Source of the DNA: Alphaproteobacteria bacterium
GTDB lineage: Bacteria; Pseudomonadota; Alphaproteobacteria; SHVP01
Assembly: GCA_038121105.1 (NCBI GenBank)
Contig: JAYONB010000001.1
Location: 354,429 to 418,428 of the forward strand
Reading direction: 5' to 3'
Length of the DNA stretch: 64,000 bases
Part shown: piece after piece, positions 1 to 64,000 of the stretch
Numbering within the stretch: the stretch's first letter is position 1
Layout: each line of letters begins with the position of its first letter
Position numbers and translations under genes: made by a program
Notes under the pieces: generated by a model
Database searches by the model: none
Seen by the model: the letters and a program-made list of their open reading frames with translations, nothing else
What the model was told of the DNA's origin: nothing

Positions 1-105
1 CGCAGGTCGTCGTATTCCGGTTGCACGATGGTGTTGGTCGAGGGGGTGACCACCCCGAATTTCATCCGTGTTGCGAGTCCGTCGCCCATCTCTTGCTCCC
101 TCCCC

Positions 106-489
106 TTAGGTCCACGTTTTTCTGGCCGGTGATTTGATCTCGATGAGGACACAGTCTTCCAGAGCTTCGCTCATGTGCCAAACGCCTTGTGGGTGGCGCC
201 ACACGTCGCCCGGTTCGCACATGAAGGTTTCGTCGCCGATATGCATGCGGAGCTTGCCCTCGAGCAACGTCGCCACCGATTCGTGGTCCTCGTGTACCTG
301 CCAGGGATCGGTGATGCCTTTCATCTTCCAGGCTTTGAACACCAGCATGTTGTCGGTGACCATCAGAACCTTGAGATAAAGCCCTTCGGGTTCTTTGACG
401 CTTTCGACGGACTCGATCTTGACGCGTTCGATGTCGGCGTCTGCGGTGAAAAGCGCCTCGGTCGGCGTCATTTGACGGTCTTCTGACAT
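106..489 (-). CDS. cupin domain protein (paralog of 49749..50138)
   Basis: Track ORF 106..576 trimmed to the ATG at 489, which follows a GGGGG SD-like run. The product MSEDRQMTPTEALF... is colinear with the cupin at 49749..50138, sharing HESVATL..GKL.MQIGDE.F..GPGDVWRHP.GV.H.SEALE.CV.IEIKSPARKTWT. Confidence 0.7.
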   Translation of the reverse strand: MSEDRQMTPTEALFTADADIERVKIESVESVKEPEGLYLKVLMVTDNMLVFKAWKMKGITDPWQVHEDHESVATLLEGKLRMHIGDETFMCEPGDVWRHPQGVWHMSEALEDCVLIEIKSPARKTWT

Positions 490-800
490 AGTGCCCCCTG
501 AGTTGATGCCGCTGGCTTGGGCCCATGGTAACCCGTGGCGCTTGTCCTGGCGGCTTATTTCGGGGAAGTGGCACAAGATGTTGCCCTCGGGCCGCGATCT
601 CGCCTAGACTTTGTGGGTCATTAACGAGCAAAAAGGAGGTGATCCATTGTCTAGCGAAATGTGTGGCGATATCCGCCAGTTCGGGACGACGGCGATGGGG
701 GAACCTTCGGCGTCGTAAGAGAATTGGATGAATCGTCCATGGGCGCTTAGCGCCTATTCTCGCGGGGGCGGTCCTAAGGGCCGCCCTTTCGCGTTTCGGG

Positions 801-1967
801 CTAGTAACTTTTGGGCAGCCCCAAGACGCGCTCGGCGATGTAGCACAGCAGGAGTTGCTGGCTGACCGGCGCGATGCGCGCGATCATGACTTCGCGCAGC
901 AATCGTTCGACGACGAATTCTTTGGCATAGCCGTACCCGCCATGGGTCAGGACGGCGCGCTCGCACGCGCGGTAGGCGACCTCGGCGGCGAGATATTTGG
1001 CGGCGTTGGCTTCGGCGCCGCAGGGCTGGCCGGCGTCGTAGAGTTGGGCTGCCTTGAGCATCAACAGATCGGCGGCTTCCAGTTCGGCCCAACTTTCGGC
1101 AAGCGGATGCTGGATGGCTTGGTTCTGGCCGATGGCGCGCCCGAAGACGATGCGTTCGCCCGCATACTTGGCCGCACGTTGGATGGCGTAGCGGGCAATG
1201 CCGATGGCCTCGGCGGCGACCAAAATGCGTTCGGGGTTGAGGCCATGCAGGAGGTAGCGAAAGCCCTCACCTTCTTCTCCGATCCGATCTTCGACCGGAA
1301 CCGGAAGACCATCGATGAACACCTCGTTGGAATCGACCGCCTTGCGGCCCATCTTGTCGATCTCGCGGACGGTGACGTAGTCGCGGTCCAGCGCGGTGTA
1401 AAACAACGAGAGGCCGTCGGTCGACTTGGCAACCTCTTCGCGCGGTGTTGTGCGGGCGAGCAGCAGCATGTGCGAGGCCGACTGCGCATTCGTCGTCCAT
1501 ACTTTGCGGCCATTCACGATGTAGGTCTTGCCGTCGCGCAGGGCTTTGGTCTTCAGGCTGCCGGTGTCGAGCCCGGCATCGGGTTCGGTGACGCCGAAAC
1601 AGGCGCGGTCGGTGCCGTCGATGATGGGCGGCAACATGCGGGCGCGTTGATCGTCTGTGCCGAAGACCGCGACCGGGTTGAGCCCAAAGATGTTGAGGTG
1701 AATGGACGAGGCCGCCGCAAAAGCGCCGGGGCCGCCGGCCACGGCTTGCATCATCAGGGCCGCCTCGGTGATGCCGAGACCGGCGCCGCCCTGGGCTTCG
1801 GGCATCGCGATGCCGAGCCATCCGTCGGCGGCCATGGCGTCGGCGAATTCCGCCGGGAAGCCGCCTTCGCGATCGCGGGCGAGCCAGTAGGTCTCGTCGA
1901 AGCAGGCCGCGATGCGTGCGACGGCCTCTTGCAGTGCGCGTTGATCGTCGCTGAGGAGGAAGTCCAT
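801..1967 (-). CDS. acyl-CoA dehydrogenase family protein
   Basis: 388 aa. Acyl-CoA dehydrogenase-like motifs (GVTEPDAGLDTGSLKTKA, YAGERIVFGRAIGQNQAIQHPLAE). Last gene of a minus-strand operon. Confidence 0.9.
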   Translation of the reverse strand: MDFLLSDDQRALQEAVARIAACFDETYWLARDREGGFPAEFADAMAADGWLGIAMPEAQGGAGLGITEAALMMQAVAGGPGAFAAASSIHLNIFGLNPVAVFGTDDQRARMLPPIIDGTDRACFGVTEPDAGLDTGSLKTKALRDGKTYIVNGRKVWTTNAQSASHMLLLARTTPREEVAKSTDGLSLFYTALDRDYVTVREIDKMGRKAVDSNEVFIDGLPVPVEDRIGEEGEGFRYLLHGLNPERILVAAEAIGIARYAIQRAAKYAGERIVFGRAIGQNQAIQHPLAESWAELEAADLLMLKAAQLYDAGQPCGAEANAAKYLAAEVAYRACERAVLTHGGYGYAKEFVVERLLREVMIARIAPVSQQLLLCYIAERVLGLPKSY

Positions 1968-1982
1968 GCGTGGTTCCAGCGC

Positions 1983-2915
1983 CTAGCGGCGTTTCGCTTT
2001 TTTGCGCACGGCTTTCTGGGTGGATTTGCGTTTGGGTGTCGTGCGCGCTTTGGTCGTCGCGGTCTTGACCGTCTTACGTTTGGTCGCCTTGGCTTTTTTC
2101 TTAGCGACCTTCTTTTTGGTCGTTTTCTTGGGTTTGCCTTTGGCGGCTTCGCGCTTTTCGTAGTTGGCGGCGGCACGCAGCATGGCGTGAATCATCCCCG
2201 ACTTTTCGACCATCGGTGCCGGGAAGGCTTGGCGGGAATGGGTATGGCCCAGGGCCAACATGGTTTCGACCATCTTGTAGGTCAGCGGACCGGGGTTCAC
2301 GACCGGGACCGGCAGGTTTTCGTTCAACCAAGTGCCGGCCTGATGCATCGTGGTGGAGCCCAGCAAGATGACATCGGCGCCCTTGGCAATCGCGCGCTCG
2401 GCGGCGGCCTTCATCAAGGGGAACATGTCTTCTTCTTTGCCGGTCATCAGTTTGGAGACGTCGGTCTTGCCGCCGCCGATCGGCTCGGCGGCGGCCATGA
2501 ACTGCGACAAGTTGCGCTGTTCGGCCCATTGCCAATGGTTGAAACACCCGGCTTCGTTCATCGCGAGAATCCCGAAGCGCGACCCCAGCATGAGGGCGTA
2601 GAGCATGGCCGTGCGGCCCGGCGCGACGACCGGGATATCGAGCACGCTGCGTAAGGCGCCGGCGGCCGAGTCGGATGTCGCGTCGATGACGACGGCGTCG
2701 TAACCCTCTTCTTGCGCCGTGAGGCCGGCTTCGAAGCAGCCGGCGTCCATCAAGAACCAATCGTGGTCGCTCATGAAGCTGGTGCAGCTCGCGCGCACCG
2801 GGCGGAAATCGAAATCGATGTCGGGGCCGAGCTTGACCGACTTGAGTTGCAGTTTGCGGTTGGCCACCCCTTCGTCGTCGAGGGGGAACGGCACGATCAC
2901 CAATCCTTTTGGCAT
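1983..2915 (-). CDS. Asp/Glu/hydantoin racemase superfamily protein (arylmalonate decarboxylase / maleate isomerase-like) with a Lys/Ala/Thr-rich C-terminal tail
   Basis: Track ORF 1983..2978 trimmed to the ATG at 2915, which follows AAAGGA. Core MPKGLVIVPFPLDDEGV...GSTTMHQAG fits the PF01177-type fold. The C-terminal ~60 aa are KGKPKKTTKKKVAKKKAKATKRKTVKTATTKARTTPKRKSTQKAVRKKAKRR. Confidence 0.75.
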   Translation of the reverse strand: MPKGLVIVPFPLDDEGVANRKLQLKSVKLGPDIDFDFRPVRASCTSFMSDHDWFLMDAGCFEAGLTAQEEGYDAVVIDATSDSAAGALRSVLDIPVVAPGRTAMLYALMLGSRFGILAMNEAGCFNHWQWAEQRNLSQFMAAAEPIGGGKTDVSKLMTGKEEDMFPLMKAAAERAIAKGADVILLGSTTMHQAGTWLNENLPVPVVNPGPLTYKMVETMLALGHTHSRQAFPAPMVEKSGMIHAMLRAAANYEKREAAKGKPKKTTKKKVAKKKAKATKRKTVKTATTKARTTPKRKSTQKAVRKKAKRR

Positions 2916-2949
2916 GGGGTTTCCTTTTGAACGCGCAGACGCGTCGAGA

Positions 2950-3942
2950 TTAGTCGAACAGATGAGCTTCTTCGACATGGCGGCGCACCGATTGCGCGAA
3001 CCAGTCGAAATGTTGCGGGCCGAATGACATGTGGCCGACGTAGTTAACCCCGTCGGACATGCCGCACATATAGCTGAACTCCTTGGAACACATGAAGAGC
3101 GGCAGGCAAGACCGTTCGAAGTCTTCGATCGGGCGGACTTCTTCGTAGCCCTGCATGAATGCGTTCGTCAGCGCCGGGGTCATACGCGTGTCGCCCTTGG
3201 ACAAGAAATAGCTATTGGCCCACGCAAGGCTGATGCAGTCATGGATGATGTGCGCCTCGCCACAGGTGTCGAAATCCAAAATCGTGAAGTCGCCGTTCGG
3301 CGTAACGAACACATTCTTGACATGAACATCGCCGTGCAGCGGCCCGTAGGGCACACCGGCGGCGTAGGCCGCTTCGAGTTTGTCCGGCAAGACCGCGGCG
3401 ACGCGCTGGTAGAACGCCAGGTCCTCGGGGCGTTCATCGAGGCGCGCTGCGAGGTGCGGAAACTTGCGGCGGATTTCGCCCGGGAAATCGATGGGACGGG
3501 CGGTCTTGCCCTTAAAATCGGCGCCGGCGAGGTGAACCTGGGCGACGGCGCCGCCGATACGACGGGCCAGCGGTTCGCTGGGGTCGGCGTAAAACTGATC
3601 CCCCTCGGCCCATTCGAACAGGCATACACGGCGGCTCCCCTCCGGCGCATCGATGCCAAAGGAAAGATCACCCGCTTTGTCGGGGATCGCGGCGATAACG
3701 GGGACGCCCTTGTTCTTGAGGTGGGCGAGGTAGTCGAGCTCCCAGGTGACGTTGTCGGCGGTGTGCTTGTCGGCCCGCCAGACGCGGGCGGCGAAGCTGT
3801 CGGCGCCCGATTTGACGAGGTAGACGTCATTCATGCCGCGCGTGATGAGTTCGCAGCGGAACGGCGTCGGTAAATCCCAGCGCGTCCGGATCTCTTCGCC
3901 GAGCGCTTCGTTGTCGACCACCGAGTGGCGAATTGGAAACAT
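2950..3942 (-). CDS. phosphotransferase (APH/choline-kinase-like) family protein, paralog 1
   Basis: 330 aa. ATG at 3942 follows GGAGG. Brenner/APH-like motifs HGDVHVKNVF and ILDFDTCG. Colinear with the ORFs at 25001..25990 and 29041..30030. Confidence 0.85.
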   Translation of the reverse strand: MFPIRHSVVDNEALGEEIRTRWDLPTPFRCELITRGMNDVYLVKSGADSFAARVWRADKHTADNVTWELDYLAHLKNKGVPVIAAIPDKAGDLSFGIDAPEGSRRVCLFEWAEGDQFYADPSEPLARRIGGAVAQVHLAGADFKGKTARPIDFPGEIRRKFPHLAARLDERPEDLAFYQRVAAVLPDKLEAAYAAGVPYGPLHGDVHVKNVFVTPNGDFTILDFDTCGEAHIIHDCISLAWANSYFLSKGDTRMTPALTNAFMQGYEEVRPIEDFERSCLPLFMCSKEFSYMCGMSDGVNYVGHMSFGPQHFDWFAQSVRRHVEEAHLFD

Positions 3943-4004
3943 GATTCCTCCCCGTCTTTTGACCCATCTTACCCCGTTCGGTGACGAACCCTAGAGGGCG
4001 GGCT

Positions 4005-4343
4005 TTAGGGGATGTCGGCGGGGAATACGTGGACGCCGCCAGGACCGAGCGGCAGATCGTGGGTAGCGACCACCGCGGCGACCGGCAAAGCCCCGTAGAG
4101 ATGCGGAAACAGCGCGCCACCGCGCGAAGGTTCCCACTTCAACGCATCGCCTAACGCCTCGGGGTCGACCACGAGGAGGACGAGGCCGTCTTGCCCGGCG
4201 CGGTGGCGCGCCACGCTTTCGCGCAATTGTTCGGCGGCGGAAAAATGGATGAAGCCGTCGCGGGTATCATCGGCCGATCCTGTGTAGCGACCGACCGCGT
4301 TGGCGGCGTGCCAATCGGCGGCTTTGCAAACGTGGTAAATCAC
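4005..4343 (-). CDS. DUF952 family protein
   Basis: Track ORF 4005..4391 trimmed to the GTG at 4343, which follows GAGGGA. The product VIYHVCKAADW...GFIHFSAAEQL...LVLLVVD matches the conserved alphaproteobacterial DUF952 pattern. TAA stop. Confidence 0.65.
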   Translation of the reverse strand: MIYHVCKAADWHAANAVGRYTGSADDTRDGFIHFSAAEQLRESVARHRAGQDGLVLLVVDPEALGDALKWEPSRGGALFPHLYGALPVAAVVATHDLPLGPGGVHVFPADIP

Positions 4344-4502
4344 GAAACACGCTCTCCCTCTATACCGCGCAGGCGGCAACGCCTCACACACTAGGGAACG
4401 CCTCGCCGTTGTCGATGAATTCTTTGAGAGCGTCGAACGGCGACACCCTAGACCGGCACTTTTTCGATCAAGCTCGCACGATCATCCGCGACGGAGGTTC
4501 CG

Positions 4503-5210
4503 ATGGCCCATCATGACGTTGTTCAAACCGAGGATTGGCTAAACGCGCGCAAGGTTCTGCTGCAGAAAGAAAAGGAATTCACCCGCGCACGCGATGCCCT
4601 GAGCGCCGCGCGGCGCGCCCTACCGTGGCGCCAAGTGGACAAGGATTACGTTTTCGACGGTCCCGACGGCAAATAACGTCTGGCGGCGTTGTTCGACGGG
4701 CGCAGCCAATTGCTGATCTATCATTTCATGTTCGATCCGACATGGGACGAGGGCTGCAAGAGCTGTTCGTTCATTGCCGATCACTACAACCCGGCCGTCG
4801 TGCATCTGGCGCAACGCGACGTGACGCTGGTGACGGTGTCCAAGGCGCCCTTGGAAAAGCTACAGGCCTTTCGGGATCGCATGGGTTGGTCGTTCAAATG
4901 GGTGTCGTCGTTCGAGAACGACTTCAACCGCGACTTCGGCGTGTCGTTCAGCCAAGAGGAGGTCGACGGGGGCAAGGCGCATTACAACTATGCAGACCGA
5001 GGCTTTCCGACTACCGAGGCACCGGGCTTGAGCGTTTTCGTCAAGGACGATGGCGGGCAGGTGTTCCATACCTATTCAAGCTATGGCCGTGGGCTCGATA
5101 TGTTTCTGACGGCCTATCACTATCTCGACGTCGTGCCGAAGGGACGCGACGAGGATGCCCTGCCCTATTCCATGGGTTGGGTTCGGCTGCACGATGCCTA
5201 CGGCACCTGA
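4503..5210 (+). pseudogene. DUF899 thioredoxin-like protein gene interrupted by a single in-frame TAA (4675..4677)
   Basis: ATG at 4503 gives MAHHDVVQTEDWLNARKVLLQKEKEFTRARDALSAARRALPWRQVDKDYVFDGPDGK, then TAA, then the same frame continues RLAALFDGRSQLLIYHFMF... (track ORF 4689..5210). The combined 235 aa match the DUF899 layout (EW...AR..LL..EKE.TR..D....R..LPW......Y.F....G...L..LF.GRSQL..YHFMF) with no frameshift. Confidence 0.6.
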
Positions 5211-5224
5211 GGCCGCCGCCGCCG

Positions 5225-7060
5225 CTAGGCGTAGAGCGCGGCGATTTCGTTTTCGTAGGCTTGGGTGATTTTGGCGCGGCGAATTTTCATGGTGGCGGTG
5301 ACCTCGCCGTCGTCATGGTCGAGTTCTTTGGTCAGCAGGTGGAACTTTTTGATCTGCTCGACGCTGGCGAGACGTTGGTTTTCGCGATCGACCTCGCGCT
5401 GGATCAACTCGCCCACGGCCGGATGTTCTACGAGCGCCCGAAACGTGGTGTAGGCAAGACCTTTGCCATCGGCCCAGTTGGCCACCATGTCGAAATCGAT
5501 CTGAATAAGAGCGGTGACGAAACGCCGACCGTCGGCCACGACGATGCATTCTTTGATGTAGGGGCTCGCCTTCATGGTGTTTTCGATCAGGCTGGGAGTG
5601 AGATTTTTACCGCCGGCGGTGATCGCAACATCCTTTTTTCGATCGATAATCGAGACCGAGCCGTCGGGAAACATCTCGGCGATATCGCCCGTGTGAAGCC
5701 AACCGTCTTGTAAGGCCTCTTTCGTAGCTTCTTCGTTGCGGTAGTAGCCCGCAAATACGCAGCCGCCGCGAATGAGCAGTTCGCCGTCGTCCGCGGTTTT
5801 CATGTCGATGCCGTCAAGCGGCGCGCCGATGCGACCCTCGAGCTTTTGCTCGCGCCGTTGGATGGCGCACGCACCCGCCGTCTCGGTCATCCCGAATCCC
5901 TCCATCAGCGGCACGCCGAGGCCGCGGAAGAATTTGAGGGTTTCGATCGCGACCGGGGCTGCGCCCGAGACCGCAATCTTGCAGCGCGTGAGGCCGAGCG
6001 CATTGCGCAACGGGCGGTAGGCCAGCGGTTCCCAAAGCGCGCGGCGCAAACGGTCGCTTAGGCTGTAATCGGTTTTCCACGGTTCGTCGAAACGGTGGGC
6101 GTCTCGCAAGGCGAGCCCCAGAACCAGCCGTTGGAGGGGTCCGGCAGTGCGCGCGCGGATCAATACTTCGGCGCGCATTTTCTCCCAGATGCGGGGCACG
6201 CCGAGGAAAATCGTCGGCGCGATTTCGCGCAAGTCCGACTGCACGGTGCGTAGGCTTTCGCCGAAGCTCACGGCGTAGCCAGCGTTCATCGCGAGAAAGA
6301 CCGAAAACAGCTGCTCGGCGACGTGGCAAAGCGGCAAATAGGAGACGGTAGAATCGTTGTCGGTTTGGCCGATATTCCGTGCCGAGGCCTCGCCCACGAA
6401 GGCGATGTTGCGGAACGTAATCAGCGCGGCCTTAGGCAAGCCGGTCGAGCCCGAGGTGCCGACGATGAGCGCCACGTCGTCGGGATCATGCGCGTGTAGC
6501 GCCCGGTCGAGGAATTCGGGATCATGCCGCGCAGCCTCGGCGCCGCGCGACATGACGTCGGCGTAGGCGATGAGATCGTCGTCGTCGTACCCGGCGAGCC
6601 CCTTGCTCTCGATAAAGATGATGTGGCGAAGGTTGGGTAGCCGGTCCTTGATCTCGAGCACCTTGTCGACTTGTTCTTGGTCCTCGCAGATCACCGCCTT
6701 GGCCTCGACGAGATCGAGGACGTGCAGGATTTCCGGTGCTGGGGACGTTGGATAGACGCCCGCGGTCACCACGCCCGCCATGTGCATGCCCAACTCTGAA
6801 ATCAGCCATTCCTGTCGGTTCTCCGACAGCACCGCGATGTGATCGCCGCGCTGATAGCCCAACGCCACCAAACCTTGGGCAAAATGACCGACGGCGCGTT
6901 CGTAGTCCGCCCAAGTAAGTTCGTTCCAAATGCCGAAACGCTTTTGGCGCAAGGCCGGGGTGTCGGGGCGGTTGCGCGCATGGGCGCGCAGCAAGCGCGG
7001 CAAGGTGCGCACCTCCGGCGCGATTTCGGCGTCGATGTCGATTTGTTCGGCGATGGCCAT
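5225..7060 (-). CDS. long-chain-fatty-acid--CoA ligase (AMP-dependent synthetase/ligase)
   Basis: 611 aa. AMP-binding motif LIVGTSGSTGLPKAA, then GYGMTE-like and C-terminal ligase motifs. Directly downstream of the Liv-type ABC transporter genes on the same strand. Confidence 0.9.
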   Translation of the reverse strand: MAIAEQIDIDAEIAPEVRTLPRLLRAHARNRPDTPALRQKRFGIWNELTWADYERAVGHFAQGLVALGYQRGDHIAVLSENRQEWLISELGMHMAGVVTAGVYPTSPAPEILHVLDLVEAKAVICEDQEQVDKVLEIKDRLPNLRHIIFIESKGLAGYDDDDLIAYADVMSRGAEAARHDPEFLDRALHAHDPDDVALIVGTSGSTGLPKAALITFRNIAFVGEASARNIGQTDNDSTVSYLPLCHVAEQLFSVFLAMNAGYAVSFGESLRTVQSDLREIAPTIFLGVPRIWEKMRAEVLIRARTAGPLQRLVLGLALRDAHRFDEPWKTDYSLSDRLRRALWEPLAYRPLRNALGLTRCKIAVSGAAPVAIETLKFFRGLGVPLMEGFGMTETAGACAIQRREQKLEGRIGAPLDGIDMKTADDGELLIRGGCVFAGYYRNEEATKEALQDGWLHTGDIAEMFPDGSVSIIDRKKDVAITAGGKNLTPSLIENTMKASPYIKECIVVADGRRFVTALIQIDFDMVANWADGKGLAYTTFRALVEHPAVGELIQREVDRENQRLASVEQIKKFHLLTKELDHDDGEVTATMKIRRAKITQAYENEIAALYA

Positions 7061-7070
7061 TGTTCTTGCC

Positions 7071-7867
7071 CTAGCTCAGCCAGCGCTTGCGGCGCTTGTA
7101 GTGTTTGACGTCGCGAAAGGACTTGGTTTCTGCCCCACCGATGCCGAGGTAGAACTCGCGCACGTCGTCGTCGTTGCGCAGCTTGTCGACATCGCCTTCG
7201 ATCACCACCCGACCGTTCTCCAGGATATAGCCGTAGTGGGCATGCGAAAACGCGACGTTGGCGTTTTGCTCGACCAGCAATATCGTGGCGCCGCGTTCTT
7301 CGTTGATGCGCGAGATGGTGTCGAAGATTTCGAGTACCAGTTTGGGCGCAAGGCCGAGCGAGGGTTCGTCAAGCAGCACGATCTCGGGCTTGCCGATTAG
7401 CGCGCGTCCGAGCGCCAGCATTTGCTGTTCGCCGCCGGACAAATAGCCTGCGAGCTGGGTGCGACGTTCCTTGAGGCGGGGGAATAAATCGTAGATGTCG
7501 TCGAAATCGGCATGTGCGTTTTTGCGCCCGGTCAGGGCATAGGACGCAGCGACCAAGTTGTCCTGCACGGTAAGGTCGGCAAAGATTCGTCGCCCTTCGC
7601 GCACGTGCCCCATCCCGCGCCGCACCAAGGTGTGGGGCTCGTCGCGCAACACCGAACGGCCCCCGAAAGTGATATCGCCGTCGGTGACCTCGCCATTTTC
7701 GAGCGGCAACAATCCGGAGATCGCTTTCAACGCCGTGGTCTTGCCGGCACCGTTCGAGCCGAGCAGCGCGACGACCTTGCCTTCGGGCACGTCGAAGGAC
7801 AGGCCGCGCAGCGCCTGCACCACGCGATGGTAGTAGACCTCGATATTATTGACGCTCAGCACGCGTC
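7071..7867 (-). CDS. branched-chain amino acid-type ABC transporter ATP-binding protein (LivF-like)
   Basis: Track ORF 7071..7997 trimmed to the GTG at 7867, which follows AGAGGGA. Walker A GSNGAGKTT, signature LSGGEQQ, Walker B LLLDEP. Short basic C-terminal extension. Confidence 0.8.
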
Positions 7868-7914
7868 CCTCTTGGGTAACGGCGGCGGCGCCGGCGCCGC
7901 CGCACGTCCCACTG

Positions 7915-9120
7915 TTAGGTGACGATCCAGTCGGAGATCGGCAGGAACAGTTTGTTCTCTGCCCCATAGGCATAGACACGTCCCTGCGGCACCGCATGGT
8001 TCACGACCGTGACGGGTTGGCCCATGTAGCCACCGGAGTCCCAATCTTTGATCGCCGATAATGCAGCGACGAGATTGTCGGCATTGACTTCTTTGTCGGC
8101 GTTGACCGTCGCTTCTATCGCGTTCTTGGCCAGTTCGTGGCTGAACATCGGTTGCAGCGACCAGGTCACGACATACCCCGGGAACTTGTCGCCGTACTTT
8201 TGCTTTTTGAAGGCAAAGAACTTGGAGTAGGACGCGGAGTCCTTTGCTTCGTAGAAGTAGCGATACGGCAACACGCCAGCGTAGCCGTCGAGGATCGGGC
8301 CAGCCTTCGCCGTCACACCGTCGGCAATGACCTTTTCCATACCCCAAAACGTGCCGAGGAACTTGGTGTCCATCTTGAAGGCGCGCGCGGTGCCGATGAT
8401 CTCGGGCCACACGCCTGTGACGTAGCCGTGCAAGATGACGAAATCCGGGTCGGCACGTCGTAGTTGGGCGACGTGCGTTTGCACCTCCGCACCGGCCGGT
8501 TTGGTGATTTCCTCGTGCACGACTTTGAGACCGAGCGCGGCGGCCGACTTGCGGCCATGTTCGATCGGGTCGCGCCCGAATTCGGTATCAGAATAGACGA
8601 ACGCGACCGTACTGCCGCCGTTGTCTTTCACGTGCTTGAGGAGAATGTCGAACATCGAATTGTAAGTCGGCCCGGCGATGTACTGGTACGGGTGGGTCGA
8701 CGGGTCGGCGAGTTCGGACGCGAAGGATGTGCCGCCGCAGAGGACGGGCGTGCGCGTCAGCTCCGGCGTAACGAGTTTCATGAAGCCGGTCGAGTCGCCG
8801 TTGTAGTAGATCGGACGCTCGTCCGCCGACATCGCCTTTTTGAAATTGGCGAGCGAGTTCGCCGGGTTGTAACCGGAATCTTCATGGACGATTTCGACCG
8901 GTCGACCGGCGATGCCGCCCATGTCGTTGGTCATCTCCGCCCAATCGAGCAGATCCTTGAGGGCAGTGGTGCCGGCTTGGGCGAAAGGCCCAGTCAGCGG
9001 CGAGGAACCGGCGAAGACCCACTTATTGGATTGCGCCCGTACGATCGAGGGCATGCCCATGACGGACGTCGCGGCGACGGCCGCTGTCCCTTTCAGAACC
9101 TTTCTGCGATCCACTTTCAT
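7915..9120 (-). CDS. ABC transporter substrate-binding protein (LivK/Leu-Ile-Val-binding family), Tat-type signal
   Basis: 401 aa. N-terminus MKVDRRKVLKGTAAVAATSVMGMPSIVRAQ has a twin-arginine signal. Periplasmic binding protein type I fold pattern. Confidence 0.85.
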   Translation of the reverse strand: MKVDRRKVLKGTAAVAATSVMGMPSIVRAQSNKWVFAGSSPLTGPFAQAGTTALKDLLDWAEMTNDMGGIAGRPVEIVHEDSGYNPANSLANFKKAMSADERPIYYNGDSTGFMKLVTPELTRTPVLCGGTSFASELADPSTHPYQYIAGPTYNSMFDILLKHVKDNGGSTVAFVYSDTEFGRDPIEHGRKSAAALGLKVVHEEITKPAGAEVQTHVAQLRRADPDFVILHGYVTGVWPEIIGTARAFKMDTKFLGTFWGMEKVIADGVTAKAGPILDGYAGVLPYRYFYEAKDSASYSKFFAFKKQKYGDKFPGYVVTWSLQPMFSHELAKNAIEATVNADKEVNADNLVAALSAIKDWDSGGYMGQPVTVVNHAVPQGRVYAYGAENKLFLPISDWIVT

Positions 9121-9155
9121 TGTGCTTCTCCCTATCTATTTCGTTGATGAACTGG

Positions 9156-10199
9156 CTACGGTGAAAACGGCCATAGGTTTATGTAGCGCCAAAACCGCGT
9201 CCAAATTGCGGCCAAGCCCATCGGCTCAAAGATCATAAACCCAATAATCAAGAGCCCGTATGTGATTGTGTTGGCCGGCGCGGTGTACTCGACGATTGTC
9301 GGGCTAAACGGCGTGAGAAAGCCAAAAATCCACTTGAGGAATTCGGGGATCAGGATCACGAAAACCGCGCCGAACACCGGCCCCAAGGTGCGGGCCGAAC
9401 CGCCGACGACGAGCGCCGCAAGAAAGATGATGGAGAGTTGCAGCTCGAACTGCGTCGGCAATAGCGCCAGGAAGTTGTAGGCCCACAGCGAACCCGCGAG
9501 GCCGGCGTAAGCCGACCCCAAAGCGAAGGCGAGCAGTTTGTAGCGGGTCAATCCGACGCCGATGATTTCGGCCGAGTAATCCGAGTCGCGAATGGCGATG
9601 AAGGCGCGCCCGACGCGGGTGCGAAACAGGTTCTGCGCAAACAGCACCGCGAGAATCGCGATCGGTACGATCAACGCATACTTCTGCGCATCGCTGACCA
9701 ACTCGATGCCGAACACCGAGGCCGGTGCCAAGGTAATGCCGCTGTCGCCCCGCGTGACGGAGGTCCAGTGTTCGATGACGAAGATAATGATGAAGCTTGC
9801 CGCCAGGGTGGCGATGGTGAGATAGAGACCGCGAATGCGAAGCGACGGCAGGCCGAACATCAGACCGACACCGGCCGTCACGACGACCGCCACGGGGATC
9901 GCAGCCCAGAACGGCAGGCCCAACCAGTTGGAAAAAATCGCGGTAGCGTAAGCACCGACGCCGACCAGCGCACCGTGGCCCAGCGAGATCAATCCGGTGT
10001 AGCCGGTGAGAATGTTGAGCCCGGTAATGGCGACGGTATAGATCGCAACTTGCGTGGCGAGAAACACGATAAAGCTGTTGGCGGCGAACGGCAGCACGAC
10101 GAGCGCCACCAAGAGCGCGGCAAGGCCGAAGCGCACCGGCCAGGCGCGAAAGATCGCCTCGTCCGCGGCGTAGGTGGATTTATAGTCGCCGATCAGCAT
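9156..10199 (-). CDS. ABC transporter permease (LivM-like)
   Basis: 347 aa, multi-pass hydrophobic. Immediately downstream of the LivH-like gene with adjacent stop and start. Confidence 0.85.
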   Translation of the reverse strand: MLIGDYKSTYAADEAIFRAWPVRFGLAALLVALVVLPFAANSFIVFLATQVAIYTVAITGLNILTGYTGLISLGHGALVGVGAYATAIFSNWLGLPFWAAIPVAVVVTAGVGLMFGLPSLRIRGLYLTIATLAASFIIIFVIEHWTSVTRGDSGITLAPASVFGIELVSDAQKYALIVPIAILAVLFAQNLFRTRVGRAFIAIRDSDYSAEIIGVGLTRYKLLAFALGSAYAGLAGSLWAYNFLALLPTQFELQLSIIFLAALVVGGSARTLGPVFGAVFVILIPEFLKWIFGFLTPFSPTIVEYTAPANTITYGLLIIGFMIFEPMGLAAIWTRFWRYINLWPFSP

Positions 10200-11099
10200 C
10201 TACACGCGCTCAACATCGCGAGTACCGAGAAGGCCATAGGGGCGGATCAATATGATCACCAAGACAACGACGTAGGGAACGATCTCTTTGAAGTTGCCGC
10301 CGAGGAAATGGTTCGCCATGGCTTCGAGCCAACCCACCAGAAACGCGGCGAGAAGCACGCCGATCACCGAATCCATGCCGCCGAGAATGACTACCGCGAT
10401 CACGCTAAGGCCGACCGCACCGAGCGACGGGGTCAGGCTATTGAGTGGCGCCAACAGAATGCCCGCTAGAGCCCCCGTCCCCGCCGCGATCATCCACGTC
10501 GTCGAGAAGACACGCGGGACATTGATACCCATGGCATAGGCCGTGGATTGATCGGACGCAGTCGCGCGAATCGCCACCCCTGCTTTGGATTTGAGGAACA
10601 AGGCGGCGATCGTCGCAAAGACGATGATGGCGATGAGGAAGCTTGCGAACATCTGCCGGTTGATGGCGAGGCCTCCGACAAAGTCGATGCTGAGTCCGAC
10701 AAGTGCCGGTGGATAGAACGCATTGGTCGACCAAATGACGGCGGCGGCGCCCTCTAGGACCGAGATCAACCCGATGGTGACCATGATCATCGCAAACGGG
10801 TTTTGCCCGAGCATGGGCCGCATGACGACGCGCTCGATCACCGCACCGAACAACGCGCTGGCCGCGAGGGTCAACGGCAGCGCGATAACGTAAACGGCCC
10901 ACGCACCGAGACCCAGGCCGCCCAGGGCCAAGGTGATGGTGTGATAAAAATAGGCGCCGATCATCATCACGGTGCCATGGGCAAAGTTGAACACTTTGGT
11001 GGCGCGGAAGACGAACACGATACCGACCGCGATGAGTGCGTAAACGCCGCCGGTCATGAGCCCGGTCAGACTGTCTTCGATGACGAAAGCGAGTTCCAT
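10200..11099 (-). CDS. ABC transporter permease (LivH-like)
   Basis: 299 aa. Starts MELAFVIEDSLTGLMTGGVYALIAVG, typical of LivH. Confidence 0.85.
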   Translation of the reverse strand: MELAFVIEDSLTGLMTGGVYALIAVGIVFVFRATKVFNFAHGTVMMIGAYFYHTITLALGGLGLGAWAVYVIALPLTLAASALFGAVIERVVMRPMLGQNPFAMIMVTIGLISVLEGAAAVIWSTNAFYPPALVGLSIDFVGGLAINRQMFASFLIAIIVFATIAALFLKSKAGVAIRATASDQSTAYAMGINVPRVFSTTWMIAAGTGALAGILLAPLNSLTPSLGAVGLSVIAVVILGGMDSVIGVLLAAFLVGWLEAMANHFLGGNFKEIVPYVVVLVIILIRPYGLLGTRDVERV

Positions 11100-11890
11100 C
11101 AGGCGACGTCCTGTTCGGCGCCCAAATAGGCTTCAATGACGGCCGGGTTTTGCTGCACCTCATGGGGCTCGCCTTCGGCGATCTTTTCGCCGAAGTTCAA
11201 CACCACGACATGGTTCGAGATGTCCATCACCATCGACATATCGTGTTCGACCAAGAGAATGGTGACGCCCCACTCTTCTTGCAGGTCGAGGATGAAGCGC
11301 GCCATGTCCTCGGTCTCTTCGCGGTTCATCCCGGCAACAGGTTCGTCGAGCAACAAGAGCTCGGGGCGCATCGCCAGCGCGCGACCGAGTTCGACTCGTT
11401 TTTGCAGGCCATAGGGCAACATCGACACAGGCGTTTTGCGAATGTGATCGATCTCGAGGAAGTCGATGATCTTGCGTTCGATCTCGGCGCGCAGTTCGGT
11501 TTCTTCCCGCCGCGCCGGGCCCCAAAAGACGCCCGCTTCGAGAACGCCGGTCTTGAGGTGGGTGTGCGCACCCAGCTTGATATTGTCGAGTACGCTCATG
11601 CCCGGGAACAACGAGATGTTCTGGAAGGTGCGTGCGATGCCGAGCGCGGCGCGTTTGTGAGTTTTCAGCCGGGTGAATTCGGTACCGTCAAAGATGAGGC
11701 GCCCCGAATCCGGTTGATGGAACCCTGAGACGACATTGAAGAGACTGGTCTTGCCCGCCCCGTTCGGGCCGATCAGGGCGGTGATGCCACCGCGCCGGAC
11801 ATCGAGCGACACCCCCTTGAGCGCCGACACGCCGCCGAAGCTCAGTTCGATGCCCTCAACCTGAAGCAGCGCCGCCGCCTCCGACGTCAC
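11099..11890 (-). CDS. ABC transporter ATP-binding protein (LivG-like)
   Basis: 263 aa. Walker A GPNGAGKTS, Walker B LLLDEPVAG, H-loop HDM. Its stop overlaps the LivH-like start. Confidence 0.85.
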   Translation of the reverse strand: MTSEAAALLQVEGIELSFGGVSALKGVSLDVRRGGITALIGPNGAGKTSLFNVVSGFHQPDSGRLIFDGTEFTRLKTHKRAALGIARTFQNISLFPGMSVLDNIKLGAHTHLKTGVLEAGVFWGPARREETELRAEIERKIIDFLEIDHIRKTPVSMLPYGLQKRVELGRALAMRPELLLLDEPVAGMNREETEDMARFILDLQEEWGVTILLVEHDMSMVMDISNHVVVLNFGEKIAEGEPHEVQQNPAVIEAYLGAEQDVA

Positions 11891-12010
11891 GATCGCTCCC
11901 TAACCTCCTCGCCCCGCGTGCGGTTCGCCGCACGGCATTGTCTTGGGGACATGATAGCGGCAAATGGCGCGGGCGACGACCACGCGGATGGCGCGCCTTT
12001 TTTTGGGGCG

Positions 12011-12832
12011 TCAGTCCAAACCGGCGATGAAACGATCGAGGATCGCGGCTAGCCCGGCGGGCTTGTCGAGCGATACGTGATGGCCCGATCCGGCCACGGT
12101 CGCGATTTCGGCCTGCGGGATAAAGCCGGCCAGTCGCGCGTGGGTGTCGGGCTCGGTGATGTCCGAGTGCTCGCCCCGAACCAAAAGCGTGGGGCAGCCG
12201 ATCTTAAGGGCCTCGACATCGAAGGCGGCGCGGCTCTCAGCCGTTTCGGGTTGTTCGAAATGGCGATACTCGACCCGGCCGTCACCGAGGTCGCGGAACG
12301 AATGAAGCGCGTAGTGGTCTTTCGCAGCCTCGTCCCATAGATCGCTGCGATCCAAGGCGGCGCGACCGGCGGTCATCGAGTCATAGACACGTTTGCGCGG
12401 TGCAAAGTTGAGATTGGGATTGATCCAAATGCCCGCGTCGACAACGGCTATGCCGGCCACGCGCTCGGGCCGCGATGAGGCCATCGTCAACGCCATGTAA
12501 CCGCCGGTGGCGGTGCCGACCACGACAGCGCGCTCGATCGAAAGGGCATCCAGAAACGCCCACATGTCGGACGCGAGGTTTTCGATTTGGTAGCCGGTGG
12601 TCGGGGCCTCACTGAGGCCATGTCCACGCTGATCCGGTGCAATGAACCGTCTGTCGCCGAGCGCGCTGGCATCGACAACGAAGTCCCACGCCCGGGCATT
12701 CGATTTGCTGCCGTGCAGAAAAAGTACGGGCACGCCCTCGCCCGGCCAATCAAGATAGTGCAGCGTGAGGTCCGGCGCGATCGAGATACGGCCTTCTACA
12801 GCCGGGCGTCGAAAGGCCGGCGGCGCAATCAT
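12011..12832 (-). CDS. alpha/beta hydrolase fold protein
   Basis: 273 aa. HG oxyanion region LFLHGSKSNA. Nucleophile-elbow position reads VVVGTATGG. C-terminal GSGHHVSL His region. Start abuts the stop of the FAH gene. Confidence 0.8.
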   Translation of the reverse strand: MIAPPAFRRPAVEGRISIAPDLTLHYLDWPGEGVPVLFLHGSKSNARAWDFVVDASALGDRRFIAPDQRGHGLSEAPTTGYQIENLASDMWAFLDALSIERAVVVGTATGGYMALTMASSRPERVAGIAVVDAGIWINPNLNFAPRKRVYDSMTAGRAALDRSDLWDEAAKDHYALHSFRDLGDGRVEYRHFEQPETAESRAAFDVEALKIGCPTLLVRGEHSDITEPDTHARLAGFIPQAEIATVAGSGHHVSLDKPAGLAAILDRFIAGLD

Positions 12833-12833
12833 C

Positions 12834-13685
12834 CTAGGCCTCGTCGATGATGGTGTTGCTCAAAACACCGATACCGGAGATGTCGATCTCGACAATGTCG
12901 CCCGCCTTCATCCATACCGGCGGCGTACGGCCTGCACCGACGCCGCCCGTCGTGCCGGTGGCGACCACGGTGCCGGGCACCAGCGGCGCAATCTGCGAGA
13001 GGTATTCAATCAAGCTCGGGATATCGAACAATAGATCGTCGGTTGTGGCCTGCTGCATCACCTCGCCGTTGAGCCGGGTGGTCAGGGTCAGCGCTGTCGG
13101 ATCGGGGATTTCGTCGGCAGTGACCATCCACGGGCCCATGGCGCCGGAATGAAAGAAGGTTTTGCCAGGCATGAACTGGGTGGTGTGGCGTTGGTAATCG
13201 CGGATCGAACCGTCGTTGAAGCAAGCATAGCCCGCGATGTAGTCGAGCGCATTCTTGGCCGCGATATGACGGCCGGTGCGCCCGACCACAAACGCAAGCT
13301 CGCCTTCGAAGTCGTATTTGTCCGAGACCTTGGGCCGAACCATCGGTTGTTCATGGCCAACTTGCGAATCGGCATAGCGCGCGAACAGCATCGGGTATTC
13401 GGGCGCGTCGCGGCCCATTTCCTCGATATGGCTCTTGTAGTTCAAGCCGACACAAATGACTTTGGGGGGATTGACGATGGTGGGCAGGTGTTCGATTTCC
13501 TCCAGCGGAACTTCGGCGGCCTTGCCGGCACCGGTGCGCACGAGATCATCGAAGCTGCCATCGGCCAGCGCGGCGCTAAGGTCTGGCCATCGATCAGCGA
13601 ACTGACGGCCGAGGTCGGCGACACCGTTATCCAAAGCGACCCCGTAGGTGTCGTTGCCGTTGTAGCGGTAGCTGATCAATTTCAT
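12834..13685 (-). CDS. fumarylacetoacetate hydrolase (FAH) family protein (2-keto-4-pentenoate / oxo-enoate hydratase-like)
   Basis: 283 aa. FAH-family pattern (KVICVGLNYKSHIEE, GELAFVVG, DYIAGY). Confidence 0.85.
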   Translation of the reverse strand: MKLISYRYNGNDTYGVALDNGVADLGRQFADRWPDLSAALADGSFDDLVRTGAGKAAEVPLEEIEHLPTIVNPPKVICVGLNYKSHIEEMGRDAPEYPMLFARYADSQVGHEQPMVRPKVSDKYDFEGELAFVVGRTGRHIAAKNALDYIAGYACFNDGSIRDYQRHTTQFMPGKTFFHSGAMGPWMVTADEIPDPTALTLTTRLNGEVMQQATTDDLLFDIPSLIEYLSQIAPLVPGTVVATGTTGGVGAGRTPPVWMKAGDIVEIDISGIGVLSNTIIDEA

Positions 13686-13807
13686 AGGGTCGTCCTCGGT
13701 TCAAATGTGTCTCGCAAGTGGTATATAGCACCCACAACTTGCCCGGGCATTGCGTCAAGAAACAAGCGTGCCTGAACCCGTTACGGAATCAATTAGGGAG
13801 AAAGACT

Positions 13808-15337
13808 TTGGAAAAGCAAAGAAAACCAAGCCGGTTGCTCGGCGCCGCCCTGGGCGGTGTCGCGTTCGGGATCACCAGTCTCGTTGCTTTGCCGGCTGTT
13901 ACGGAAGCCGCCGAAGTACGCCTCGGGGTGAACGACATCGGCCGTCACGGCAATCCGTTTTCCGGTCGTGGCAATCCAGGCACGTTCCTTTGGAACGCCC
14001 TGTTCGACCCCCTTTCCTTACCCGACGATTCGGGCTCGCCTCGACCGGTTCTTTCTACCGGCTGGAAGGTCGTAAACCCGACGACCTGGGAATTCACCAC
14101 ACGCGATGGGGTAGTGTTCTCGAACGGCGAGGCCTTCAACGCCCAAGCCGCTGCGGCAACCCTGGAATGGATGGCAAGTGAAGCCGGCCAGGCCTCGGTC
14201 GTCGGGCGCGAATTTCGCGGCGTCGCAAAGGTCGAGGTCGTGAACGACAACACCTTGCGCATCGTGACCAAGGCGCCCGACCCCTTGCTCGTCAACAAAT
14301 TGGCCATGCTGTACATGGTGGCGCCGAAAGCATGGGCCGACCTGGGTCCGGATGGGTTTAACGCCGACCCCGTCGGAACCGGCCCCTTTGCCAAAGAGTC
14401 GTTCACCGGTGAGGCCCTTACGCTCACGCGCAACACCACGTCCTGGCGGCCCGGCAAGGTCGACAAGGTGGCACTGTTGGGTTTGCCCGAGCAGGCCTCA
14501 CGCCTCCAGGCGCTGCTATCGAACCAGATCGATGTCGCCTTCGGCATGGGCCCTGACAACATCGGCCAGATGGAAGGGTCGGGGATCAATGTTCTGGTCA
14601 CCCCCGCGCCGCAGGTCATGTCATTGATGATGCGCACCGAGGTCGATGGCGATTCGCCATTGAAAGATCGTCGCGTGCGCCAAGCCCTGAACTATGCGGT
14701 CGATAAGGAATCGATGGCACGCGACCTTCTGCTCGGCCAGGGCAAAGCCGCGGGACAGTCGGGCACGCCTGCCTCGTTCGGTTATCATCCGACGCTTCAG
14801 CCCTACCCTTACGACCCGGCCAAGGCCAAGGCACTTCTCGCGGAGGCGGGCTACGCGGACGGCTTCCCGTTGAAGATCGAAGTCATCACCGGATCGTTCC
14901 CCAGTGACGCCGACATCTACCAAAAAGCGGCGCAAGATCTCACCGCGGTGGGAATCGATGTCGAAATGGAACGGGTCAATTTTCCCGACTGGCTGAAGAA
15001 GTTCCTGAACAACACCTGGGCGGGCCACGCCTTCGGGTCGTCATGGAATTCAGCGCCCTATATGGATTCGTTCCGGGCGTACAGCTATCAGACGTGCGCA
15101 AAGCGTAACCCGCACTTCTGTGACGCCGATCAAACTCCGCTTTACGAGCAGGTTAGCATTGAGATGGACCCGACGAAGCGTGAAGCGCTTCTTCTAAAGC
15201 TTCACGAAGTCACCAAAGAAGTCGCGCCGGCGATTTTCCTGGTCGAACAAATCGATGTGACCGGCGTGAACAAACGCATCGACGGTTTTCGCTACGTCAA
15301 TCGGAACATCGACTATAGCGCGATTGCCGCCAACTAG
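13808..15337 (+). CDS. ABC transporter substrate-binding protein, family 5 (Dpp/Opp-like), no adjacent permease or ATPase
   Basis: Track ORF 13718..15337 trimmed to the TTG at 13808, which lies 7 nt after AGGGAG. Signal-peptide-like N-terminus. Paralogous to 34306..35847. Confidence 0.8.
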   Translation: MEKQRKPSRLLGAALGGVAFGITSLVALPAVTEAAEVRLGVNDIGRHGNPFSGRGNPGTFLWNALFDPLSLPDDSGSPRPVLSTGWKVVNPTTWEFTTRDGVVFSNGEAFNAQAAAATLEWMASEAGQASVVGREFRGVAKVEVVNDNTLRIVTKAPDPLLVNKLAMLYMVAPKAWADLGPDGFNADPVGTGPFAKESFTGEALTLTRNTTSWRPGKVDKVALLGLPEQASRLQALLSNQIDVAFGMGPDNIGQMEGSGINVLVTPAPQVMSLMMRTEVDGDSPLKDRRVRQALNYAVDKESMARDLLLGQGKAAGQSGTPASFGYHPTLQPYPYDPAKAKALLAEAGYADGFPLKIEVITGSFPSDADIYQKAAQDLTAVGIDVEMERVNFPDWLKKFLNNTWAGHAFGSSWNSAPYMDSFRAYSYQTCAKRNPHFCDADQTPLYEQVSIEMDPTKREALLLKLHEVTKEVAPAIFLVEQIDVTGVNKRIDGFRYVNRNIDYSAIAAN

Positions 15338-15361
15338 ACCGATTCGGCAATAAACGAAACG

Positions 15362-15393
15362 GGGCGCCGGACCAGCCGGCGCCCCGTTTTTTG
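15362..15393 (+). terminator. rho-independent terminator after the SBP gene
   Basis: GGGGCGCCGG-ACCAG-CCGGCGCCCC hairpin followed by G and TTTTTT. Confidence 0.65.
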
Positions 15394-15450
15394 TGTGGCG
15401 ACCCGTCTGCCAAAAATGTTCAAATGAGTTTTGCTCGTTTGCGAGGCTCT

Positions 15451-16797
15451 ATGGCTGAACACCACGATATCGCTGCCGGCCGCTTGGAAAAGGCAGCTTA
15501 TGCCCAAGGTTTCAACATCGACGCGAAGACGCCGCTCGACCAGCGGCGGGCCCTTATCGAAGCCAGTCGATGTTATTTTTGCTTCGACGCCCCGTGCGTC
15601 GAGGCCTGCCCGACGAGCATCGATATCCCATCGTTCATTCGTAAGATCTCGACCCACAACATTCGCGGCGCCGCACTCGATATTCTGGAGCCGAACATCT
15701 TTGGCGGCGCCTGCGCGCGGGTATGCCCGGTGGAAGAGTTGTGCGAAGAGGCCTGCGTGCGTGACGCCCAAGAAACGAAACCGGTGGCCATCGGGCTGCT
15801 GCAGCGTTTCGCCACCGACCGTTTCTTCGAAACCGGCGAGCAACCCTTTACGCGGGCCGACGCGAGCGGCAAACGCATTGCCGTTGTCGGTGCGGGCCCG
15901 GCAGGACTGTCGTGCGCCCATCGCCTCGCCCGGTTGGGGCACGAGGTGGTGGTCTACGACGCGCGCGGCAAGGCCGGCGGGCTGAACGAATATGGGATCG
16001 CCGCCTACAAAGTCGTCGAAGATTTCGCCCAAAAGGAAGTGGACTTCATCATGTCGGTCGGGGGCATCACCCTGGAAACCGGCAAAGCACTGGGTAAAGA
16101 CATCTCCCTGGACGACCTGCGACGGGATTTCGACGCGGTCTTTTTGGCCATGGGACAAGCCGGCGTGCGCGCCGTTGGTGCCGCCGGCGAAGACCTGAGC
16201 GGCGTCGAACCGGCAGTCGATTTCATTTCACGGCTACGCCAGGCACCCGACCTTGCCGCCCTGCCGGTGGGACGGCGCATCATCGTGATCGGCGGCGGCA
16301 ACACCGCTATCGACGCTGCGATCCAAAGCAAGCGGTTGGGGGCGGAGGATGTAACCTTGGTCTACCGCCGCGGCCCCGACGAAATGGGCGCCACCGATCA
16401 CGAACAGGAATTCGCGCAGACCGAGGGCGTCAAGATCAAGCATTGGGCCAAGCCCGTCGGGTTCGTTGGCGACGATGGGGCGCTGAGCGGCATCGAGTTC
16501 GAATACACTCGACTGACCGGCGGCAAGCTTGAGGGCACCGGCGAGACGTTTGTCCTGCCGGCGGACATGGCGTTGACGGCCGTGGGTCAGGTGCTGGTCG
16601 AAGACCCGGTCAATAACGGGACGAAAGAAGCGCTGAACATTTCCGGTGGCCGAATCGTGGTCGACGACCAGGGGCGTACGTCGTTGGGGGGCGTCTACGC
16701 CGGCGGCGACTGCGTGGAAGGCGACGACCTGACGGTACAAGCCGTCGAGGATGGCAAAGTGGCTGCGCAGGCGATCGACGCCGATTTGCGCGGTTGA
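15451..16797 (+). CDS. preT: NAD-dependent dihydropyrimidine dehydrogenase subunit PreT-like (glutamate synthase small-chain-like flavoprotein)
   Basis: Track ORF from 15391 trimmed to the ATG at 15451 (MAEHHDIAAGRLEKA...). N-terminal Cys clusters CYFCFDAPCVEACP and CARVCPVEELCEEAC. Dinucleotide-binding motifs VVGAGPAGLSCA and IVIGGGNTAID. Confidence 0.8.
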   Translation: MAEHHDIAAGRLEKAAYAQGFNIDAKTPLDQRRALIEASRCYFCFDAPCVEACPTSIDIPSFIRKISTHNIRGAALDILEPNIFGGACARVCPVEELCEEACVRDAQETKPVAIGLLQRFATDRFFETGEQPFTRADASGKRIAVVGAGPAGLSCAHRLARLGHEVVVYDARGKAGGLNEYGIAAYKVVEDFAQKEVDFIMSVGGITLETGKALGKDISLDDLRRDFDAVFLAMGQAGVRAVGAAGEDLSGVEPAVDFISRLRQAPDLAALPVGRRIIVIGGGNTAIDAAIQSKRLGAEDVTLVYRRGPDEMGATDHEQEFAQTEGVKIKHWAKPVGFVGDDGALSGIEFEYTRLTGGKLEGTGETFVLPADMALTAVGQVLVEDPVNNGTKEALNISGGRIVVDDQGRTSLGGVYAGGDCVEGDDLTVQAVEDGKVAAQAIDADLRG

Positions 16798-16815
16798 ACG
16801 AGGAAGGAACACAGC

Positions 16816-18081
16816 ATGGCGGACTTACGCACCAATTTCGCGGGGATCCAATCGCCCAACCCGTTTTGGCTGGCCTCCGGGCCGCCCACCGACAAGGCCT
16901 ACAATGTCGAACGCGCCTTCGAGGCCGGCTGGGGTGGCGTGGTGTGGAAGACCGTCGGCGAACCCGTCGTCAACGTGTCCTCGCGCTATGGCGCCAATGC
17001 CTATAACGGGACGCGCGTCGCCGGGTTCACCAACATCGAACTGATCAGCGATCGGCCGGTCGAGGTGAACTTGGAAGAGATTCGTGCCGTGAAGAAGCGC
17101 TGGCCCGATCGCGCGGTGGTGGTCTCGCTGATGGTGCCGTGCGAAGAATCGGCCTGGAGAAACATCCTGCCCGCGGTCGAGGACACCGGCTGTGACGGCA
17201 TCGAACTCAACTTCGGGTGCCCGCATGGGATGTCCGAACGCGGCATGGGCGCCGCGGTGGGCCAGGTGCCGGAATACGTCACGATGGTTACCGAGTGGGC
17301 CAAGACCTATTCCAACATGCCGGTGATCGTGAAGCTGACGCCCAACGTCAACGATGTGCTGTACCCCGCACGGGCGGCAGTCGAGGGCAAAACGGATGCG
17401 GTCTCGCTGATCAACACGGTGGCGTCCGTCATCGGGGTGGATCTCGACACGATGTCGCCCCTGCCCGAGGTTAACGGTAAAGGCAGCCATGGCGGCTATT
17501 GCGGACCAGCGGTCAAGCCGATCGCGTTGCGCATGATCGGCGACATTGCACGCGAGTTCGGGTCGAACCTGCCAATTTCCGGGATCGGCGGCATTGCCAC
17601 ATGGCGCGACGCCGCCGAGCACATCGCTATGGGTTCGGGCACCGTGCAGGTCTGCACCGCAGCCATGCACCAGGGATTCAAGATCGTCGAGGACATGGCC
17701 GACGGGTTGTCCAACTGGATGGACTCGAAGGGTTACAAGACGATCGACGACTTCCGGGGACAGGCGGTCGAAAACTACTTGCGGTGGGAAAATCTCGACA
17801 TGAACTACGAGATCGTCGCTCGCATCGATCAGGACGCGTGTATTAAGTGCGGACTATGCCACATCGCTTGCGAAGACACCGCGCACCAAGCGATCACCGC
17901 ACGGACCAACGGCGAACGGCGCTACGAGGTGATCGATAAAGAGTGCGTCGGCTGTAACTTGTGCATGCTGGTATGCCCGGTGGAAAACTGCATCACCATG
18001 AAAAAGGTCGACAACGGCAAGCCCTATGTGTCGTGGATCGACGACCCGCGAAACCCGGCCAACCAGCAAGCCGCGGAATAA
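16816..18081 (+). CDS. preA: dihydropyrimidine dehydrogenase subunit PreA-like (DHOD-family TIM barrel plus two 4Fe-4S ferredoxin motifs)
   Basis: 421 aa. C-terminal CIKCGLCHIACEDT and CVGCNLCMLVCP. 18 nt downstream of the preT-like stop. Confidence 0.8.
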   Translation: MADLRTNFAGIQSPNPFWLASGPPTDKAYNVERAFEAGWGGVVWKTVGEPVVNVSSRYGANAYNGTRVAGFTNIELISDRPVEVNLEEIRAVKKRWPDRAVVVSLMVPCEESAWRNILPAVEDTGCDGIELNFGCPHGMSERGMGAAVGQVPEYVTMVTEWAKTYSNMPVIVKLTPNVNDVLYPARAAVEGKTDAVSLINTVASVIGVDLDTMSPLPEVNGKGSHGGYCGPAVKPIALRMIGDIAREFGSNLPISGIGGIATWRDAAEHIAMGSGTVQVCTAAMHQGFKIVEDMADGLSNWMDSKGYKTIDDFRGQAVENYLRWENLDMNYEIVARIDQDACIKCGLCHIACEDTAHQAITARTNGERRYEVIDKECVGCNLCMLVCPVENCITMKKVDNGKPYVSWIDDPRNPANQQAAE

Positions 18082-18160
18082 GAACCGGCAAGAGATCTTG
18101 GCGCGCTTCACGCCCAGGTGATCCCGTGTGACGAAGGGCCTCCCCTATAAGGAGGCTGCT

Positions 18161-18724
18161 TTGCTTTTCGCCACGGAGTTCCGCATGCGCATGTTGGCCC
18201 TCGCGGCCGCGCTGGTTATCGGCCTGACCACCCTTGCCAGCCCGCTCGCCGCGCAAGATCGCCTTTCGCTCGACGATGCCACCAAAGCGCAATTGGTATC
18301 TGCCCTAAAGCTGCGGCCCGGCGGGCCCAACATGAATGCGCTGGGGCAACGACCGGTGTTGGTGACGTTCTTTGCCAGCTGGTGCCCGCCCGGCGCTGCG
18401 GAGTTCGCCCACTTGGCCGAGTTCATCGCCGAAGAAGGCGAGGCCGAAGTCGACATCATTGCCGTCAACTGGATCGAAGGTTTGACCGGTCGGTCGGATG
18501 CACGCTTGGCACGCATGATCAACCGCATTCATCCCAGCATTGCGGTCATCGAAGGTAGCGACGCCTTGGACGATCGCTTTGGCGGCGTCTTCAGTGTGCC
18601 GGCGGTCTATTTGTTCGACCCCTCGGGCAACGAAGTGTTCCGCCTTGGCGGCGATCGCGGACCGCACGGTCGTCACTTTCTGCGCAAGCAGCAACTGAAG
18701 GCCGCGCTGGGCAAGATCGGCTAG
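18161..18724 (+). CDS. thioredoxin-fold (TlpA/redoxin-like) periplasmic protein with a single-Cys WCPPG motif
   Basis: Track ORF 18128..18724. The best start is the TTG at 18161, 5 nt after AAGGAGG. Signal-peptide-like MLFATEFRMRMLALAAALVIGLTTLASPLAAQ. Thioredoxin-fold motif LVTFFASWCPPG. Confidence 0.65.
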   Translation: MLFATEFRMRMLALAAALVIGLTTLASPLAAQDRLSLDDATKAQLVSALKLRPGGPNMNALGQRPVLVTFFASWCPPGAAEFAHLAEFIAEEGEAEVDIIAVNWIEGLTGRSDARLARMINRIHPSIAVIEGSDALDDRFGGVFSVPAVYLFDPSGNEVFRLGGDRGPHGRHFLRKQQLKAALGKIG

Positions 18725-18727
18725 CCG

Positions 18728-18910
18728 TTACGCCGCGCGGCGTACCTCCTGGCCGTTGTGTACGTCGAGCCCGAGTTCGACGATCGCATGGACGAGGTCC
18801 GGTAGCCGCCTGCCCTCACGGCGCGCCGTCTCCTCCAATCGGACAAGAACAGCTTCCGGCAATCGAACGTTGAGGACGACGAGGTCGTCGGCGTGTCTGT
18901 TGGTGTACAT
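18728..18910 (-). CDS. putative ribbon-helix-helix (CopG/Arc-like) DNA-binding protein
   Basis: Track ORF 18728..19072 trimmed to the ATG at 18910. The product MYTNRHADDLVVLNVRLPEAVLVRLEETARREGRRLPDLVHAIVELGL resembles an RHH fold. Weak RBS. Confidence 0.35.
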   Translation of the reverse strand: MYTNRHADDLVVLNVRLPEAVLVRLEETARREGRRLPDLVHAIVELGLDVHNGQEVRRAA

Positions 18911-18998
18911 TGCTCTCACAGTTGTGTTGCGCACCGGATGTCGGTGCGCTGCTTTCGGCGGCAAGATACCGCGCACCCGTGACAGTTTTGTGGCGCTT

Positions 18999-19433
18999 TT
19001 ATCGGGTGAGCTGGATCGGGTCTTTACTACTGACGCCAATCGCGGCGACGCAATCGAGCGTCGGCTCGGCAACGCACTCTAAGACCGCGTTGAGCAGAGC
19101 CTCCCCGACCTGTGTGCAATCAAAAGGTCGTAGCTGGAATGACCGAAGAACGGACTTGTCGACGGGCAGCGCCCCGAACGGGATGGCCATGCGCGCAACA
19201 TTCACACCGGCTTTGTCGAAAAGAACGAATTCGGCCGTAATCGCGCCGATGTGGGACGCACTGCGGTTCGTGACGCGCCAGTCGAAACGACAAGCCTGAC
19301 CTTGTTGGTCGACACGATTGAGCTCTATCGACAGCGGCGGGCTTTGTGCGCTCGCCGCGTTCCAGAATACGAGAATGAGGCCAACGGCGACGCCAATCGC
19401 GTTCAGCGAATTTTTCAAATGACTATCCCCCAA
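18999..19433 (-). CDS. hypothetical secreted protein
   Basis: 144 aa. Signal-peptide-like LNAIGVAVGLILVFWNAASAQ. No recognisable domain. Confidence 0.35.
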   Translation of the reverse strand: MGDSHLKNSLNAIGVAVGLILVFWNAASAQSPPLSIELNRVDQQGQACRFDWRVTNRSASHIGAITAEFVLFDKAGVNVARMAIPFGALPVDKSVLRSFQLRPFDCTQVGEALLNAVLECVAEPTLDCVAAIGVSSKDPIQLTR

Positions 19434-19492
19434 CTAAGAACACGCCCTCAAAGCCTATGACGGCAACGGCCAGTGTCAACCGAGCCAAATAG

Positions 19493-20680
19493 CTAGAAGC
19501 TACCACGATCGCGTGCGCCGAGGACGCTGCCGCCGACGTGCTGACCCCGCGGCAACTCTGCCCCTTCGGGAAAGGGGCGTGCATGACCGAAGCGAAAAAC
19601 GGAATCGTGCGCCACTGAGATATTGCAGATAAGCGGCCAGATTTCTTCGCGTAGAAAGATTTGGTCGGCCCAGCGTCCACCATAGTGTGCAAGACGCGGT
19701 GCAATCAGAGGTTCGAGCGCAGGCAGAACACCGGCCACCCCGCCCCACATGCCAGCCAGGATCAGCTCCAAATGCGCCGGGCTGTCGCGCATGATGTGAA
19801 ACGCGCTACCTTCGTTAATCCAATCTGCCACCGCCGCGGCCTCTCGCCGATTGAGACGGGCATCGCAATCACGGCATAGAAACCGATCGATGTCGGGATC
19901 GTTCGCGGCCTCGAACCGCCAAAATGCGCCACGCGCGGCTTGCTTGGGCGTGGGACGACGCTCGATCTGCGCGGCTTGCGCTTCTAAGTCTTGGACCACA
20001 GTGCCGGGCACGGTTGCATCGACGTAGAACCGGGCGGTCCAACCGGGGTAGATCTCCGCGACGAGACGCGCATTTTCGAGCGCGCCTGTGAGATACTCCT
20101 CGACGTCGCCCCATAACGAGAATGCGATGATGTTGCGCTCGGGTTGGTCGGCGCGAAACGGCGGCACCGTTGCCTCTTCGGGCGCAATGGGTGCGATATC
20201 GCGCGCTCGAGACTGCTCGTCCTTGAGGGTGAGCGTACGACGGCCCTCGGCCAAGGCCTCGTCATGCCGCCCCAGTCGATAGAAGACAGTCGCAAGATTA
20301 GCCGCTGCTGTCGCGTCGGCGGGCGCAAGGCGGGTGGCGGTTTGGAGCGCCGACAAAGCCTCGGCGTCACGACCGATTTGTCGCAGCGCACCGCCCAGGT
20401 TCTGATGAAACGCCGCTTCGTCGGGACGCTGCGCAATCCCCTGGCGCATGAGATCAATCCCCTCATCATGCCGGCCGCGCTGAAAACCGATCACGCCTAA
20501 AAAATGTGTGCTTGGCGCATGGTCGGGCTTCGCCGCGAGAACCTGTTGAAAGATCGATTCGGCATTGTCGCGGTCGCCGCGACGCAATGCCGCCATGCCG
20601 GCGTCGAAAGCCTGCGCCAACGTCATCGTTTGTTTAGCCACGGCAATCCGATGATCGCTTGCGCGCCATTCGCCCGGCAA
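19493..20680 (-). CDS. TPR-repeat protein with an uncharacterised C-terminal domain
   Basis: 395 aa. N-terminal TPR-like repeats (AESIFQQVLAAKPDHAPSTHFLGVI..., ...AAFHQNLGGALRQIG...). C-terminal ~230 aa (NIIAFSLWGD..., YPGWTARFYVD, MWGGVAG) is not assignable from sequence alone. Starts 8 nt after the histidine-kinase stop. Confidence 0.65.
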   Translation of the reverse strand: MPGEWRASDHRIAVAKQTMTLAQAFDAGMAALRRGDRDNAESIFQQVLAAKPDHAPSTHFLGVIGFQRGRHDEGIDLMRQGIAQRPDEAAFHQNLGGALRQIGRDAEALSALQTATRLAPADATAAANLATVFYRLGRHDEALAEGRRTLTLKDEQSRARDIAPIAPEEATVPPFRADQPERNIIAFSLWGDVEEYLTGALENARLVAEIYPGWTARFYVDATVPGTVVQDLEAQAAQIERRPTPKQAARGAFWRFEAANDPDIDRFLCRDCDARLNRREAAAVADWINEGSAFHIMRDSPAHLELILAGMWGGVAGVLPALEPLIAPRLAHYGGRWADQIFLREEIWPLICNISVAHDSVFRFGHARPFPEGAELPRGQHVGGSVLGARDRGSF

Positions 20681-20688
20681 CCGCGCCG

Positions 20689-22083
20689 CTATTCCGCCGC
20701 AAGTCGAGGTTGCTTCGCCCGCGCGACAGGCGTCGGCAGCTCAAAACAAAATGTTGCGCCGCCGCCTTTGGTCGGCTCGAAAGCTATCCGCCCGCCGTGA
20801 CGGTCGATGATGAGTTTGGACAAGTGAAGACCGAGTCCTGTTCCTTTGTGCTTACGCGCCGTCGAAGCATCCGCCTGCGAAAACCGGTCAAATAGATGCG
20901 GTCGAAAATCGGGCGGCACCCCGGGCCCCTGGTCGACCACCAGCACTCTAACCGTATCGCCCCGCGGATCCGCCGATAGGCGTACTTCGCTGCCCCGTGG
21001 CGAGAACTTGATCGCGTTGGAAATGAGATTCCCCAAGACTTGGAGAAGTTGATCCCGATCACCCATGACCTCGATCTCAAGATTGGCATCGCGGACCAAC
21101 AGACTCACGCCTTCGCTATGCGCGAAGCCAATCGCTTGATCGACCGCTTGTCGCATCAACGAGATGATGTTCAGAGCCTCCACGTCGAACTTCACCTCGC
21201 CGGCTTCGATCCGTTCGATATCCAGGATGTCGTTGATTAGGCGCACCAAACGGTCGCTGTTTGTCGCTGCAATCTTCACGACGTCCCGCGCCGAAACTGG
21301 AAGGTCGCCGATCATCCCGGACTCTAGTAGGTCCAGGGCGCCTTTGATCGAGGTCAGCGGTGTGCGTAGTTCGTGACTGACGGTCGAGATAAACTCGTTT
21401 TTCATCTCGTCGATTTTCCGCTTTTCGCTGACATCCAAGACTGAAAGCTGAAAAGCATCCTCGCCTCCCCACTTGACCATTTGGATGTAGGTTTCGACCC
21501 AAAACTCCGTGCCGTCTTTCTTTAGGGCCGGGTGCACCACCGCGCGTGCGACACCGGGACGACCGACCTCTTTCGAACGCGCGATAACGGCGTCGCGAGT
21601 CGCCTCAGGCAGAAGGTCGGACATCGGTCCGTGCGCCAGGGCGTCTTCAACGGAGTCGAAGCCAAACATTTTGGCGAAGGTGTCATTACAGTAGAACGGG
21701 ACGAAATTCCGTTGAATGCAAATGCCCTTTACGGACCCTTCCGCCAGGGCGCGGAACTTCGCCTCGTTGTCGCGCGCGCGAAGCTCGGCCTTGTGCGCGC
21801 GATCGAGTGCGCCGACGAAAAGGAACGAAATCGGGACGCTGACGAGGAACGGCACGATAAAAATAAGGGCGCCGAAGAACGGCCGCTCGGCATAGCCGGG
21901 CTGATCCAGGATGATGAACCCAACCGTTGCAAAGAAATTCACCGTCAACATGAGAAGGGCGCTGACGGCCAATACGGTCGGCCATACGCCGATGTGCGCC
22001 GTGAGACGGGTCACCGCGCGCGTCAGCCGGTCGCCGATCGCTTGATTCTTTTTTGTCTGGGGAGTGGTCAATTTCAGCCCCAA
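20689..22083 (-). CDS. membrane-anchored PAS sensor histidine kinase (no cognate response regulator in the window)
   Basis: 464 aa. N-terminal TM helices, PAS-like segment, H-box FISTVSHELRTPLTSI, N/G-box HATPase motifs (GNLISNAIKFS, GTGLGLHLSK). Confidence 0.85.
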   Translation of the reverse strand: MGLKLTTPQTKKNQAIGDRLTRAVTRLTAHIGVWPTVLAVSALLMLTVNFFATVGFIILDQPGYAERPFFGALIFIVPFLVSVPISFLFVGALDRAHKAELRARDNEAKFRALAEGSVKGICIQRNFVPFYCNDTFAKMFGFDSVEDALAHGPMSDLLPEATRDAVIARSKEVGRPGVARAVVHPALKKDGTEFWVETYIQMVKWGGEDAFQLSVLDVSEKRKIDEMKNEFISTVSHELRTPLTSIKGALDLLESGMIGDLPVSARDVVKIAATNSDRLVRLINDILDIERIEAGEVKFDVEALNIISLMRQAVDQAIGFAHSEGVSLLVRDANLEIEVMGDRDQLLQVLGNLISNAIKFSPRGSEVRLSADPRGDTVRVLVVDQGPGVPPDFRPHLFDRFSQADASTARKHKGTGLGLHLSKLIIDRHGGRIAFEPTKGGGATFCFELPTPVARAKQPRLAAE

Positions 22084-22322
22084 CTTGGTCGCGCCTCGCG
22101 GCGCCTTGGTGCGATACCCACGCCGTTGTCAGCGAAAAGGTAAAGGGCGGTCCCCCTCCAGGGCCAGCGGGGGGACCGCCTTAAAAAAGTTACCAAGCTC
22201 GTCGTACTGAAGAGCCTGATAATCCCATACCGAGCCGGCGCCATCTGTGACGCCCGTCACGTTTGGCCCGATTTGAGCGGCGAATTTCCCCCCAAATATG
22301 GGGGGACGGTGCATCCGCGAGG

Positions 22323-23309
22323 CTAAAGACGGTCTGCCGGCGTGACCAATCGGTCGGCTTGCCCGGTTTCGAGATAGCGCACGACGTTGGTGGCCGCATG
22401 ACGCGCGGCATCGATGAAATAGCCCACCGTAATGCCGGAATTGTGCGGCGAGCCCAGCACGTTCGGCAGCTCAATGAAGGGGCGATCCTCCGCAAACTTG
22501 CCCTCTCGGTAGGGTTCGCCCCACCAGGTGTCGAGGCAGGCCCAAAACGTGGGGGTTGCCTCTAGGTGGGCAAACAGATCGGCCTCCTCTATCACGCCCC
22601 CGCGGGCAACATTGACCAAGATGGCGTCGTCCTTTGCGTGGGCGAGCGCTGCGGCGTTGATGAGCCCCTTGGTCTGCGCGTTCAGGCCGCACGACAAGAC
22701 CACCACGTCGGCCCGTGCGATGGCGGTATGGAGGTCATCGAGGGTGCCGATGAAATCGGTCGGGGCATCCGTACGCCCGCTGCGGTTCAATGCTTCGATC
22801 CGGACGCCAAACGCCCGCATCAGATTGGCGGTGGCCTTGCCGATCCCGCCATATCCGATGATCAGACAGGTATCGCCCCTGAGTTCGCGCATGCGTTTCC
22901 ACTGCCGCCATTCGCCCTGTTGCATCGCAGTGTGATTGCCGAGAAAGTCCTTCTTTGCGGCAAGCACCATCCCGACGATGTGCTCGGCCATCTGAGGGGC
23001 GAACGCGCCTCCGTTATGAGCGATCGCGGCATCGGCCGGCAGGGCGTCGAACGGAAGCTGATCCACACCGGCAATCATCGTCTGCACGAGTTTGCCCGCA
23101 AACATTGTTGGATCGAGTTGTTTCGAGGGGTCGGCCGAAAAACCGCGCAACAGGATAGCCTTCGCGTCGGCAATCGCTTGACTGCGTGCCGCGTCGTCGA
23201 GCTCGTGCAGAAAAACGAGATCGGACTTTTCGCCGAGGACCTCGACGAAGACCTCACGAACGGCGTCTTCTTCCGGTTCAAACGCGATAGCTACGAGCGG
23301 CAACGGCAT
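22323..23309 (-). CDS. D-isomer-specific 2-hydroxyacid dehydrogenase family protein
   Basis: 328 aa. NAD-binding GYGGIGKATA. Catalytic-region pattern of D-2-hydroxyacid dehydrogenases (VNVARGGVIEE, SPHNSG). Confidence 0.85.
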   Translation of the reverse strand: MPLPLVAIAFEPEEDAVREVFVEVLGEKSDLVFLHELDDAARSQAIADAKAILLRGFSADPSKQLDPTMFAGKLVQTMIAGVDQLPFDALPADAAIAHNGGAFAPQMAEHIVGMVLAAKKDFLGNHTAMQQGEWRQWKRMRELRGDTCLIIGYGGIGKATANLMRAFGVRIEALNRSGRTDAPTDFIGTLDDLHTAIARADVVVLSCGLNAQTKGLINAAALAHAKDDAILVNVARGGVIEEADLFAHLEATPTFWACLDTWWGEPYREGKFAEDRPFIELPNVLGSPHNSGITVGYFIDAARHAATNVVRYLETGQADRLVTPADRL

Positions 23310-23367
23310 GGAATGTCCCTTGTTTCTGGGTTTGCTATTCGGGGTTTGCCGACCGGCGGCGCGTCAA

Positions 23368-24033
23368 TCAGGCCGAGGGCGGGTTGAGGGTCGGCGTCGC
23401 CGAGAAATTGATGGCAATCGAAATACGGGTCTCTTTCCCGAGATAGGGTTTGACCGCATGACTGACGTAGGACGGAAAGATTACCAGCATACCGGCTTGC
23501 GGCGAGATCGCCTCGCTGGCGCCGCCGGAGTGACCGCCCGAGAAATTGTAAGCCAACAACGGCGCGTGCATGGCCGGAGCCACCCCACGCGGATCAGCGA
23601 ATTCGAGCGCGCCACCGAGCGTCGGATCTTCGCCGATCCCACCGTCGGCAACGTAATAGACCGCGGACCAGAAACAGCCGGCATGGGTGTGGAATTCATT
23701 GCCATTGCCTTTGCGGTTCACGTTGGCCCAGGCATTGAGGTGCCAATCGACTTTGACCGGCTGACCGTCACGCCCGGCGGTTAGGCGGTCGACCAATGCG
23801 CGTGCGTGCCCCAGAAGCGTTTGCGCGGCCGGGCCACCCCAGGTCAGAAATTCGGTGTCGGATTGCCAGCCGCCAAGATTGCTGTGCTGGGTCGAGGGAT
23901 GCGATTTTTCGTAGTCGAGGATGGTCGTTTGAAGCGCGGCGTTGAGCGTCTCGTAATCGGGCAGCTTCGTCACCAAAACCGGTGTGGGAAAAAGGCCGTT
24001 GACCTGAACTTGCTGTTTGGACGTGTCGTTCAT
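23368..24033 (-). CDS. 2OG-Fe(II) oxygenase superfamily protein (TIGR02466-like)
   Basis: 221 aa. LFPTPVLVTKLPD N-terminus. HTH...H-type metal pattern (NEFHTHAG ... SYVSHAV). Confidence 0.65.
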   Translation of the reverse strand: MNDTSKQQVQVNGLFPTPVLVTKLPDYETLNAALQTTILDYEKSHPSTQHSNLGGWQSDTEFLTWGGPAAQTLLGHARALVDRLTAGRDGQPVKVDWHLNAWANVNRKGNGNEFHTHAGCFWSAVYYVADGGIGEDPTLGGALEFADPRGVAPAMHAPLLAYNFSGGHSGGASEAISPQAGMLVIFPSYVSHAVKPYLGKETRISIAINFSATPTLNPPSA

Positions 24034-24101
24034 CCCCAGAGTTTAGGCCCCCTGGCAACGTGACGACAGGGGTATGAGCGCCGCGATTGTTATAGTGCGC
24101 C

Positions 24102-25004
24102 ATGGCACGGTCGACCCCCTTCCCCAACCATCTGCTTGATGCAGCGGCACGGCAACAGTTGGGTCGGCGTCGGAATGGGCCGGCGATCGCGCGCTTGGCG
24201 GCACACCTTGCGACACTGGGCGTGACCGGCGTCCTGGTGTGGTCGTCACGCGGCACGTGGTGGGGGGCACCCGGTTTGGTTGTCCACGGAATCGTGCTGG
24301 TCTTCTTGTTTGCCCCGTTGCACGAGACCATCCACGACACGGCCTTTCGCACCAGAGCACTGAACCGGTGGGTTGCGGCGATGTTGGGCACGGCGCTGCT
24401 CTTGCCCGCAAACTATTTTCGCCATTTTCATGCAGCTCACCATCGCTTGACCAATATACCGGGCGACCCGGAACTGAGCGGGCGGGGACGCGAGACGGTG
24501 GGCGACTACCTTTGGCATCTCTCGGGATGGCCGTTGTGGCGCGAACGGGTGTCGAGCTTGCTGCGACACGCTTTGGGCCGAGGCGTCGAGCCGTTTGTGC
24601 CCCGTTATCGGCGGCGTGCAATCGTGTGCGAGGCCCGCGTTACGCTGGGGGTTTACGTCGCGCTCGGCGCTGCGGGTTGGTCCCTGGGATGCATTGCCGC
24701 ACTGTTGTGGCTGTGGGTGCTCCCGATGTTGGTCGGCCAGCCTTTCTTGCGCGTGTTCCTCCTGGCGGAACACGGCGGTCGCCCGCAGACCCCGGACATG
24801 CTGCGTAACAGCCGAACAACACGCAGTACGGCGGTTGTGCGCGCCTTGGCGTGGAACATGCCCTACCACAGCGAACATCATGCGTTTCCATGGGTTCCGT
24901 TTCACGCCTTGCCCGCTCTGCACACGCGGATCAAACAAGATCTCGTCGGGGTGGCGCCGAGCTACGCCGGAACGCTGATAGGGCTGTTGCGGGCCGCGCG
25001 TTAG
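24102..25004 (+). CDS. membrane fatty-acid-desaturase-family protein (three His boxes)
   Basis: 300 aa. His boxes HETIHD, HFHAAHHR and HSEHHAF, with hydrophobic segments between them. Confidence 0.8.
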   Translation: MARSTPFPNHLLDAAARQQLGRRRNGPAIARLAAHLATLGVTGVLVWSSRGTWWGAPGLVVHGIVLVFLFAPLHETIHDTAFRTRALNRWVAAMLGTALLLPANYFRHFHAAHHRLTNIPGDPELSGRGRETVGDYLWHLSGWPLWRERVSSLLRHALGRGVEPFVPRYRRRAIVCEARVTLGVYVALGAAGWSLGCIAALLWLWVLPMLVGQPFLRVFLLAEHGGRPQTPDMLRNSRTTRSTAVVRALAWNMPYHSEHHAFPWVPFHALPALHTRIKQDLVGVAPSYAGTLIGLLRAAR

Positions 25005-25990
25005 AGGAGTTTGGCGTCGTCGACGTGACGGCGCACGCTTTCGGCAAACCAATCGAAGCCCGGGAAATGGAATGCGACATGGCCGATCGCATTTACTGCG
25101 CGGGAAAAACCGCAAAGGTACTGGAACTCTTTGCCAACCAAGAACAACGGGATGTGGCGGCGTTCGAGGTCGGAGAGCGGCCGGACGGTCTCGTAGCCTT
25201 CGAGAAACACATCCCAGAGTTTCATCGGCAGGCCGTTCTTTTCGATCGACCAGCGGTAACTCATTAGCTCCTGCACGAAGTAATCGAGGCCGCAGGCGTC
25301 GAAATCCATGATCGTGACGTCGTCGCCGTCGCGCACAAAGGCGTTGTGAATGTGGAAGTCGCCATGAATAGCACCGGACGGCACGTCGTCGGCAGCTTTG
25401 ACGCCACGATAGCCCGCCGTGACGGCGTCGGCGACTTCGCGGTAATAAGCAACATCGTCAGGGCGGTGGGCGGCGAGTTTTTCGAGATAGGGAAACGAAC
25501 TGGTGATTCCCGACTCGCGGTCGATCAATCGTCCTTTCTTCGTTTCGGACCAGGCGGCCGACAGGGTGTGAATGTGGCCGAAGATGACGCCCATTTTGCG
25601 CGACACGATTTCACTCGGCTTCGAGGAAAAGGCGCTGCCTTCGACGAACGCAAACAAGGCGACGGGACGTTCGCCTTCGGGACCGGCGACCAGCATATGC
25701 CCCGAACCGTCGGTCCCGCGTTGCGGCACCGGGAGCGGCACGCCGCCGGCATCCAGGTGCAGCATGAAGTTCATTTGGTAATCGACCTTGTCGACCGGCG
25801 TGAGCCCGGGCCGCCAGACCTGGGCGACGTACTTCGCGCCCGCGGCGCGCACGAGATAGAAGTCATTCATGCCGCGGTGAAGGAGTTCGCAATTGAACGG
25901 CTGGCCCAAACCGTAATGCGCGCGAATAGCCTCGCCCAACGCCACCGCGTCGAGAATGGTGTGTGCGGCCGGAACAATGTGCTGGTTCAT
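25001..25990 (-). CDS. phosphotransferase (APH-like) family protein, paralog 2
   Basis: 329 aa. HGDFHIHNAF and IMDFDACG motifs. Its 3' end overlaps the desaturase gene by 4 nt (convergent). Confidence 0.85.
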   Translation of the reverse strand: MNQHIVPAAHTILDAVALGEAIRAHYGLGQPFNCELLHRGMNDFYLVRAAGAKYVAQVWRPGLTPVDKVDYQMNFMLHLDAGGVPLPVPQRGTDGSGHMLVAGPEGERPVALFAFVEGSAFSSKPSEIVSRKMGVIFGHIHTLSAAWSETKKGRLIDRESGITSSFPYLEKLAAHRPDDVAYYREVADAVTAGYRGVKAADDVPSGAIHGDFHIHNAFVRDGDDVTIMDFDACGLDYFVQELMSYRWSIEKNGLPMKLWDVFLEGYETVRPLSDLERRHIPLFLVGKEFQYLCGFSRAVNAIGHVAFHFPGFDWFAESVRRHVDDAKLL

Positions 25991-26112
25991 AAACCCTCCC
26001 CGAACTGGCGCATCCTAGCGAGCCGCGGCGGCGCAACCTAGTGCCAGCACATTGACGGCAGACTCCGGAAGGGGCCGGCTCTAGGCTGAGCCGAATCATT
26101 CGGAGCACCACC

Positions 26113-26493
26113 ATGACCGAGGCCCCTGCCCGTTTCCTCAATCTGCAGACGTGCGTGTACTACGTGCCCGACCTCGACCGCGCCAAGGCTTGGTACACCG
26201 ACGTCCTCGGCGCACCGCCCTACTTCGACGAGCCCTTCTATGTCGGTTTTAGCGTTTCGGGTTATGAACTCGGACTCATGCCGGGGGCTGCGCCGGACGC
26301 GCCGGAGAAGCCGCTGGTGTTTTGCTATTTCGGGGTTGCGGACGCCCAAGCCGAGTACGACCGGCTAGTCGGGATGGGAGGCACCGCGCTGGAACCGCCG
26401 CACGACGTCGGCGAAGGGATCGTCGTGGCCGCGGTGCGCGATCCGTTCGGCAATCCGTTCGGGGTCATCAAGAACGCGCACTTTACGAAATAG
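26113..26493 (+). CDS. VOC (glyoxalase/bleomycin-resistance) family protein
   Basis: 126 aa. Glyoxalase-fold pattern (VYYVPDLDRAKAWYTDVLG, RDPFGNPFGV). Confidence 0.75.
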   Translation: MTEAPARFLNLQTCVYYVPDLDRAKAWYTDVLGAPPYFDEPFYVGFSVSGYELGLMPGAAPDAPEKPLVFCYFGVADAQAEYDRLVGMGGTALEPPHDVGEGIVVAAVRDPFGNPFGVIKNAHFTK

Positions 26494-27754
26494 CGTCGCC
26501 CGCCATGATCGCCGCACGGGCTTCGGCCTTGCGGTGGACCAAGAGCAACAGCACCAGGGCAACACTGACCACAACCATCATCCACAGCGCGCCGTCGAAA
26601 CCGCCGGTAATGTCCGCAACAATGCCGATCGACAGCGGACCGAGTACGCCGCCGATTTCCGCCGCCGAGAAGAACAAGCCGCCCGCCGCTCCCATGTGTT
26701 CGGCATCGACGCCGCGCGTCTCCATCAAGACCAGCAGCGTGATCGCCATCAGCGAGCCGCGCCCGAGACCTTGCAGGACCAACGAGCCGACGATGCTGGG
26801 CATGTAAGGACTGAATAGCAGCACCGCACCGACACCGATGCTGGCGAACAAGACGAGCAGGATACCGAAACGTCGTGGCGGGGTGGCGAACCGCGGGACG
26901 ACCAACGAGCCGACAATCCCCACCGCTACCGGGACGGAAGCCCAAAGACCTGCTTCGACCGGCGCAATGCCGCCGTGACGCAATACCTCCGGCAGCCAAT
27001 TGCCGAACCCGTGGAAGAAGAAAAAGATGCCGATGCTCATCGCCAACACGATCAGAACCGAAGGGATGCGTAGCAACGCGCCGAACACGGCGATCTGGTT
27101 GCCCATCGAGCCGGTGTTTTTGGTGGCTGCCTCGACCGATCTGTTGGTTGGGTGCGATGCCAGGACGAACCAAGCGATACCGGCGGCAAATATGATGACG
27201 GCATAGACCATGAGGGCGGCACGCCAGTCGTTGTCGACTGCGGGCATCAAGACGCTATTGGTGAGCGACAGCGACAGAACGCTGCCCAACGACGGCCCTG
27301 TGATGTAGATGCCCATCGCCATGCCGCGTTCGCGACCGCGAAACCACTGCGCGATGGCTTTTGGCGCGCCGATCGAAATGAGTGGCCCGCCGATCCCGAA
27401 GATGCCGACCGCGAGGAACATCATAAGGGCATCGGGCGCCACGGCGCGCAACGCACCGGATGCGGCCATCAGGACGGCGGCCAAGAACAGCGCCCATTTC
27501 AGCCCTGCGCGGTCGACGAACGCGCCGCAGGGAATGGCGACGACGATATAGACCAGCGGCCAGGCGCCCAGGATGCTGCCCATGACGGTATTGGAAATCG
27601 CGAGATCGGTGCTGATGGTGGCGACGAGCGGGGCCATCGAGGCCGCCAGCAAGCCGAACGAAAAATAGATCAGCCATACCCCACCCAACATCGCCCATCG
27701 GAACGGATGTTCGTACGGCGTGATGCTGTGCGCGGTGTCGGTGGAGGCCATCAC
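26483..27754 (-). CDS. MFS transporter (tandem paralog A)
   Basis: 423 aa, 12-TM-like. Colinear with 27763..29031 (shared PYRW..L.G.WLIYFSFGL, MFS motif A-like GAFVDRAG). Confidence 0.85.
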   Translation of the reverse strand: MMASTDTAHSITPYEHPFRWAMLGGVWLIYFSFGLLAASMAPLVATISTDLAISNTVMGSILGAWPLVYIVVAIPCGAFVDRAGLKWALFLAAVLMAASGALRAVAPDALMMFLAVGIFGIGGPLISIGAPKAIAQWFRGRERGMAMGIYITGPSLGSVLSLSLTNSVLMPAVDNDWRAALMVYAVIIFAAGIAWFVLASHPTNRSVEAATKNTGSMGNQIAVFGALLRIPSVLIVLAMSIGIFFFFHGFGNWLPEVLRHGGIAPVEAGLWASVPVAVGIVGSLVVPRFATPPRRFGILLVLFASIGVGAVLLFSPYMPSIVGSLVLQGLGRGSLMAITLLVLMETRGVDAEHMGAAGGLFFSAAEIGGVLGPLSIGIVADITGGFDGALWMMVVVSVALVLLLLVHRKAEARAAIMAGDAIS

Positions 27755-27762
27755 GCTAGGGT

Positions 27763-29031
27763 CTACGAAACTGCCGGCGTCGGCAATGCGTGCATTGTCG
27801 CCCGGCGATGGAAGGCCAACAAAACAATCAACGTTAGGCTGACCCCGGCCAGGAGGTAGAGAGGCGCGGCAAAGGTGCCGGTGGCGTCGAACAGCACGCC
27901 AAACGAAAGCGGGCCGAACAGCCCGCCGATCTCAGACGCGGTAAAGAACAAGCCGCCCGCGGCGCCCATTTGATGGCTGGCCACGCCGCGCGTTTCCATC
28001 AGCGTCATCAAGCCGACCGTCATCAGGCCGCCCCGCGCGATGCCGTGGGCCAAGAACGAACCGCCGAGCCACGCCGGTTGCGCCGACAACAAGAACAGGG
28101 CGCCAAGGCCCATACAGACGAACAGCAGGAGGAGGACAGCCGAACGGCGTTCCGGGGTCGCGAGGCGTGGAATAATCAGTGCAGCGACCACACCCACCGC
28201 AATCGGCGCGGACGCCCATAGCCCGGCCGGACCGGCCGCTAGCCCGTGGGAAATGAGGATTTCAGGCAACCAGTTGGTGGTGGCATCGTAGAAATAGAAC
28301 ATGCCCATACTCATCAACAGAATGAGCACGACCGCGGGGTTCTTGAGCAAATAGCCGAACACCGCGATCTGTTCGCGGATCGTGCCCCGCCCGGCCGGAT
28401 CGTCGCCGCTGTCGACCGCGCGAAAAGCCGCGCGCGTGGACAACGCCCACCAATACAACCCACCCACCACCATGAAGGCGGCGTAGATCATCAACACCCA
28501 ACGCCAATTGTTCCCGGTGAGCGGCATCAGCAGCGTGTTGGAACTGGCCAGCGCGGCAATGCTGCCAAGCGAAGGACCGGTGAAGTAGATGCCCATAGCG
28601 AGGCCGCGCTGGGGTCCGGTGAACCACTTGGCGATGGCCTTGGGGGTCGTGATCGATAGGAGCGGGCCGCCGATCCCGAACAACGCGACGGCGAAGAACA
28701 AACTCCAGAAGTCGATCGCGAGGCCCCGGGTGATCGCCGAAACCGACATGATCGCCGCAGCGATGAGGAGCGCGCGTTTAGCGCCGAGGCGATCGACCGC
28801 CGCCCCACAGGGGATTGAGGCGAAGACGTAAAGCATGGGCCATGCGGCGAGGATCGTGCCCATCGCCGAGTAGCTAAGCCCCAAATCCGCAGCGACCGGC
28901 CCAACCAGCGGCGCAAGGCCATTGATCTGGAGGCCGAAGGAGAAATAGATCAGCCAGATTCCGCTTAGCACGACCCAGCGGTAGGGGCTGTCGGGCGCCG
29001 CGGTCGGCGGCGTTTCCGTTGCGGTCGTCAC
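27763..29031 (-). CDS. MFS transporter (tandem paralog B)
   Basis: 422 aa. See paralog A. Confidence 0.85.
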   Translation of the reverse strand: MTTATETPPTAAPDSPYRWVVLSGIWLIYFSFGLQINGLAPLVGPVAADLGLSYSAMGTILAAWPMLYVFASIPCGAAVDRLGAKRALLIAAAIMSVSAITRGLAIDFWSLFFAVALFGIGGPLLSITTPKAIAKWFTGPQRGLAMGIYFTGPSLGSIAALASSNTLLMPLTGNNWRWVLMIYAAFMVVGGLYWWALSTRAAFRAVDSGDDPAGRGTIREQIAVFGYLLKNPAVVLILLMSMGMFYFYDATTNWLPEILISHGLAAGPAGLWASAPIAVGVVAALIIPRLATPERRSAVLLLLFVCMGLGALFLLSAQPAWLGGSFLAHGIARGGLMTVGLMTLMETRGVASHQMGAAGGLFFTASEIGGLFGPLSFGVLFDATGTFAAPLYLLAGVSLTLIVLLAFHRRATMHALPTPAVS

Positions 29032-29040
29032 CCGGCAAAC

Positions 29041-30030
29041 CTAGAGGAGACCGAGTGCCCCGATGTGGCGCCGGGTTCGGTCGCCGAACCAATCCAGATC
29101 GGGATTGAGTAACGGCGTATGGCCGACCGCGTTCACGTTGCCGGCAAAACCGATCAGGAAGCGCAGCTCTTTGGCGGCATAGAACAGCGGCATCAATTCG
29201 CGTTCGGCTTCGGTAAACGGACGTTCTCGTTCGTAGCCCGCCACGAAGGCTTCGTTGATCGCTTCGTCGATGTTGCCGATGTAGTGATTGGCCCAGACGA
29301 AACTGTTGATCTCGGCGGCCCAATGATCGACCCCGCAATTGTCGAAATCGAGCAGCACGATCTCGTCGTTCTCGATGAAGGCGTTGTAGATGTGGAAATC
29401 GCCATGGCTCGGGCCCTTGGGCACATCCGACTCGGGCAAAGCCTCGAGCGCTTTGGCGACGGCATCGACGGCCTGGGCATACCACGCGCCGTCGCCGTCG
29501 CGGTGCGCGACCATGCGCTGCAACGCGGGCAATCCGCGACGTAACTGCCCCCCACTATCGATGTTGCGCCCTCGGTTGGGCGCGAAGCCCTTGGCCACGA
29601 CGTGCAAGCGACCGAACATCGCGCCCAAGCGTTCGGCCATGCCGGTGTTGAGGTTGTCGGCGAACGGGGCGCCCGCCGCCCATTGGAACAACGAGAGGTG
29701 CCGCCGACCTTCCGGCGCGTCGAGCGGGACGTAGAACGCGCCGTCGCGGGTTGGGATCGGCGCCGGTACCGGGATGTCGGCGGCATCGAGAAACTTGAGG
29801 AATTGGGTTTCGTAGTCGACATCGGCTTCGCTGCGAAATCCTGAGCGCCACACACGACTGGCGAAGGTTTCCCCGCCGGCTCGGATCAAATAGACATCGT
29901 TCATCCCGCGGGTCAGTAGTTCGCACTGAACCGGTGGCGGCAGATCGTAGGCATCGACGATGCGCTCACGAAGGGACGGCGAATCGAGAATCGAATGCGC
30001 GATCGGGAGAACCTGTGCGGACATAAACAA
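29041..30030 (-). CDS. phosphotransferase (APH-like) family protein, paralog 3
   Basis: 329 aa. HGDFHIYNAF and LLDFDNCG motifs. First gene of the kinase/MFS/MFS operon. Confidence 0.85.
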   Translation of the reverse strand: MFMSAQVLPIAHSILDSPSLRERIVDAYDLPPPVQCELLTRGMNDVYLIRAGGETFASRVWRSGFRSEADVDYETQFLKFLDAADIPVPAPIPTRDGAFYVPLDAPEGRRHLSLFQWAAGAPFADNLNTGMAERLGAMFGRLHVVAKGFAPNRGRNIDSGGQLRRGLPALQRMVAHRDGDGAWYAQAVDAVAKALEALPESDVPKGPSHGDFHIYNAFIENDEIVLLDFDNCGVDHWAAEINSFVWANHYIGNIDEAINEAFVAGYERERPFTEAERELMPLFYAAKELRFLIGFAGNVNAVGHTPLLNPDLDWFGDRTRRHIGALGLL

Positions 30031-30189
30031 TCCTTGCCAAGGGGTTAGAGCGATGGGGCCCGGGTAGTCTAGGGTGCTGACCCCCGCTTCACCATAACCG
30101 GCACCCGCGTGGTTTGAGTGGACAAGGACGGCAATGGCCGCCTATTCCTTCCTGATCCCATCCTGCCCGATAGACCCGCGGAGACCACC

Positions 30190-30831
30190 ATGCGGCTGAC
30201 CCCTAGCGAAACCGATGCTTTGATCGTCATCGATGTGCAGAACGATTTCTGTCCCGGGGGGACGCTCGCCGTGGCGAGTGGAGACGACGTGGTGCCGGTT
30301 ATCAACAGGTTGCAGGGTCACTTCGCTAACATCGTGCTGACCCAGGATTGGCACCCTGCCGACCACACCTCGTTCGCGAGCGGACACCCCAAGAAAAAGC
30401 CCTTCGACACCGTGAGCGTGGCCTATGGCGATCAGACTTTATGGCCAGACCATTGCGTACAAGGCACGCCCGGCGCGGACTTTCATCCCGACCTCGACCG
30501 CGACCACGCCCAGTTGGTGATTCGCAAAGGGTTTCGGTCGGCGGTGGACTCCTATTCGGCGTTTTTCGAGAACGACCGCACGACGCCGACCGGTCTGACG
30601 GGGTACCTGCGCGAACGCGGCATCGATCGGGTTTTCCTCGTCGGCCTCGCCACCGACGTATGCGTGCGCTTTAGCGCGATGGACGCGCGCAACCACGGGT
30701 TCGATACGGTGTTGATCCTGGACGGCTGCCGAGGCTTGAGCGACGAAGCCGTCAACGACGCGCTGGCGGCGATGAAAGAAGCCGGGGTCCGAGTGATTGA
30801 ATCGTTCGCCGTGACCGGGTTGGCGGTATGA
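30190..30831 (+). CDS. pncA: nicotinamidase/pyrazinamidase (isochorismatase family)
   Basis: Track ORF from 30118 trimmed to the ATG at 30190, 7 nt after GGAG. The product has ALIVIDVQNDFCPGG, catalytic Cys in LVGLATDVCV, and a K in VIRKG. Confidence 0.75.
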   Translation: MRLTPSETDALIVIDVQNDFCPGGTLAVASGDDVVPVINRLQGHFANIVLTQDWHPADHTSFASGHPKKKPFDTVSVAYGDQTLWPDHCVQGTPGADFHPDLDRDHAQLVIRKGFRSAVDSYSAFFENDRTTPTGLTGYLRERGIDRVFLVGLATDVCVRFSAMDARNHGFDTVLILDGCRGLSDEAVNDALAAMKEAGVRVIESFAVTGLAV

Positions 30832-31793
30832 CCCACTTGGTCACGCTGGCGGAGATCCAAACCGCGCACGATCATTTGCCCGACATCATCCGGCGTACGC
30901 CCATTGTACCGCTGGCGCGCACAGCAGCCGAGGTCGGCCACGAGGCGCTGTTCTTGAAACTAGAGAACCTGCAAGTGACGGGCGCCTAAAAGGTACGGGC
31001 TGCGTTCAACATGATCCGGGTTTTGGGGCCCGAAAACCTCAAACGTGGATTGGTCCTGACCTCGTCGGGCAATTTCGCGCAGGCCTTCGCGCTGGCGGGA
31101 CGCATGTTCGGCGTACCGATCGTGGTCGTGATGATGGACCGCACCAGTCCGTTCAAGGTCGAGGCGGCGCGCGGCTATGGAGCGGAGGTGGTGTTCTGCG
31201 GCGACGACGCCCTAGCGCGCCAACCGACCGCCGAACGGCTCGCCGCCGAACGCGGGATGACGGTGATCGATACCTGGGAAGAACGCCCCATCCCGGCCGG
31301 GCATGGCAGCATCGGGCTGGAGTTGCTGGAACAAGCGCCCAACATCGAATGCGTGCTGGCACCGGTCAGCAGTAGTGGGTTGATCGCGGGGGTCGCCACC
31401 GCCATCAAGGAAAGCGCGCCGCATGTGTCGGTGATCGGCGTGCAGCCCGAATGCGCGAACGCGGCCTATGTGTCCCGCCAAAAGGGCGCGCCAACGACAA
31501 TCGACTATTGGGACAGCATGGCGGACGGACTATCGGCGGTGCGGCCCGGGGCGTTTCCGTTTGCCCATGTGCAGCGCTATGTCGACGACATCGTATTGGT
31601 GAGCGAAGGCGAGATCGCAGACGCGTTTCGCACACTGTTGTTTCGCGGCAAGGTATTGGGCGAACCGGCCGGTGTCGTCGCCGCGGCAGGATTTCTGTCG
31701 GGCAAGGTGGCGCAAGATCGGAAGACGGTGGCCTTGTTGACCGGCGGCAACGTCGTGCCCGAGGTGGCGCAACGGCTGTTGGCGAACGCCTAG
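30828..31793 (+). pseudogene. PLP-dependent serine/threonine dehydratase-family gene with an in-frame TAA (30987..30989) immediately before the PLP-lysine codon
   Basis: ATG at 30828 (overlapping the pncA stop, ATGA) gives MTHLVTLAEIQTAHDHLPDIIRRTPIVPLARTAAEVGHEALFLKLENLQVTGA, then TAA, then KVRAAFNMIRV... continuing in the same frame into track ORF 31011..31793. The expected family motif is ...LQ.TG(S/A)(F/Y)K.RGA..., so the stop replaces the residue before the catalytic Lys. Confidence 0.6.
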
Positions 31794-32587
31794 CTTTTCT
31801 TTTTCTTGGCGGCGGCTTTGCGGAATTGCGGTTTGCGCTTGGCGCGAAAGGCGCGCTCCCCTTCCCGTCCCTCGGGCGAATCGTAGTAAAGGCGGACCGC
31901 GATGTTGCCGAGGTTGGACAGCCCGCGAATGGACTCGGTCTCGGCGTTGAACGCTCGCTTGCCGAGCGCAATCGCCGTCGGGCTCATTTGCAGTATTTCG
32001 TCGCACCAGCGACGCACTTCGGCATCGAGTTGGGCATCGGGCACGACCGCATTCACGAGGCCCATCTCCATTGCCTCTCGTGCCGAATATTGACGACACA
32101 GGAACCAAATCTCTTTGGCCTTTTTTTGCCCGACATGGCGGGCCAGCAGGTTGGTGCCGAAGCCTGGATCGATCGAGCCCATCTTGGGCCCGACCTGACC
32201 GAATACCGCGCTCTCACCGGCGATGGTGAGGTCGCAAATCGTAGCCAGGACGTTGCCGCCGCCGATGCACCAGCCGCGCACCTTGGCGATCACCGGCTTA
32301 GGCGCGTCGCGCATGATTGCGTGAAGTTCTTCGACAGGCAGACCGATCGTGCCGCGCCCGTCGTAGGCGCCGTCATGCGCACCTTGGTCGCCACCGGACG
32401 AGAACGCCTTGGTCCCCGCACCGGTCAGGACAATAACGCCAATGTCGTCGTTCCATGCAGCCCTGTTGAAAGCATCGACCATTTCTTCGCAGGTTTGCCC
32501 CCGAAAGGCGTTGTGCACGCGCGGCCGATTGATGGTGATCGTCGCGACGTTCTTGCGGACGGCGTATTTGATGTCTTTGTAGGCCAC
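31790..32587 (-). CDS. crotonase-superfamily enzyme, MenB/BadI-like (1,4-dihydroxy-2-naphthoyl-CoA synthase / 2-ketocyclohexanecarboxyl-CoA hydrolase-like)
   Basis: 265 aa. AFSSGGDQ and CIGGGNVL motifs. Lys-rich C-terminal end. 1 nt downstream of the acyl-CoA ligase gene. Confidence 0.8.
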   Translation of the reverse strand: MAYKDIKYAVRKNVATITINRPRVHNAFRGQTCEEMVDAFNRAAWNDDIGVIVLTGAGTKAFSSGGDQGAHDGAYDGRGTIGLPVEELHAIMRDAPKPVIAKVRGWCIGGGNVLATICDLTIAGESAVFGQVGPKMGSIDPGFGTNLLARHVGQKKAKEIWFLCRQYSAREAMEMGLVNAVVPDAQLDAEVRRWCDEILQMSPTAIALGKRAFNAETESIRGLSNLGNIAVRLYYDSPEGREGERAFRAKRKPQFRKAAAKKKKS

Positions 32588-32588
32588 G

Positions 32589-34148
32589 TTAGGTCTGTCC
32601 TTCCCAGTAGGGTTTGCGCAGCTCCGCCTTCATGACTTTGCCCGCCGGATTGCGTGGCAGCGCCTCGCACACCTCGATCGCCGCAATGCGCTGATGTTTT
32701 CCCAATTGGTCGTTGGCCCAGGTGCGCATCGCCTCAAGGTCGGGCGTGACCCCTGGCGTGGGGACGATCAAGGCTAGAGGGGTTTCGCCCCACCGTTCGT
32801 GCGGGATGCCGATCACGCAAAGATCGTAGACATCGGCGTGCGCCCCGAGGACGCGCTCAATGTCGGCGGGGAACACGTTGTAGCCGCCGGACACGATCAT
32901 GTCCTTCTTGCGATCGAGCAGGTAGAGAAAGCCGTCGTCGTCGAGGCGACCGATGTCGCCGGAGCGCAAGAACGTCCGGTCGGACTCGGGGTCGCGCCAG
33001 ATCGCGGCCTCGGTCTGTTCCGGGCTATTGTGATAGCCCTTCATCAAGATAGGGCTGTGCCCGACAATCTCGCCGGCCTCGCCCCGAGGCAGCTCGACGC
33101 CTGCATCGTCGATGATGCGGATATCATTGCCCAGCATGGGGCGCCCGACCGACACGATCTTTTCGGGCAGATCTTCGGGGCGAACGATGGTCGCAAAACC
33201 TTCGGTCAGGCCGTAGACCTCGTAATAGCCGCAGGGAAATTTTTCGAGCATGCGGCGCTTGATCCCTTCGCGCATGTGCGAACCGACGGTGGCGAGCGTT
33301 TTCAACGTGGAGAGGTCGCATGTCTCGGCGGCTGGCGAGTCGAGAATCGCTTGATACTGCGCCGGCACCATGACCGTTGCAGTGCCCCGCCACTTGTCGA
33401 CCAGTCGGCACCACTCTTCGGCTTCGAACTTGGGCATGATCACGCTGGTGGCACCGAACAGAAAGGCGCACAGCAGGAGTGTCCAAGCCGTGTTGGAATG
33501 CAGCGCCGTGGTGACGATGAAAACCGAATCGGTGTTGAAGTGCTGTTCGGCGCTCATCAGGTAGGCGTGGTTGATACGGCAATAGTGGGTGAGGACGATC
33601 CCTTTGGGGACGCCTGTGGTGCCGGAGGAATAGATCAAGCACGCATCGTCGTCGGGTTGGTTGACGATCGGTGGCGGCGTGTCGCTGGCGGCGTTGCGCC
33701 AGCCGTCCAACGCACGCCATTCAGCGGGTGCCGCGCCAATCGCAATGTAGGCGTCGGCCGCAACATCAAGTAGACCGCGGATCGAATCTATGCGCTCAAG
33801 GTAGGCGTCGCTGACGATCAAGACCTTGGCGGCGCAATCGTTGATCATCGTCGCCAGGCTGTCGGCGGTCACAATGGTGGGAAGCGAGGCGACCGCCGCA
33901 CCCGCTTTAAGGGTGCCGAAGTAGGCCGCGATGGCCTCGTTGCTGTTGTCGGCGAGAATGCCGACTTTGTCCCCGCGCCCGACCCCCATAGCCCGTAGGG
34001 CGTGCGCGATCTGGTTCTGTTGCCGGTCGAAGGCGCCCCAACTCAGGACGACGTCATTGCAAACCAATGCGGGTTTGTCGGGATGGCGCGCCGCGTGCAG
34101 CGCCATATGTTCGGGCACGAGGATGGATGGAATATCAAATCGGGTCAT
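32589..34148 (-). CDS. acyl-CoA synthetase (AMP-dependent synthetase/ligase)
   Basis: 519 aa. AMP-binding motif LIYSSGTTGVPKGIV, then YGLTEG and the C-terminal PRNPAGKVMK motif. Confidence 0.85.
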   Translation of the reverse strand: MTRFDIPSILVPEHMALHAARHPDKPALVCNDVVLSWGAFDRQQNQIAHALRAMGVGRGDKVGILADNSNEAIAAYFGTLKAGAAVASLPTIVTADSLATMINDCAAKVLIVSDAYLERIDSIRGLLDVAADAYIAIGAAPAEWRALDGWRNAASDTPPPIVNQPDDDACLIYSSGTTGVPKGIVLTHYCRINHAYLMSAEQHFNTDSVFIVTTALHSNTAWTLLLCAFLFGATSVIMPKFEAEEWCRLVDKWRGTATVMVPAQYQAILDSPAAETCDLSTLKTLATVGSHMREGIKRRMLEKFPCGYYEVYGLTEGFATIVRPEDLPEKIVSVGRPMLGNDIRIIDDAGVELPRGEAGEIVGHSPILMKGYHNSPEQTEAAIWRDPESDRTFLRSGDIGRLDDDGFLYLLDRKKDMIVSGGYNVFPADIERVLGAHADVYDLCVIGIPHERWGETPLALIVPTPGVTPDLEAMRTWANDQLGKHQRIAAIEVCEALPRNPAGKVMKAELRKPYWEGQT

Positions 34149-34305
34149 GGGGCGCAGTGTTGCGGTGCATCACGCAACGTGCAACCCCGGTCGACGCATC
34201 GTGCCAGCCACCACGGCTTGGGCGGAACTAAGAACCCTTCGCATCTCTGACCCTTGGACCTAGAATTGCAGTCGACGGGGCATATCGCCCTCTTGGGAGG
34301 AACCG

Positions 34306-35847
34306 ATGAAACGATTGTTTAAACGTGCGAGTGCAACCGCCCTCGCCGCCTCTGTAGCTTTTGGTGTTTTGGGAACCGCTCAGGTTGCGCAGGCGCAAGA
34401 CAAGGTATTGCGTGTGGCGCATTACGGGTTCAACCCGCAAAAAGGTCGCTTCGAGATGGCGTTCGGCGCACAGTCCACCCTGCCGCTGATGGCTTTTGCC
34501 GATAGCATGACCTATCTCAATCCGAACGGCTCGGTTGATCCGGGTCTGGCGACCTCGTGGGAAGTCAAAGACGACACGACCTGGATATTCAAAATCCGTC
34601 AGGGCGTGAAATTTCATAACGGCGCACCGATGACCGCCGAACAGGTCGTTAAGAACGTCGAGTTCCTCGTCAACGACGACGCCGGCAAGACAAGCATCTC
34701 GTCGCGGTTCCTGGGGCTTGCGGGCGCCAAAAAGATCGACGCCAATACCGTCGAGATTACGACTAAAAACCCCAATCCAATTCTCGACCGGTGGTTCGCA
34801 TTGTTCCGGATTATGGACGCGGACTATCAGAAAGACGTCGGGATCGAAGGATTCACGGTGAAACCGATCGGCACCGGACCGTTCAGAGTTACGAATTGGA
34901 CGGGCGAAGCGATGGCGGCCGAGAAATTTGCCGATGCGTGGCGACCGGCCAAAGTCGACCGGCTCGAAATCACCGCCCTCACCGAGACGGCGGCGCGCGT
35001 TGCCGCGCTTCAGTCCGGTCAGGTCGATATCGCCTGGTTGGTAAGCCCCGACGACATCGCCCGGCTCGATAGCGCCGGTAAGAAGGTGCAGATCACCCAG
35101 AACTTCGAAGTCGTTTCGTTCAAGTTCAACACAATTCCCGAACGCACGACGGCCGACAATTCGCCGATCTTGGACCGGCGCGTCCGGCAGGCGATCAACT
35201 ACGCAATCAATCGCGATCAATACGTCAAGGAAGTGCTGGGCGGGCTCTATGTCACCGCTGGGCAGTCCGCCGCCAGCACCGTCGCGGGCCACCAAGACGA
35301 CATCAAACCGTATCCCTACGATCCGGAGCGCGCCAAGAAGCTGCTGGCCGAGGCCGGTTACGGCGACGGATTGAACCTGGTGATGGAGTTGATTCCGACC
35401 TCGACGGATTACACCAACACCTCGCAGTTCATCGCCACCAGCTTGCAGCGGGTCGGGATCAATCTCGAACTGCGGCAAATCGCGCTTGCCGACTTGTTGG
35501 GCAAGTTGCGCGGTCAAAAACCCTGGGACGGGCACATGTGGATGGGACTGGTCGAGTCCTTCCCGACCGGCGACGTGATGCGCCCCTTTGCGACAGACTC
35601 GTGCGCGTTTTTCGGCGCATTCATCTGTGACAAGGATATCCAGCCGACCATCGACGCGGCAAACACCGAATTCGACCCGGCGAAACGGGCCGAACTGGTG
35701 CGCAAAGTCGTCAAGCATTACCACGACGAAGCGTTGATTTCGTACATGTACGAGCGCACCGTCATCGACGGGCTCGCATCCAATGTGAAGAACTACCGTC
35801 TGTTCAACCGTGCGATCAATTGGCACGAAATCGAACTCGGCGGTTAA
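34306..35847 (+). CDS. ABC transporter substrate-binding protein, family 5 (orphan; paralog of 13808..15337)
   Basis: 513 aa. Signal-peptide-like MKRLFKRASATALAASVAFGVLGTAQVAQAQ. Family-5 SBP pattern. Confidence 0.85.
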   Translation: MKRLFKRASATALAASVAFGVLGTAQVAQAQDKVLRVAHYGFNPQKGRFEMAFGAQSTLPLMAFADSMTYLNPNGSVDPGLATSWEVKDDTTWIFKIRQGVKFHNGAPMTAEQVVKNVEFLVNDDAGKTSISSRFLGLAGAKKIDANTVEITTKNPNPILDRWFALFRIMDADYQKDVGIEGFTVKPIGTGPFRVTNWTGEAMAAEKFADAWRPAKVDRLEITALTETAARVAALQSGQVDIAWLVSPDDIARLDSAGKKVQITQNFEVVSFKFNTIPERTTADNSPILDRRVRQAINYAINRDQYVKEVLGGLYVTAGQSAASTVAGHQDDIKPYPYDPERAKKLLAEAGYGDGLNLVMELIPTSTDYTNTSQFIATSLQRVGINLELRQIALADLLGKLRGQKPWDGHMWMGLVESFPTGDVMRPFATDSCAFFGAFICDKDIQPTIDAANTEFDPAKRAELVRKVVKHYHDEALISYMYERTVIDGLASNVKNYRLFNRAINWHEIELGG

Positions 35848-35896
35848 CGCCTTACGTCCCCGGGGGCCTTGCGCCCTCGGGACGCTTTTGCGTCCG

Positions 35897-36571
35897 CTAG
35901 CGGCGCATCGCCAAAAAGTCGCCGAGCGAGCGACCCTCGACCTCATCGAACTTCTCCGTGCGCCGGACCAATTGCTCCATCCGATCCAAGCGGAAGCTGC
36001 GAAAATCGTCGCGTGTTTCGCACCAAGCGACCAGCGTCCACGCATATCCCCAATAGAATAGGCCGAGCGGATGCACCGTGCGGCTGGTGGTTTCCCCGTC
36101 GGCACGGGTGTAACGAAAATCGAGCTTGTAGCGATCGTTCACCGCGCGTCGCGTGACCGCGAGGTTCGACGTGACGGCCGTGTCGGGCATGATGCGCGGT
36201 GCGAACAGGGCGCTTTCGACAATGTTGTTGCGTAGCGGTTCGGGCAGCACCGCTTCTATTTTGGTCAGCGCGCTATGCGCAGCCGAGGCGAGGTCGGGAT
36301 CGGTCCAGCTTTGCACGATTCGGGAACCCAGGATCAGGGCCTCGATTTCTTCGGCGTTAAACATTAAAGGCGGAAGATCGAACTTGCGATCCAGAGTGTA
36401 GCCGACGCCCGCCTCGCCGGTGATCGGGACGCCGGTCACGACGAGATCGCTGACGTCGCGATAGATGGTGCGTTCCGAGACTTCGAGTTCTTCGGCAAGC
36501 TGTGCCGCCGTCATGAAACGGCGCGACCGCAGCATCTGGATAATTTCGAAAAGACGATCGGCGCGACGCAT
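35897..36571 (-). CDS. YafY-family transcriptional regulator (HTH plus WYL domain)
   Basis: 224 aa. N-terminal HTH (RFMTAAQLAEELEVSERTIYRDVSDL) and central WYL-like region (LDFRYTRADGETTSRTVHPLGLFYWGYAW). Confidence 0.8.
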   Translation of the reverse strand: MRRADRLFEIIQMLRSRRFMTAAQLAEELEVSERTIYRDVSDLVVTGVPITGEAGVGYTLDRKFDLPPLMFNAEEIEALILGSRIVQSWTDPDLASAAHSALTKIEAVLPEPLRNNIVESALFAPRIMPDTAVTSNLAVTRRAVNDRYKLDFRYTRADGETTSRTVHPLGLFYWGYAWTLVAWCETRDDFRSFRLDRMEQLVRRTEKFDEVEGRSLGDFLAMRR

Positions 36572-36657
36572 GGGAGCTCATCAGTTGCGAGGGCGCGGCA
36601 AGCGGCGCACCAGCAGAAATGCTAGTGCGCCAGTCTTGTCGCGTCGAATAGCCCAGA

Positions 36658-37017
36658 TTAGGAACCTGCGCCTTCGCCCTGGTAAAGCGCGATCGTCGCG
36701 CCGGCGGGGTCTTGCAGGACCACGAAACTGCCGGCAGGAATGTCGACTCTCGGTTGGACGACTTTGGCGCCGAGCGATTCCGCCTTTTTCGCCGAGGCAT
36801 CCAGGTCTTCGACCCAAAGGTACGGCAACCAATGCGCCGGCCCGCCGTTCGGCGCGGCAATGCCCGCGAAAGGCTCGGCACCATTCGTAACCATGGTGTA
36901 GGTCTGGCCGCCCAATTCCATATCCGAGAAGCTCCAGCCCATCAGGTCGCCATAGAACGACTTGGCCTTGTCCGGGCTACTGGGGTGCAGCTCCATGTAT
37001 GCGAACGGGTTTGTCAT
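36658..37017 (-). CDS. VOC (glyoxalase) family protein
   Basis: 119 aa. Glyoxalase-like pattern (FAYMELHPSSPDKAKSFYGDLMGW, VLQDPAGA). Confidence 0.75.
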   Translation of the reverse strand: MTNPFAYMELHPSSPDKAKSFYGDLMGWSFSDMELGGQTYTMVTNGAEPFAGIAAPNGGPAHWLPYLWVEDLDASAKKAESLGAKVVQPRVDIPAGSFVVLQDPAGATIALYQGEGAGS

Positions 37018-37072
37018 GAGGGTGTCTCCTGTCGATGTTGTTGCGTAGATGCAGCGCCACCATAGCCACCCC

Positions 37073-37096
37073 CTCCTGACACCCTTGTGTCAGGAG
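37073..37096. promoter_or_regulatory. perfect 10-4-10 palindrome CTCCTGACAC-CCTT-GTGTCAGGAG in the divergent VOC / D-aminoacylase intergenic region
   Basis: Read directly from the sequence. It is the only extended perfect palindrome in the intergenic region and a candidate operator for a dimeric regulator. Confidence 0.4.
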
Positions 37097-37202
37097 AGTA
37101 CCGGTCGCGTGCGTTTTCTTTGTTCGGGAGATCGGCGTCTGGGTCGGCTAGGATCGGACCGCGGAACGGCCAGCATGCGCGTTCCGGGGAGGGGAACACG
37201 TC

Positions 37203-38921
37203 ATGGCATCGTTCGATCTCATCATTCGTGGCGGTACGGTTGTCGACGGTGGCGGGGGCGACCCCTTTGAAGCCGATGTCGGCGTGCGCGACGGCACGAT
37301 TGCGGAGATCGGCCGGATCGACGATCGCGGCGCCGAGGAGATCGACGCCAAGGGCCATCTCGTCACCCCAGGGTTTATCGACATCCGCACCCATTTCGAT
37401 GCGCAAGTGTTGTGGGACACGCATATGACTCCGTGTTCCGAGCATGGCGTCACCACGACCTTGATGGGCAATTGCGGGGTCGGCTTTGCCCCCTGCAGGC
37501 CCGAGCACCGCGACATGATGGTCGATGTGATGGACGGCGTCGAAGACATTCCAGCCGACGTTCTCAAAGAGGGATTGCCGTGGACCTGGAAGAGCTTTCC
37601 CGAATTCATGGATACCTTGGCAACCCGCCGGGTCGACTCCGACTTCGGTACCTTTGTGCCGCATGTGCCGATCCGAGTTTTTGTCATGGGCGAGCGAGGT
37701 GTTCGCCGCGAGCCCGCCTCGCCTGCAGATATCAAACAAATGGCGGCGATACTTGAAGACGGACTTGATGCCGGCGGGTTCGGCTTCACGACCTCTCGCA
37801 CCACCGGTCACCGTTCGCGAAGCGGTGACGTGATCCCTTGCACGACGGCGGACGAAGACGAACTGCTCGCGATGGCGCGCGTCATGGAATGCAAGGGCCG
37901 CGGCCATTTCATGTCGGCGTCCGAGTGCAAGTGGACCGACGGGGTGTCGTCGGAATTCAACATGTTGCGACGGATTGCGGAGGCGACGGGACGACCGGTG
38001 CACTTCCCGTTGTTGCAGGCACCCGATGCACCGGACCGTTGGCGTGATGTTGCCGATGGCGCTGCGGAAGCGGCAAAGAACGGCGCGACGATGATCGGTC
38101 AGGTGGTGCCCCGCCCGGTCGGCGTACTGTTCGGCCTGGAAATGACCAACAATCCGTTCACCACCTGCCCGTCATATCAGGCCATCGCGCACCTGCCGCT
38201 GGCAAAGCGGGTCACGGCGCTACGCGATGCCGACTTACGGGCGCGGTTGCTCGAAGAAGCGCCGGGCGATCCGGACGATCGCGTAGTGATGATGTCGCGG
38301 AGTGCCCACCTGCTCTATCGCATGGGCGATCCGCCCAACTATTCGCCGCCCATGGAACAACGGCTGGATCACATCGCCGAACGCGAAGGCACAGACCCGC
38401 TGACCGTGGCCTATGACGTGATGCTGGAGAATGACGGCCATGGCGTGCTGTATTTGCCGGCGCGTAATTTTGCCTACAGCAACCTCGATACGTGCTTGGA
38501 AATGTTGAAGCGGCGCGAGGTCGAGATCGGACTGGGGGATGCCGGGGCGCATGTCGGGCGCATTTTCGATAGCAGCATACCGACCTTTCTGCTGACCTAT
38601 TGGGTGCGCGACCGCGAGGACGAACGCTTGCCGCTGCCGTGGGTGGTCAAAGCGCTGACGGGAGATCATGCCCGTGTGATGGGAATGGCCGACCGCGGCT
38701 TGCTCCGACCCGGCCTGAAGGCCGACATCAACCTGATCGACCATGACCGACTGCGGCTCCATGCCGCACGGGCGACCCACGACCTGCCTACAGGCGCGAT
38801 GCGGCTGTCACAAAAAGCTGAGGGATATGTCGCCACCATTGTGACAGGCGAGGTGACGCGACGGGACGGGGAATGGACCGGCGCGCTGCCGGGCCGGTTG
38901 GTGCGGGCCACGGCGGCCTAA
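37203..38921 (+). CDS. N-acyl-D-amino-acid deacylase (D-aminoacylase) family amidohydrolase
   Basis: 572 aa. Starts MASFDLIIRGGTVVDGGGGDPFEADVGVRDGTIAEIG and HLVTPGFIDIRTHFD, typical of the D-aminoacylase family. Confidence 0.85.
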   Translation: MASFDLIIRGGTVVDGGGGDPFEADVGVRDGTIAEIGRIDDRGAEEIDAKGHLVTPGFIDIRTHFDAQVLWDTHMTPCSEHGVTTTLMGNCGVGFAPCRPEHRDMMVDVMDGVEDIPADVLKEGLPWTWKSFPEFMDTLATRRVDSDFGTFVPHVPIRVFVMGERGVRREPASPADIKQMAAILEDGLDAGGFGFTTSRTTGHRSRSGDVIPCTTADEDELLAMARVMECKGRGHFMSASECKWTDGVSSEFNMLRRIAEATGRPVHFPLLQAPDAPDRWRDVADGAAEAAKNGATMIGQVVPRPVGVLFGLEMTNNPFTTCPSYQAIAHLPLAKRVTALRDADLRARLLEEAPGDPDDRVVMMSRSAHLLYRMGDPPNYSPPMEQRLDHIAEREGTDPLTVAYDVMLENDGHGVLYLPARNFAYSNLDTCLEMLKRREVEIGLGDAGAHVGRIFDSSIPTFLLTYWVRDREDERLPLPWVVKALTGDHARVMGMADRGLLRPGLKADINLIDHDRLRLHAARATHDLPTGAMRLSQKAEGYVATIVTGEVTRRDGEWTGALPGRLVRATAA

Positions 38922-38987
38922 TTCGGACGGCCTTGTCTCGCCGGCGTCCCGCGTTACTGTTGGACAAAACAACAGCATGAGGGCGTC

Positions 38988-40385
38988 ATGATTCTTCCCG
39001 CCGCGGACAAAACCTTCGAGCTTTCCGTGCCCGTTCTGGTGATCGGCGCCGGAGCCTGCGGCATCAGCGCCGCCCTCACCGCCAAGGAAAACGGCGTCGA
39101 GGTGATGCTGTTGGAACGCGACGACACCCCGAGCGGGTCCTCCGCGCTGTCGACCTGCCTGATCCCGGCGGCCGGCACGAAACTTCAGGCGGCCGCCGGC
39201 GTCGAGGACTCGGTGGAGATCTTCGCCGAAGACCTGATCGCCAAGGCCAAAAACAAGAACGACCCCGAGATGGCCTATTGGGTTGCCGCCGCCAGCGGGC
39301 CGACCGTCGATTGGCTGGTCGATACCGTGGGCTTGCCGCTCTCGCTGGTGGCCGGGTTCAAGTATCCGGGGCACAGCGTCTACCGGATGCACGGATCGCC
39401 CAACCGCACCGGAACCGAGTTGATGGCGGTGCTGAACGATGCGATCGGCCGCGAAGCGATCGACATCGCAACCTCGGCACCGGTCACCGATTTGTTTGCC
39501 GACGAAGCCACCGGGCGCGTGACCGGGGTACGCATTACGCGACCCGACGGCGCGACCGAGGACATCGGCTGCGATGCGTTGATCCTGGCCTGCAACGGCT
39601 ATGGCGGAAACCCCGATATGGTGCGCGAGTACGTCGAAGAAATGGCCGACGCTTGGTACTTCGGCCACACCGGCAACAAGGGTGACGCAATCCATTGGGG
39701 CACGGCGTTGGGCGGCGCGGTCGCCGACATGGGCGGCTATCAGGGCCACGGCGCCGTGACGCAGCCGCACGGCACACTCTTGTTCTGGGGTCTACTGACC
39801 GAAGGCGGGTTCCAGGTGAACATCAACGGCGAACGGTTTTCCAACGAGGTGCGCGGCTATTCGGAACAAGCGGTCGAGGTGATCGGTCAACCGGACAACA
39901 TCGCGTGGGAAATTTGGGACGAAGCCGGGCATGAGTTGGGCCTCGATTTTCAGGACTACCGCAATGGCATCGAAATGGGCGCGCACAAATCGGCCGACAC
40001 CGTTGAGGGTATCGCCGAGCAGACCGGCATCCCACTCGCGGCGCTGCAAAAAACATTCGACGACGTCGCGGCGTTTCACGCCGGTAGCAAAGAAGACCCG
40101 TGGGGCCGGGATTGGTCGAAGGCCAAGCCGCTGCAGCCGCCCTATCACTTCGCCAAGATCACCGGCGCGCTGTTTCACACGCAAGGCGGGCTTGTGGTGA
40201 ACGATAAGACGCAAGTGCTGCGCGCGGACGGGACGCCATTACCGAACTTGTTTGCGGGTGGCGGCGCGGCACGCGGGCTGTCCGGCCCGTCGCGCTGGGG
40301 CTATTTGTCCGGCAACGGCCTGCTGACCGCCACGGTGCTGGGCCGGATCGCCGGGCGCGAAGCCGCCAAGATGGTACGGGGCTAA
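38988..40385 (+). CDS. FAD-dependent oxidoreductase, fumarate-reductase/succinate-dehydrogenase flavoprotein-like (tandem paralog 1)
   Basis: 465 aa. FAD-binding fingerprint VLVIGAGACGISAA. C-terminal NLFAGGGAARG motif. Confidence 0.8.
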   Translation: MILPAADKTFELSVPVLVIGAGACGISAALTAKENGVEVMLLERDDTPSGSSALSTCLIPAAGTKLQAAAGVEDSVEIFAEDLIAKAKNKNDPEMAYWVAAASGPTVDWLVDTVGLPLSLVAGFKYPGHSVYRMHGSPNRTGTELMAVLNDAIGREAIDIATSAPVTDLFADEATGRVTGVRITRPDGATEDIGCDALILACNGYGGNPDMVREYVEEMADAWYFGHTGNKGDAIHWGTALGGAVADMGGYQGHGAVTQPHGTLLFWGLLTEGGFQVNINGERFSNEVRGYSEQAVEVIGQPDNIAWEIWDEAGHELGLDFQDYRNGIEMGAHKSADTVEGIAEQTGIPLAALQKTFDDVAAFHAGSKEDPWGRDWSKAKPLQPPYHFAKITGALFHTQGGLVVNDKTQVLRADGTPLPNLFAGGGAARGLSGPSRWGYLSGNGLLTATVLGRIAGREAAKMVRG

Positions 40386-40432
40386 CCCGCCCCCGCCGCT
40401 GTGCTAGCCTGATTGCCGAACAAGGAGCCACC

Positions 40433-41860
40433 ATGCCCGTTAAGCCTGCCGCCGGAAAATCCTTCGAATACACGGTGCCTGTCGTTGTCGTCGGCGCCGG
40501 CGCGGCCGGGATGACCGCCGCATTGGCCGCGCGCGACGGCGGGGCCGACGTGCTGTTGTTGGAACGCGATCATACGCCGCGCGGTTCGACCGCGATGTCG
40601 CAGGGCAACATCGCGGCGGCCGGAACCAAGAGCCAAGCCGCCGCGGGGATCGACGACTCGGGCAAACGGTTCGGCGACGATATCGTCGCGTTGGCGCGCG
40701 GCGAAACCGATCACGATCTGGCCTATGTGTTCGCCGAGGCGTCCGGACCGACGGTCGATTGGCTGACGGAGAAGCACAACATCCCGCTTGAAGTCGATCC
40801 CGATTGGGGCGCCAAGCTAGGTCATTCACGGTCGCGCATTCACGCGACGCCGAGCAAGACCGGCACCGAACTCATGAGTTGCTTGATGAATGCCTGCGAG
40901 GCGGCGGGCGTCGATCTCATTACCGATGCGCATGTCGTCGACGTTTATGCCGATCAGGACGGCACGGTGCGCGGGGTCCGATTCGAACGGCCCGACGGCT
41001 CGGACGAAGAGGTCGGGTGCGGCGCGCTGGTGCTGACGACCTGCGGCTTCGGCGCCAATCGAGAGATGATCAAGAAATTCATTCCCGAGATGGGCGACGC
41101 GCTCTATCACGGCCATGAAGGGAATGAGGGCGAAGGCATCCAGTGGGGCATGGAGTTGGGCGCCGCGACCGCCGACATGACGGCGTTCCAAGGCCTAGGC
41201 GCCTTGGCCGAGCCGTCTCGCGTGCTGATCCACTACAACGCCATCTTGAGCGGCGGCATCGTGGTCAATGTGAACGGCGAACGGTTCACCGACGAGACCA
41301 ACGACATCTCCGGCATGGGCCGCAAAGTGACGGCGCAGCCCGAGCACTACGTCTGGTTCATCTTCGACCAAAAACGCCAGGACTTCGTGCTGAAGTACGA
41401 AGAACACAAAGAGGCGATGGAGGTTGGCGCGGTCAAAAAAGCCGATAGCGTGGAAGAGCTTTCAAAGATCACCAAAGTGCCGGCCGATGCATTGCGGAAA
41501 ACCCTGGAGGGGGTCATCGCGATGCAGAACGGCGACGGCAAAGACCCGCACGGGCGCGACTTCGCGAGCGAGGAGCCGTTGGATGGGCCGCCGTGGTATG
41601 TGGTGAAATCCGTTGGTGCGCTTTTCCACACCCAAGGCGGGTTGGTGATCGATGGTCACGCGCAAGTACAGCGCGAGAGCGGCGGCGCCCTGCCCAACCT
41701 GTTTGCCGCCGGGGGCACGGCGCGATCGACCTCGGGCCCGTCGGACTGGGGCTACATTCCGGCCGCCGGGCTGTTCACCGCGACGACGCAAGGCCGGCTT
41801 GCCGGGGAAGCTGCGGCGCGGCTGGTGACCGGCGCAAAAGACAGCGTCGCCGCCGAGTAG
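40433..41860 (+). CDS. FAD-dependent oxidoreductase, flavoprotein-like (tandem paralog 2)
   Basis: 475 aa. Colinear with 38988..40385 (VVVVGAGAAGMTAA ... NLFAAGGTARS). Confidence 0.8.
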   Translation: MPVKPAAGKSFEYTVPVVVVGAGAAGMTAALAARDGGADVLLLERDHTPRGSTAMSQGNIAAAGTKSQAAAGIDDSGKRFGDDIVALARGETDHDLAYVFAEASGPTVDWLTEKHNIPLEVDPDWGAKLGHSRSRIHATPSKTGTELMSCLMNACEAAGVDLITDAHVVDVYADQDGTVRGVRFERPDGSDEEVGCGALVLTTCGFGANREMIKKFIPEMGDALYHGHEGNEGEGIQWGMELGAATADMTAFQGLGALAEPSRVLIHYNAILSGGIVVNVNGERFTDETNDISGMGRKVTAQPEHYVWFIFDQKRQDFVLKYEEHKEAMEVGAVKKADSVEELSKITKVPADALRKTLEGVIAMQNGDGKDPHGRDFASEEPLDGPPWYVVKSVGALFHTQGGLVIDGHAQVQRESGGALPNLFAAGGTARSTSGPSDWGYIPAAGLFTATTQGRLAGEAAARLVTGAKDSVAAE

Positions 41861-41864
41861 CCCT

Positions 41865-42269
41865 CTACCCCTTGGGCTTTTTCTGCTCCACCTTTTCGGT
41901 GAGGCCGTCGGCCTCGACCCAGGCGCCGAAGCCGCCGCCGATATGGGCGATGGGCTCGAGGCCCATGTCTTGGAGCTGCTTTGTCGCGAGTGCCGAACGC
42001 CAGCCCGACTTGCAGTACAGGACGAACTTCTTGCCGCTGGCGAACACATCACGGTGATAGGGGCTGTCGGGATCGACCCAGAATTCCAGCATTCCCCGGG
42101 GGGCATGGACCGCGCCGGGGATCTTGCCCTCGTGCCACAATTCCCTGATGTCGCGGATATCGACGAGGGTCACGGTGTCGTCACCCACCAGGGATAACGC
42201 GTCTTTGACGGCAATCGTCTCAATGGCGGCATTGGCCTCGTCGACCAATTGCTTGTAGCCTTTCTTCAT
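41865..42269 (-). CDS. single-domain rhodanese-like sulfurtransferase
   Basis: Track ORF 41865..42665 trimmed to the ATG at 42269, which follows GGAGAA. Active-site region VLYCKSGWRS. Confidence 0.7.
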   Translation of the reverse strand: MKKGYKQLVDEANAAIETIAVKDALSLVGDDTVTLVDIRDIRELWHEGKIPGAVHAPRGMLEFWVDPDSPYHRDVFASGKKFVLYCKSGWRSALATKQLQDMGLEPIAHIGGGFGAWVEADGLTEKVEQKKPKG

Positions 42270-42353
42270 ACTAAGTGTTCTCCATTCTGGGCGAGCCCCA
42301 GAGTACCCGATCCGGCCCCCCGGGCCACATGACACGCCAAGGAAGTTGCCGCT

Positions 42354-42671
42354 GTGAGCGCCAGAAGAGCCCGTTTTAATGTTGGTCAAATCGTTTCCCA
42401 CCGCCGCGCGGGGTACCGCGGCGTGGTCTACGACGTCGACCCGTCGTTCAGCCTGGACGATGCCTGGTACGACGAAATCGCGCGCTCGCGCCCGCCCAAA
42501 GACAAACCGTGGTACAGCGTGCTGGTCGACGGCGGCGAGCACACCACCTATGTCGCCGAACGCCACCTCGAGCGCAGCGACGACGACACGGCGATCCACA
42601 ACCCCTTGGTTGAGGACCTGTTTGCCGAACTCCGCGACGGCTCTTACGTGCCGCGCGACCGCCACAACTGA
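42354..42671 (+). CDS. hspQ: heat-shock protein HspQ (YccV-like hemimethylated-DNA-binding domain)
   Basis: GTG at 42354, 9 nt after AAGGAAG. The product has [27 protein letters not shown]...[23 protein letters not shown], a HspQ-like pattern. Confidence 0.75.
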
Positions 42672-42698
42672 TCATTCGTTTTCATCGGGAGGAAGAAC

Positions 42699-43466
42699 AT
42701 GCGTCTTAAGGGCAAGACCGCGCTCGTCACGGGTGCGGCATCGGGGATCGGCAAAGCCACCGCAGAACGCTTCGCGGAAGAAGGCTGCACCGTCGTGTGC
42801 GCCGACAAGAACGGCGACGGCGCCGCAGCCACCGCCAAGGGAATCAACGACAGCGGTGGCAAGGCTTTTGCCGAAACGCTGGATGTCACCAAGCCGAATC
42901 AAGTCAAAGACGTCATCGCGAAGTCCATCGATCATACCGGCGGCCTCGACATCCTCGTGAATAATGCGGGGATCACCATCGTCGGCAGCGTCGAACAACT
43001 TACCGAGGAGCAATGGGACACCGAGATGGACATCAATCTGAAGTCCATCTACCTGATGTCGAACGCCATTTGGGGCCACATGAAGGGCCGCAAAGGCGGC
43101 GTCATCCTCAACACCGCCTCGATCGCGGCCCGGACGGGTATCGCGCAGGACGCGGCCTATTGCGCCTCGAAGGCGGGTGTCTTGATGCTGACCAAATGCA
43201 TGGCCAAGGACGGCGCGGGCGACCGCATCCGGGTCAATTGCGTGTGTCCGGGTTTTATCGACACGCCGATGATCCAAGGCTATTTCGACGATCAAGACGA
43301 TCCGGCCGCAGCACGAGAATTTGCGACGGGCTTGCACCCCTTGGGTCGCCTGGGCTTGCCGCGCGACATCGCCAACGGCTTCCTCTTTCTGGCTAGCGAC
43401 GACGCCGAGTGGGTAACCGGCGAGGCATTGACCGTTGACGGTGGCCTCATGGCGGCGCTGCCTTAG
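42699..43466 (+). CDS. SDR-family short-chain dehydrogenase/reductase
   Basis: 255 aa. [10 protein letters not shown] Rossmann motif. NNAG. YCASKAG catalytic motif. Confidence 0.85.
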
Positions 43467-43535
43467 GGCACCTTGCAGCGGGCGGGGTGCCCCCCTAAGT
43501 TCGAAGGCACCCCGCCGCAAAATCGCAAGGTCGCC

Positions 43536-44537
43536 ATGGACGTTCGCAAAGGCTTTCTCGATACCGTGGGCAACACGCCGCTGATCCGTCTCAGTCGCTT
43601 GTCGGACGCAACGGGTTGCGAAATTCTCGGCAAGGCCGAGTTTCTCAACCCCGGCGGCTCGGTGAAGGATCGCGCGGCGCTGGCGATTATCGAAGACGCC
43701 GAAGCCAACGGTACGCTGAAGCCCGGCGGTACCATCGTCGAAGGCACCGCCGGCAATACCGGGATCGGTCTGGCACTCGTGGGCAATGCCAAGGGCTATA
43801 AGACGATCATCGTCATCCCCGAGACGCAAAGCCAAGAGAAGATGGACATGCTCAAGTTGTGCGGTGTCGATCTTCGTCCGGTGCCGGCGAAGCCCTACAA
43901 GGACCCCGGCAACTACGTGAAGGTTTCAGGGCGCACGGCGGACGAATTGAACGAAAAAGACTCGGGCAGCGCGATTTGGGCCAACCAGTTCGACAACGTC
44001 GCCAACCGGCAAGGGCACTTTCGCACCACGGGCCCGGAAATCTGGCGGCAGACCGACGGCAAGGTCGACGGCTTTATTTGCGCGGTCGGAACCGGCGGCA
44101 CGCTGGCCGGCGTCGGCATGTATCTCAAAGAGCAGAACGGCGACGTGAAGATCGGCCTGGCCGACCCGATGGGCGCGGCGCTGTACAACTACTACGCCAA
44201 CGGGGAGCTCAAGTCCGAGGGCTCGTCGATCACCGAAGGCATCGGCCAGGGCCGCATCACCAAAAACCTCGAAGGCGCACCCGTCGACCTGCCCTACCAA
44301 ATCCCCGACGCAGAGGCATTGCAGATCGTCTACGACCTGATCGAACAAGAAGGACTGGTGTTGGGCGGCTCGAGCGGCATCAACGTCGCGGGTGCGGTAC
44401 GCATGGCCAAGGATCTCGGGCCCGGCCACACCATCGTGACGGTACTGTGCGACTTCGGTACGCGCTATCAGAGCAAAATGTTCAACCCCGCTTTCTTGAC
44501 CGAAAAGGGCCTGCCCGTGCCGCACTGGCTGGCATAG
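43536..44537 (+). CDS. cysteine synthase / cystathionine beta-synthase-family PLP enzyme (CysK-like)
   Basis: Track ORF from 43473 (TTG) trimmed to the ATG at 43536 (MDVRKGFLDTVGNTPLIRL). PLP-lysine motif NPGGSVKDRAA and GTAGNTG are present. Confidence 0.8.
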   Translation: MDVRKGFLDTVGNTPLIRLSRLSDATGCEILGKAEFLNPGGSVKDRAALAIIEDAEANGTLKPGGTIVEGTAGNTGIGLALVGNAKGYKTIIVIPETQSQEKMDMLKLCGVDLRPVPAKPYKDPGNYVKVSGRTADELNEKDSGSAIWANQFDNVANRQGHFRTTGPEIWRQTDGKVDGFICAVGTGGTLAGVGMYLKEQNGDVKIGLADPMGAALYNYYANGELKSEGSSITEGIGQGRITKNLEGAPVDLPYQIPDAEALQIVYDLIEQEGLVLGGSSGINVAGAVRMAKDLGPGHTIVTVLCDFGTRYQSKMFNPAFLTEKGLPVPHWLA

Positions 44538-44541
44538 CGCC

Positions 44542-45252
44542 ATGACCGAACAGCTTTTCGCACAAGATGCCTATCTCAAGGAATGCACCGCCACAGTGAC
44601 CGTGGTGCACGAGGCGGGTGTCGAACTGGACCAAACCGTTTTTTATGCGCAAGGCGGCGGACAGACCGGCGACCGCGGCACCTTGACGCTGGAAGATGGC
44701 ACTGCATTGGAAGTTACCAACACCGTGAAGGGCGACGGGCCGAACAGCATCGTGCATGTGCTGGCCGAGGGCACCGCGCCGCCCGCCTTCGGTGCCAAAA
44801 TCACAGCCGCAATCGATTGGGATCGCCGACACAAACTCATGCGCATGCATACCTGTATGCATTTGCTGTCGGCCATCCTGCCCTACCCCGTTACCGGCGG
44901 CTCCGTCGGCGACACCAAAGGCCGGCTTGATTTCGACATTCCCGAGGCGACGCTCGACAAGGAAGAGATCAACACCAAACTCGCCGCGTTGATCGCCGAG
45001 GACCACCCGGTGACCGATACCTGGATCACCGATGCCGAGCTGGATGCGCAGCCCGAATTGGTGAAGACCATGGCCGTCAAACCCCCACGCGGCGCCGGTA
45101 AGGTGCGCCTACTGCGGATTGGCGACAACGTCGATCTGCAACCGTGTGGCGGGACGCACGTGAAGAGCACCGGCGAGATCGGCGCCGTCGAGGTCGGCAA
45201 GATCGAGAAAAAGGGCCGCCAGAACCGGCGCGTGAATTTGCGCTTCGTTTAG
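44542..45252 (+). CDS. alanyl-tRNA editing protein AlaX-M-like (threonyl/alanyl-tRNA synthetase second additional domain)
   Basis: 236 aa. Zinc motifs HTCMHLL and CGGTHV. Confidence 0.75.
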   Translation: MTEQLFAQDAYLKECTATVTVVHEAGVELDQTVFYAQGGGQTGDRGTLTLEDGTALEVTNTVKGDGPNSIVHVLAEGTAPPAFGAKITAAIDWDRRHKLMRMHTCMHLLSAILPYPVTGGSVGDTKGRLDFDIPEATLDKEEINTKLAALIAEDHPVTDTWITDAELDAQPELVKTMAVKPPRGAGKVRLLRIGDNVDLQPCGGTHVKSTGEIGAVEVGKIEKKGRQNRRVNLRFV

Positions 45253-45297
45253 CGACGACTCAACGCGCCACTGGCGCGCCAACAGAGGAACCTGCCC

Positions 45298-46140
45298 ATG
45301 CCCTACGCCAACCCCGATGCGCTGGTCGAAACGGACTGGCTTGCCGACAACCTCGGCACCGTGAAGGTACTGGATGGATCATGGTACTTGCCGACGCAAA
45401 TGCGCGATCCGGTAGCGGAGTACCACGCCGGGCACATTCCGGGTGCGCAGTTCTTCCATATCGACGACATCGCCGACTCCAATTCGGATTTGCCGCACAT
45501 GCTGCCCAGTGCAGCCGATTTCGCGACAGCGGTGGGCGCAATGGGCATTTCCAACAAAGATCGCGTCGTCGTCTATGACGGCATGGGGTTGCAGAGCGCC
45601 GCCCGGGTGTGGTGGGAGTTTCGCGCTTTTGGCCACGACAATGTTGCGCTTTTGAACGGCGGCCTGCCGAAGTGGACCGCCGAAGGTCGACCGCTCGAAA
45701 CCGATGTGCCCGCGCCGGCGCCCGCGACGTTCAATGCCGCGCTCAACCCGGCCCTAGTGCGCAGCGTGGAACAGCTCTTGGCCAACACCGAAACCCGCGC
45801 CGAACAGGTTCTCGATGTGCGGCCCCGGGGCCGCTACGACGGCACCGATGCCGAACCGCGACCTGGTGTGCGTTCCGGCCACATTCCGGGCGCCAAGCAC
45901 CTCGTTTACACCGACATTCTGAACGACGACCGCACATTGAAGGATGCCGAGGCACTGCGCGCGGCACTCGATGGTTCGGGAATCGACCTGAACGGCCCTG
46001 TCGTGACCAGTTGCGGTTCGGGCATCACCGCCTCGGCCATGGCGCTGGGCTTGCATCTGATCGGCCATGATCAGTGGGCGGTTTACGACGGCTCGTGGAC
46101 CGAGTGGGGCGGCCGCACCGATACGCCGATCGAAACCTAA
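45298..46140 (+). CDS. sseA: 3-mercaptopyruvate sulfurtransferase (tandem rhodanese)
   Basis: 280 aa. Active-site CGSGITA in the second rhodanese domain. HIPGA motifs. Confidence 0.85.
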   Translation: MPYANPDALVETDWLADNLGTVKVLDGSWYLPTQMRDPVAEYHAGHIPGAQFFHIDDIADSNSDLPHMLPSAADFATAVGAMGISNKDRVVVYDGMGLQSAARVWWEFRAFGHDNVALLNGGLPKWTAEGRPLETDVPAPAPATFNAALNPALVRSVEQLLANTETRAEQVLDVRPRGRYDGTDAEPRPGVRSGHIPGAKHLVYTDILNDDRTLKDAEALRAALDGSGIDLNGPVVTSCGSGITASAMALGLHLIGHDQWAVYDGSWTEWGGRTDTPIET

Positions 46141-46149
46141 ACGCCCGCC

Positions 46150-46371
46150 ATGACCGGCGTCGACCTTTACGGGCTCGCCGCAGTCAGCGGGATGCTGCTG
46201 TTCTATGCCCTTGAGGGCCGCCATGCGGGGTTCGTTCTGGCCTTTGCCGGAGCCTGTACCGCAGCCTCGATCTACGGGTTCCTTATCGGCGCTTGGCCCT
46301 TCGGCATCGTCGAGGCCATCTGGGCCTTGGTGGCGCTGAACCGGTGGCGACGGCGGCGCGCAGGGGCCTGA
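46150..46371 (+). CDS. small hypothetical membrane protein (two predicted TM helices)
   Basis: 73 aa. Starts 10 nt after the sseA stop with no SD (possible coupling). Hydrophobic, with an Arg-rich C-terminus. Confidence 0.4.
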   Translation: MTGVDLYGLAAVSGMLLFYALEGRHAGFVLAFAGACTAASIYGFLIGAWPFGIVEAIWALVALNRWRRRRAGA

Positions 46372-46411
46372 ACTAGCGCGGTCCTGCGCCCGGTGCTATG
46401 AGTGCCGGATC

Positions 46412-47578
46412 ATGAAAGAAGATACAAAAATCGTCCGCGCGGGACGTCATCCGGCGCAACACGGCGGCGCCGTGAATACGCCGGTCTATCACGTCTCGAC
46501 CGTCCTGGTGGATACGCTCGAAGAGCTAGAGGGCCTGAGCAAACGCAAGCAGCCTCAGATGGCTTATGGCCGCCGGGGCACGCCGACCGTCTATGCATTC
46601 GAAGAAGCGGTTACCGAGCTCGAAGGCGGCGCGGGCTGCGTCAGCTTTCCGTCCGGCTTGGCGGCCATTTCGGGCGCGCTGCTGACCTATGCGGAAACCG
46701 GCGCGCACTTTCTTGTTTCCGATAGCGCCTATGGGCCGACACGGCGGCTATGCGACACGTTGCTCGCGCGTCTTGGCGTGACGACCGAGTATTACGATCC
46801 GCTGATCGGTGGCGATATCACAAAACTCATGCGCGACAACACCAAGGTGGTGTTCACCGAATCGCCGGGGTCGTTAACGTTCGAGGTGCAAGACATTCCC
46901 GCCATCGCGGCGGCGGCCCACGAAGGCGGTGCCAAGGTGCTGATGGACAACACCTGGGCCTCGCCGATTTACTTCAAGCCGTTCGAGCATGGCGTCGATC
47001 TGTCGATCCAGGCGGCAACCAAATACATCGTCGGACATTCCGATGCGATGTTGGGCACCGTGACGGCGAATGACGCCTGCCTGCAGGCCTTGCAGGATAC
47101 TTCGTACGGTTTGGGTTACGCCGCCGGGCCGGACGACCTTTACCTTGGGACGCGGGGCATTCGCACCATCGGTGTGCGCTTGCGCCAGCATATGGAGTCC
47201 GGTCTCAAAGTTGCGCGCTGGCTGCAAGAACGGCCCGAGGTGGTGCGCGTGATCCACCCTGCCCTGCCCGACGATCCCGGCCATGCGTTGTGGAAACGCG
47301 ACTTCACCGGCGCTTGCGGGCTGTTCGCCTTCGTGATCGACAGCACGCCGCGTCCCACGCTTGAGGCAATGGTCAATCATTTCGAGCATTTTGGGATGGG
47401 TGCGTCGTGGGGCGGCTACGAAAGCCTATGCATGCCGACCTCGCCCGAAAAGATGCGCACCGCGACGACTTGGGAACCGGGCGGCCAAACCATGCGTATC
47501 CACGTCGGCCTCGAAGATGTCGACGACCTGATCGCCGACCTTGCAGCAGCCTTCGATCGGCGCAACGCCGCGATGTAA
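46412..47578 (+). CDS. metC: cystathionine beta-lyase / Cys-Met-metabolism PLP enzyme
   Basis: 388 aa. PLP-lysine region SIQAATKYIVGHSD. Confidence 0.8.
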   Translation: MKEDTKIVRAGRHPAQHGGAVNTPVYHVSTVLVDTLEELEGLSKRKQPQMAYGRRGTPTVYAFEEAVTELEGGAGCVSFPSGLAAISGALLTYAETGAHFLVSDSAYGPTRRLCDTLLARLGVTTEYYDPLIGGDITKLMRDNTKVVFTESPGSLTFEVQDIPAIAAAAHEGGAKVLMDNTWASPIYFKPFEHGVDLSIQAATKYIVGHSDAMLGTVTANDACLQALQDTSYGLGYAAGPDDLYLGTRGIRTIGVRLRQHMESGLKVARWLQERPEVVRVIHPALPDDPGHALWKRDFTGACGLFAFVIDSTPRPTLEAMVNHFEHFGMGASWGGYESLCMPTSPEKMRTATTWEPGGQTMRIHVGLEDVDDLIADLAAAFDRRNAAM

Positions 47579-47627
47579 GTGCAGGTTGGCCCGACCGCGT
47601 TGTCGGGCGTAGACTCTCCGTTCCTTC

Positions 47628-48047
47628 ATGCAGAGTGACGCCATGACCGATACCGCCGCCGACCAACTGCTTGCCGAGACCAAGTTTGATGCGAACGGTC
47701 TCGTCCCGGCGATTGCGCAACAGCATGACACCGGCGAGGTGTTGATGATGGCGTGGATGAATGCCGACGCCATTCGCGAAACACTGTCTTCAGGACGGGT
47801 GTGTTATTGGTCGCGGTCGCGTGGTGGTTTGTGGAAGAAGGGCGAGACGTCGGGGCAAATCCAAACGCTCAAGGAACTTCGCCTGGACTGCGACGGCGAT
47901 ACGATCCTGGCGCTGGTCGACCAAACCGGCGTCGCCTGCCACACCGGGCGGCGCAACTGTTTCTATCGCGCGGTGCGGGGCGAGGCATTTTTTGAAATCG
48001 CCAGCGTCGAGACCGATCCTAAGACGTTGTATCGCAACGACGCTTAA
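47628..48047 (+). CDS. hisI: phosphoribosyl-AMP cyclohydrolase
   Basis: HisI pattern GLVPAIAQQHDTGEVLMMAWMN...CHTGRRNCFY. A second in-frame ATG at 47643 is an alternative start. Confidence 0.8.
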   Translation: MQSDAMTDTAADQLLAETKFDANGLVPAIAQQHDTGEVLMMAWMNADAIRETLSSGRVCYWSRSRGGLWKKGETSGQIQTLKELRLDCDGDTILALVDQTGVACHTGRRNCFYRAVRGEAFFEIASVETDPKTLYRNDA

Positions 48048-48056
48048 ACGAACGCC

Positions 48057-49208
48057 CTACCCCGTACGTTTGCCGCCATGCGCCATAAGGTAGCCGCCGA
48101 CGTGGTGGGTGTAGTTGCCCGCGCCATCATCGCTGCGGACGTGGACCGGGATCATATCCACGATCACCTCGTTATGACCAAAGCCAGCGTCTTGCATGAC
48201 TTCGCGCAAGTCCATGTCGTGCAATGTCCCGATAAAGGGTTCGGCGTTGTAATGCGTGTCCCAATCGGTGAGGTATTGGTCGAACGGATCCTTGTCGCCA
48301 AACGGCGGCACTTCGAGATGAAGGGCCATCCCGCCGGGACGTAGGAGGCGTCGGGACTCGGCCATGATGTTCCGCATCGCCTTGGACGAGGTTTCATGCA
48401 GGGCAATGTGCGAGACGATCAGATCGAAGGATTTATCGGGGTAATCGGTGCGTTCGGCGTTTTGTTGTGAGAAATGCACCGTCTTGCCGAGCGAGACCGC
48501 GCGTGAATGCGCGTAACGCAACATCGGCGCACCGACGTCGATGGCATGCACCTCTGCGTCGGGAAAGGCATCGACGTACGGCAGCGTCGAGTGACCCACG
48601 GCACACCCCATATCGAGAATACGCAATGGTTTGAAGTCGGGATAGTTGGCCTGGAGGTGGCCCAATAAAGTGGTCCCGCACGACTCGTTGTAGGCCCCCA
48701 TGCCGCCCATCATGTAGAGATAGACGCCCCGGTCGTATAGCGCACCGGCGGAAACGTCGTCGGCGGCGGCATCGGTCGTGTAGTTGCCCGGCATGCAGTG
48801 AATGTCGACCGCCGTTACGTAGCGCGGGATGGGCAATTTCGGATCGAGGCGTAACGTGCCTTTTCCCTTCTTGTTCTCGGTTGCCCGCAGGTGGAGACCG
48901 TCAAAATCACGGTCGACGGTTGCACCGACCGAGTCCCACATCATCTCTTGCGTGGTGCGCATGAACGCGCTCCAGAACTGGTGATAGGGTTGCGCCACCA
49001 TTGCTTTGCGCACTTCTCCGCGCGACTTGGGTGCGCGGCCGTGTTCGCGCTCGAACGCTTTCTTCGCGGCACCCTCGTAGACCACCTTGTTGCCAGCGGT
49101 CACGGTACCGGTGACGTGTTCGCGCAAACTTTTGGTGAATATCTGCCGCGTTTCCTCGTCGTGCGTGGACTGCGGCAGCATCGCATGCCGGGCTTGTGAA
49201 GACATCAT
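48057..49208 (-). CDS. class I SAM-dependent methyltransferase with an N-terminal extension
   Basis: 383 aa. Motif I LDMGCAVGHS. Motif post-I/II region. Confidence 0.75.
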   Translation of the reverse strand: MMSSQARHAMLPQSTHDEETRQIFTKSLREHVTGTVTAGNKVVYEGAAKKAFEREHGRAPKSRGEVRKAMVAQPYHQFWSAFMRTTQEMMWDSVGATVDRDFDGLHLRATENKKGKGTLRLDPKLPIPRYVTAVDIHCMPGNYTTDAAADDVSAGALYDRGVYLYMMGGMGAYNESCGTTLLGHLQANYPDFKPLRILDMGCAVGHSTLPYVDAFPDAEVHAIDVGAPMLRYAHSRAVSLGKTVHFSQQNAERTDYPDKSFDLIVSHIALHETSSKAMRNIMAESRRLLRPGGMALHLEVPPFGDKDPFDQYLTDWDTHYNAEPFIGTLHDMDLREVMQDAGFGHNEVIVDMIPVHVRSDDGAGNYTHHVGGYLMAHGGKRTG

Positions 49209-49328
49209 GACACCCCTTAGTTGTCTTTCCCTACCAGTATGTCAGAAACCGGTCCGCCCGCCCGAACTTCCCTGGTAGGTTGCGAAAACCAGGGCTAGAC
49301 TGCGAAAAACCTGGGGAGGACGACAATC

Positions 49329-49718
49329 ATGATTCCGAAAGACCACCGAGAATTTTACGAACTCGACATGGAGTCCGGCTGGGAAACGCCCGAAGGCTAT
49401 CCGGAAGGGATCAAGCAGAAGATCCTGTCCGGCTCGCTGGACGAGAAGAACAAGACCGGTAGCCGCACACGTGTGCTGACGATCGCACCCGGCACCTACA
49501 CCATCGAGCCCTTCGAGCACGAATACTGGGAAGAGGTCTTCCTTTTCCAAGGCGACTTACGCGTCGGCAACGACGCCCAGGGCAAAGGTGGAGAAACGTT
49601 CAAGGCGTTGACCTATGCGGTACGACCGCCGGGATCGCCCCATGGACCGGTGGCCAGCGACAATGGCTGCACCGTGTTTGAAATTCACTATTTCGACCCG
49701 GACGACCGTCCGGCCTAA
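49329..49718 (+). CDS. cupin domain protein
   Basis: 129 aa, no signal peptide. Cupin-like segment (VLTIAPGTYTIEPFEHEYWEEVFLFQGDLRVGN). Confidence 0.6.
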   Translation: MIPKDHREFYELDMESGWETPEGYPEGIKQKILSGSLDEKNKTGSRTRVLTIAPGTYTIEPFEHEYWEEVFLFQGDLRVGNDAQGKGGETFKALTYAVRPPGSPHGPVASDNGCTVFEIHYFDPDDRPA

Positions 49719-49748
49719 ACAAGACTTCAGACAAAAACGGAGAAGATC

Positions 49749-50138
49749 ATGAACGGACCCGCCGATCGCATCATGACGCCGATGGACGTGCTCTATCGCG
49801 CCAGCAAAGACATTCCCGAAGAAGAAATCCATGCTGTTGAAGGCGCCGTCGAGCAAGGTGAGCTCAGCGTCAAAGTTTTGATGGTTACCGAAAACATGCT
49901 TGTGTTGCGGGCCTGGCGCGGCAAAGGCCTGATCGATCCGATCCACCAACATGACGACCACGAGTCGGTTGCGACGTTGGTATCGGGAAAACTGAAAATG
50001 CAAATCGGCGACGAGGAATTCATCGCTGGGCCGGGCGACGTGTGGCGTCATCCGCCGGGCGTGCCGCACTTCTCGGAAGCATTGGAAGAGTGCGTCCAGA
50101 TCGAGATCAAATCGCCCGCCCGCAAGACCTGGACTTAG
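49749..50138 (+). CDS. cupin domain protein (paralog of 106..489)
   Basis: 129 aa. See 106..489. Confidence 0.7.
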   Translation: MNGPADRIMTPMDVLYRASKDIPEEEIHAVEGAVEQGELSVKVLMVTENMLVLRAWRGKGLIDPIHQHDDHESVATLVSGKLKMQIGDEEFIAGPGDVWRHPPGVPHFSEALEECVQIEIKSPARKTWT

Positions 50139-50142
50139 GCGA

Positions 50143-50170
50143 ACTTTAAGCGCAGCCGCTTCGGCGGCTG
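50143..50170 (+). terminator. probable intrinsic terminator after the cupin pair
   Basis: GCAGCCGC-TTCG-GCGGCTGC hairpin followed by the U-containing GTGGTTGT. Confidence 0.5.
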
Positions 50171-50185
50171 CGTGGTTGTACGGAG

Positions 50186-50209
50186 CGTTATATATCACGG
50201 TATATTACG
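50186..50209. promoter_or_regulatory. Mo-box (ModE-type operator) CGTTATATA-N6-TATATTACG immediately upstream of modA
   Basis: AT-rich imperfect palindrome in a GC-rich context. It matches the proteobacterial ModE-site pattern CGnTATATA-N6-TATATAnCG and ends 4 nt before the modA ATG. Confidence 0.5.
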
Positions 50210-50213
50210 CTCT

Positions 50214-50996
50214 ATGAGGGTTCTTCTATGTCTCGTCCTGGCAGCGCTTGCCTTGGTCGGCGTCGGGTTCACCCCAAGCCAGGCAAAGGCGCAATCCGTC
50301 CTGGTCTTCGCCGCCGCGAGCGCCGAGCCTGCCGTGCGCGCGGCGAGCGAGGGCTTTACGCGGGAGACCGGCATCGCCGTCACCGTTTCCGGTGCGGCAA
50401 CCTCGGCCTTGGCGCAACAAATCGTCCGAGGGGCGCCCGCACAGCTTGTCGTCACGGCGCATCCGCGCTGGATGACCTATCTACAAGACCACGGCGCCGT
50501 GGAGGCCACGCGGCGTTTTGCGCTGCTCGGCAACGAACTCGTGTTGATTGCCCCCAAGAACGGCATAGGCTCGCTCGACCTCGCCAGCCCTTCGGCGCTG
50601 GCGAGTGCATTGGGAAATGACGGTCGCCTCGCCTTAGGCGACCCCAATCACGTACCCGCCGGGCTTTATGCCAAACAGGCACTGGTCGCGCTCGGCGCGT
50701 GGAACAGCGTCGCGCCGCGTCTCGCGCCGGCCGGCAACGTCGTGGCCGCCCTCGCCTTCGTCGCGCGGGGTGAAGCCCCCCTAGGCATCGTCTACCGGAC
50801 CGACGCCGCGATGAGCGAGGCCGTTCGGATCGTCGGCACCCTGCCGGCGGACAGCCACGACGCCGTGCGTTACGACATTGCGCTTGTCGGTGCGGCGCCT
50901 GCCGACGCGGCGCGCGCCCTCCTCCGCTACCTTACGTCTCGCGACGCGCAGCCGACCTTCGAACGGTTCGGCTTTCGCTTCCTGCCCAGGTCGTGA
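50214..50996 (+). CDS. modA: molybdate ABC transporter substrate-binding protein
   Basis: Track ORF from 50172 trimmed to the ATG at 50214 (MRVLLCLVLAALALVG signal). ModA-family pattern. Confidence 0.85.
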   Translation: MRVLLCLVLAALALVGVGFTPSQAKAQSVLVFAAASAEPAVRAASEGFTRETGIAVTVSGAATSALAQQIVRGAPAQLVVTAHPRWMTYLQDHGAVEATRRFALLGNELVLIAPKNGIGSLDLASPSALASALGNDGRLALGDPNHVPAGLYAKQALVALGAWNSVAPRLAPAGNVVAALAFVARGEAPLGIVYRTDAAMSEAVRIVGTLPADSHDAVRYDIALVGAAPADAARALLRYLTSRDAQPTFERFGFRFLPRS

Positions 50997-51694
50997 CCGT
51001 GCTTTCGCCCCTTGAACTCGAGATTATCGCGTTGTCGCTCCGGGTGGCGTTTTGGGCCGTGTTGTTCAGTTTGCCGTTGGCGATCGCCGCGGCCTGGCTT
51101 CTGGCGCGCACGACGTTCCCCGGCAAGGTAATTGTCGATGGTGTGCTTCACCTGCCGTTAGTGGTGCCACCCGTTGTCGTGGGTTTCTCGTTGCTGGTTT
51201 TGTTCGGGCGCCAAGGTGCGATCGGGGGGGGTCTTTACGAGAATTTCGGCGTTTCTTTTGCCTTCGACTGGAAGGGCGCGGCACTGGCCGCCGGCGTCAT
51301 GGCGTTTCCGCTGATGGTGCGTGCCATCCGGTTGTCGATCGAGGCCATCGACCGGCGCCTTGAAACCGCGGCGCGCACCCTGGGCGCTAGCCCGCCTCGG
51401 GTCTTTGCGACGATCACCCTACCGCTGGCATTACCTGGAATATTGGCCGGCACCGTGTTGGCGTTTGCGCGATCGTTGGGGGAATTCGGCGCCACGATCA
51501 CCTTCGTCTCGAACATTCCCGGAGAGACCCGGACGCTGCCGCTTGCCATCTTCACTCTGACGCAGAGCCCAGGCGCGCAGGACGCCATTTTGCGCCTCGT
51601 CTTGATCTCGATCGCGATCGCCTTAGGCGCACTCGTTCTTTCCGAGGTGTTGAGCCGACGCGTGACGGCCCGCATCCGGGGGGATGCGGCATGA
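50993..51694 (+). CDS. modB: molybdate ABC transporter permease
   Basis: GTG overlapping the modA stop (GTGA). EAA-loop LGASPPRVFATITLPLALPGI. Confidence 0.85.
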   Translation: MTVLSPLELEIIALSLRVAFWAVLFSLPLAIAAAWLLARTTFPGKVIVDGVLHLPLVVPPVVVGFSLLVLFGRQGAIGGGLYENFGVSFAFDWKGAALAAGVMAFPLMVRAIRLSIEAIDRRLETAARTLGASPPRVFATITLPLALPGILAGTVLAFARSLGEFGATITFVSNIPGETRTLPLAIFTLTQSPGAQDAILRLVLISIAIALGALVLSEVLSRRVTARIRGDAA

Positions 51695-52776
51695 TCAGTG
51701 TCGCCGTAAGAAAACGGGATGGCGATTTCGTCCTCGACGCTCGGTTCGAATCCAGCGCCGGCGTAACGGCGCTCTTTGGCGTATCGGGCGCCGGCAAGAC
51801 TTCGATCGTCAACGCCATCGCCGGCCTCGTCCGGCCCGACTGGGGCCGGATCACGGTTGGCAATGCGGTCCTTTTCGACTCCGACATGGGGGTGTTCCTG
51901 GCCCCCGAACGCCGCGGCGTCGGTTATGTGTTCCAAGAAGACCGGCTATTTCCCCACCTCGACGTGCGGCGCAACCTGCGTTACGGCAGTCGGCGTCGCG
52001 ATGGTGCGCGCGACGCGCCCGACTTTGACGCGATTGTCGAATTGTTGGGCCTCGATCGTTTGCTCGACCGCTTGCCGCATCGCTTGTCCGGCGGCGAAAA
52101 ACAACGCGTGGCGATCGGGCGGGCGGTCCTGTCCCACCCGCGCCTGTTGCTCATGGACGAGCCCCTGGCCAATTTGGACGCGGCGCGGCGTGACGAGATC
52201 TTGCCTTTTCTGGAAAAGATGTGCCGCGACCTCGCCGTGCCGATCATTTATGTCAGCCATGCGATCGACGAGATTACACGCTTGGCGGATACGCTCGTCG
52301 TTGTCGACGCCGGGAAAACGCTGGCGGTCGGGGCTGTGTCGGAGGTCACGACCCGTTTGGACATCGCCCCCCTTACCGACCGACGCGATGCGGGCACGGT
52401 GCTGGACGGCCGAATCGAAAGTCACGACTCGACCTACCATTTGACGACGGTCTCGTTTCCGGGCGGACAACTGGTCGTCCCCGCCATTGGAGGAATCATC
52501 GGCGAGAAACTAAGGCTCAGAATTCAAGCGCGCGACGTCGCGATCGCGACCGATACGCCAAGCCACATCAGTACGTTGAACTGCCTCCCCGGCGTAATAA
52601 CCGACATCGGGATGCCGCGCCATGCCCATCAAGATATTCTGGTCGACGTAGGGATGCCGATCCTGGCTCGACTGACGTTGCGATCGGTGGCCGATCTCGG
52701 CCTTGCCCCGGGACGGCAGGTCACGGCGCTAATTAAGTCCGTGGCCGTGGACCGGAATGCGGCGGCCGCCGACTAG
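51691..52776 (+). CDS. modC: molybdate ABC transporter ATP-binding protein with a C-terminal TOBE domain
   Basis: 361 aa. Walker A GVSGAGKTS. LSGGEKQR. C-terminal Mop/TOBE-like region. Confidence 0.85.
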   Translation: MISVAVRKRDGDFVLDARFESSAGVTALFGVSGAGKTSIVNAIAGLVRPDWGRITVGNAVLFDSDMGVFLAPERRGVGYVFQEDRLFPHLDVRRNLRYGSRRRDGARDAPDFDAIVELLGLDRLLDRLPHRLSGGEKQRVAIGRAVLSHPRLLLMDEPLANLDAARRDEILPFLEKMCRDLAVPIIYVSHAIDEITRLADTLVVVDAGKTLAVGAVSEVTTRLDIAPLTDRRDAGTVLDGRIESHDSTYHLTTVSFPGGQLVVPAIGGIIGEKLRLRIQARDVAIATDTPSHISTLNCLPGVITDIGMPRHAHQDILVDVGMPILARLTLRSVADLGLAPGRQVTALIKSVAVDRNAAAAD

Positions 52777-53015
52777 GAGTTGATCGCGGTGCAGTCGCGT
52801 TCGCCGAGCGTCTCGGTGCAGCGCACGGTCGGGGCCGGCGGTTCGGCGGGCGGTGGCGGCACTTGGAAGAACTTCCCGACCTCGCCCGGCTGGGCACACC
52901 AAAAGGCCCGTTCGGGCGGTGCGCCGAACTCGGCGCCGCAGGAAAATGACGTCCCGCACCCGCTGAGCGCCAGGAATAATCCAACGAAGAAAAGACGCCG
53001 CGGGCGTTTCCGCAT
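52773..53015 (-). CDS. small putative lipoprotein
   Basis: Track ORF 52773..53042 trimmed to the ATG at 53015. Lipobox LALSGC. Pro-rich C-terminus. Confidence 0.45.
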   Translation of the reverse strand: MRKRPRRLFFVGLFLALSGCGTSFSCGAEFGAPPERAFWCAQPGEVGKFFQVPPPPAEPPAPTVRCTETLGERDCTAINS

Positions 53016-53100
53016 AGGGCGCTCCACTGATACCGGTGACATTCGGATCAGCCTATCCGGACGTGGTTAAAGACGCGTTAAGGGCCCACGCGCGGAGGCG

Positions 53101-53343
53101 TCAGTCGTCGTCGTAGGCCTGGATCGGAATCACCTTGTCGATCACAAAGCCCTTGTCGGCGGGGTAGCGGATCTCAACTTTGCGTCGTGCCACATCGGCG
53201 TCGGCGGCTTCAACTTCCTGGTAGTGGTTTTCGGCCCAGTCGTCGCTCAGGTCTTTGTGGCTTTCGTTTCGTTCCACCAATTTGCGAACAAGGCTGTTGT
53301 AAACCACCACTTCGAAACGATTTTTCTCTTTTCGCAACGGCAT
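53101..53343 (-). CDS. hypothetical protein (~80 aa)
   Basis: Track ORF 53101..53400 trimmed to the ATG at 53343 (MPLRKEKNRFEVVVYN...). No assignable domain. Confidence 0.35.
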   Translation of the reverse strand: MPLRKEKNRFEVVVYNSLVRKLVERNESHKDLSDDWAENHYQEVEAADADVARRKVEIRYPADKGFVIDKVIPIQAYDDD

Positions 53344-53616
53344 GGCCCCCAGCCGATCAGTGGACACCCGCGGTGTCCCCCTATCGCCCTTGAGGACCAT
53401 GCTAGGCCCAATTTACGAGGTCACCAACTGTTCCGACCGACGACCGCGCCGGGACCCGCCCTGGCAAATCACGGAATAGCTACAAAATCTGGTAGAGCCA
53501 CCCCCACCCTCATGCTACATTCTGTGCTTGTATGAGGCAGCGAGAGCTCAAACTCGTCGTCAACGGGAAATGGTGGGCCTGAGTTCAACCAGGTGCAAAT
53601 CATCGCAAACCAACGC

Positions 53617-54522
53617 ATGGGCATCGTTTTGACGCGCGAGTCGCGCCGTGGCCGCAGAATTCTGCTGGTTTCCGCGCTGCTCTTGGCCGTAGGCGGCTGT
53701 AACGCGATCGGCGGGGCCTTTTCATCGGTCAGTAGCTCGGTCAAAGGCGCGGTGTTTCCGGGCGGCGACGAACAAAACAGTGGTCGTTCCACGACCACCG
53801 CTCAAGCGGCGCCCGCACCGGCCGCGAGCAACAATGCGCCCGCGCCCCTAGGCAGCGGGACCTCGGACGAACGCATCGAACGCTTGGAGCAAGAGGTCAC
53901 CGCCTTGCGGGCCGAACTAGCGCAACTCAAGCCCAGCATCGAACGCCTGGTCGGGATCGAAGGCGACATTCGAGTCCTGCTGACGCAGTTGTCGCGGTTG
54001 ACCGGCCCGGACGGCGGTACGACCGAAACGGCGACAAACGAGGCCGAGACGGCCGAGACGGACACCGGTTCGGCAGCTGCACCGGCGCAGGCCCCTAACC
54101 CGCCGGCGCTTCAGCCGGTCGAACAAGCCCAGCCCGCCCCGGCGCCCGGCCAACCACAATCGTTGCGCCCGCTACAGCCCGTGCAAGCCGCAACGGCGGC
54201 ACCGGCGCCGGCTGCGCCCACGCAACTCACCTCGATTTCGCCCTCGGTGGCACCAGCCGAACAAGTCAGCGTCCATCTTGCGTCATTCCGGGGACAGGAT
54301 AGTGCGCGACAAGGTTGGCGCGAATTGCAGGCCACCCATAGCGACCTTTTGGGCGGGCTCGACTATCGCATCAGCCCGGTTCAGCTTTCGGGCGGCCGCG
54401 GCACGTTCTACCGCGTGAAGGCCGGCCCCTTCACCGATACGGCAAGTGCCGAGGAAATCTGCCGCTTAATGAAATCTCGTAACGCCTATTGCGTACTGTC
54501 GGACTTCACGGGCAACAAATAA
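53617..54522 (+). CDS. SPOR-domain lipoprotein (coiled-coil plus Pro/Ala-rich linker plus C-terminal SPOR)
   Basis: ATG at 53617 (GTG at 53593 is the alternative). Lipobox LLAVGGC. Linker of PAPA/PQ repeats. C-terminal VHLASFRGQDSARQGWRELQ...FYRVKAGPFTDTASAEEICRLMKSRNAYCVL is a SPOR-like fold with a Cys pair. Confidence 0.7.
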   Translation: MGIVLTRESRRGRRILLVSALLLAVGGCNAIGGAFSSVSSSVKGAVFPGGDEQNSGRSTTTAQAAPAPAASNNAPAPLGSGTSDERIERLEQEVTALRAELAQLKPSIERLVGIEGDIRVLLTQLSRLTGPDGGTTETATNEAETAETDTGSAAAPAQAPNPPALQPVEQAQPAPAPGQPQSLRPLQPVQAATAAPAPAAPTQLTSISPSVAPAEQVSVHLASFRGQDSARQGWRELQATHSDLLGGLDYRISPVQLSGGRGTFYRVKAGPFTDTASAEEICRLMKSRNAYCVLSDFTGNK

Positions 54523-54524
54523 CT

Positions 54525-57500
54525 CTATAGCCGCGCGCGGGTGACCCGACAGGTCTGACCGTCCGCGATGAGACGGGCGCATATCGAAAGCGCATTGATT
54601 TCCGTAAACGGACCGACCAGCAACGGACGCTTATCGGCAACCGGGTCGGCACTTTGAAGCGGACGGGCACTTTGCAAAACGTCGGGGTAAAGACGGCGCA
54701 TCAACTGCCAGCCTGCATCGACGCCGGTTTGCGATCCGTACTCGCCAAGGCGGACCGCAACGACCGTCTCGGCCGGGGTGTCAGACACGGCATCGGCGGT
54801 TTCTTCGATTGCCGGCAATGGTGCTTTCTCCACAGGCCACACCGGCTCGGCCGCAACCACAGGCCCGATGGGACGTAGACCGGGTAGTGGTGCGGGGGCT
54901 TTCGTATCCGCAGCCGCCATCGGTGTGTCCGTCACGATCGGTTTTGCGTCGCAGCGCGGGACGCTGCTGCCAAGTTGTACGCACAACGCCTCACTTCCTT
55001 CCCGCGTCAACGGGCCGACCTGCAATACCTCGGGGTCAACGCCGGATTGACGGTCCGCGCCTTCTAAGTCCGCCGCATAGAGCCGGCGCAATAACGACCA
55101 CGCGATATCGGCGCGATCCGCTGTGGGATAGCGGCCGAGGTCGACGATGACTGGAACATCCGTAGAGAAATCGATCGGCCCCTCCGTGGCGGTCGGGGCA
55201 TTTATTTCACCGGATACAGCTTCAATCGAAGACGGCAACAGAACCGGCGGCTCGGGAACATAAGGAAACCCGACAACGTCGCATGAAATATTGGTTGCCT
55301 TGAGCCGTGCGCAAACCGTCTCAGCGGCAGCAGGCGAAAGGCGGCCTAGTGTAAGGTCGAAGGGTCCAGCCTGCTGGTCGAGCGGTGTCTCAAGCGCAAG
55401 GCTCCCTAAGAGTTCCGGATAAAGCTCACGGTAAATCGCCACCGAAGCGCGGGCGCTTTCCGGGGTGGGGAATAGCCCCAACCGAACTGCCGCTAACTTT
55501 AGATCGGCCGGTGGCGGCAGCGTCAGACCGGGTCGGCCGGTCACAATTTGAACTCCCAAGATCGGATCGGCTTCGGGGGTAACCGGCACCGGAATCCGAC
55601 GCGGCGCGGGGACGACTAGCCCTTGAGTCGCAACGTTTTCGGGAGAGAGCTGGATCGTATAGTCACCGGGAAACACATTCACAAAGAGGAAGAAACCATC
55701 GAAGAGCGTTTGATCGGTGCTGACCACTTCGCCCTGGCTGTTTCGCAACTCGACCGTCACCCCCGGAAGCGGTGATAGTTCGGCGCCTTCATCGAGGAGC
55801 GCGACGACCGACCCCTCGATCTCGGTTGTGAGCGCAACCGGGAAATCGATGGTATTTGTCCGACCCGGACGCGGTAACACCGACCGCCCTGTAACCAACG
55901 GCGCGAGGAATGGATCCGGCAACGAACCCGGCCGAACGCGAACATCAGTTAATAGGTACGGCGGCAGTCGCTTGACGAACGCAATTCCCTCCTCGTTGGT
56001 ATCATCCGACTTGTTCGCTTGTACCGCCTCGACCCGAACATCCGGCAACAACTCCTCGCCCGGATCGAGCTGGCGGTTCAGGTTCTCGTCGCGAAAGACA
56101 CGGGCAGCAACCGCGCCGCCACCGGTAAAGGTCGACCCTGCAGTCTCCACGCGCCCAGAGAAAGGTTCTCGACCCGCGGCAAACGAAAGGCTCAACAATG
56201 CGAAGAACTGGTTGTTCGAATCGTATGTCAACGTGGGACTCAGGATGAAGCGATCGAACCGATAGCTTCCGCCTAAGCTATAGGCCTTACGTTGCGACAA
56301 TAGGAAGCGCTGATATCCAAGTCGGGCTTGCGATCTATTGTTGATCGTCCAATTGATGTCGCCATCAACTCGCTGCAATTGACGCGTCTCGATCAGACGG
56401 TAGCTGGCGCCAAGCCGAAAGTTGACGGGAGACACAAAAACGGAGTTCTGCACCGTTCCGGTAAGGGAACGCTGCTGGTTCGCCGAGGGAAGATCTAAGC
56501 GGGCCCATTCCAATGTATTCGACAATCGAAAGCGACCGAGCCCTGTACTGTTGCTTAGTCGAGCACTATCCGAAACCGTACCGGTCTCGGAGACAATCCG
56601 GCTCGCTGACGCAGTATAGGGAAGCTCGAAGGCGCCGATGATCGGGATATCCCCGGAAGCCGATACACTAAACCCGTTGGCGTTGGACGGACCCGAAGCC
56701 TGCGTGGTCTCGAATCGCAATCCAACTGACTGGCCACCATACGATGTCCGGTATTCAGCAGTCGCATTCCACCCCGAATCAAATGATGTGGTTGTACCTA
56801 GACTCGCCACACCGTCAAACAAAGGCGAACTCACTGCCGCATCGAGACTACCAGTGCTCGGCCTACCGGTATCAACAAAGGAAAGACCGGCAGATGCGGA
56901 TACTCCGTTCGAAAAACTGCGCTGCACATTGACCGCGCTTGCGAGCGGTCCCGGCTCCTGCGAAACCGGCTCAAGTGGAATCAGAGGTTCGCCGGGTTTG
57001 AATATTGCAGCCGAATATGTCGGCAAATTCGTTAACCTGCCGACCGACGTGACGGTTCGTGACGCCCGTTCCTCACGGATCTCGCCTTGTGTTCCGTAAA
57101 AGACGAGACGGAACTCGTTGTCCCCCAACACCAAAGGTACGTCACGAAATTCGTAACGGCCGTCGTCCCCTACGGTTTGGAGATCCTGCAAAATTCCGTT
57201 GCGGTATAGCTCGATGTCAGTTCCCGGTTGTTCGGTACCGACGAAGTCAGTCGTCGTCCCAAGATTTTGAATTCCAGTTGTGTTATTTGTGATGAACCCC
57301 CCGATTCCCGTGCCTCCAACGGGCAGGCCCGGCGCAATGACATCACCCACCTCGACGCGAGTTGCCTGAAGCGGCCCTAGGAGGCCACCAGTCGGGTCCT
57401 CGCGACGGAGGGTTAGCCGCGCTGAATTGAAAAGGTCATCTCGATTCCCACTCAGGAAGAATTCACCGGTTGCTAGCCCAAGATCCCCACGGCCGACAAC

Positions 57501-58577
57501 TGAATAGTTCTGTGTTGTCCGGAGCTCCTGACCCGGCACATCAAGCAAGGAAGACTGAAGACGCACGTCTGCAAAAGGCCAGTCGATTGCGCGGTACGGA
57601 TCGTCGATGCGCGGCAGCGATGGTTCGTTTCGCCGTGCTCGACGCACGCCGGCGATCCGTCGCTGCCGCTCAAGCCTTTGTTGTAACGGAATCGGTGTTT
57701 CAGGAACTACGCTGACGACAAGGTCTCGAAAATCAACATCCAAGCGCACACTGAACCAAATCGCGAATACATCGCTGTGAACAAGGATCGAGTCATCCAG
57801 ACGTCGTACATCGTTGGCGACAACTTCAATTGTTTCTCCCTCGATCGTCACGATCCCCGCATTGAGGTCAAGTGCGAAGGTGTTCTCTGGATTGATGAAG
57901 AAACCAGAAGCTGTGCCGCTCGGGGCATCGACGTCGATCGCGAACTCAAGGAGTTCAACGGCTTCCCCAAGGTCGACTAGAATTCCGTCGCCCTGTTTGA
58001 CCCCAAACAGAGACTGGAGGAACCGTCGGTTGTCGATCCGGACCTCGAAAATCAGTTCTTCGCCATCCGGTATTCCTGATTCATCGTCTGCAAGCGTCAG
58101 AGCCGAAACTGTTGTTTCCGCTTCTACCTCGACGAGTGGAGCCTCGAGCAAAGGGCCGCGGAGTCGCCTGACAAATTCAGTCGCAAGGTTCTTGCGAACC
58201 TCGTCTTGCGTTTCCTTGGTATCGGTGATGGCCAACAAACGTCGGGCCAAGTCAGCCTCGGGGCCAGTGACCGGGGCTAGGTTCGTTGATGGCACCGCCG
58301 GCTGAATCGTATCGGCGGGAATGAGGGGCGCCGAACTGACTGGAGGAACAAGCGGCCTGGTGTCAGCAATCACCGGAGCGTCGCTTTCCGGCGAAGCATC
58401 CCCTGCTCCAGCCGAAGGGCCAGCTTCTTGTCCGTCAGGAAGTCGTTTGAGAAATTCCTCGAGTAGTGGGGTTAGGTCGCTGGTCTGTTGAGCAATCGCA
58501 GTCTCGGCGCCAAGCGACAAGCCGGAAATCGAGACGCCCACCGCCGCAACAAGACGCTGGAGGTATGAAAGGCACAC
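54525..58577 (-). CDS. chaperone-usher pathway outer-membrane usher homologue (1350 aa) with an N-terminal extension and three C-terminal SPOR-like repeats
   Basis: GTG at 58577, 9 nt after GGAGG. Signal peptide present. Usher N-terminal-domain-like region, then the plug motif FVGTEQPGTDIELYRNGILQDLQTVGDDGRYEFRDVPLVLGDNEFRLVFYGTQGEIREERASRTVT. A long S/T/G/N-rich amphipathic beta-barrel stretch ends ...LLSLSFAAG. A PapC-C-like region follows (VTVELRNSQGEVVSTDQTLFDGFFLFVNVFPGDYTIQ). Then come three ~75-aa repeats (LG.F/Y...A....L.RRLYP.L...VGPF......C..L.....C.V) resembling SPOR domains. Confidence 0.8.
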   Translation of the reverse strand: MCLSYLQRLVAAVGVSISGLSLGAETAIAQQTSDLTPLLEEFLKRLPDGQEAGPSAGAGDASPESDAPVIADTRPLVPPVSSAPLIPADTIQPAVPSTNLAPVTGPEADLARRLLAITDTKETQDEVRKNLATEFVRRLRGPLLEAPLVEVEAETTVSALTLADDESGIPDGEELIFEVRIDNRRFLQSLFGVKQGDGILVDLGEAVELLEFAIDVDAPSGTASGFFINPENTFALDLNAGIVTIEGETIEVVANDVRRLDDSILVHSDVFAIWFSVRLDVDFRDLVVSVVPETPIPLQQRLERQRRIAGVRRARRNEPSLPRIDDPYRAIDWPFADVRLQSSLLDVPGQELRTTQNYSVVGRGDLGLATGEFFLSGNRDDLFNSARLTLRREDPTGGLLGPLQATRVEVGDVIAPGLPVGGTGIGGFITNNTTGIQNLGTTTDFVGTEQPGTDIELYRNGILQDLQTVGDDGRYEFRDVPLVLGDNEFRLVFYGTQGEIREERASRTVTSVGRLTNLPTYSAAIFKPGEPLIPLEPVSQEPGPLASAVNVQRSFSNGVSASAGLSFVDTGRPSTGSLDAAVSSPLFDGVASLGTTTSFDSGWNATAEYRTSYGGQSVGLRFETTQASGPSNANGFSVSASGDIPIIGAFELPYTASASRIVSETGTVSDSARLSNSTGLGRFRLSNTLEWARLDLPSANQQRSLTGTVQNSVFVSPVNFRLGASYRLIETRQLQRVDGDINWTINNRSQARLGYQRFLLSQRKAYSLGGSYRFDRFILSPTLTYDSNNQFFALLSLSFAAGREPFSGRVETAGSTFTGGGAVAARVFRDENLNRQLDPGEELLPDVRVEAVQANKSDDTNEEGIAFVKRLPPYLLTDVRVRPGSLPDPFLAPLVTGRSVLPRPGRTNTIDFPVALTTEIEGSVVALLDEGAELSPLPGVTVELRNSQGEVVSTDQTLFDGFFLFVNVFPGDYTIQLSPENVATQGLVVPAPRRIPVPVTPEADPILGVQIVTGRPGLTLPPPADLKLAAVRLGLFPTPESARASVAIYRELYPELLGSLALETPLDQQAGPFDLTLGRLSPAAAETVCARLKATNISCDVVGFPYVPEPPVLLPSSIEAVSGEINAPTATEGPIDFSTDVPVIVDLGRYPTADRADIAWSLLRRLYAADLEGADRQSGVDPEVLQVGPLTREGSEALCVQLGSSVPRCDAKPIVTDTPMAAADTKAPAPLPGLRPIGPVVAAEPVWPVEKAPLPAIEETADAVSDTPAETVVAVRLGEYGSQTGVDAGWQLMRRLYPDVLQSARPLQSADPVADKRPLLVGPFTEINALSICARLIADGQTCRVTRARL

Positions 58578-58603
58578 GGTGTTTGCCTCCGGACCAATCC
58601 TCC

Positions 58604-59449
58604 CTAATTACCGATCTGGAAGCTTTGGTCGAACCAAGTGCGTCCGGCGTATTCGTCAGCGCCGACAAACGCCACTCTTAGGATCCCTGGTGGTATTTGC
58701 TGCTGATTGAGCAAAACGGTAGCCAGGCGCGATTGCACATCGGGATAGACCGCTACGTTCTGGAGCAATCCAATTTGCGACTCCGGCGAGTTCGGGTTCT
58801 GTCTCCAGTAAATGCGCAATCGCCCGTAGGCACTGAAGTTGCCCTCTTGAGCTAGTTGAACCTTCAGACCCAGGCGGTTCAGTTCATCGACACTCAGCTC
58901 CGCACCGGACAAACTGACGCCGGGTCGGCCGCCGCCGTGACGAATCATAATCGGAATTGCAAAGCCAAGATTCATGAAGACCTGAATCGCCGCTCCGCCG
59001 CTCCCACTCTGTCGGGCAGCGCTTCGTTGGCGTTCGTCGATAACCACAAAGGCGAGATGGGACCGGTATTCACCGGTCGGAAGATCGGCTGGGCGTCGCA
59101 ACGCAAGCCGAACCTGTTGCCGTTCACCCGGACCGAGCGTCACTTGGCGCGGACTGAACCGCACATAGGGACTCGCAATCCGCATCTCAGGTGTCGGGTC
59201 GGCTACATCAACATACTGGCCGTCTACGGTTGCGGTCTTCTCCTGCCACTCCAGCCTATAAGTTGCTGCGGTATCGCTTTGATTGGTAACTATCACCGTG
59301 GCTGATCGCTCGCGACCTTCGAAAATGACCCGCAAGGGACTAATGAGAAGTTGGGCGCTGGCCTGCTGACCGATCGCGACCGCAAAGAGACCGCTGAACG
59401 TCAGGAGGCGAAGCCAGGGGAGAAAGCTCTGAAGAGGGAAAAACGACAT
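58604..59449 (-). CDS. periplasmic pilus chaperone (PapD/CsuC-like)
   Basis: 281 aa. Signal peptide. PapD-N pattern LLISPLRVIFEGRERSATVIVTNQSDTAATYRLEW...PYVRFSPRQVTLGPGERQQVRLAL. Confidence 0.8.
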   Translation of the reverse strand: MSFFPLQSFLPWLRLLTFSGLFAVAIGQQASAQLLISPLRVIFEGRERSATVIVTNQSDTAATYRLEWQEKTATVDGQYVDVADPTPEMRIASPYVRFSPRQVTLGPGERQQVRLALRRPADLPTGEYRSHLAFVVIDERQRSAARQSGSGGAAIQVFMNLGFAIPIMIRHGGGRPGVSLSGAELSVDELNRLGLKVQLAQEGNFSAYGRLRIYWRQNPNSPESQIGLLQNVAVYPDVQSRLATVLLNQQQIPPGILRVAFVGADEYAGRTWFDQSFQIGN

Positions 59450-59548
59450 GTCGATGCCCGGTTCTTTAGGAAAGAATCTGGCTTTCTCTAATAAAGACCC
59501 ATGGTTAACGGATTGCTAATCTCGCCGCAAGAGGGCCGATTCAACAAT

Positions 59549-60037
59549 TCAATAGTTCACGATAAGGGAAGCTGTGCCAGCGTATTGACGGTCGTCATAG
59601 GGCGTGCCGTCGCCGGACGTCTCGAGCGTTCCGCCGATGAATATGGTTACGCTGCCTGTTGGATCGGTCGAAATGTTGGGCGAATAGACGAAACCGACGT
59701 TGAACTTCTTGCCTGTGCCCTGGCCGTCTTCTGAGAGTTCGATCGGTTGAATACTCAGTGACAGAGCGGTGGAGGGCTGAAATCCTGTCGCCAGGAACTC
59801 GGCACGCTGCGGCGCCGATATCACAAGAATGTTTGCGGTTTCTGAATAGGTTCCGTTCAGGTTCAGGACCAATCGTTCCTTGGCATTGTTCGATCGCATG
59901 GCAATCGTGCCGAAACTGAATTGCTGTTGAAGCGTGATGATCTGAGCGCTTGCAGAGCTTGCTAAAACCAAACCGATTGCCAAGGCGAATCCGACCCGAG
60001 TCGGAATCCCTAACCAATTTCTGTTGACATTCTCCAT
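59549..60037 (-). CDS. SCPU-domain (spore coat protein U / CsuA-B-like) pilus subunit, minor type
   Basis: 162 aa. Signal peptide ...LASSASAQ. C-terminal GTLETSGDGTPYDDRQYAGTASLIVNY is typical of SCPU-domain proteins. Confidence 0.7.
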   Translation of the reverse strand: MENVNRNWLGIPTRVGFALAIGLVLASSASAQIITLQQQFSFGTIAMRSNNAKERLVLNLNGTYSETANILVISAPQRAEFLATGFQPSTALSLSIQPIELSEDGQGTGKKFNVGFVYSPNISTDPTGSVTIFIGGTLETSGDGTPYDDRQYAGTASLIVNY

Positions 60038-60105
60038 CGGCGCTAGATTAAGGCGAGTTGGTTAACGAAACAAAAATGGGTGCCGCGATACGCCAAAGGC
60101 CGTGC

Positions 60106-60144
60106 GCACGAAAAACCCCGCGACCGAAAAGCGGCCGCGGGGCT
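60106..60144 (-). terminator. intra-operon intrinsic terminator/attenuator after the second major pilin gene
   Basis: On the minus strand: CCCCGCG-GCCGCTTTTCGGT-CGCGGGG hairpin followed by TTTTTCGTG. Confidence 0.55.
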
Positions 60145-60170
60145 GTTCAGTAGTGCTGATGGCAAAAGAA

Positions 60171-60770
60171 CTAGAACGCAAATGTAACGCTAAACGTGCC
60201 CGTATAAGTGCCATCAGAGTAGCCGTTGTCTTCGGCACCACCGGAGGTTTGCTGCCGTGTGGTTAAGGTGCCGCCCACGTTGACCGTCAACGCACCTGAC
60301 GCATCCGTCGTGCAGTTAAAGCCTGCACATACCGCCGCTACGTCAAAGTCGAACTGAGTTTCGCCGGTCACTGCCGGATCAACCAGCTGAATGGTCGAAC
60401 CCTGGGTCACGGTGAAAAGCGTACTCGGTGGCGCCGCGGTAATGGCAATCACACCCGGGGTCGGGTTACCGACGACCAGAATACGCGCCGTCCCGTTTCC
60501 GTTGGTTGCCGTTGCCGTTCCCGAATTGCCCGCAAGGACGAGCGTGGCTTGGGTGTTTGCGCCGGTGGGATCCGCGATCGCGGCAATCGTTCCCATCGAG
60601 AGGGGCGTCGTCATGCCCACGGTGAAAGTGTTCTGCACGGTAACCGAAGCGGAGTAGTTTACCGTTTGGCTTTGTGCCAGTGCGGCGTCTGATAGACCCA
60701 CAAAAAAAGCGCCCACCGCAATAGCGGCGACCGCTTTGGCCTTTAGTCTCGAAGACAGACCATAAAACAT
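60171..60770 (-). CDS. SCPU-domain pilin (major-subunit candidate, tandem copy 2)
   Basis: Track ORF 60171..60863 trimmed to the ATG at 60770, 7 nt after AGGA. Signal MFYGLSSRLKAKAVAAIAVGAFFVGLSDAALAQ. Mature part colinear with 60903..61496. Ends ...GTYTGTFSVTFAF. Confidence 0.75.
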   Translation of the reverse strand: MFYGLSSRLKAKAVAAIAVGAFFVGLSDAALAQSQTVNYSASVTVQNTFTVGMTTPLSMGTIAAIADPTGANTQATLVLAGNSGTATATNGNGTARILVVGNPTPGVIAITAAPPSTLFTVTQGSTIQLVDPAVTGETQFDFDVAAVCAGFNCTTDASGALTVNVGGTLTTRQQTSGGAEDNGYSDGTYTGTFSVTFAF

Positions 60771-60834
60771 TTGAAATCCTAAGCTGATTCGCACGCGGAA
60801 GAGATTTCCCAAATCTGCCGCGCTGAACCGTTCA

Positions 60835-60876
60835 AGAAAAAGTTCACTCCCACGAGCCGGCAATCGACTCGCGGGA
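60835..60876 (-). terminator. intra-operon hairpin plus T-run after the first major pilin gene
   Basis: On the minus strand: TCCCGCGAG-loop-CTCGTGGGA (one mismatch) followed by GTGAACTTTTTCT. Confidence 0.45.
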
Positions 60877-60902
60877 GCGCACTTAAGACCTAGACCAGTA
60901 GA

Positions 60903-61496
60903 TTAGAACGCCAACGTAACAGCGTACGTACCGGTGTAGGTGCCGTCCGAGTAACCATTGTCTTCGGCACCACCAGAGGTCTGTGCACGCGTCGACAAAG
61001 TCCCACCAACGTTGATGGTCAATGCACCAGCTGCATCGGTTGTGCAGTTGAACCCTGCGCAAACGGCCGCCGGCGTGAAGTTGAACGTGGTCTCACCAGC
61101 AACGGCCGGGTCAACCAACTGAATTGTCGATCCCTGAGTCACGGTGAACAGCGTGCTCGGCGGTGCGGCAGTGACAGAAAGCACACCCGGCGTTGCGGCG
61201 GTGATTGCCAAAATCCGAGCCGTGCCGTTGCCATTCGTGGTGGTCGAAGTACCCGAGTTGCCGGCCAAGACCAAGGTGGCCTGGGTGTTGGCACTGGTCG
61301 GGTCCGCAACCGCGGCGATCGTGCCGAGGTTGAGAGCGGTGGTCTCGCCGACGGTGAAGGTATTCTGGACGGTCACCGAAGCGGTGTAGTTAACCGTCTG
61401 GCTTTGAGCGTTCGCGTCTTGCGTACCAAAAGCCACAACAGCGAGCGCGGCAACAGCGGCGATCGCCAAATGGTGAAGTTTCAAAAATTTCGTCAT
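60903..61496 (-). CDS. SCPU-domain pilin (major-subunit candidate, tandem copy 1)
   Basis: Track ORF 60903..61604. Start ATG at 61496 (preceded by AGGA), or ATG at 61505. Signal MTKFLKLHHLAIAAVAALAVVAFGTQDANAQ. Ends ...GTYTGTYAVTLAF. TAA stop. Confidence 0.75.
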   Translation of the reverse strand: MTKFLKLHHLAIAAVAALAVVAFGTQDANAQSQTVNYTASVTVQNTFTVGETTALNLGTIAAVADPTSANTQATLVLAGNSGTSTTTNGNGTARILAITAATPGVLSVTAAPPSTLFTVTQGSTIQLVDPAVAGETTFNFTPAAVCAGFNCTTDAAGALTINVGGTLSTRAQTSGGAEDNGYSDGTYTGTYAVTLAF

Positions 61497-62148
61497 TCTA
61501 CTCATCCTACTTTCGTTGTTCCTCGTTAGGCTGCCTTTAGTCGAGGGATTCTCTTGGTGATATCTGTCGCCGCCTGGCGGGGTAGCTTCAGTTCGAACAC
61601 CCATCTTTCTGACGAGCCCCGATCACCGGGAGAATTTCTTCTCGGACGTCCCTTTCGGTCTGCCCTCCTTACAACGGCTCTACCGCCGGTAGATGTGTCA
61701 ATGATCACACCCCGACGACTTCGCCGCCAATTATGGTGGCCCCGTTTCCTGCCGTTCCGCCGCCAACACCGCTCTGTGAACGAAATTGACAAGGGACGAC
61801 CCTCCAGACGCCACACTCCGCTAGTCAGCTCGCAAGTTTCGGGCCAACTTGAAACCCGCACGTTCTTGCTCGCAAAAGTTGCTAAAATCCGAAATATCCT
61901 TGGATTCCCCTGAGTCGCACCAAGGGCTTTCATGGTTAACAACACCGCACACGGTAGATCATTCCCACCCTCGGCATCTTTTACCCGGCAAAACTTGCCG
62001 GGGATGCATCTCTGGTAGTTTCTTCCGGGTTGATGGGACGCCGCGCCCTCGCGCGCATCGTCAGATCGGCAAGCTATTCACCAAATTGGCCGGATCGGGA
62101 CACTAAAATCGGGACAACAAACTGTCCCACTGCGATACGATTGCGCTG

Positions 62149-62874
62149 ATGCCGCCCGCCCGCAACCTTGCCGCCTCACTCCAACGCTGGACGTTTTTGG
62201 TCCCGTTGGGCCTTGCCTACCTGATCGGCATCTTGACCTGGCAGAGTTGGGAATTCTTCTTGGTGATGTCGATCCTGGCTCTCGGACCCGCGGTGTTTGG
62301 GTGCGCCGACCCGGTGGGCGAACTGGTCGACTATATCGGGCGTGAGCGTCGACGGCGTGAACAGGCCCAGTCCCGGCGCCAGACCGTCGAACAACACGCT
62401 GTGAATTTTCTCCGTCTATTGCCGGACCAAAGCGCCGAGGAACTCAGGATCATGGCGCAATGCCTGATTCGGGGGCGCAACGGGTTCAATCGCGACCCGG
62501 CCGACCCGGTGGCGCTGAAACTGACCGAGCGCGGCATTGCCTATGCCGAGCCCGGTTTCACGCCGGCGGGATTTCCGTTCTACTTCACCGACCGGGCCTG
62601 GGTGCTGATGAACGAACTGCGCGACGACGTGTTCGCCGCGCACGACAAGGTCGACGACCAAGCCCTGACGCCCGAACCCGTCCCACGCCCGCGCTTTCAC
62701 CTGCTCTGGTTTATCCACGATCTGGTATTCATCATCCTGAAAGGCCCGGTGCTTTTTCTCGTCATCCTGACAGGTGGCGCCTTTGCCTGGTTCGCCTGGG
62801 TTGCCGCCATGGCGGTGGTCATCGTCGCGCTGGTTTCCACTGGCTATGCGGTGCGCTGGCTTTTGGGGTTCTGA
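62149..62874 (+). CDS. hypothetical membrane protein
   Basis: 241 aa. TM segments at both ends. No SD. No assignable domain. Confidence 0.4.
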   Translation: MPPARNLAASLQRWTFLVPLGLAYLIGILTWQSWEFFLVMSILALGPAVFGCADPVGELVDYIGRERRRREQAQSRRQTVEQHAVNFLRLLPDQSAEELRIMAQCLIRGRNGFNRDPADPVALKLTERGIAYAEPGFTPAGFPFYFTDRAWVLMNELRDDVFAAHDKVDDQALTPEPVPRPRFHLLWFIHDLVFIILKGPVLFLVILTGGAFAWFAWVAAMAVVIVALVSTGYAVRWLLGF

Positions 62875-62936
62875 CGCCCTTAAGCGGGCGGCAAAATTGA
62901 CGTAGGGTCTCCCCTCACCTCTTCGAGATCCCACCA

Positions 62937-64000
62937 ATGACAAGATCACCCGCTTCGACGGCCCTCAAACGATTTACGGTGTTGGACCTGACGCGCGCCC
63001 GCGCGGGGCCCACCGCCGCCCGTATGCTGGCCGATTGGGGGGCCGACGTGATCAAGATCGAGGCCCCGCTCACCGCCAAGGCGCGCGACCCCATGGCCGA
63101 GGATCGGCGCGACCCGGACTTTACCAACCTGCACCGCAACAAACGCACGTTGTCCATCGACCTCAAAAAGGCCGAGGGCGTGGCGCTGTTCAAGAAGCTC
63201 GCCACGACCGCGGACGTCGTGCTGGAGAATTACAGACCGGCGGTCAAAGAACGCCTCGGCATAAGTTATGAGGACTTGCGCCCGCTGAACCCGCGCCTGG
63301 TTTACGGCTCAATTTCGGGATTTGGCCAAGACGGTCCCTATCGCGACCGGCCTGGCGTGGATCAAATCGCCCAAGGGATGGGCGGCCTGATGTCGATTAC
63401 CGGATTGCCGGGTCAGGGACCGGTGCGGGTCGGCATCCCGATTTCCGATCTGTGCGCCGGGATCTTGTTGGGCTACGGCGTTTTGGCTGCGCTCCACGAG
63501 CGCGAGGTGTCTGGCGAGGGCCAGTGGGTTCACACGTCGTTGCTGGAGGCGATGATCCACATGTTGGATTTCCAAGCCGCGCGCTGGTTGATCGACGAGG
63601 ACGTGCCGGGCCAAGCGGGCAACGATCATCCGACCCACGCGCCAATGGGCGTATTCACCGCGCAAGACGGCGACATGAACATTGGCGTGACGGGTCGGCT
63701 GATTTGGGAGCGCTTTTGCGCCGCGATCGATGCGGCGGATCTCGTGGACGATCCACGCTATCGGACCTCAGCCGACCGCTGGCAGTTGCGGGAAGAACTG
63801 CGCACCGCGATCAACGCTAAACTCGCGACCAATACCGTGGCCCACTGGGTCGCCACGCTCAACGCGGCGGGCGTACCCAGCGGCCCGATCAATACGATCG
63901 ACAAGGTCTTTGCCGAACCGCAGGTCCAGCACCTCGGCATTGCACAGAACCCGGCGAACGGCGACCCGGTAACCTTGGTCGGGCAAGCCATCCACATGTC
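62937..64000 (+). CDS. CoA-transferase family III (CaiB/BaiF-like) protein, 3' end beyond the window
   Basis: Not in the ORF track because there is no stop inside the window. The ATG at 62937 translates MTRSPASTALKRFTVLDLTRARAGPTAARMLADWGADVIKIEAP...GVDQIAQGMGGLMSITG..., the family III CoA-transferase pattern. The ORF stays open to position 64000. Confidence 0.75.
   Translation, partial: MTRSPASTALKRFTVLDLTRARAGPTAARMLADWGADVIKIEAPLTAKARDPMAEDRRDPDFTNLHRNKRTLSIDLKKAEGVALFKKLATTADVVLENYRPAVKERLGISYEDLRPLNPRLVYGSISGFGQDGPYRDRPGVDQIAQGMGGLMSITGLPGQGPVRVGIPISDLCAGILLGYGVLAALHEREVSGEGQWVHTSLLEAMIHMLDFQAARWLIDEDVPGQAGNDHPTHAPMGVFTAQDGDMNIGVTGRLIWERFCAAIDAADLVDDPRYRTSADRWQLREELRTAINAKLATNTVAHWVATLNAAGVPSGPINTIDKVFAEPQVQHLGIAQNPANGDPVTLVGQAIHM

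Follow-up and report, generated by a model that had tools for sequence, protein, structure and literature searches.

The window analysed here, a 64-kb stretch of alphaproteobacterial DNA, carries on its minus strand a complete racemase-like gene at 1983..2915, identified from the list of open reading frames, the sequence itself and a match to Pfam family PF01177. The reading frame runs from an ATG at 2915..2913 to a TAG stop at 1985..1983 (stop codon 1983..1985). An alternative ATG further upstream, at 2978, would lengthen the frame; however, all the orthologous proteins begin MPKGLVIVPF (or MHKG/MHRG), an AAGGAA Shine-Dalgarno-like site read from the sequence at 2921..2926 (minus strand) ends 5 nt short of the ATG at 2915, and the 21 codons between the two candidates overlap the 3' end of the preceding gene. 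For these reasons the start was placed at 2915 rather than 2978, and the product is therefore taken to be 310 amino acids in length. 

The racemase-like gene is flanked by two genes in the same orientation. Upstream lies a gene for an APH-family phosphotransferase (2950..3942, minus strand; PF01636, E=5e-23, and synteny), whose stop codon precedes the racemase-like start by 34 nt. Downstream lies a gene for an acyl-CoA dehydrogenase, or ACAD (801..1967, minus strand; Pfam ACAD N, M and C domains, and synteny), whose ATG follows the racemase-like stop codon by 15 nt, and no terminator-like site was found on the minus strand between these two genes. Other neighbours comprise DUF952, DUF899, AMP-ligase and ABC transporter genes. 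The DUF899 gene contains an in-frame stop that was considered as a candidate for selenocysteine recoding; this was rejected, the stop being a TAA in place of a CAA codon. No purine, allantoin or hydantoin utilisation genes adjoin the racemase-like gene.

The product can be divided into a folded core and a polycationic tail. The core (residues 1-257; 2145..2915, minus strand) matches the Asp/Glu/hydantoin racemase profile PF01177 over residues 55-212 with E=7e-21 and 75.4 bits against a gathering cut-off of 31. An AlphaFold2 model, run on a 26-sequence alignment, predicts a two-domain alpha/beta fold of the allantoin/hydantoin racemase type, the domains being parted by a cleft, with core pLDDT values mostly between 80 and 95. 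When this model was compared with solved structures using Foldseek, the best matches were the allantoin racemases 3qvk, 3qvj and 5lg5 and the hydantoin racemase 2eq5, with target-normalised TM scores of 0.82-0.84 (best chain per entry), E=1e-15 to 1e-12 and probability 1.00, at a core identity to the solved racemases of 20-25%. Together, the profile match and the predicted fold place the 310-residue protein within the PF01177 superfamily.

The core is not, however, the 'normal' racemase-fold enzyme that the first-pass annotation of the sequence had taken it for. Two-thiol racemases, which need no cofactor, carry a pair of catalytic cysteines, one per domain, in CFGDPG-like and LGC(G/A)GM-like motifs. 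In HMMER alignments to 2eq5 and 3qvj both of these positions are replaced, the first by Ala79 and the second by Ser187, within the motifs IDATSDS and LGSTTMHQ, respectively. Among the 26 family members compared, residue 79 varies between A, S and T, whereas D78, D82, S83, S187, T188, T189, H191 and Q192 are invariant. Thus, while the core shares its fold and PF01177 profile with HpxA (3qvj/3qvk), AllR (5lg5) and 2eq5, it has invariant motifs of its own (D78, D82-S83, S187-T188-T189 and H191-Q192), and it bears a C-terminal tail that the solved allantoin and hydantoin racemases lack. The core has the racemase fold but is not a canonical two-thiol racemase and, because both cysteine positions are replaced, the protein does not belong under the heading of allantoin or hydantoin racemases. 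Database entries for the family bear the names 'allantoin racemase' and 'HupH'; both are misnomers for the host family.

The tail (residues 258-310; 1986..2144, minus strand) emerges from the last helix of the core, which DSSP assigns in the AlphaFold2 model to residues 239-259 (2139..2201, minus strand; MIHAMLRAAANYEKREAAK). A Lys-rich tail had already been reported here by the first-pass annotation and is found exactly where it was placed: the string quoted corresponds to residues 259-310, and these are in frame with the racemase-superfamily core, as had also been claimed, with no intervening frameshift. The 53 residues comprise 21 K, 10 T, 8 A, 6 R, 3 V and 2 P (K 40%, T 19%, A 15%, R 11% and P 4%), and include neither D or E nor any F, W, L, I, M or Y, which gives a net charge of +27, or approximately 0.5 charge per residue. 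At the window background of 2.8% K, the binomial probability of such a Lys count is p ~3e-19, and the tail is the sole Lys-rich stretch in the six frames of the window. Its composition, this probability and its uniqueness within the window indicate that the tail is real and far beyond chance. At the DNA level, local GC falls to 0.55, the coding strand shows a strong excess of A (AT skew up to -0.82), and the Lys codons AAA and AAG are used in a ratio of 14:7, as opposed to 4:8 in the core. An antisense open reading frame on the plus strand (2002..2163), rich in Leu and Phe, was taken to be a mirror image of these Lys codons and not a gene.

Secondary structure in the AlphaFold2 model ends at residue 259 and pLDDT falls below 50 at residues 265-310, and the tail is accordingly predicted to be intrinsically disordered over this stretch. 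Its mean hydrophobicity is -0.56 and its maximum helical hydrophobic moment 0.38. With this hydrophobicity, and with no acidic and no large hydrophobic residues, it resembles a polyelectrolyte in solution more than an amphipathic anchor for membranes. The tail has no matches in Pfam at E<=1, and a word-indexed search of 5.8 billion proteins with the tail alone gave 46 candidates, none of them scoring. The sole phmmer match to the tail among 1.84 billion representative sequences, P0121, is a eukaryote-like GKPKKTTKKKVIKRK repeat protein and was judged spurious. The tail contains no repeat unit of the KPAA or PAKKA type and, by eye, a single (S/T)PKK-like motif, TPKR. Tandem Repeats Finder (region 1900..2300, minimum score 30) identified no DNA tandem repeat, and a microsatellite origin of the tail was ruled out on this ground. 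The motifs KRKP and PKRK might be read as a nuclear localisation signal; this was rejected, since the tail genes lie in bacterial operons and the eukaryotic homologues have no tail.

The tail might have been an artefact, produced by a mistake in sequencing or assembly or by reading on into non-coding sequence; low complexity and the local GC of 0.55 were the sole prior grounds for suspecting this, no evidence for it was found, and it is a vanishingly improbable explanation. The exact 310-residue protein recurs on at least 24 contigs that were assembled independently and come from several samples, among them Logan SRR26337541 and SRR35789755 and ENA ERZ27313074 and ERZ27313062. Close orthologues all have the tail as well. 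When 5.8 billion proteins were searched, 2837 relatives of the racemase-like protein came up, and every one of the closest 11-12 protein clusters (79-94% overall identity) has a Lys/Ala-rich tail of 43-55 residues with a net charge of +17 to +30; one of these, P0006, is an internal-deletion variant with the same tail as the window protein. In a scan of one genome per GTDB species, the tail was carried by five species-representative metagenome-assembled genomes of uncultured Alphaproteobacteria (including L006, L007, L008 and L010), and contigs L001-L003, obtained for P0002, are also tail-bearing. The check proposed by the first-pass annotation, whether orthologues in related genomes carry the tail, thus comes out in its favour, and the outcome that it had said would undo its reading, tail-less orthologues together with a sequencing error, is the opposite of what is seen. 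Apparent long-tail matches at several distant loci, with query residues aligned up to ~295-310, turned out on extraction of the reading frames to be joined hits to an adjacent tandem paralogue.

Comparison of the orthologous genes indicates that the tail is coding and under purifying selection, as judged from its indels, its dN/dS values and a neutral simulation. Indels within the tail are of 3, 6, 15 and 21 nt, multiples of three throughout, and many of the DNA differences are synonymous AAA/AAG changes. Among pairs with a synonymous divergence of dS 0.4 to >1, tail dN/dS (NG86) was 0.07-0.43 in all measurable pairs save L001-L007 (0.84), and core dN/dS was 0.01-0.10. In a simulation of neutral drift that introduced 0.4-1.0 substitutions per site and no indels into the tail DNA, 0.09%, 0.005% and 0% of runs ended with the frame still open, at least 20 K+R and neither D nor E. 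With selection added to the independent contigs and the tailed orthologues, sequencing error and read-through are excluded as the source of the tail. Orthologues with core identities of 88-98% show only some 50-70% identity in the mid-tail, while the most conserved part, in protein and DNA alignments and in a tree with tails mapped, is the C-terminal decapeptide KAVRKKAKRR (1986..2015, minus strand), the orthologous tails finishing ...KKA(K/R)RR. Selection thus acts mainly on the composition of the tail and on its conserved end.

The long tails fall into a single clade when 114 core sequences are placed on a neighbour-joining tree. The nearest tail-less relatives, P0012-P0016, are 77-84% identical and end straight after the last helix. 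When tails are mapped onto this tree, short basic ones (9-21 residues, net charge +5 to +9, mostly finishing RR or KR) appear in at least four further branches, namely those of P0017, P0018 and P0019, of P0020, P0026 and P0027, of P0081, P0083 and P0089, and of P0093. The genomic contexts of these branches are mutually unrelated (a TRAP transporter or an EamA gene is the neighbour in some, for example). Because short tails recur in several branches and in unrelated contexts, a basic C-terminus is regarded as a recurrent trait of the family, and this recurrence suggests a benefit linked to the family itself. The clade of the window protein appears, from the sequence comparison, to have enlarged the basic C-terminus about five-fold, and the long tail probably grew by expansion of the short basic terminus (...KAKRR) that is found sporadically in the family.

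Every long-tail genome keeps the gene order APH-racemase-ACAD, which none of the others among the 85 loci compared shows. A few kb upstream, all tail-bearing loci also encode an AMP-dependent ligase and a branched-chain-type ABC transporter. In L007 a 234-codon reading frame, whose product has an N-terminal hydrophobic stretch and so a putative signal peptide, lies between the racemase-like and ACAD genes; the tail is retained and the ACAD gene is 700 nt away. One reading of the APH-X-ACAD operon would make it a 4-hydroxyacyl-CoA kinase/eliminase system of the LvaA/LvaC or ACAD10/11 type. Such a pathway is unsupported here: among solved structures, those closest to the ACAD are generic short-/medium-chain enzymes, and the APH product matches homoserine, aminoglycoside and amicoumacin kinases, all of them weakly. 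Phosphorylation of the tail threonines by the neighbouring kinase was likewise considered and rejected, Thr being unconserved at 1 to 10 per tail.

The first-pass annotation had described the tail as histone-H1-like. The C-terminal domain of the eukaryotic linker histone H1 is approximately 40% Lys, the remainder being Ala, Thr/Ser and Pro, and has no acidic residues. The tail shares this composition, its disorder (predicted for the tail) and an (S/T)PKK-like motif, of which it has one, TPKR; however, it is half the length of the H1 domain, is not attached to a winged-helix globular domain, gives no match to PF00538 and shows no homology to H1. The description therefore holds for composition and predicted disorder and fails for homology, whether to H1, HU, AlgP or any Pfam family, and for a repeat unit; the likeness to histone H1 is compositional, with predicted disorder, and goes no further.

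Comparable tails are known from bacteria. In prokaryotes, low-complexity regions rich in Lys are over-represented among proteins that bind DNA, for example histone-like proteins, topoisomerases and Ku (PMC6821194). In Pseudomonas, AlgP (+55) and PhaF (+35) have Lys/Ala-rich, disordered, strongly cationic C-terminal regions that bind DNA and associate with polyphosphate (polyP) or PHA granules (PMC9239181; PMC12818456); the KPAA tail of AlgP binds DNA, and the protein associates with polyP granules (PMC9239181). PhaF is also reported to bind RNA. The tail resembles these regions in composition and charge and in its predicted disorder. Unlike them it is Pro-poor (4%) and Thr-rich (19%), has 53 residues and no repeat as against 150-200 residues of regular KPAA/AAKP tandem repeats, shows no detectable homology, and sits on an enzyme-fold core rather than on a structural or regulatory N-terminal domain. 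Actinobacterial Ku and topoisomerase I are reported to have Lys-rich C-terminal tails of PAKKA type that modulate affinity for their polyanion, DNA (PMC3553676; PMC5714199, cited in PMC6821194). These too are lineage-specific low-complexity tails on a catalytic or DNA-handling core, but their PAKKA repeats are not seen here, and their hosts already act on DNA whereas the present host has the fold of a small-molecule enzyme.

The best functional analogue is the polyphosphate kinase Ppk1 of Caulobacter crescentus, an alphaproteobacterial enzyme with a polycationic targeting tail (PMC3806658). Its 22-residue basic C-terminal extension, which is lineage-specific and absent from the Escherichia coli orthologue, is required for co-localisation with polyP granules (PMC3806658). 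Ppk1 differs from the present protein in the length of its tail (22 against ~53 residues) and in making the polyanion that it binds, whereas the racemase-like protein has no known link to polyP. The view of the first-pass annotation that such a tail is unusual on a metabolic enzyme is fair, with the qualification that Ppk1 and the short basic tails within the protein's own family are precedents; its suggestion that the tail might bind CoA-thioester-rich surfaces found no support. By analogy, the tail would work like the polycationic class represented by H1, AlgP, PhaF, Ku, TopA and Ppk1, while by sequence and repeats it is a member of none of these groups.

From these comparisons, the tail may tether the protein electrostatically, and without regard to sequence, to nucleoid DNA, RNA or polyP, a reading to which we give an even chance. 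A strong polyelectrolyte that carries +27 over 53 residues, with neither acidic nor hydrophobic residues, would be expected to associate with cytoplasmic polyanions, and DNA or polyP binding would follow the example of the proteins described above. The most likely mechanism is that the tail tethers the protein to an abundant polyanion, be it nucleoid DNA, RNA and ribosomes, or polyP granules; the identity of this polyanion and the physiological consequence for the cell are matters that we infer. The effect would be to hold the racemase-like enzyme at one site, to concentrate it or to immobilise it, and the products of the flanking APH-kinase and ACAD genes might be gathered there as well. Several observations count against it: the tail has neither homology to characterised DNA-, RNA- or polyP-binding tails nor their KPAA/PAKKA-type repeats, with TPKR its single (S/T)PKK-like motif; the tail-less relatives P0012-P0016 evidently function without one; there is no evident reason for a racemase-like protein to sit on nucleic acid or polyP; and no nucleoid- or polyP-related genes were found among the window ORFs scanned.

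Four other roles for the tail have to be weighed against the tether. It might serve a generic physico-chemical purpose without a specific ligand, as a solubility-promoting 'entropic bristle', a shift of the pI or a protection of the C-terminus from proteolysis. The looser conservation of sequence than of composition in the mid-tail would fit such a role, as would a tail length that varies from 43 to 55 residues and a mildly acidic core (-7), the pI rising from ~5.4 to 9.9 in the whole protein. We consider it unlikely, since +27 is far beyond the needs of solubility and would bind cell polyanions regardless, since close relatives without a tail have equally acidic cores (-8 to -13) and apparently need no compensation, and since the conserved KKA(K/R)RR end hints at more than bulk charge. 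Alternatively, the tail might hold the racemase-like product, as a peripheral protein, on the inner side of the cytoplasmic membrane through its anionic lipids (phosphatidylglycerol/cardiolipin); this would bring the enzyme close to the ABC transporter and the acyl-CoA ligase whose genes lie upstream in every tail-bearing locus. That polybasic tails can attach to acidic lipids by charge is established, and Lys-rich regions that associate with membranes occur on other enzymes, NmPin reportedly among them; however, bacterial membrane-targeting sequences are usually amphipathic, and a tail without hydrophobic or aromatic anchors, with a mean hydrophobicity of -0.56 and a helical hydrophobic moment of at most 0.38, makes this role quite improbable. 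An amphipathic membrane helix in particular was ruled out, as the tail has no hydrophobic residues.

A role in protein-protein contacts, in which the tail would engage an acidic surface of the APH kinase, the ACAD or its own core in the assembly or regulation of a pathway complex, draws on the co-occurrence of the long tail and the APH-racemase-ACAD order in one clade and nowhere else among the 85 loci, and on the acidity of both neighbours (net charge -14 for the kinase and -12 per subunit for the ACAD). Most cytosolic proteins are as acidic, which deprives the second point of specificity; moreover, short-tailed relatives have wholly different neighbours (TRAP transporter, EamA gene) and L007 keeps its tail despite the 234-codon frame that parts the racemase-like and ACAD genes, so that we hold this reading to be decidedly unlikely. 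The constraint might, finally, lie in the RNA, the A-rich and unstructured coding sequence acting as an element that enhances or couples translation of the downstream gene, with the Lys-rich peptide a by-product. The ACAD start 15 nt after the stop codon, the lack of a terminator between the two genes, the A-rich coding strand (AT skew up to -0.82) and the preference for AAA over AAG, reversed in the core, would all be in keeping with this. However, a constraint on RNA would not preserve the reading frame, and here all indels are multiples of three and dN/dS is below one; L007 also has the tail, although 700 nt separate it from the ACAD gene, and short-tailed relatives have unrelated genes downstream. 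An RNA element is therefore a very improbable source of the tail.

A more speculative form of the electrostatic tether takes the core into account. The core without the canonical cysteine pair and the H1-like polycation might together constitute a small-molecule-binding or atypically catalytic module targeted to a polyanionic compartment that has no membrane, the nucleoid or polyP granules, which we consider a rather doubtful proposition. If the protein were oligomeric like the solved racemases, each assembly would present several +27 tails, and such multivalency could cross-link polyanions or nucleate a condensate that concentrates a pathway of APH kinase, racemase-like protein and ACAD. Were this true, the protein would be a bacterial metabolic enzyme compartmentalised by a histone-like tail, or else a ligand-sensing, nucleoid-associated pseudo-enzyme.

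Disordered polycationic tails are familiar from the nucleoid proteins of bacteria, from enzymes acting on DNA or RNA and from polyphosphate kinase; on small-molecule-enzyme folds they are rarely documented. What is new here is a known type of appendage on a host with such a fold, with selection on the appendage well evidenced. If the tail does target the nucleoid or polyP granules, it would represent a simple and evolvable route to sub-cellular organisation of bacterial metabolism, and could also serve as a targeting tag that is both compact and portable. In its own right the host family is of interest too, as a large branch of the racemase superfamily without the catalytic thiols: at least 598 pattern-matched stretches were found in the species-representative genome set, 596 of them confirmed by tblastn.

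Alignment A1 of the protein core shows that the entire PF01177 branch to which the racemase-like protein belongs (core at window positions 2145..2915, minus strand) lacks both of the catalytic cysteines of the hydantoin and allantoin racemases. The corresponding positions are occupied by Ala, Ser or Thr79 and by an invariant Ser187, and the motifs ID(A/S/T)xxDS and LGSTT(M/L)HQ are invariant within, and peculiar to, this branch. At least 598 pattern-matched stretches were found in the species-representative genome set, 596 of which were confirmed by tblastn. In the source databases the members of this branch are annotated as ‘allantoin racemase’ or ‘HupH’; these names are probably wrong.

In most of the distant relatives the family is represented by two adjoining paralogous genes (L011, L024, L025, L030, L087 and approximately 25 other loci), and two-copy fusions of 511–512 residues also occur (P0029, P0030 and P0036). 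Together, the adjacent paralogues and the fused proteins suggest that members of this family form a hetero-oligomer. The clade bearing long Lys-rich tails has only one copy of the gene at the window-type locus. A PF17645 ‘Amdase’ gene lies approximately 2 kb downstream, just past the left edge of the window, as seen on contigs L001 and L088.

Four homologues with 64–65% identity to the racemase-like protein have N-terminal extensions of 65–130 residues that include a coiled-coil-like segment (e.g. LEREIEALQREQARI), and all four are without the basic C-terminal tail. One of them, P0025, comes from the EukProt eukaryotic collection, and the other three (P0021, P0028 and P0054) come from metagenome assemblies in Logan/ENA. 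These extended homologues may represent a horizontally acquired, organelle-targeted copy. A further metagenomic variant, P0006, matches the window protein exactly save for a clean internal deletion of 20 residues (ETMLALGHTHSRQAFPAPMV) towards the end of the core, and it retains the whole tail; the deletion could be a natural allele or an artefact of assembly. In the tail-bearing genome of locus L007, an ORF of 234 residues (L007 6900..7604) is located between the racemase-like gene and the acyl-CoA dehydrogenase gene. Its ATG overlaps the TGA stop codon of the racemase-like gene (ATGA), and its hydrophobic N-terminal stretch has the appearance of a putative signal peptide.

Lysine codon choice is reversed in the tail (1986..2144, minus strand), where AAA:AAG is 14:7, relative to the core, where it is 4:8; the G+C content of the genome is 61%. 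Ribosome sliding occurs on long poly(A) tracts; the longest A-runs in the window sequence of this gene, counted by eye, are 6 nt and so too short for this to apply. Within the same 64 kb there is a second Lys-rich C-terminus, a 10-residue extension (...KRKPQF-RKAAAKKKKS) on a MenB/crotonase-family protein (31790..32587, minus strand; PF00378, E=4e-64). This ending is shared only with a 95%-identical relative, L092 (RKAAAKKKR); among remoter relatives whose C-terminal motif is recognisable, ...FPR(LP)-type ends (SKFPRLP, SKYPRLP or SRFPR) predominate. The Lys-rich C-termini on two window proteins may reflect a lineage tendency.

Elsewhere in the window, a Pfam scan gave no match for a candidate 625-residue ORF (34231..36105, minus strand), which overlaps a candidate 513-residue ORF on the opposite strand (either of the two may be the real gene), and only sub-threshold CarboxypepD_reg and SdrD_B-like matches for a 1350-residue ORF (54528..58577, minus strand).

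The thioredoxin-like DUF899 gene (4503..5210, plus strand) is interrupted by an in-frame TAA at 4674..4676. Selenocysteine insertion was rejected, as the codon is TAA and the L001 orthologue has CAA (Gln) in its place. An error was likewise rejected because the same split, called as 57 or 48 plus 173 residues, recurs in the independent contigs L088–L090. The interruption is thus real, and the gene is a nonsense allele or a pseudogene in the window's population.

Follow-up and report, generated by a model that had tools for sequence, protein, structure and literature searches.

A probable chaperone-usher type operon of a deeply divergent class, with DUF4402 subunits and SPOR-family repeats on a predicted usher

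In the 64 kb stretch of alphaproteobacterial DNA analyzed here (the window) we found a chromosomal operon that probably encodes a surface fibre of the chaperone-usher type, belonging to a deeply divergent and uncharacterised class. The operon stands far above chance: conserved homologues exist for all five of its proteins, and relatives with 56-72% usher identity show synteny over the entire locus. The class is widespread. In species-representative bacterial genomes we count at least 596 related loci, in which a SPOR domain is often fused to the usher or encoded beside it, and we found no description of the class in the literature. The subunits lead to DUF4402 (PF14352), which Pfam lists as a domain of unknown function. 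The database description of the family does not connect DUF4402 with a chaperone, an usher-fold protein or SPOR, and our literature search yielded no paper dealing with DUF4402 or with fusions of SPOR to an usher.

The operon consists of five consecutive minus-strand open reading frames (ORFs), A1, A2, B, chaperone and usher, in the order that the first-pass annotation had given (pilin, pilin, shorter subunit, chaperone, usher). The functional class given there holds as well, an operon of the chaperone-usher type in which two major-subunit paralogues in tandem are joined by a shorter subunit, a PapD-like chaperone and an usher, and the C-termini that had been quoted are found in the translations (DGTYTGTYAVTLAF, DGTYTGTFSVTFAF and YAGTASLIVNY). 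The span assigned to the operon, 58604-61604, omits the usher, an unusually large protein of 1350 aa whose ORF occupies 54525..58577 (minus strand). A signal peptide is followed in it by an N-terminal extension, the usher core and then the three SPOR repeats. The major subunit paralogue A1 (60903..61496, minus strand) lies in an ORF that is open from 61604 (61604..60903, 233 aa); the true start is likely the ATG at 61496, which has AGGA 8 nt 5' of it and gives 197 aa, the homologues having 197-198 aa. The second paralogue, A2 (60171..60770, minus strand; ORF 60863..60171), likely begins with the ATG at 60770 (MFYGL...; 199 aa). The short subunit B (59549..60037, 162 aa ORF) and the PapD-like periplasmic chaperone (58604..59449, 281 aa ORF) follow on the same minus strand. 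Scanning the whole window gave no further pilin, chaperone, usher or SPOR ORF, so that no CsuE-like gene lies 3' of the usher.

B matches PF14352 with an E-value of 5.7e-8 and 33.9 bits (cut-off 25.2), its residues 35-162 covering model positions 4-129, which identifies it at the sequence level as a DUF4402 protein. A1 and A2 give no direct match to PF14352. They are homologous to B by BLASTP (E 1e-7 to 1e-8; A1 versus B also given as 3e-7), and 70 of the 96 members of the A1/A2 family match the model (best E 9.3e-17); judged by homology, the long subunits are relatives of DUF4402. Indeed, short and long subunits of relatives reach the Pfam threshold just as B does. A1 and A2 had been called near-identical, which overstates their likeness: they share a common architecture and are 82% identical over 170 aa, in the mature domain. 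Both paralogues are kept on the same contigs in relatives.

The long subunits differ from B at the N-terminus. The signal peptide of A1, predicted by eye, ends in ...DANA and is followed by QSQ. Mature residues 1-17 (QSQTVNYTASVTVQNTF) form an N-terminal extension, after which a DUF4402-type beta-sandwich begins. Within the extension, a putative donor strand, hydrophobic residues alternate (V5, Y7, A9, V11 and V13), and in the AF2 monomer model of A1 (pLDDT 93.3) residues 1-17 are unpaired and lie outside every strand. Alignment with A1 and A2 shows that B is devoid of these 17 residues, its domain beginning about 3 residues past the predicted signal-peptide cleavage site (ASA, then QIITLQQQFSFG). 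The same holds for other short subunits, in which the DUF4402 model sets in 3 residues after cleavage, compared with about 16 in one long subunit. Such a pair of a long subunit with and a short subunit without extension recurs in many related loci. Additionally, 28 relatives of at least 295 aa have two domains; all 14 whose N-termini were inspected begin without an extension, and in locus L018 one of these extension-free proteins occupies the position of B. Lack of a donor sequence implies a location at the tip (PMC6003481). Because B has no extension and an extension-free two-domain protein takes the same position in relatives, B is probably the tip subunit; it is our candidate for a tip (or initiator) subunit on sequence grounds. 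The earlier statement that the operon has no tip-adhesin gene is right insofar as the window holds no two-domain CsuE-type gene. As a statement about the tip it is probably misleading and probably wrong in substance.

Two terminator-like hairpins separate the subunit genes. The first, found by a terminator scan just 3' of the A1 stop codon (60845..60879, minus strand), has a GC-rich stem of 15 bp followed by a T-run and resembles an intrinsic terminator or an attenuator; RNAfold gives -55.4 kcal/mol for the A1-A2 spacer. The second, with coordinates derived from the RNAfold fold, lies 3' of the A2 stop codon (60114..60144, minus strand), its GC-rich stem of 13 bp leading into TTTTT. Locus L081 has an equivalent hairpin 3' of its first pilin gene and another in the A2-B spacer.

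The chaperone is divergent in sequence. It scores 20.1 bits on PF00345, under the threshold of 23, and a Pfam search gave no match to PF02753, the other domain that had been proposed for its verification. Among 120 listed of its 645 homologues, many are named fimbrial chaperone or carry PF00345, and the family profile finds weak PDB matches to CupB2, FimC, CsuC and PapD. Alignment to FimC by hhalign gave 72% probability (E 3.4e-5) and placed Arg40 on FimC Arg8. This arginine is invariant in the chaperone family and, counted from the predicted cleavage site, also has position 8 in the mature chaperone. From these comparisons we assign the protein as a PapD-like chaperone that has kept the equivalent of the subunit-anchoring Arg8 of the type 1 and P pilus systems.

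The usher was recognised through its predicted fold. Neither PF00577 nor the NCBIfam usher models match the protein, and PF00577 matches none of 75 homologues. The AF2 model of the core (residues 160-1045; 55443..58100, minus strand; pLDDT 85.5) has an N-terminal domain, 6 + 18 barrel strands around a beta-sandwich plug and C-terminal beta-sandwich domains. The plug bears the most conserved motif of the usher family (GxDxELYRNG...DGRYxF...FRLVFYG), and the C-terminal region contains a CarboxypepD_reg/SdrD_B-like sandwich, a difference from the classical ushers. Foldseek against the PDB returned FimD and PapC structures for all of the top 18 matches (best E 1.4e-27, about 917 columns, 11-14% identity). 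The model thus predicts a complete usher architecture, with a 24-strand barrel, the plug inserted after strand 6 (between strands 6 and 7, as in FimD and PapC of type 1 and P pili) and the N-terminal and C-terminal domains of these ushers. Unlike the fold, the sequence shows next to no likeness: hhalign of the usher family with FimD gave 2.5% probability and aligned only one C-terminal-domain motif, the CTD1 motif TD..G.A.L....Y......D...L.D. What the present protein adds to FimD and PapC is three C-terminal SPOR domains and a proline-rich N-terminal extension (residues 31-159; 58101..58487, minus strand), which has no Pfam match, is conserved in homologues P0002-P0011 and includes a conserved helical-looking stretch, LARRLLAITDT...FVRRLRG. 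Eleven full-length homologues (1342-1364 aa, 56-100% identity) keep all three repeats.

The first of these repeats, R1 (residues 1027-1103; 55269..55499), aligns to positions 6-72 of the 76 of PF05036 with an E-value of 0.029, which is below threshold, and matches the SPOR lipoprotein encoded next to the usher by BLASTP (E 3.7e-4). R2 (residues 1141-1213; 54939..55157) follows from the alignment with R1 and R3 and was recovered by the repeat profile with an E-value of 5.5e-19 in a small local database, while R3 (residues 1271-1350; 54528..54767) is the best conserved of the three. All are on the minus strand and contain a C-x10-C pair. R2 and R3, each alone, gave no Pfam SPOR match. At the family level the assignment holds: 17 of 32 homologous repeats match PF05036 (best E 4.1e-12), and in the PDB the repeat profile matches best to two SPOR domains, those of CwlC (1x60, E 8e-4) and FtsN (1uta, E 0.056). 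The Pfam-verified SPOR domain of the neighbouring lipoprotein was also picked up by a profile of R1, R2 and R3 of the window. By family-level sequence comparison, the usher C-terminus consists of three SPOR-family repeats. Compared with known SPOR proteins (FtsN, DamX, DedD, RlpA and CwlC), the domain family is the same, but the protein to which the one to three SPOR copies are joined is an outer-membrane usher and not a division protein or lytic enzyme. The C-x10-C pair is specific to the present family, and binding of denuded glycan is putative here. The fusion is found in 64 of 159 family ushers (1-3 copies); because about 60% of the family ushers have no SPOR, it is not essential to the usher class. 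No classical usher is known to us to carry a module that binds peptidoglycan, and our literature search found none.

The gene that converges on the usher (53593..54522, plus strand, 309 aa) encodes the SPOR lipoprotein, which scores 28 bits on PF05036 (cut-off 21) and has a lipobox-like LAVGGC. Its last base is 2 bp from the usher stop codon. The first-pass annotation had noted this lipoprotein on the other strand, correctly, and taken it as an unrelated boundary. It may instead belong to the system as an accessory part, given that the usher has three SPOR repeats of its own and that SPOR lipoprotein genes lie within the operon in relatives. In 20 of 80 loci, separate SPOR lipoproteins are encoded next to the operon. 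In gammaproteobacterial relatives they are on the same strand, directly 3' or 5' of the operon, and of those examined in L016 and L034 three reach 34.7-36.7 bits with the Pfam SPOR model, like the lipoprotein of the window above threshold. L002, L081 and the P0003 contig have the same convergent SPOR gene as the window; it could be conserved simply via synteny.

Taken together with what is known of donor-strand exchange, we infer the following mode of fibre formation. A1 and A2 would be the polymerising stalk subunits, the 17-residue extension of each completing the fold of the preceding subunit, which would be Ig-like and incomplete, with an acceptor groove. B, having no extension, could accept a strand but not donate one and would be the first, distal (tip) subunit. 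The hairpins past A1 and A2 would supply stalk subunits in excess of B, chaperone and usher. By analogy with FimD and PapC, the three SPOR repeats, which stand past the usher C-terminal domains with proline-rich linkers between them, should lie in the periplasm. There they may hold the usher to peptidoglycan, whether to bear load as an anchor or to site it at septal or polar wall rich in denuded glycan, and the convergent SPOR lipoprotein may cooperate with the usher; these last steps are speculative. A functional analogy is offered by PilQ of type IVa pili, whose AMIN domains in Myxococcus xanthus and P. aeruginosa attach to peptidoglycan at septum and poles and thereby give rise to the polar pattern of piliation (PMC10653833; PMC5285504). 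Both are outer-membrane fibre conduits with tandem periplasmic peptidoglycan-binding domains, putatively so for the present usher, and AMIN varies in presence among secretins as SPOR does among the present ushers. However, the usher is not a secretin and SPOR is not AMIN, and the analogy extends to the proposed function only.

The operon had been named Csu-like, that is, archaic with SCPU pilins, and in some respects it looks the part. With Csu of Acinetobacter baumannii (csuA/BABCDE) and CupE of Pseudomonas aeruginosa it shares the order subunits, chaperone, usher, several subunit paralogues, and small secreted subunits with an N-terminal extension and a C-terminal ...Y..T..VT..F/Y strand, and donor-strand complementation is presumed alike for Csu/CupE and the present system (PMC6003481). 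By eye the layout of N-terminal extension and FG motif is similar to CsuA/B, the C-terminal motif Y-x-G/D-T-x-x-V-T-x-x-F/Y resembles that of CsuA/B (...GDYKDTLLVTVNF), and CsuC is among the weak PDB matches of the chaperone profile. However, the PF05229 search, set beforehand as the test of the SCPU claim, matched none of A1, A2 and B even at E<=10, while the controls CsuA/B (4e-22; 3.8e-22) and CupE1 (3.5e-32) matched strongly. For 96 subunit relatives 41 families matched at E<=1, and the 25 of these that were listed do not include PF05229. When the subunit profile was aligned to CsuA/B and CupE1 by hhalign, only the last 18 residues, the stretch of the C-terminal motif, aligned, with 0.7% probability. 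The A1 model gave no significant Foldseek match in the PDB (best E 0.24) and no Csu, CupE or Fim pilin, although Csu and CupE pilins were both in the database searched. The subunits are thus DUF4402 and not SCPU, with no detectable similarity in profile or fold; the usher, outside PF00577, is 500 residues longer than those of Csu/CupE, and the chaperone falls short of both Pfam chaperone models. Two-domain proteins of the CsuE/CupE6 type follow the usher neither here nor in any of 80 related loci, the extension-free subunit of the present operon being single-domain and placed before the chaperone. We therefore rejected the Csu-like identity, and a sigma-clade operon of the Csu/CupE/Mcu kind that has simply lost its CsuE-type adhesin is quite unlikely.

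Usher-like machinery might also serve something other than a pilus, for example a DUF4402 surface coat or short envelope structure (compare Myxococcus Mcu, which exports spore coat protein U) or an outer membrane/peptidoglycan envelope complex. That the usher is physically joined to cell-wall-binding domains and that the subunit fold matches no known pilin would suit such a structure, as would the flanks of the gammaproteobacterial versions, where SPOR lipoprotein, FlgO-family (three copies) and FlgT_M-like envelope lipoprotein genes are found. The conserved alternating extension of the long subunits, unpaired in the monomer model, the conserved long/short pairing and the hairpins, which suggest one subunit type in large excess, are hallmarks of polymerising fibres and argue against it; we consider this reading unlikely, and a fibre the better account. 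A decaying remnant, or an assembly artefact that fused an usher to SPOR genes, is very improbable. In L001, the closest public genome, the genes for A2 and the SPOR lipoprotein are both frameshifted, and the GC content of the operon (0.55-0.58) lies below that of its flanks (0.63-0.66). Against this, all five ORFs are unbroken in the window, the 1350 aa three-repeat architecture is kept in the eleven homologues across their whole range of identity, and the locus is syntenic across the clade.

Five consecutive ORFs occupy positions 54525-61604 of the minus strand, encoding two long subunit paralogues, A1 and A2, a short subunit B, a PapD-like chaperone and an exceptionally long usher. The ORF of A1 runs from 61604 to 60903 (minus strand); its product is most likely 197 aa long and starts at ATG 61496, because homologues measure 197-198 aa and an AGGA motif lies 8 nt before this ATG. 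For A2 (60863 to 60171, minus strand) we place the start at ATG 60770, giving 199 aa, since the 5' part of the ORF overlaps a strong hairpin. B (162 aa ORF, 60037 to 59549), the chaperone (281 aa ORF, 59449 to 58604) and the usher (1350 aa ORF, 58577 to 54525) follow on the same strand, and a SPOR lipoprotein gene on the plus strand (53593 to 54522) ends 2 bp from the usher stop codon. The operon seen in the first-pass annotation is thus present, but the coordinates assigned to it leave out its largest gene, the 1350 aa ORF. Signal peptides ending in A-x-A followed by Q were read by eye, with no predictor, in all five operon proteins. A1 and A2 share 82% identity over 170 residues and each is about 30% identical to B (E 1e-7 to 1e-8); megablast of the A1 against the A2 DNA gave no match. 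We found no further pilin, chaperone, usher or SPOR-like ORF within the 64 kb window, and none of the seven proteins searched had a match in NCBIfam.

The subunits had been assigned to the spore coat U (SCPU) family, and this assignment fails. PF05229 matches none of A1, A2 and B even at E<=10, and it is also missing from the 25 families that were listed, out of 41 matched at E<=1, for 96 A1/A2 relatives. The positive controls CsuA/B and CupE1, whose sequences were checked against PDB 7ZL4 and 8CIO, gave 3.8e-22 and 3.5e-32 on PF05229 in the same library. B belongs to DUF4402 (PF14352; 33.9 bits, cut-off 25.2), which is also matched by 70 of the 96 A1/A2 relatives, at best with 9.3e-17. The C-termini that had been quoted for the subunits are present in the sequences and their resemblance to the spore-coat-U type is real yet limited to one strand: a profile-profile comparison of the pilin family with CsuA/B and CupE1 aligned the last 18 residues only, with 0.7% probability. 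Comparison with FimA by hhalign gave nothing, phmmer of the single A1 sequence against PDB sequences gave nothing useful and the pilin profile nothing credible. The AlphaFold model of mature A1 (pLDDT 93.3, pTM 0.85) had no significant Foldseek match in the PDB (best E 0.24), and Csu, CupE and Fim pilins were absent from the matches. Because Foldseek can miss small beta-sandwiches, we describe the A1 fold as having no detectable similarity, not as a proven new fold. No paper on DUF4402 was found in the searchable literature. The observation behind the first-pass annotation is confirmed in part, and its interpretation is partly supported.

Judged from its predicted fold, the 1350 aa protein is an usher. 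The model of residues 160-1045 (39-sequence alignment, pLDDT 85.5) contains, in this order, an N-terminal domain, 6 barrel strands, a beta-sandwich insertion, 18 barrel strands and C-terminal sandwiches, and hence predicts the defining architecture of FimD and PapC, a barrel of 24 strands whose plug sits between strands 6 and 7. In a Foldseek search of the PDB the top 18 matches were all FimD or PapC (best E 1.4e-27), the best one spanning about 917 aligned columns at 11-14% identity. The most conserved motif of the usher family, GxDxELYRNG...DGRYxF...FRLVFYG, sits in the plug. Searches with the sequence gave no PF00577 or NCBIfam match, and phmmer of the single usher against PDB sequences yielded nothing useful; the family profile found only an SdrD/NOMO-like sandwich in the PDB, and hhalign of the family with one FimD sequence aligned just a short CTD1 motif (2.5% probability). 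The 75 homologues of the usher carry the labels hypothetical, "carboxypeptidase regulatory-like" or "SD-repeat".

The chaperone scores 20.1 bits on PapD_N, below the threshold of 23, and phmmer of the single sequence against PDB sequences gave nothing useful. Of its 645 homologues 120 were listed, and many of these have PF00345 or a name as fimbrial chaperone. The family profile produced few, weak matches in the PDB, almost all of them to pilus chaperones (CupB2, FimC, CsuC, PapD). In the hhalign comparison with E. coli FimC (72% probability, E 3.4e-5) the invariant Arg40, which is residue 8 of the predicted mature chaperone, falls on FimC Arg8. In classical chaperones Arg8 anchors the subunit carboxylate.

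Both ends of the usher are extended. Residues 31-159 form a proline-rich N-terminal extension in which a Pfam search found no known domain, and the last 320 residues hold three repeats of about 75 residues, R1 to R3 (1027-1103, 1141-1213 and 1271-1350), each with a C-x10-C pair and separated by proline-rich linkers. We treat these repeats as putative divergent SPOR domains, since R1 matches the SPOR model weakly (E 0.029) but over its full length, a profile of R1-R3 alone recovers the Pfam-verified SPOR domain of the neighbouring lipoprotein, PF05036 matches 17 of 32 homologous repeats of family members (best 4.1e-12) and the repeat profile finds the SPOR domains of CwlC and FtsN as its best PDB matches. 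R2 and R3 searched singly gave no SPOR match. From the analogy of FimD and PapC, the repeats, placed after the usher C-terminal domains, are expected in the periplasm. SPOR is fused to the usher, in one to three copies, in 64 of 159 family ushers; the sphingomonad-type usher of about 900 aa lacks it. In 20 of 80 loci the operon has separate SPOR lipoprotein genes as immediate neighbours, and in gammaproteobacterial loci such genes are on the same strand, within tens of bases of the usher stop, their products scoring above threshold on Pfam SPOR. As a typical genome encodes only a handful of SPOR proteins (a rough estimate), this adjacency is far above chance. Two loci go further: in Pseudoalteromonas shioyasakiensis (L016:11422-13406) the usher and SPOR lipoprotein are followed by three same-strand FlgO-family lipoproteins (PF17680, E 1e-35 to 1e-44), and in a Cellvibrio MAG (L034:11713-13122) by a same-strand FlgT_M-like protein (PF16539, E 1e-18). 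In Vibrio, the FlgO and FlgT_M families are known from the outer rings of the flagellar motor; the window contains no such genes. The searchable literature yielded nothing on a system combining SPOR with an usher, or a chaperone-usher pathway with FlgO, FlgT or SPOR.

The operon had also been described as having no tip adhesin. Indeed no CsuE-type gene follows the usher, but B is probably a tip subunit itself. Aligned with A1 and A2, it begins at their first intradomain strand and lacks the 17-residue N-terminal extension QSQTVNYTASVTVQNTF, a putative donor strand that lies outside any strand in the A1 monomer model. In keeping with this alignment, the DUF4402 model starts 3 residues past the predicted cleavage site in two short subunits, B and one from Pseudoalteromonas, versus about 16 residues past it in the long subunit, and the difference was seen in all long/short pairs inspected. 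A chaperone-usher subunit without a donor sequence can only occupy the distal end and initiates assembly (PMC6003481), from which we infer the tip position of B. About 28 representative clusters (within P0273-P0397) are two-domain DUF4402 proteins of 297-427 aa, and among the 28 proteins of at least 295 aa all 14 N-termini inspected are of the short, extension-less type, while the C-terminal end is a pilin-like domain. This layout matches that of a two-domain tip adhesin, here within the DUF4402 class, and in a Marinobacter MAG (L018:6491-7498) such a protein takes the position of B between long subunit and chaperone. That B acts in exactly this form, as a single-domain tip subunit, we give an even chance.

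Taken as a whole, a chaperone-usher fibre is the likely product of the operon. All components would be exported by Sec, as their signal peptides suggest, and the conserved arginine suggests that the chaperone would capture the subunits via its Arg8 cleft. The usher would begin with the chaperone-B complex, after which A1 and A2 would be added by donor-strand exchange through the predicted 24-strand pore. The SPOR repeats, perhaps with the help of the SPOR lipoprotein, would tie the usher to peptidoglycan, either as a mechanical anchor or for targeting to septal or polar denuded glycan; for each of these roles the chances are even at best, perhaps slightly lower. Targeting would parallel the PilQ secretin, which is placed by its AMIN domains (PMC10653833, PMC5285504). 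If true, these would be chaperone-usher pili with built-in septal or polar positioning or a load-bearing anchor, undescribed for any usher.

Relatives of the usher core were found at at least 596 loci in a pattern scan with one genome per species. Among the matches listed, the best (99%) comes from a MAG (JAYQJC010000002.1) of an uncultured alphaproteobacterium that is presumably closely related to the source, and among the other carriers are Sphingomonadales, Rhodospirillales, Micavibrio, Vibrio, Pseudoalteromonas, Alteromonas, Glaciecola, Cellvibrio, Desulfobacterales, Bdellovibrionales, Nitrospinaceae, Chlorobiaceae and Thermoanaerobaculia. In higher taxa, the range takes in Alpha- and Gammaproteobacteria as well as Acidobacteriota. 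The recurrent order in 80 loci is long subunit (about 200 aa), short subunit (about 155-165 aa), chaperone (about 280 aa) and usher (about 900-1100 aa). The mechanism class is already known. The DUF4402-type subunit family as pilin, the usher family, the SPOR fusion and the single-domain extension-less subunit placed before the chaperone all appear undescribed in the searchable literature and the returned annotation names. Chaperone-usher pili have been catalogued largely by usher and pilin Pfam families; the DUF4402 class escapes both, so that its at least 596 loci are labelled "hypothetical" or "carboxypeptidase regulatory-like". Tentatively, and at somewhat less than even chances, we propose an unrecognised major chaperone-usher class, whose DUF4402 fibres have no detectable relation to solved pilins, whose ushers are missed by sequence models and of which a large subgroup is tied to the wall via SPOR domains and partner SPOR lipoproteins. 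Should the prediction hold, it would widen the known pathway diversity, give DUF4402 a function and provide the first usher with a peptidoglycan-binding module; such an usher would make two questions directly testable, namely what determines the place of non-retractile pili on the cell and how the pulling load of the fibre passes to the cell wall. Since many carriers are marine or particle-associated (Pseudoalteromonas, Alteromonas, Glaciecola, Vibrio, sphingomonads), the fibres may have a part in attachment to surfaces and particles.

The close alphaproteobacterial clade retains both long paralogues, an usher of 1342-1364 aa and the neighbourhood in full, with modCBA and the convergent SPOR lipoprotein gene. 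In the window, 51691-52776 (plus strand) encodes a ModC-like ABC ATPase of 361 aa, and small ORFs of 89 and 99 aa (52773-53400, minus strand) separate its gene from the SPOR gene. In relatives (L081:11872-14419) permease and binding-protein genes come after the corresponding ABC_tran+TOBE gene, together encoding a molybdate-type transporter; this transporter borders the locus in every close relative and helps to mark the syntenic boundary. The GC content drops to 0.55-0.58 over the operon (54500-62000) versus 0.63-0.66 in the flanks (50-54.5 kb, 62.5-64 kb). Horizontal transfer, which such a dip could indicate, was rejected: relatives whose ushers are 56-72% identical have the locus in synteny, bounded by modCBA on one side and by the same upstream genes on the other. 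The dip may reflect the Thr/Ser/Asn/Gly-rich proteins. In the MAG with 99% usher identity (L001, JAYQJC01) A2 is split into two ORFs (5332-5930) and the C-terminus of the SPOR lipoprotein (11620-12525) is out of frame, due either to a MAG assembly error or to real decay; both genes are intact in the window.

GC-rich hairpins with a T-run follow the stop codons of A1 (60879 to 60845, minus strand) and A2 (about 60144 to 60114, minus strand), and a relative whose usher is 56% identical has equivalent hairpins behind both of its long subunit genes. On the model of other fimbrial operons, we read them as putative partial terminators that would hold the stalk subunits in excess. A sigma-70 promoter scan of 53-63 kb gave no hit, Rfam found nothing in the window, and the search for invertible-promoter repeats upstream of A1 returned nothing beyond an 11-nt pair and one short palindrome, with no fimS-like switch. 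Divergent from the operon, across a spacer of about 650 nt, a predicted membrane protein of 241 aa without Pfam or NCBIfam match is encoded at 62149-62874 (plus strand). At the matching upstream position, on the opposite strand, the related loci L081 and L082 and the contig of the homologous protein P0003 have a gene of 241-264 aa without Pfam match, the likeness being one of size and position. The divergent gene is closely preceded by a tandem direct repeat of 14 nt, ATCGGGACACTAAA / ATCGGGACAACAAA (62094-62121), and a 28-nt imperfect palindrome lies at 61983-62030; both may be operator-like sites of a shared regulatory region.
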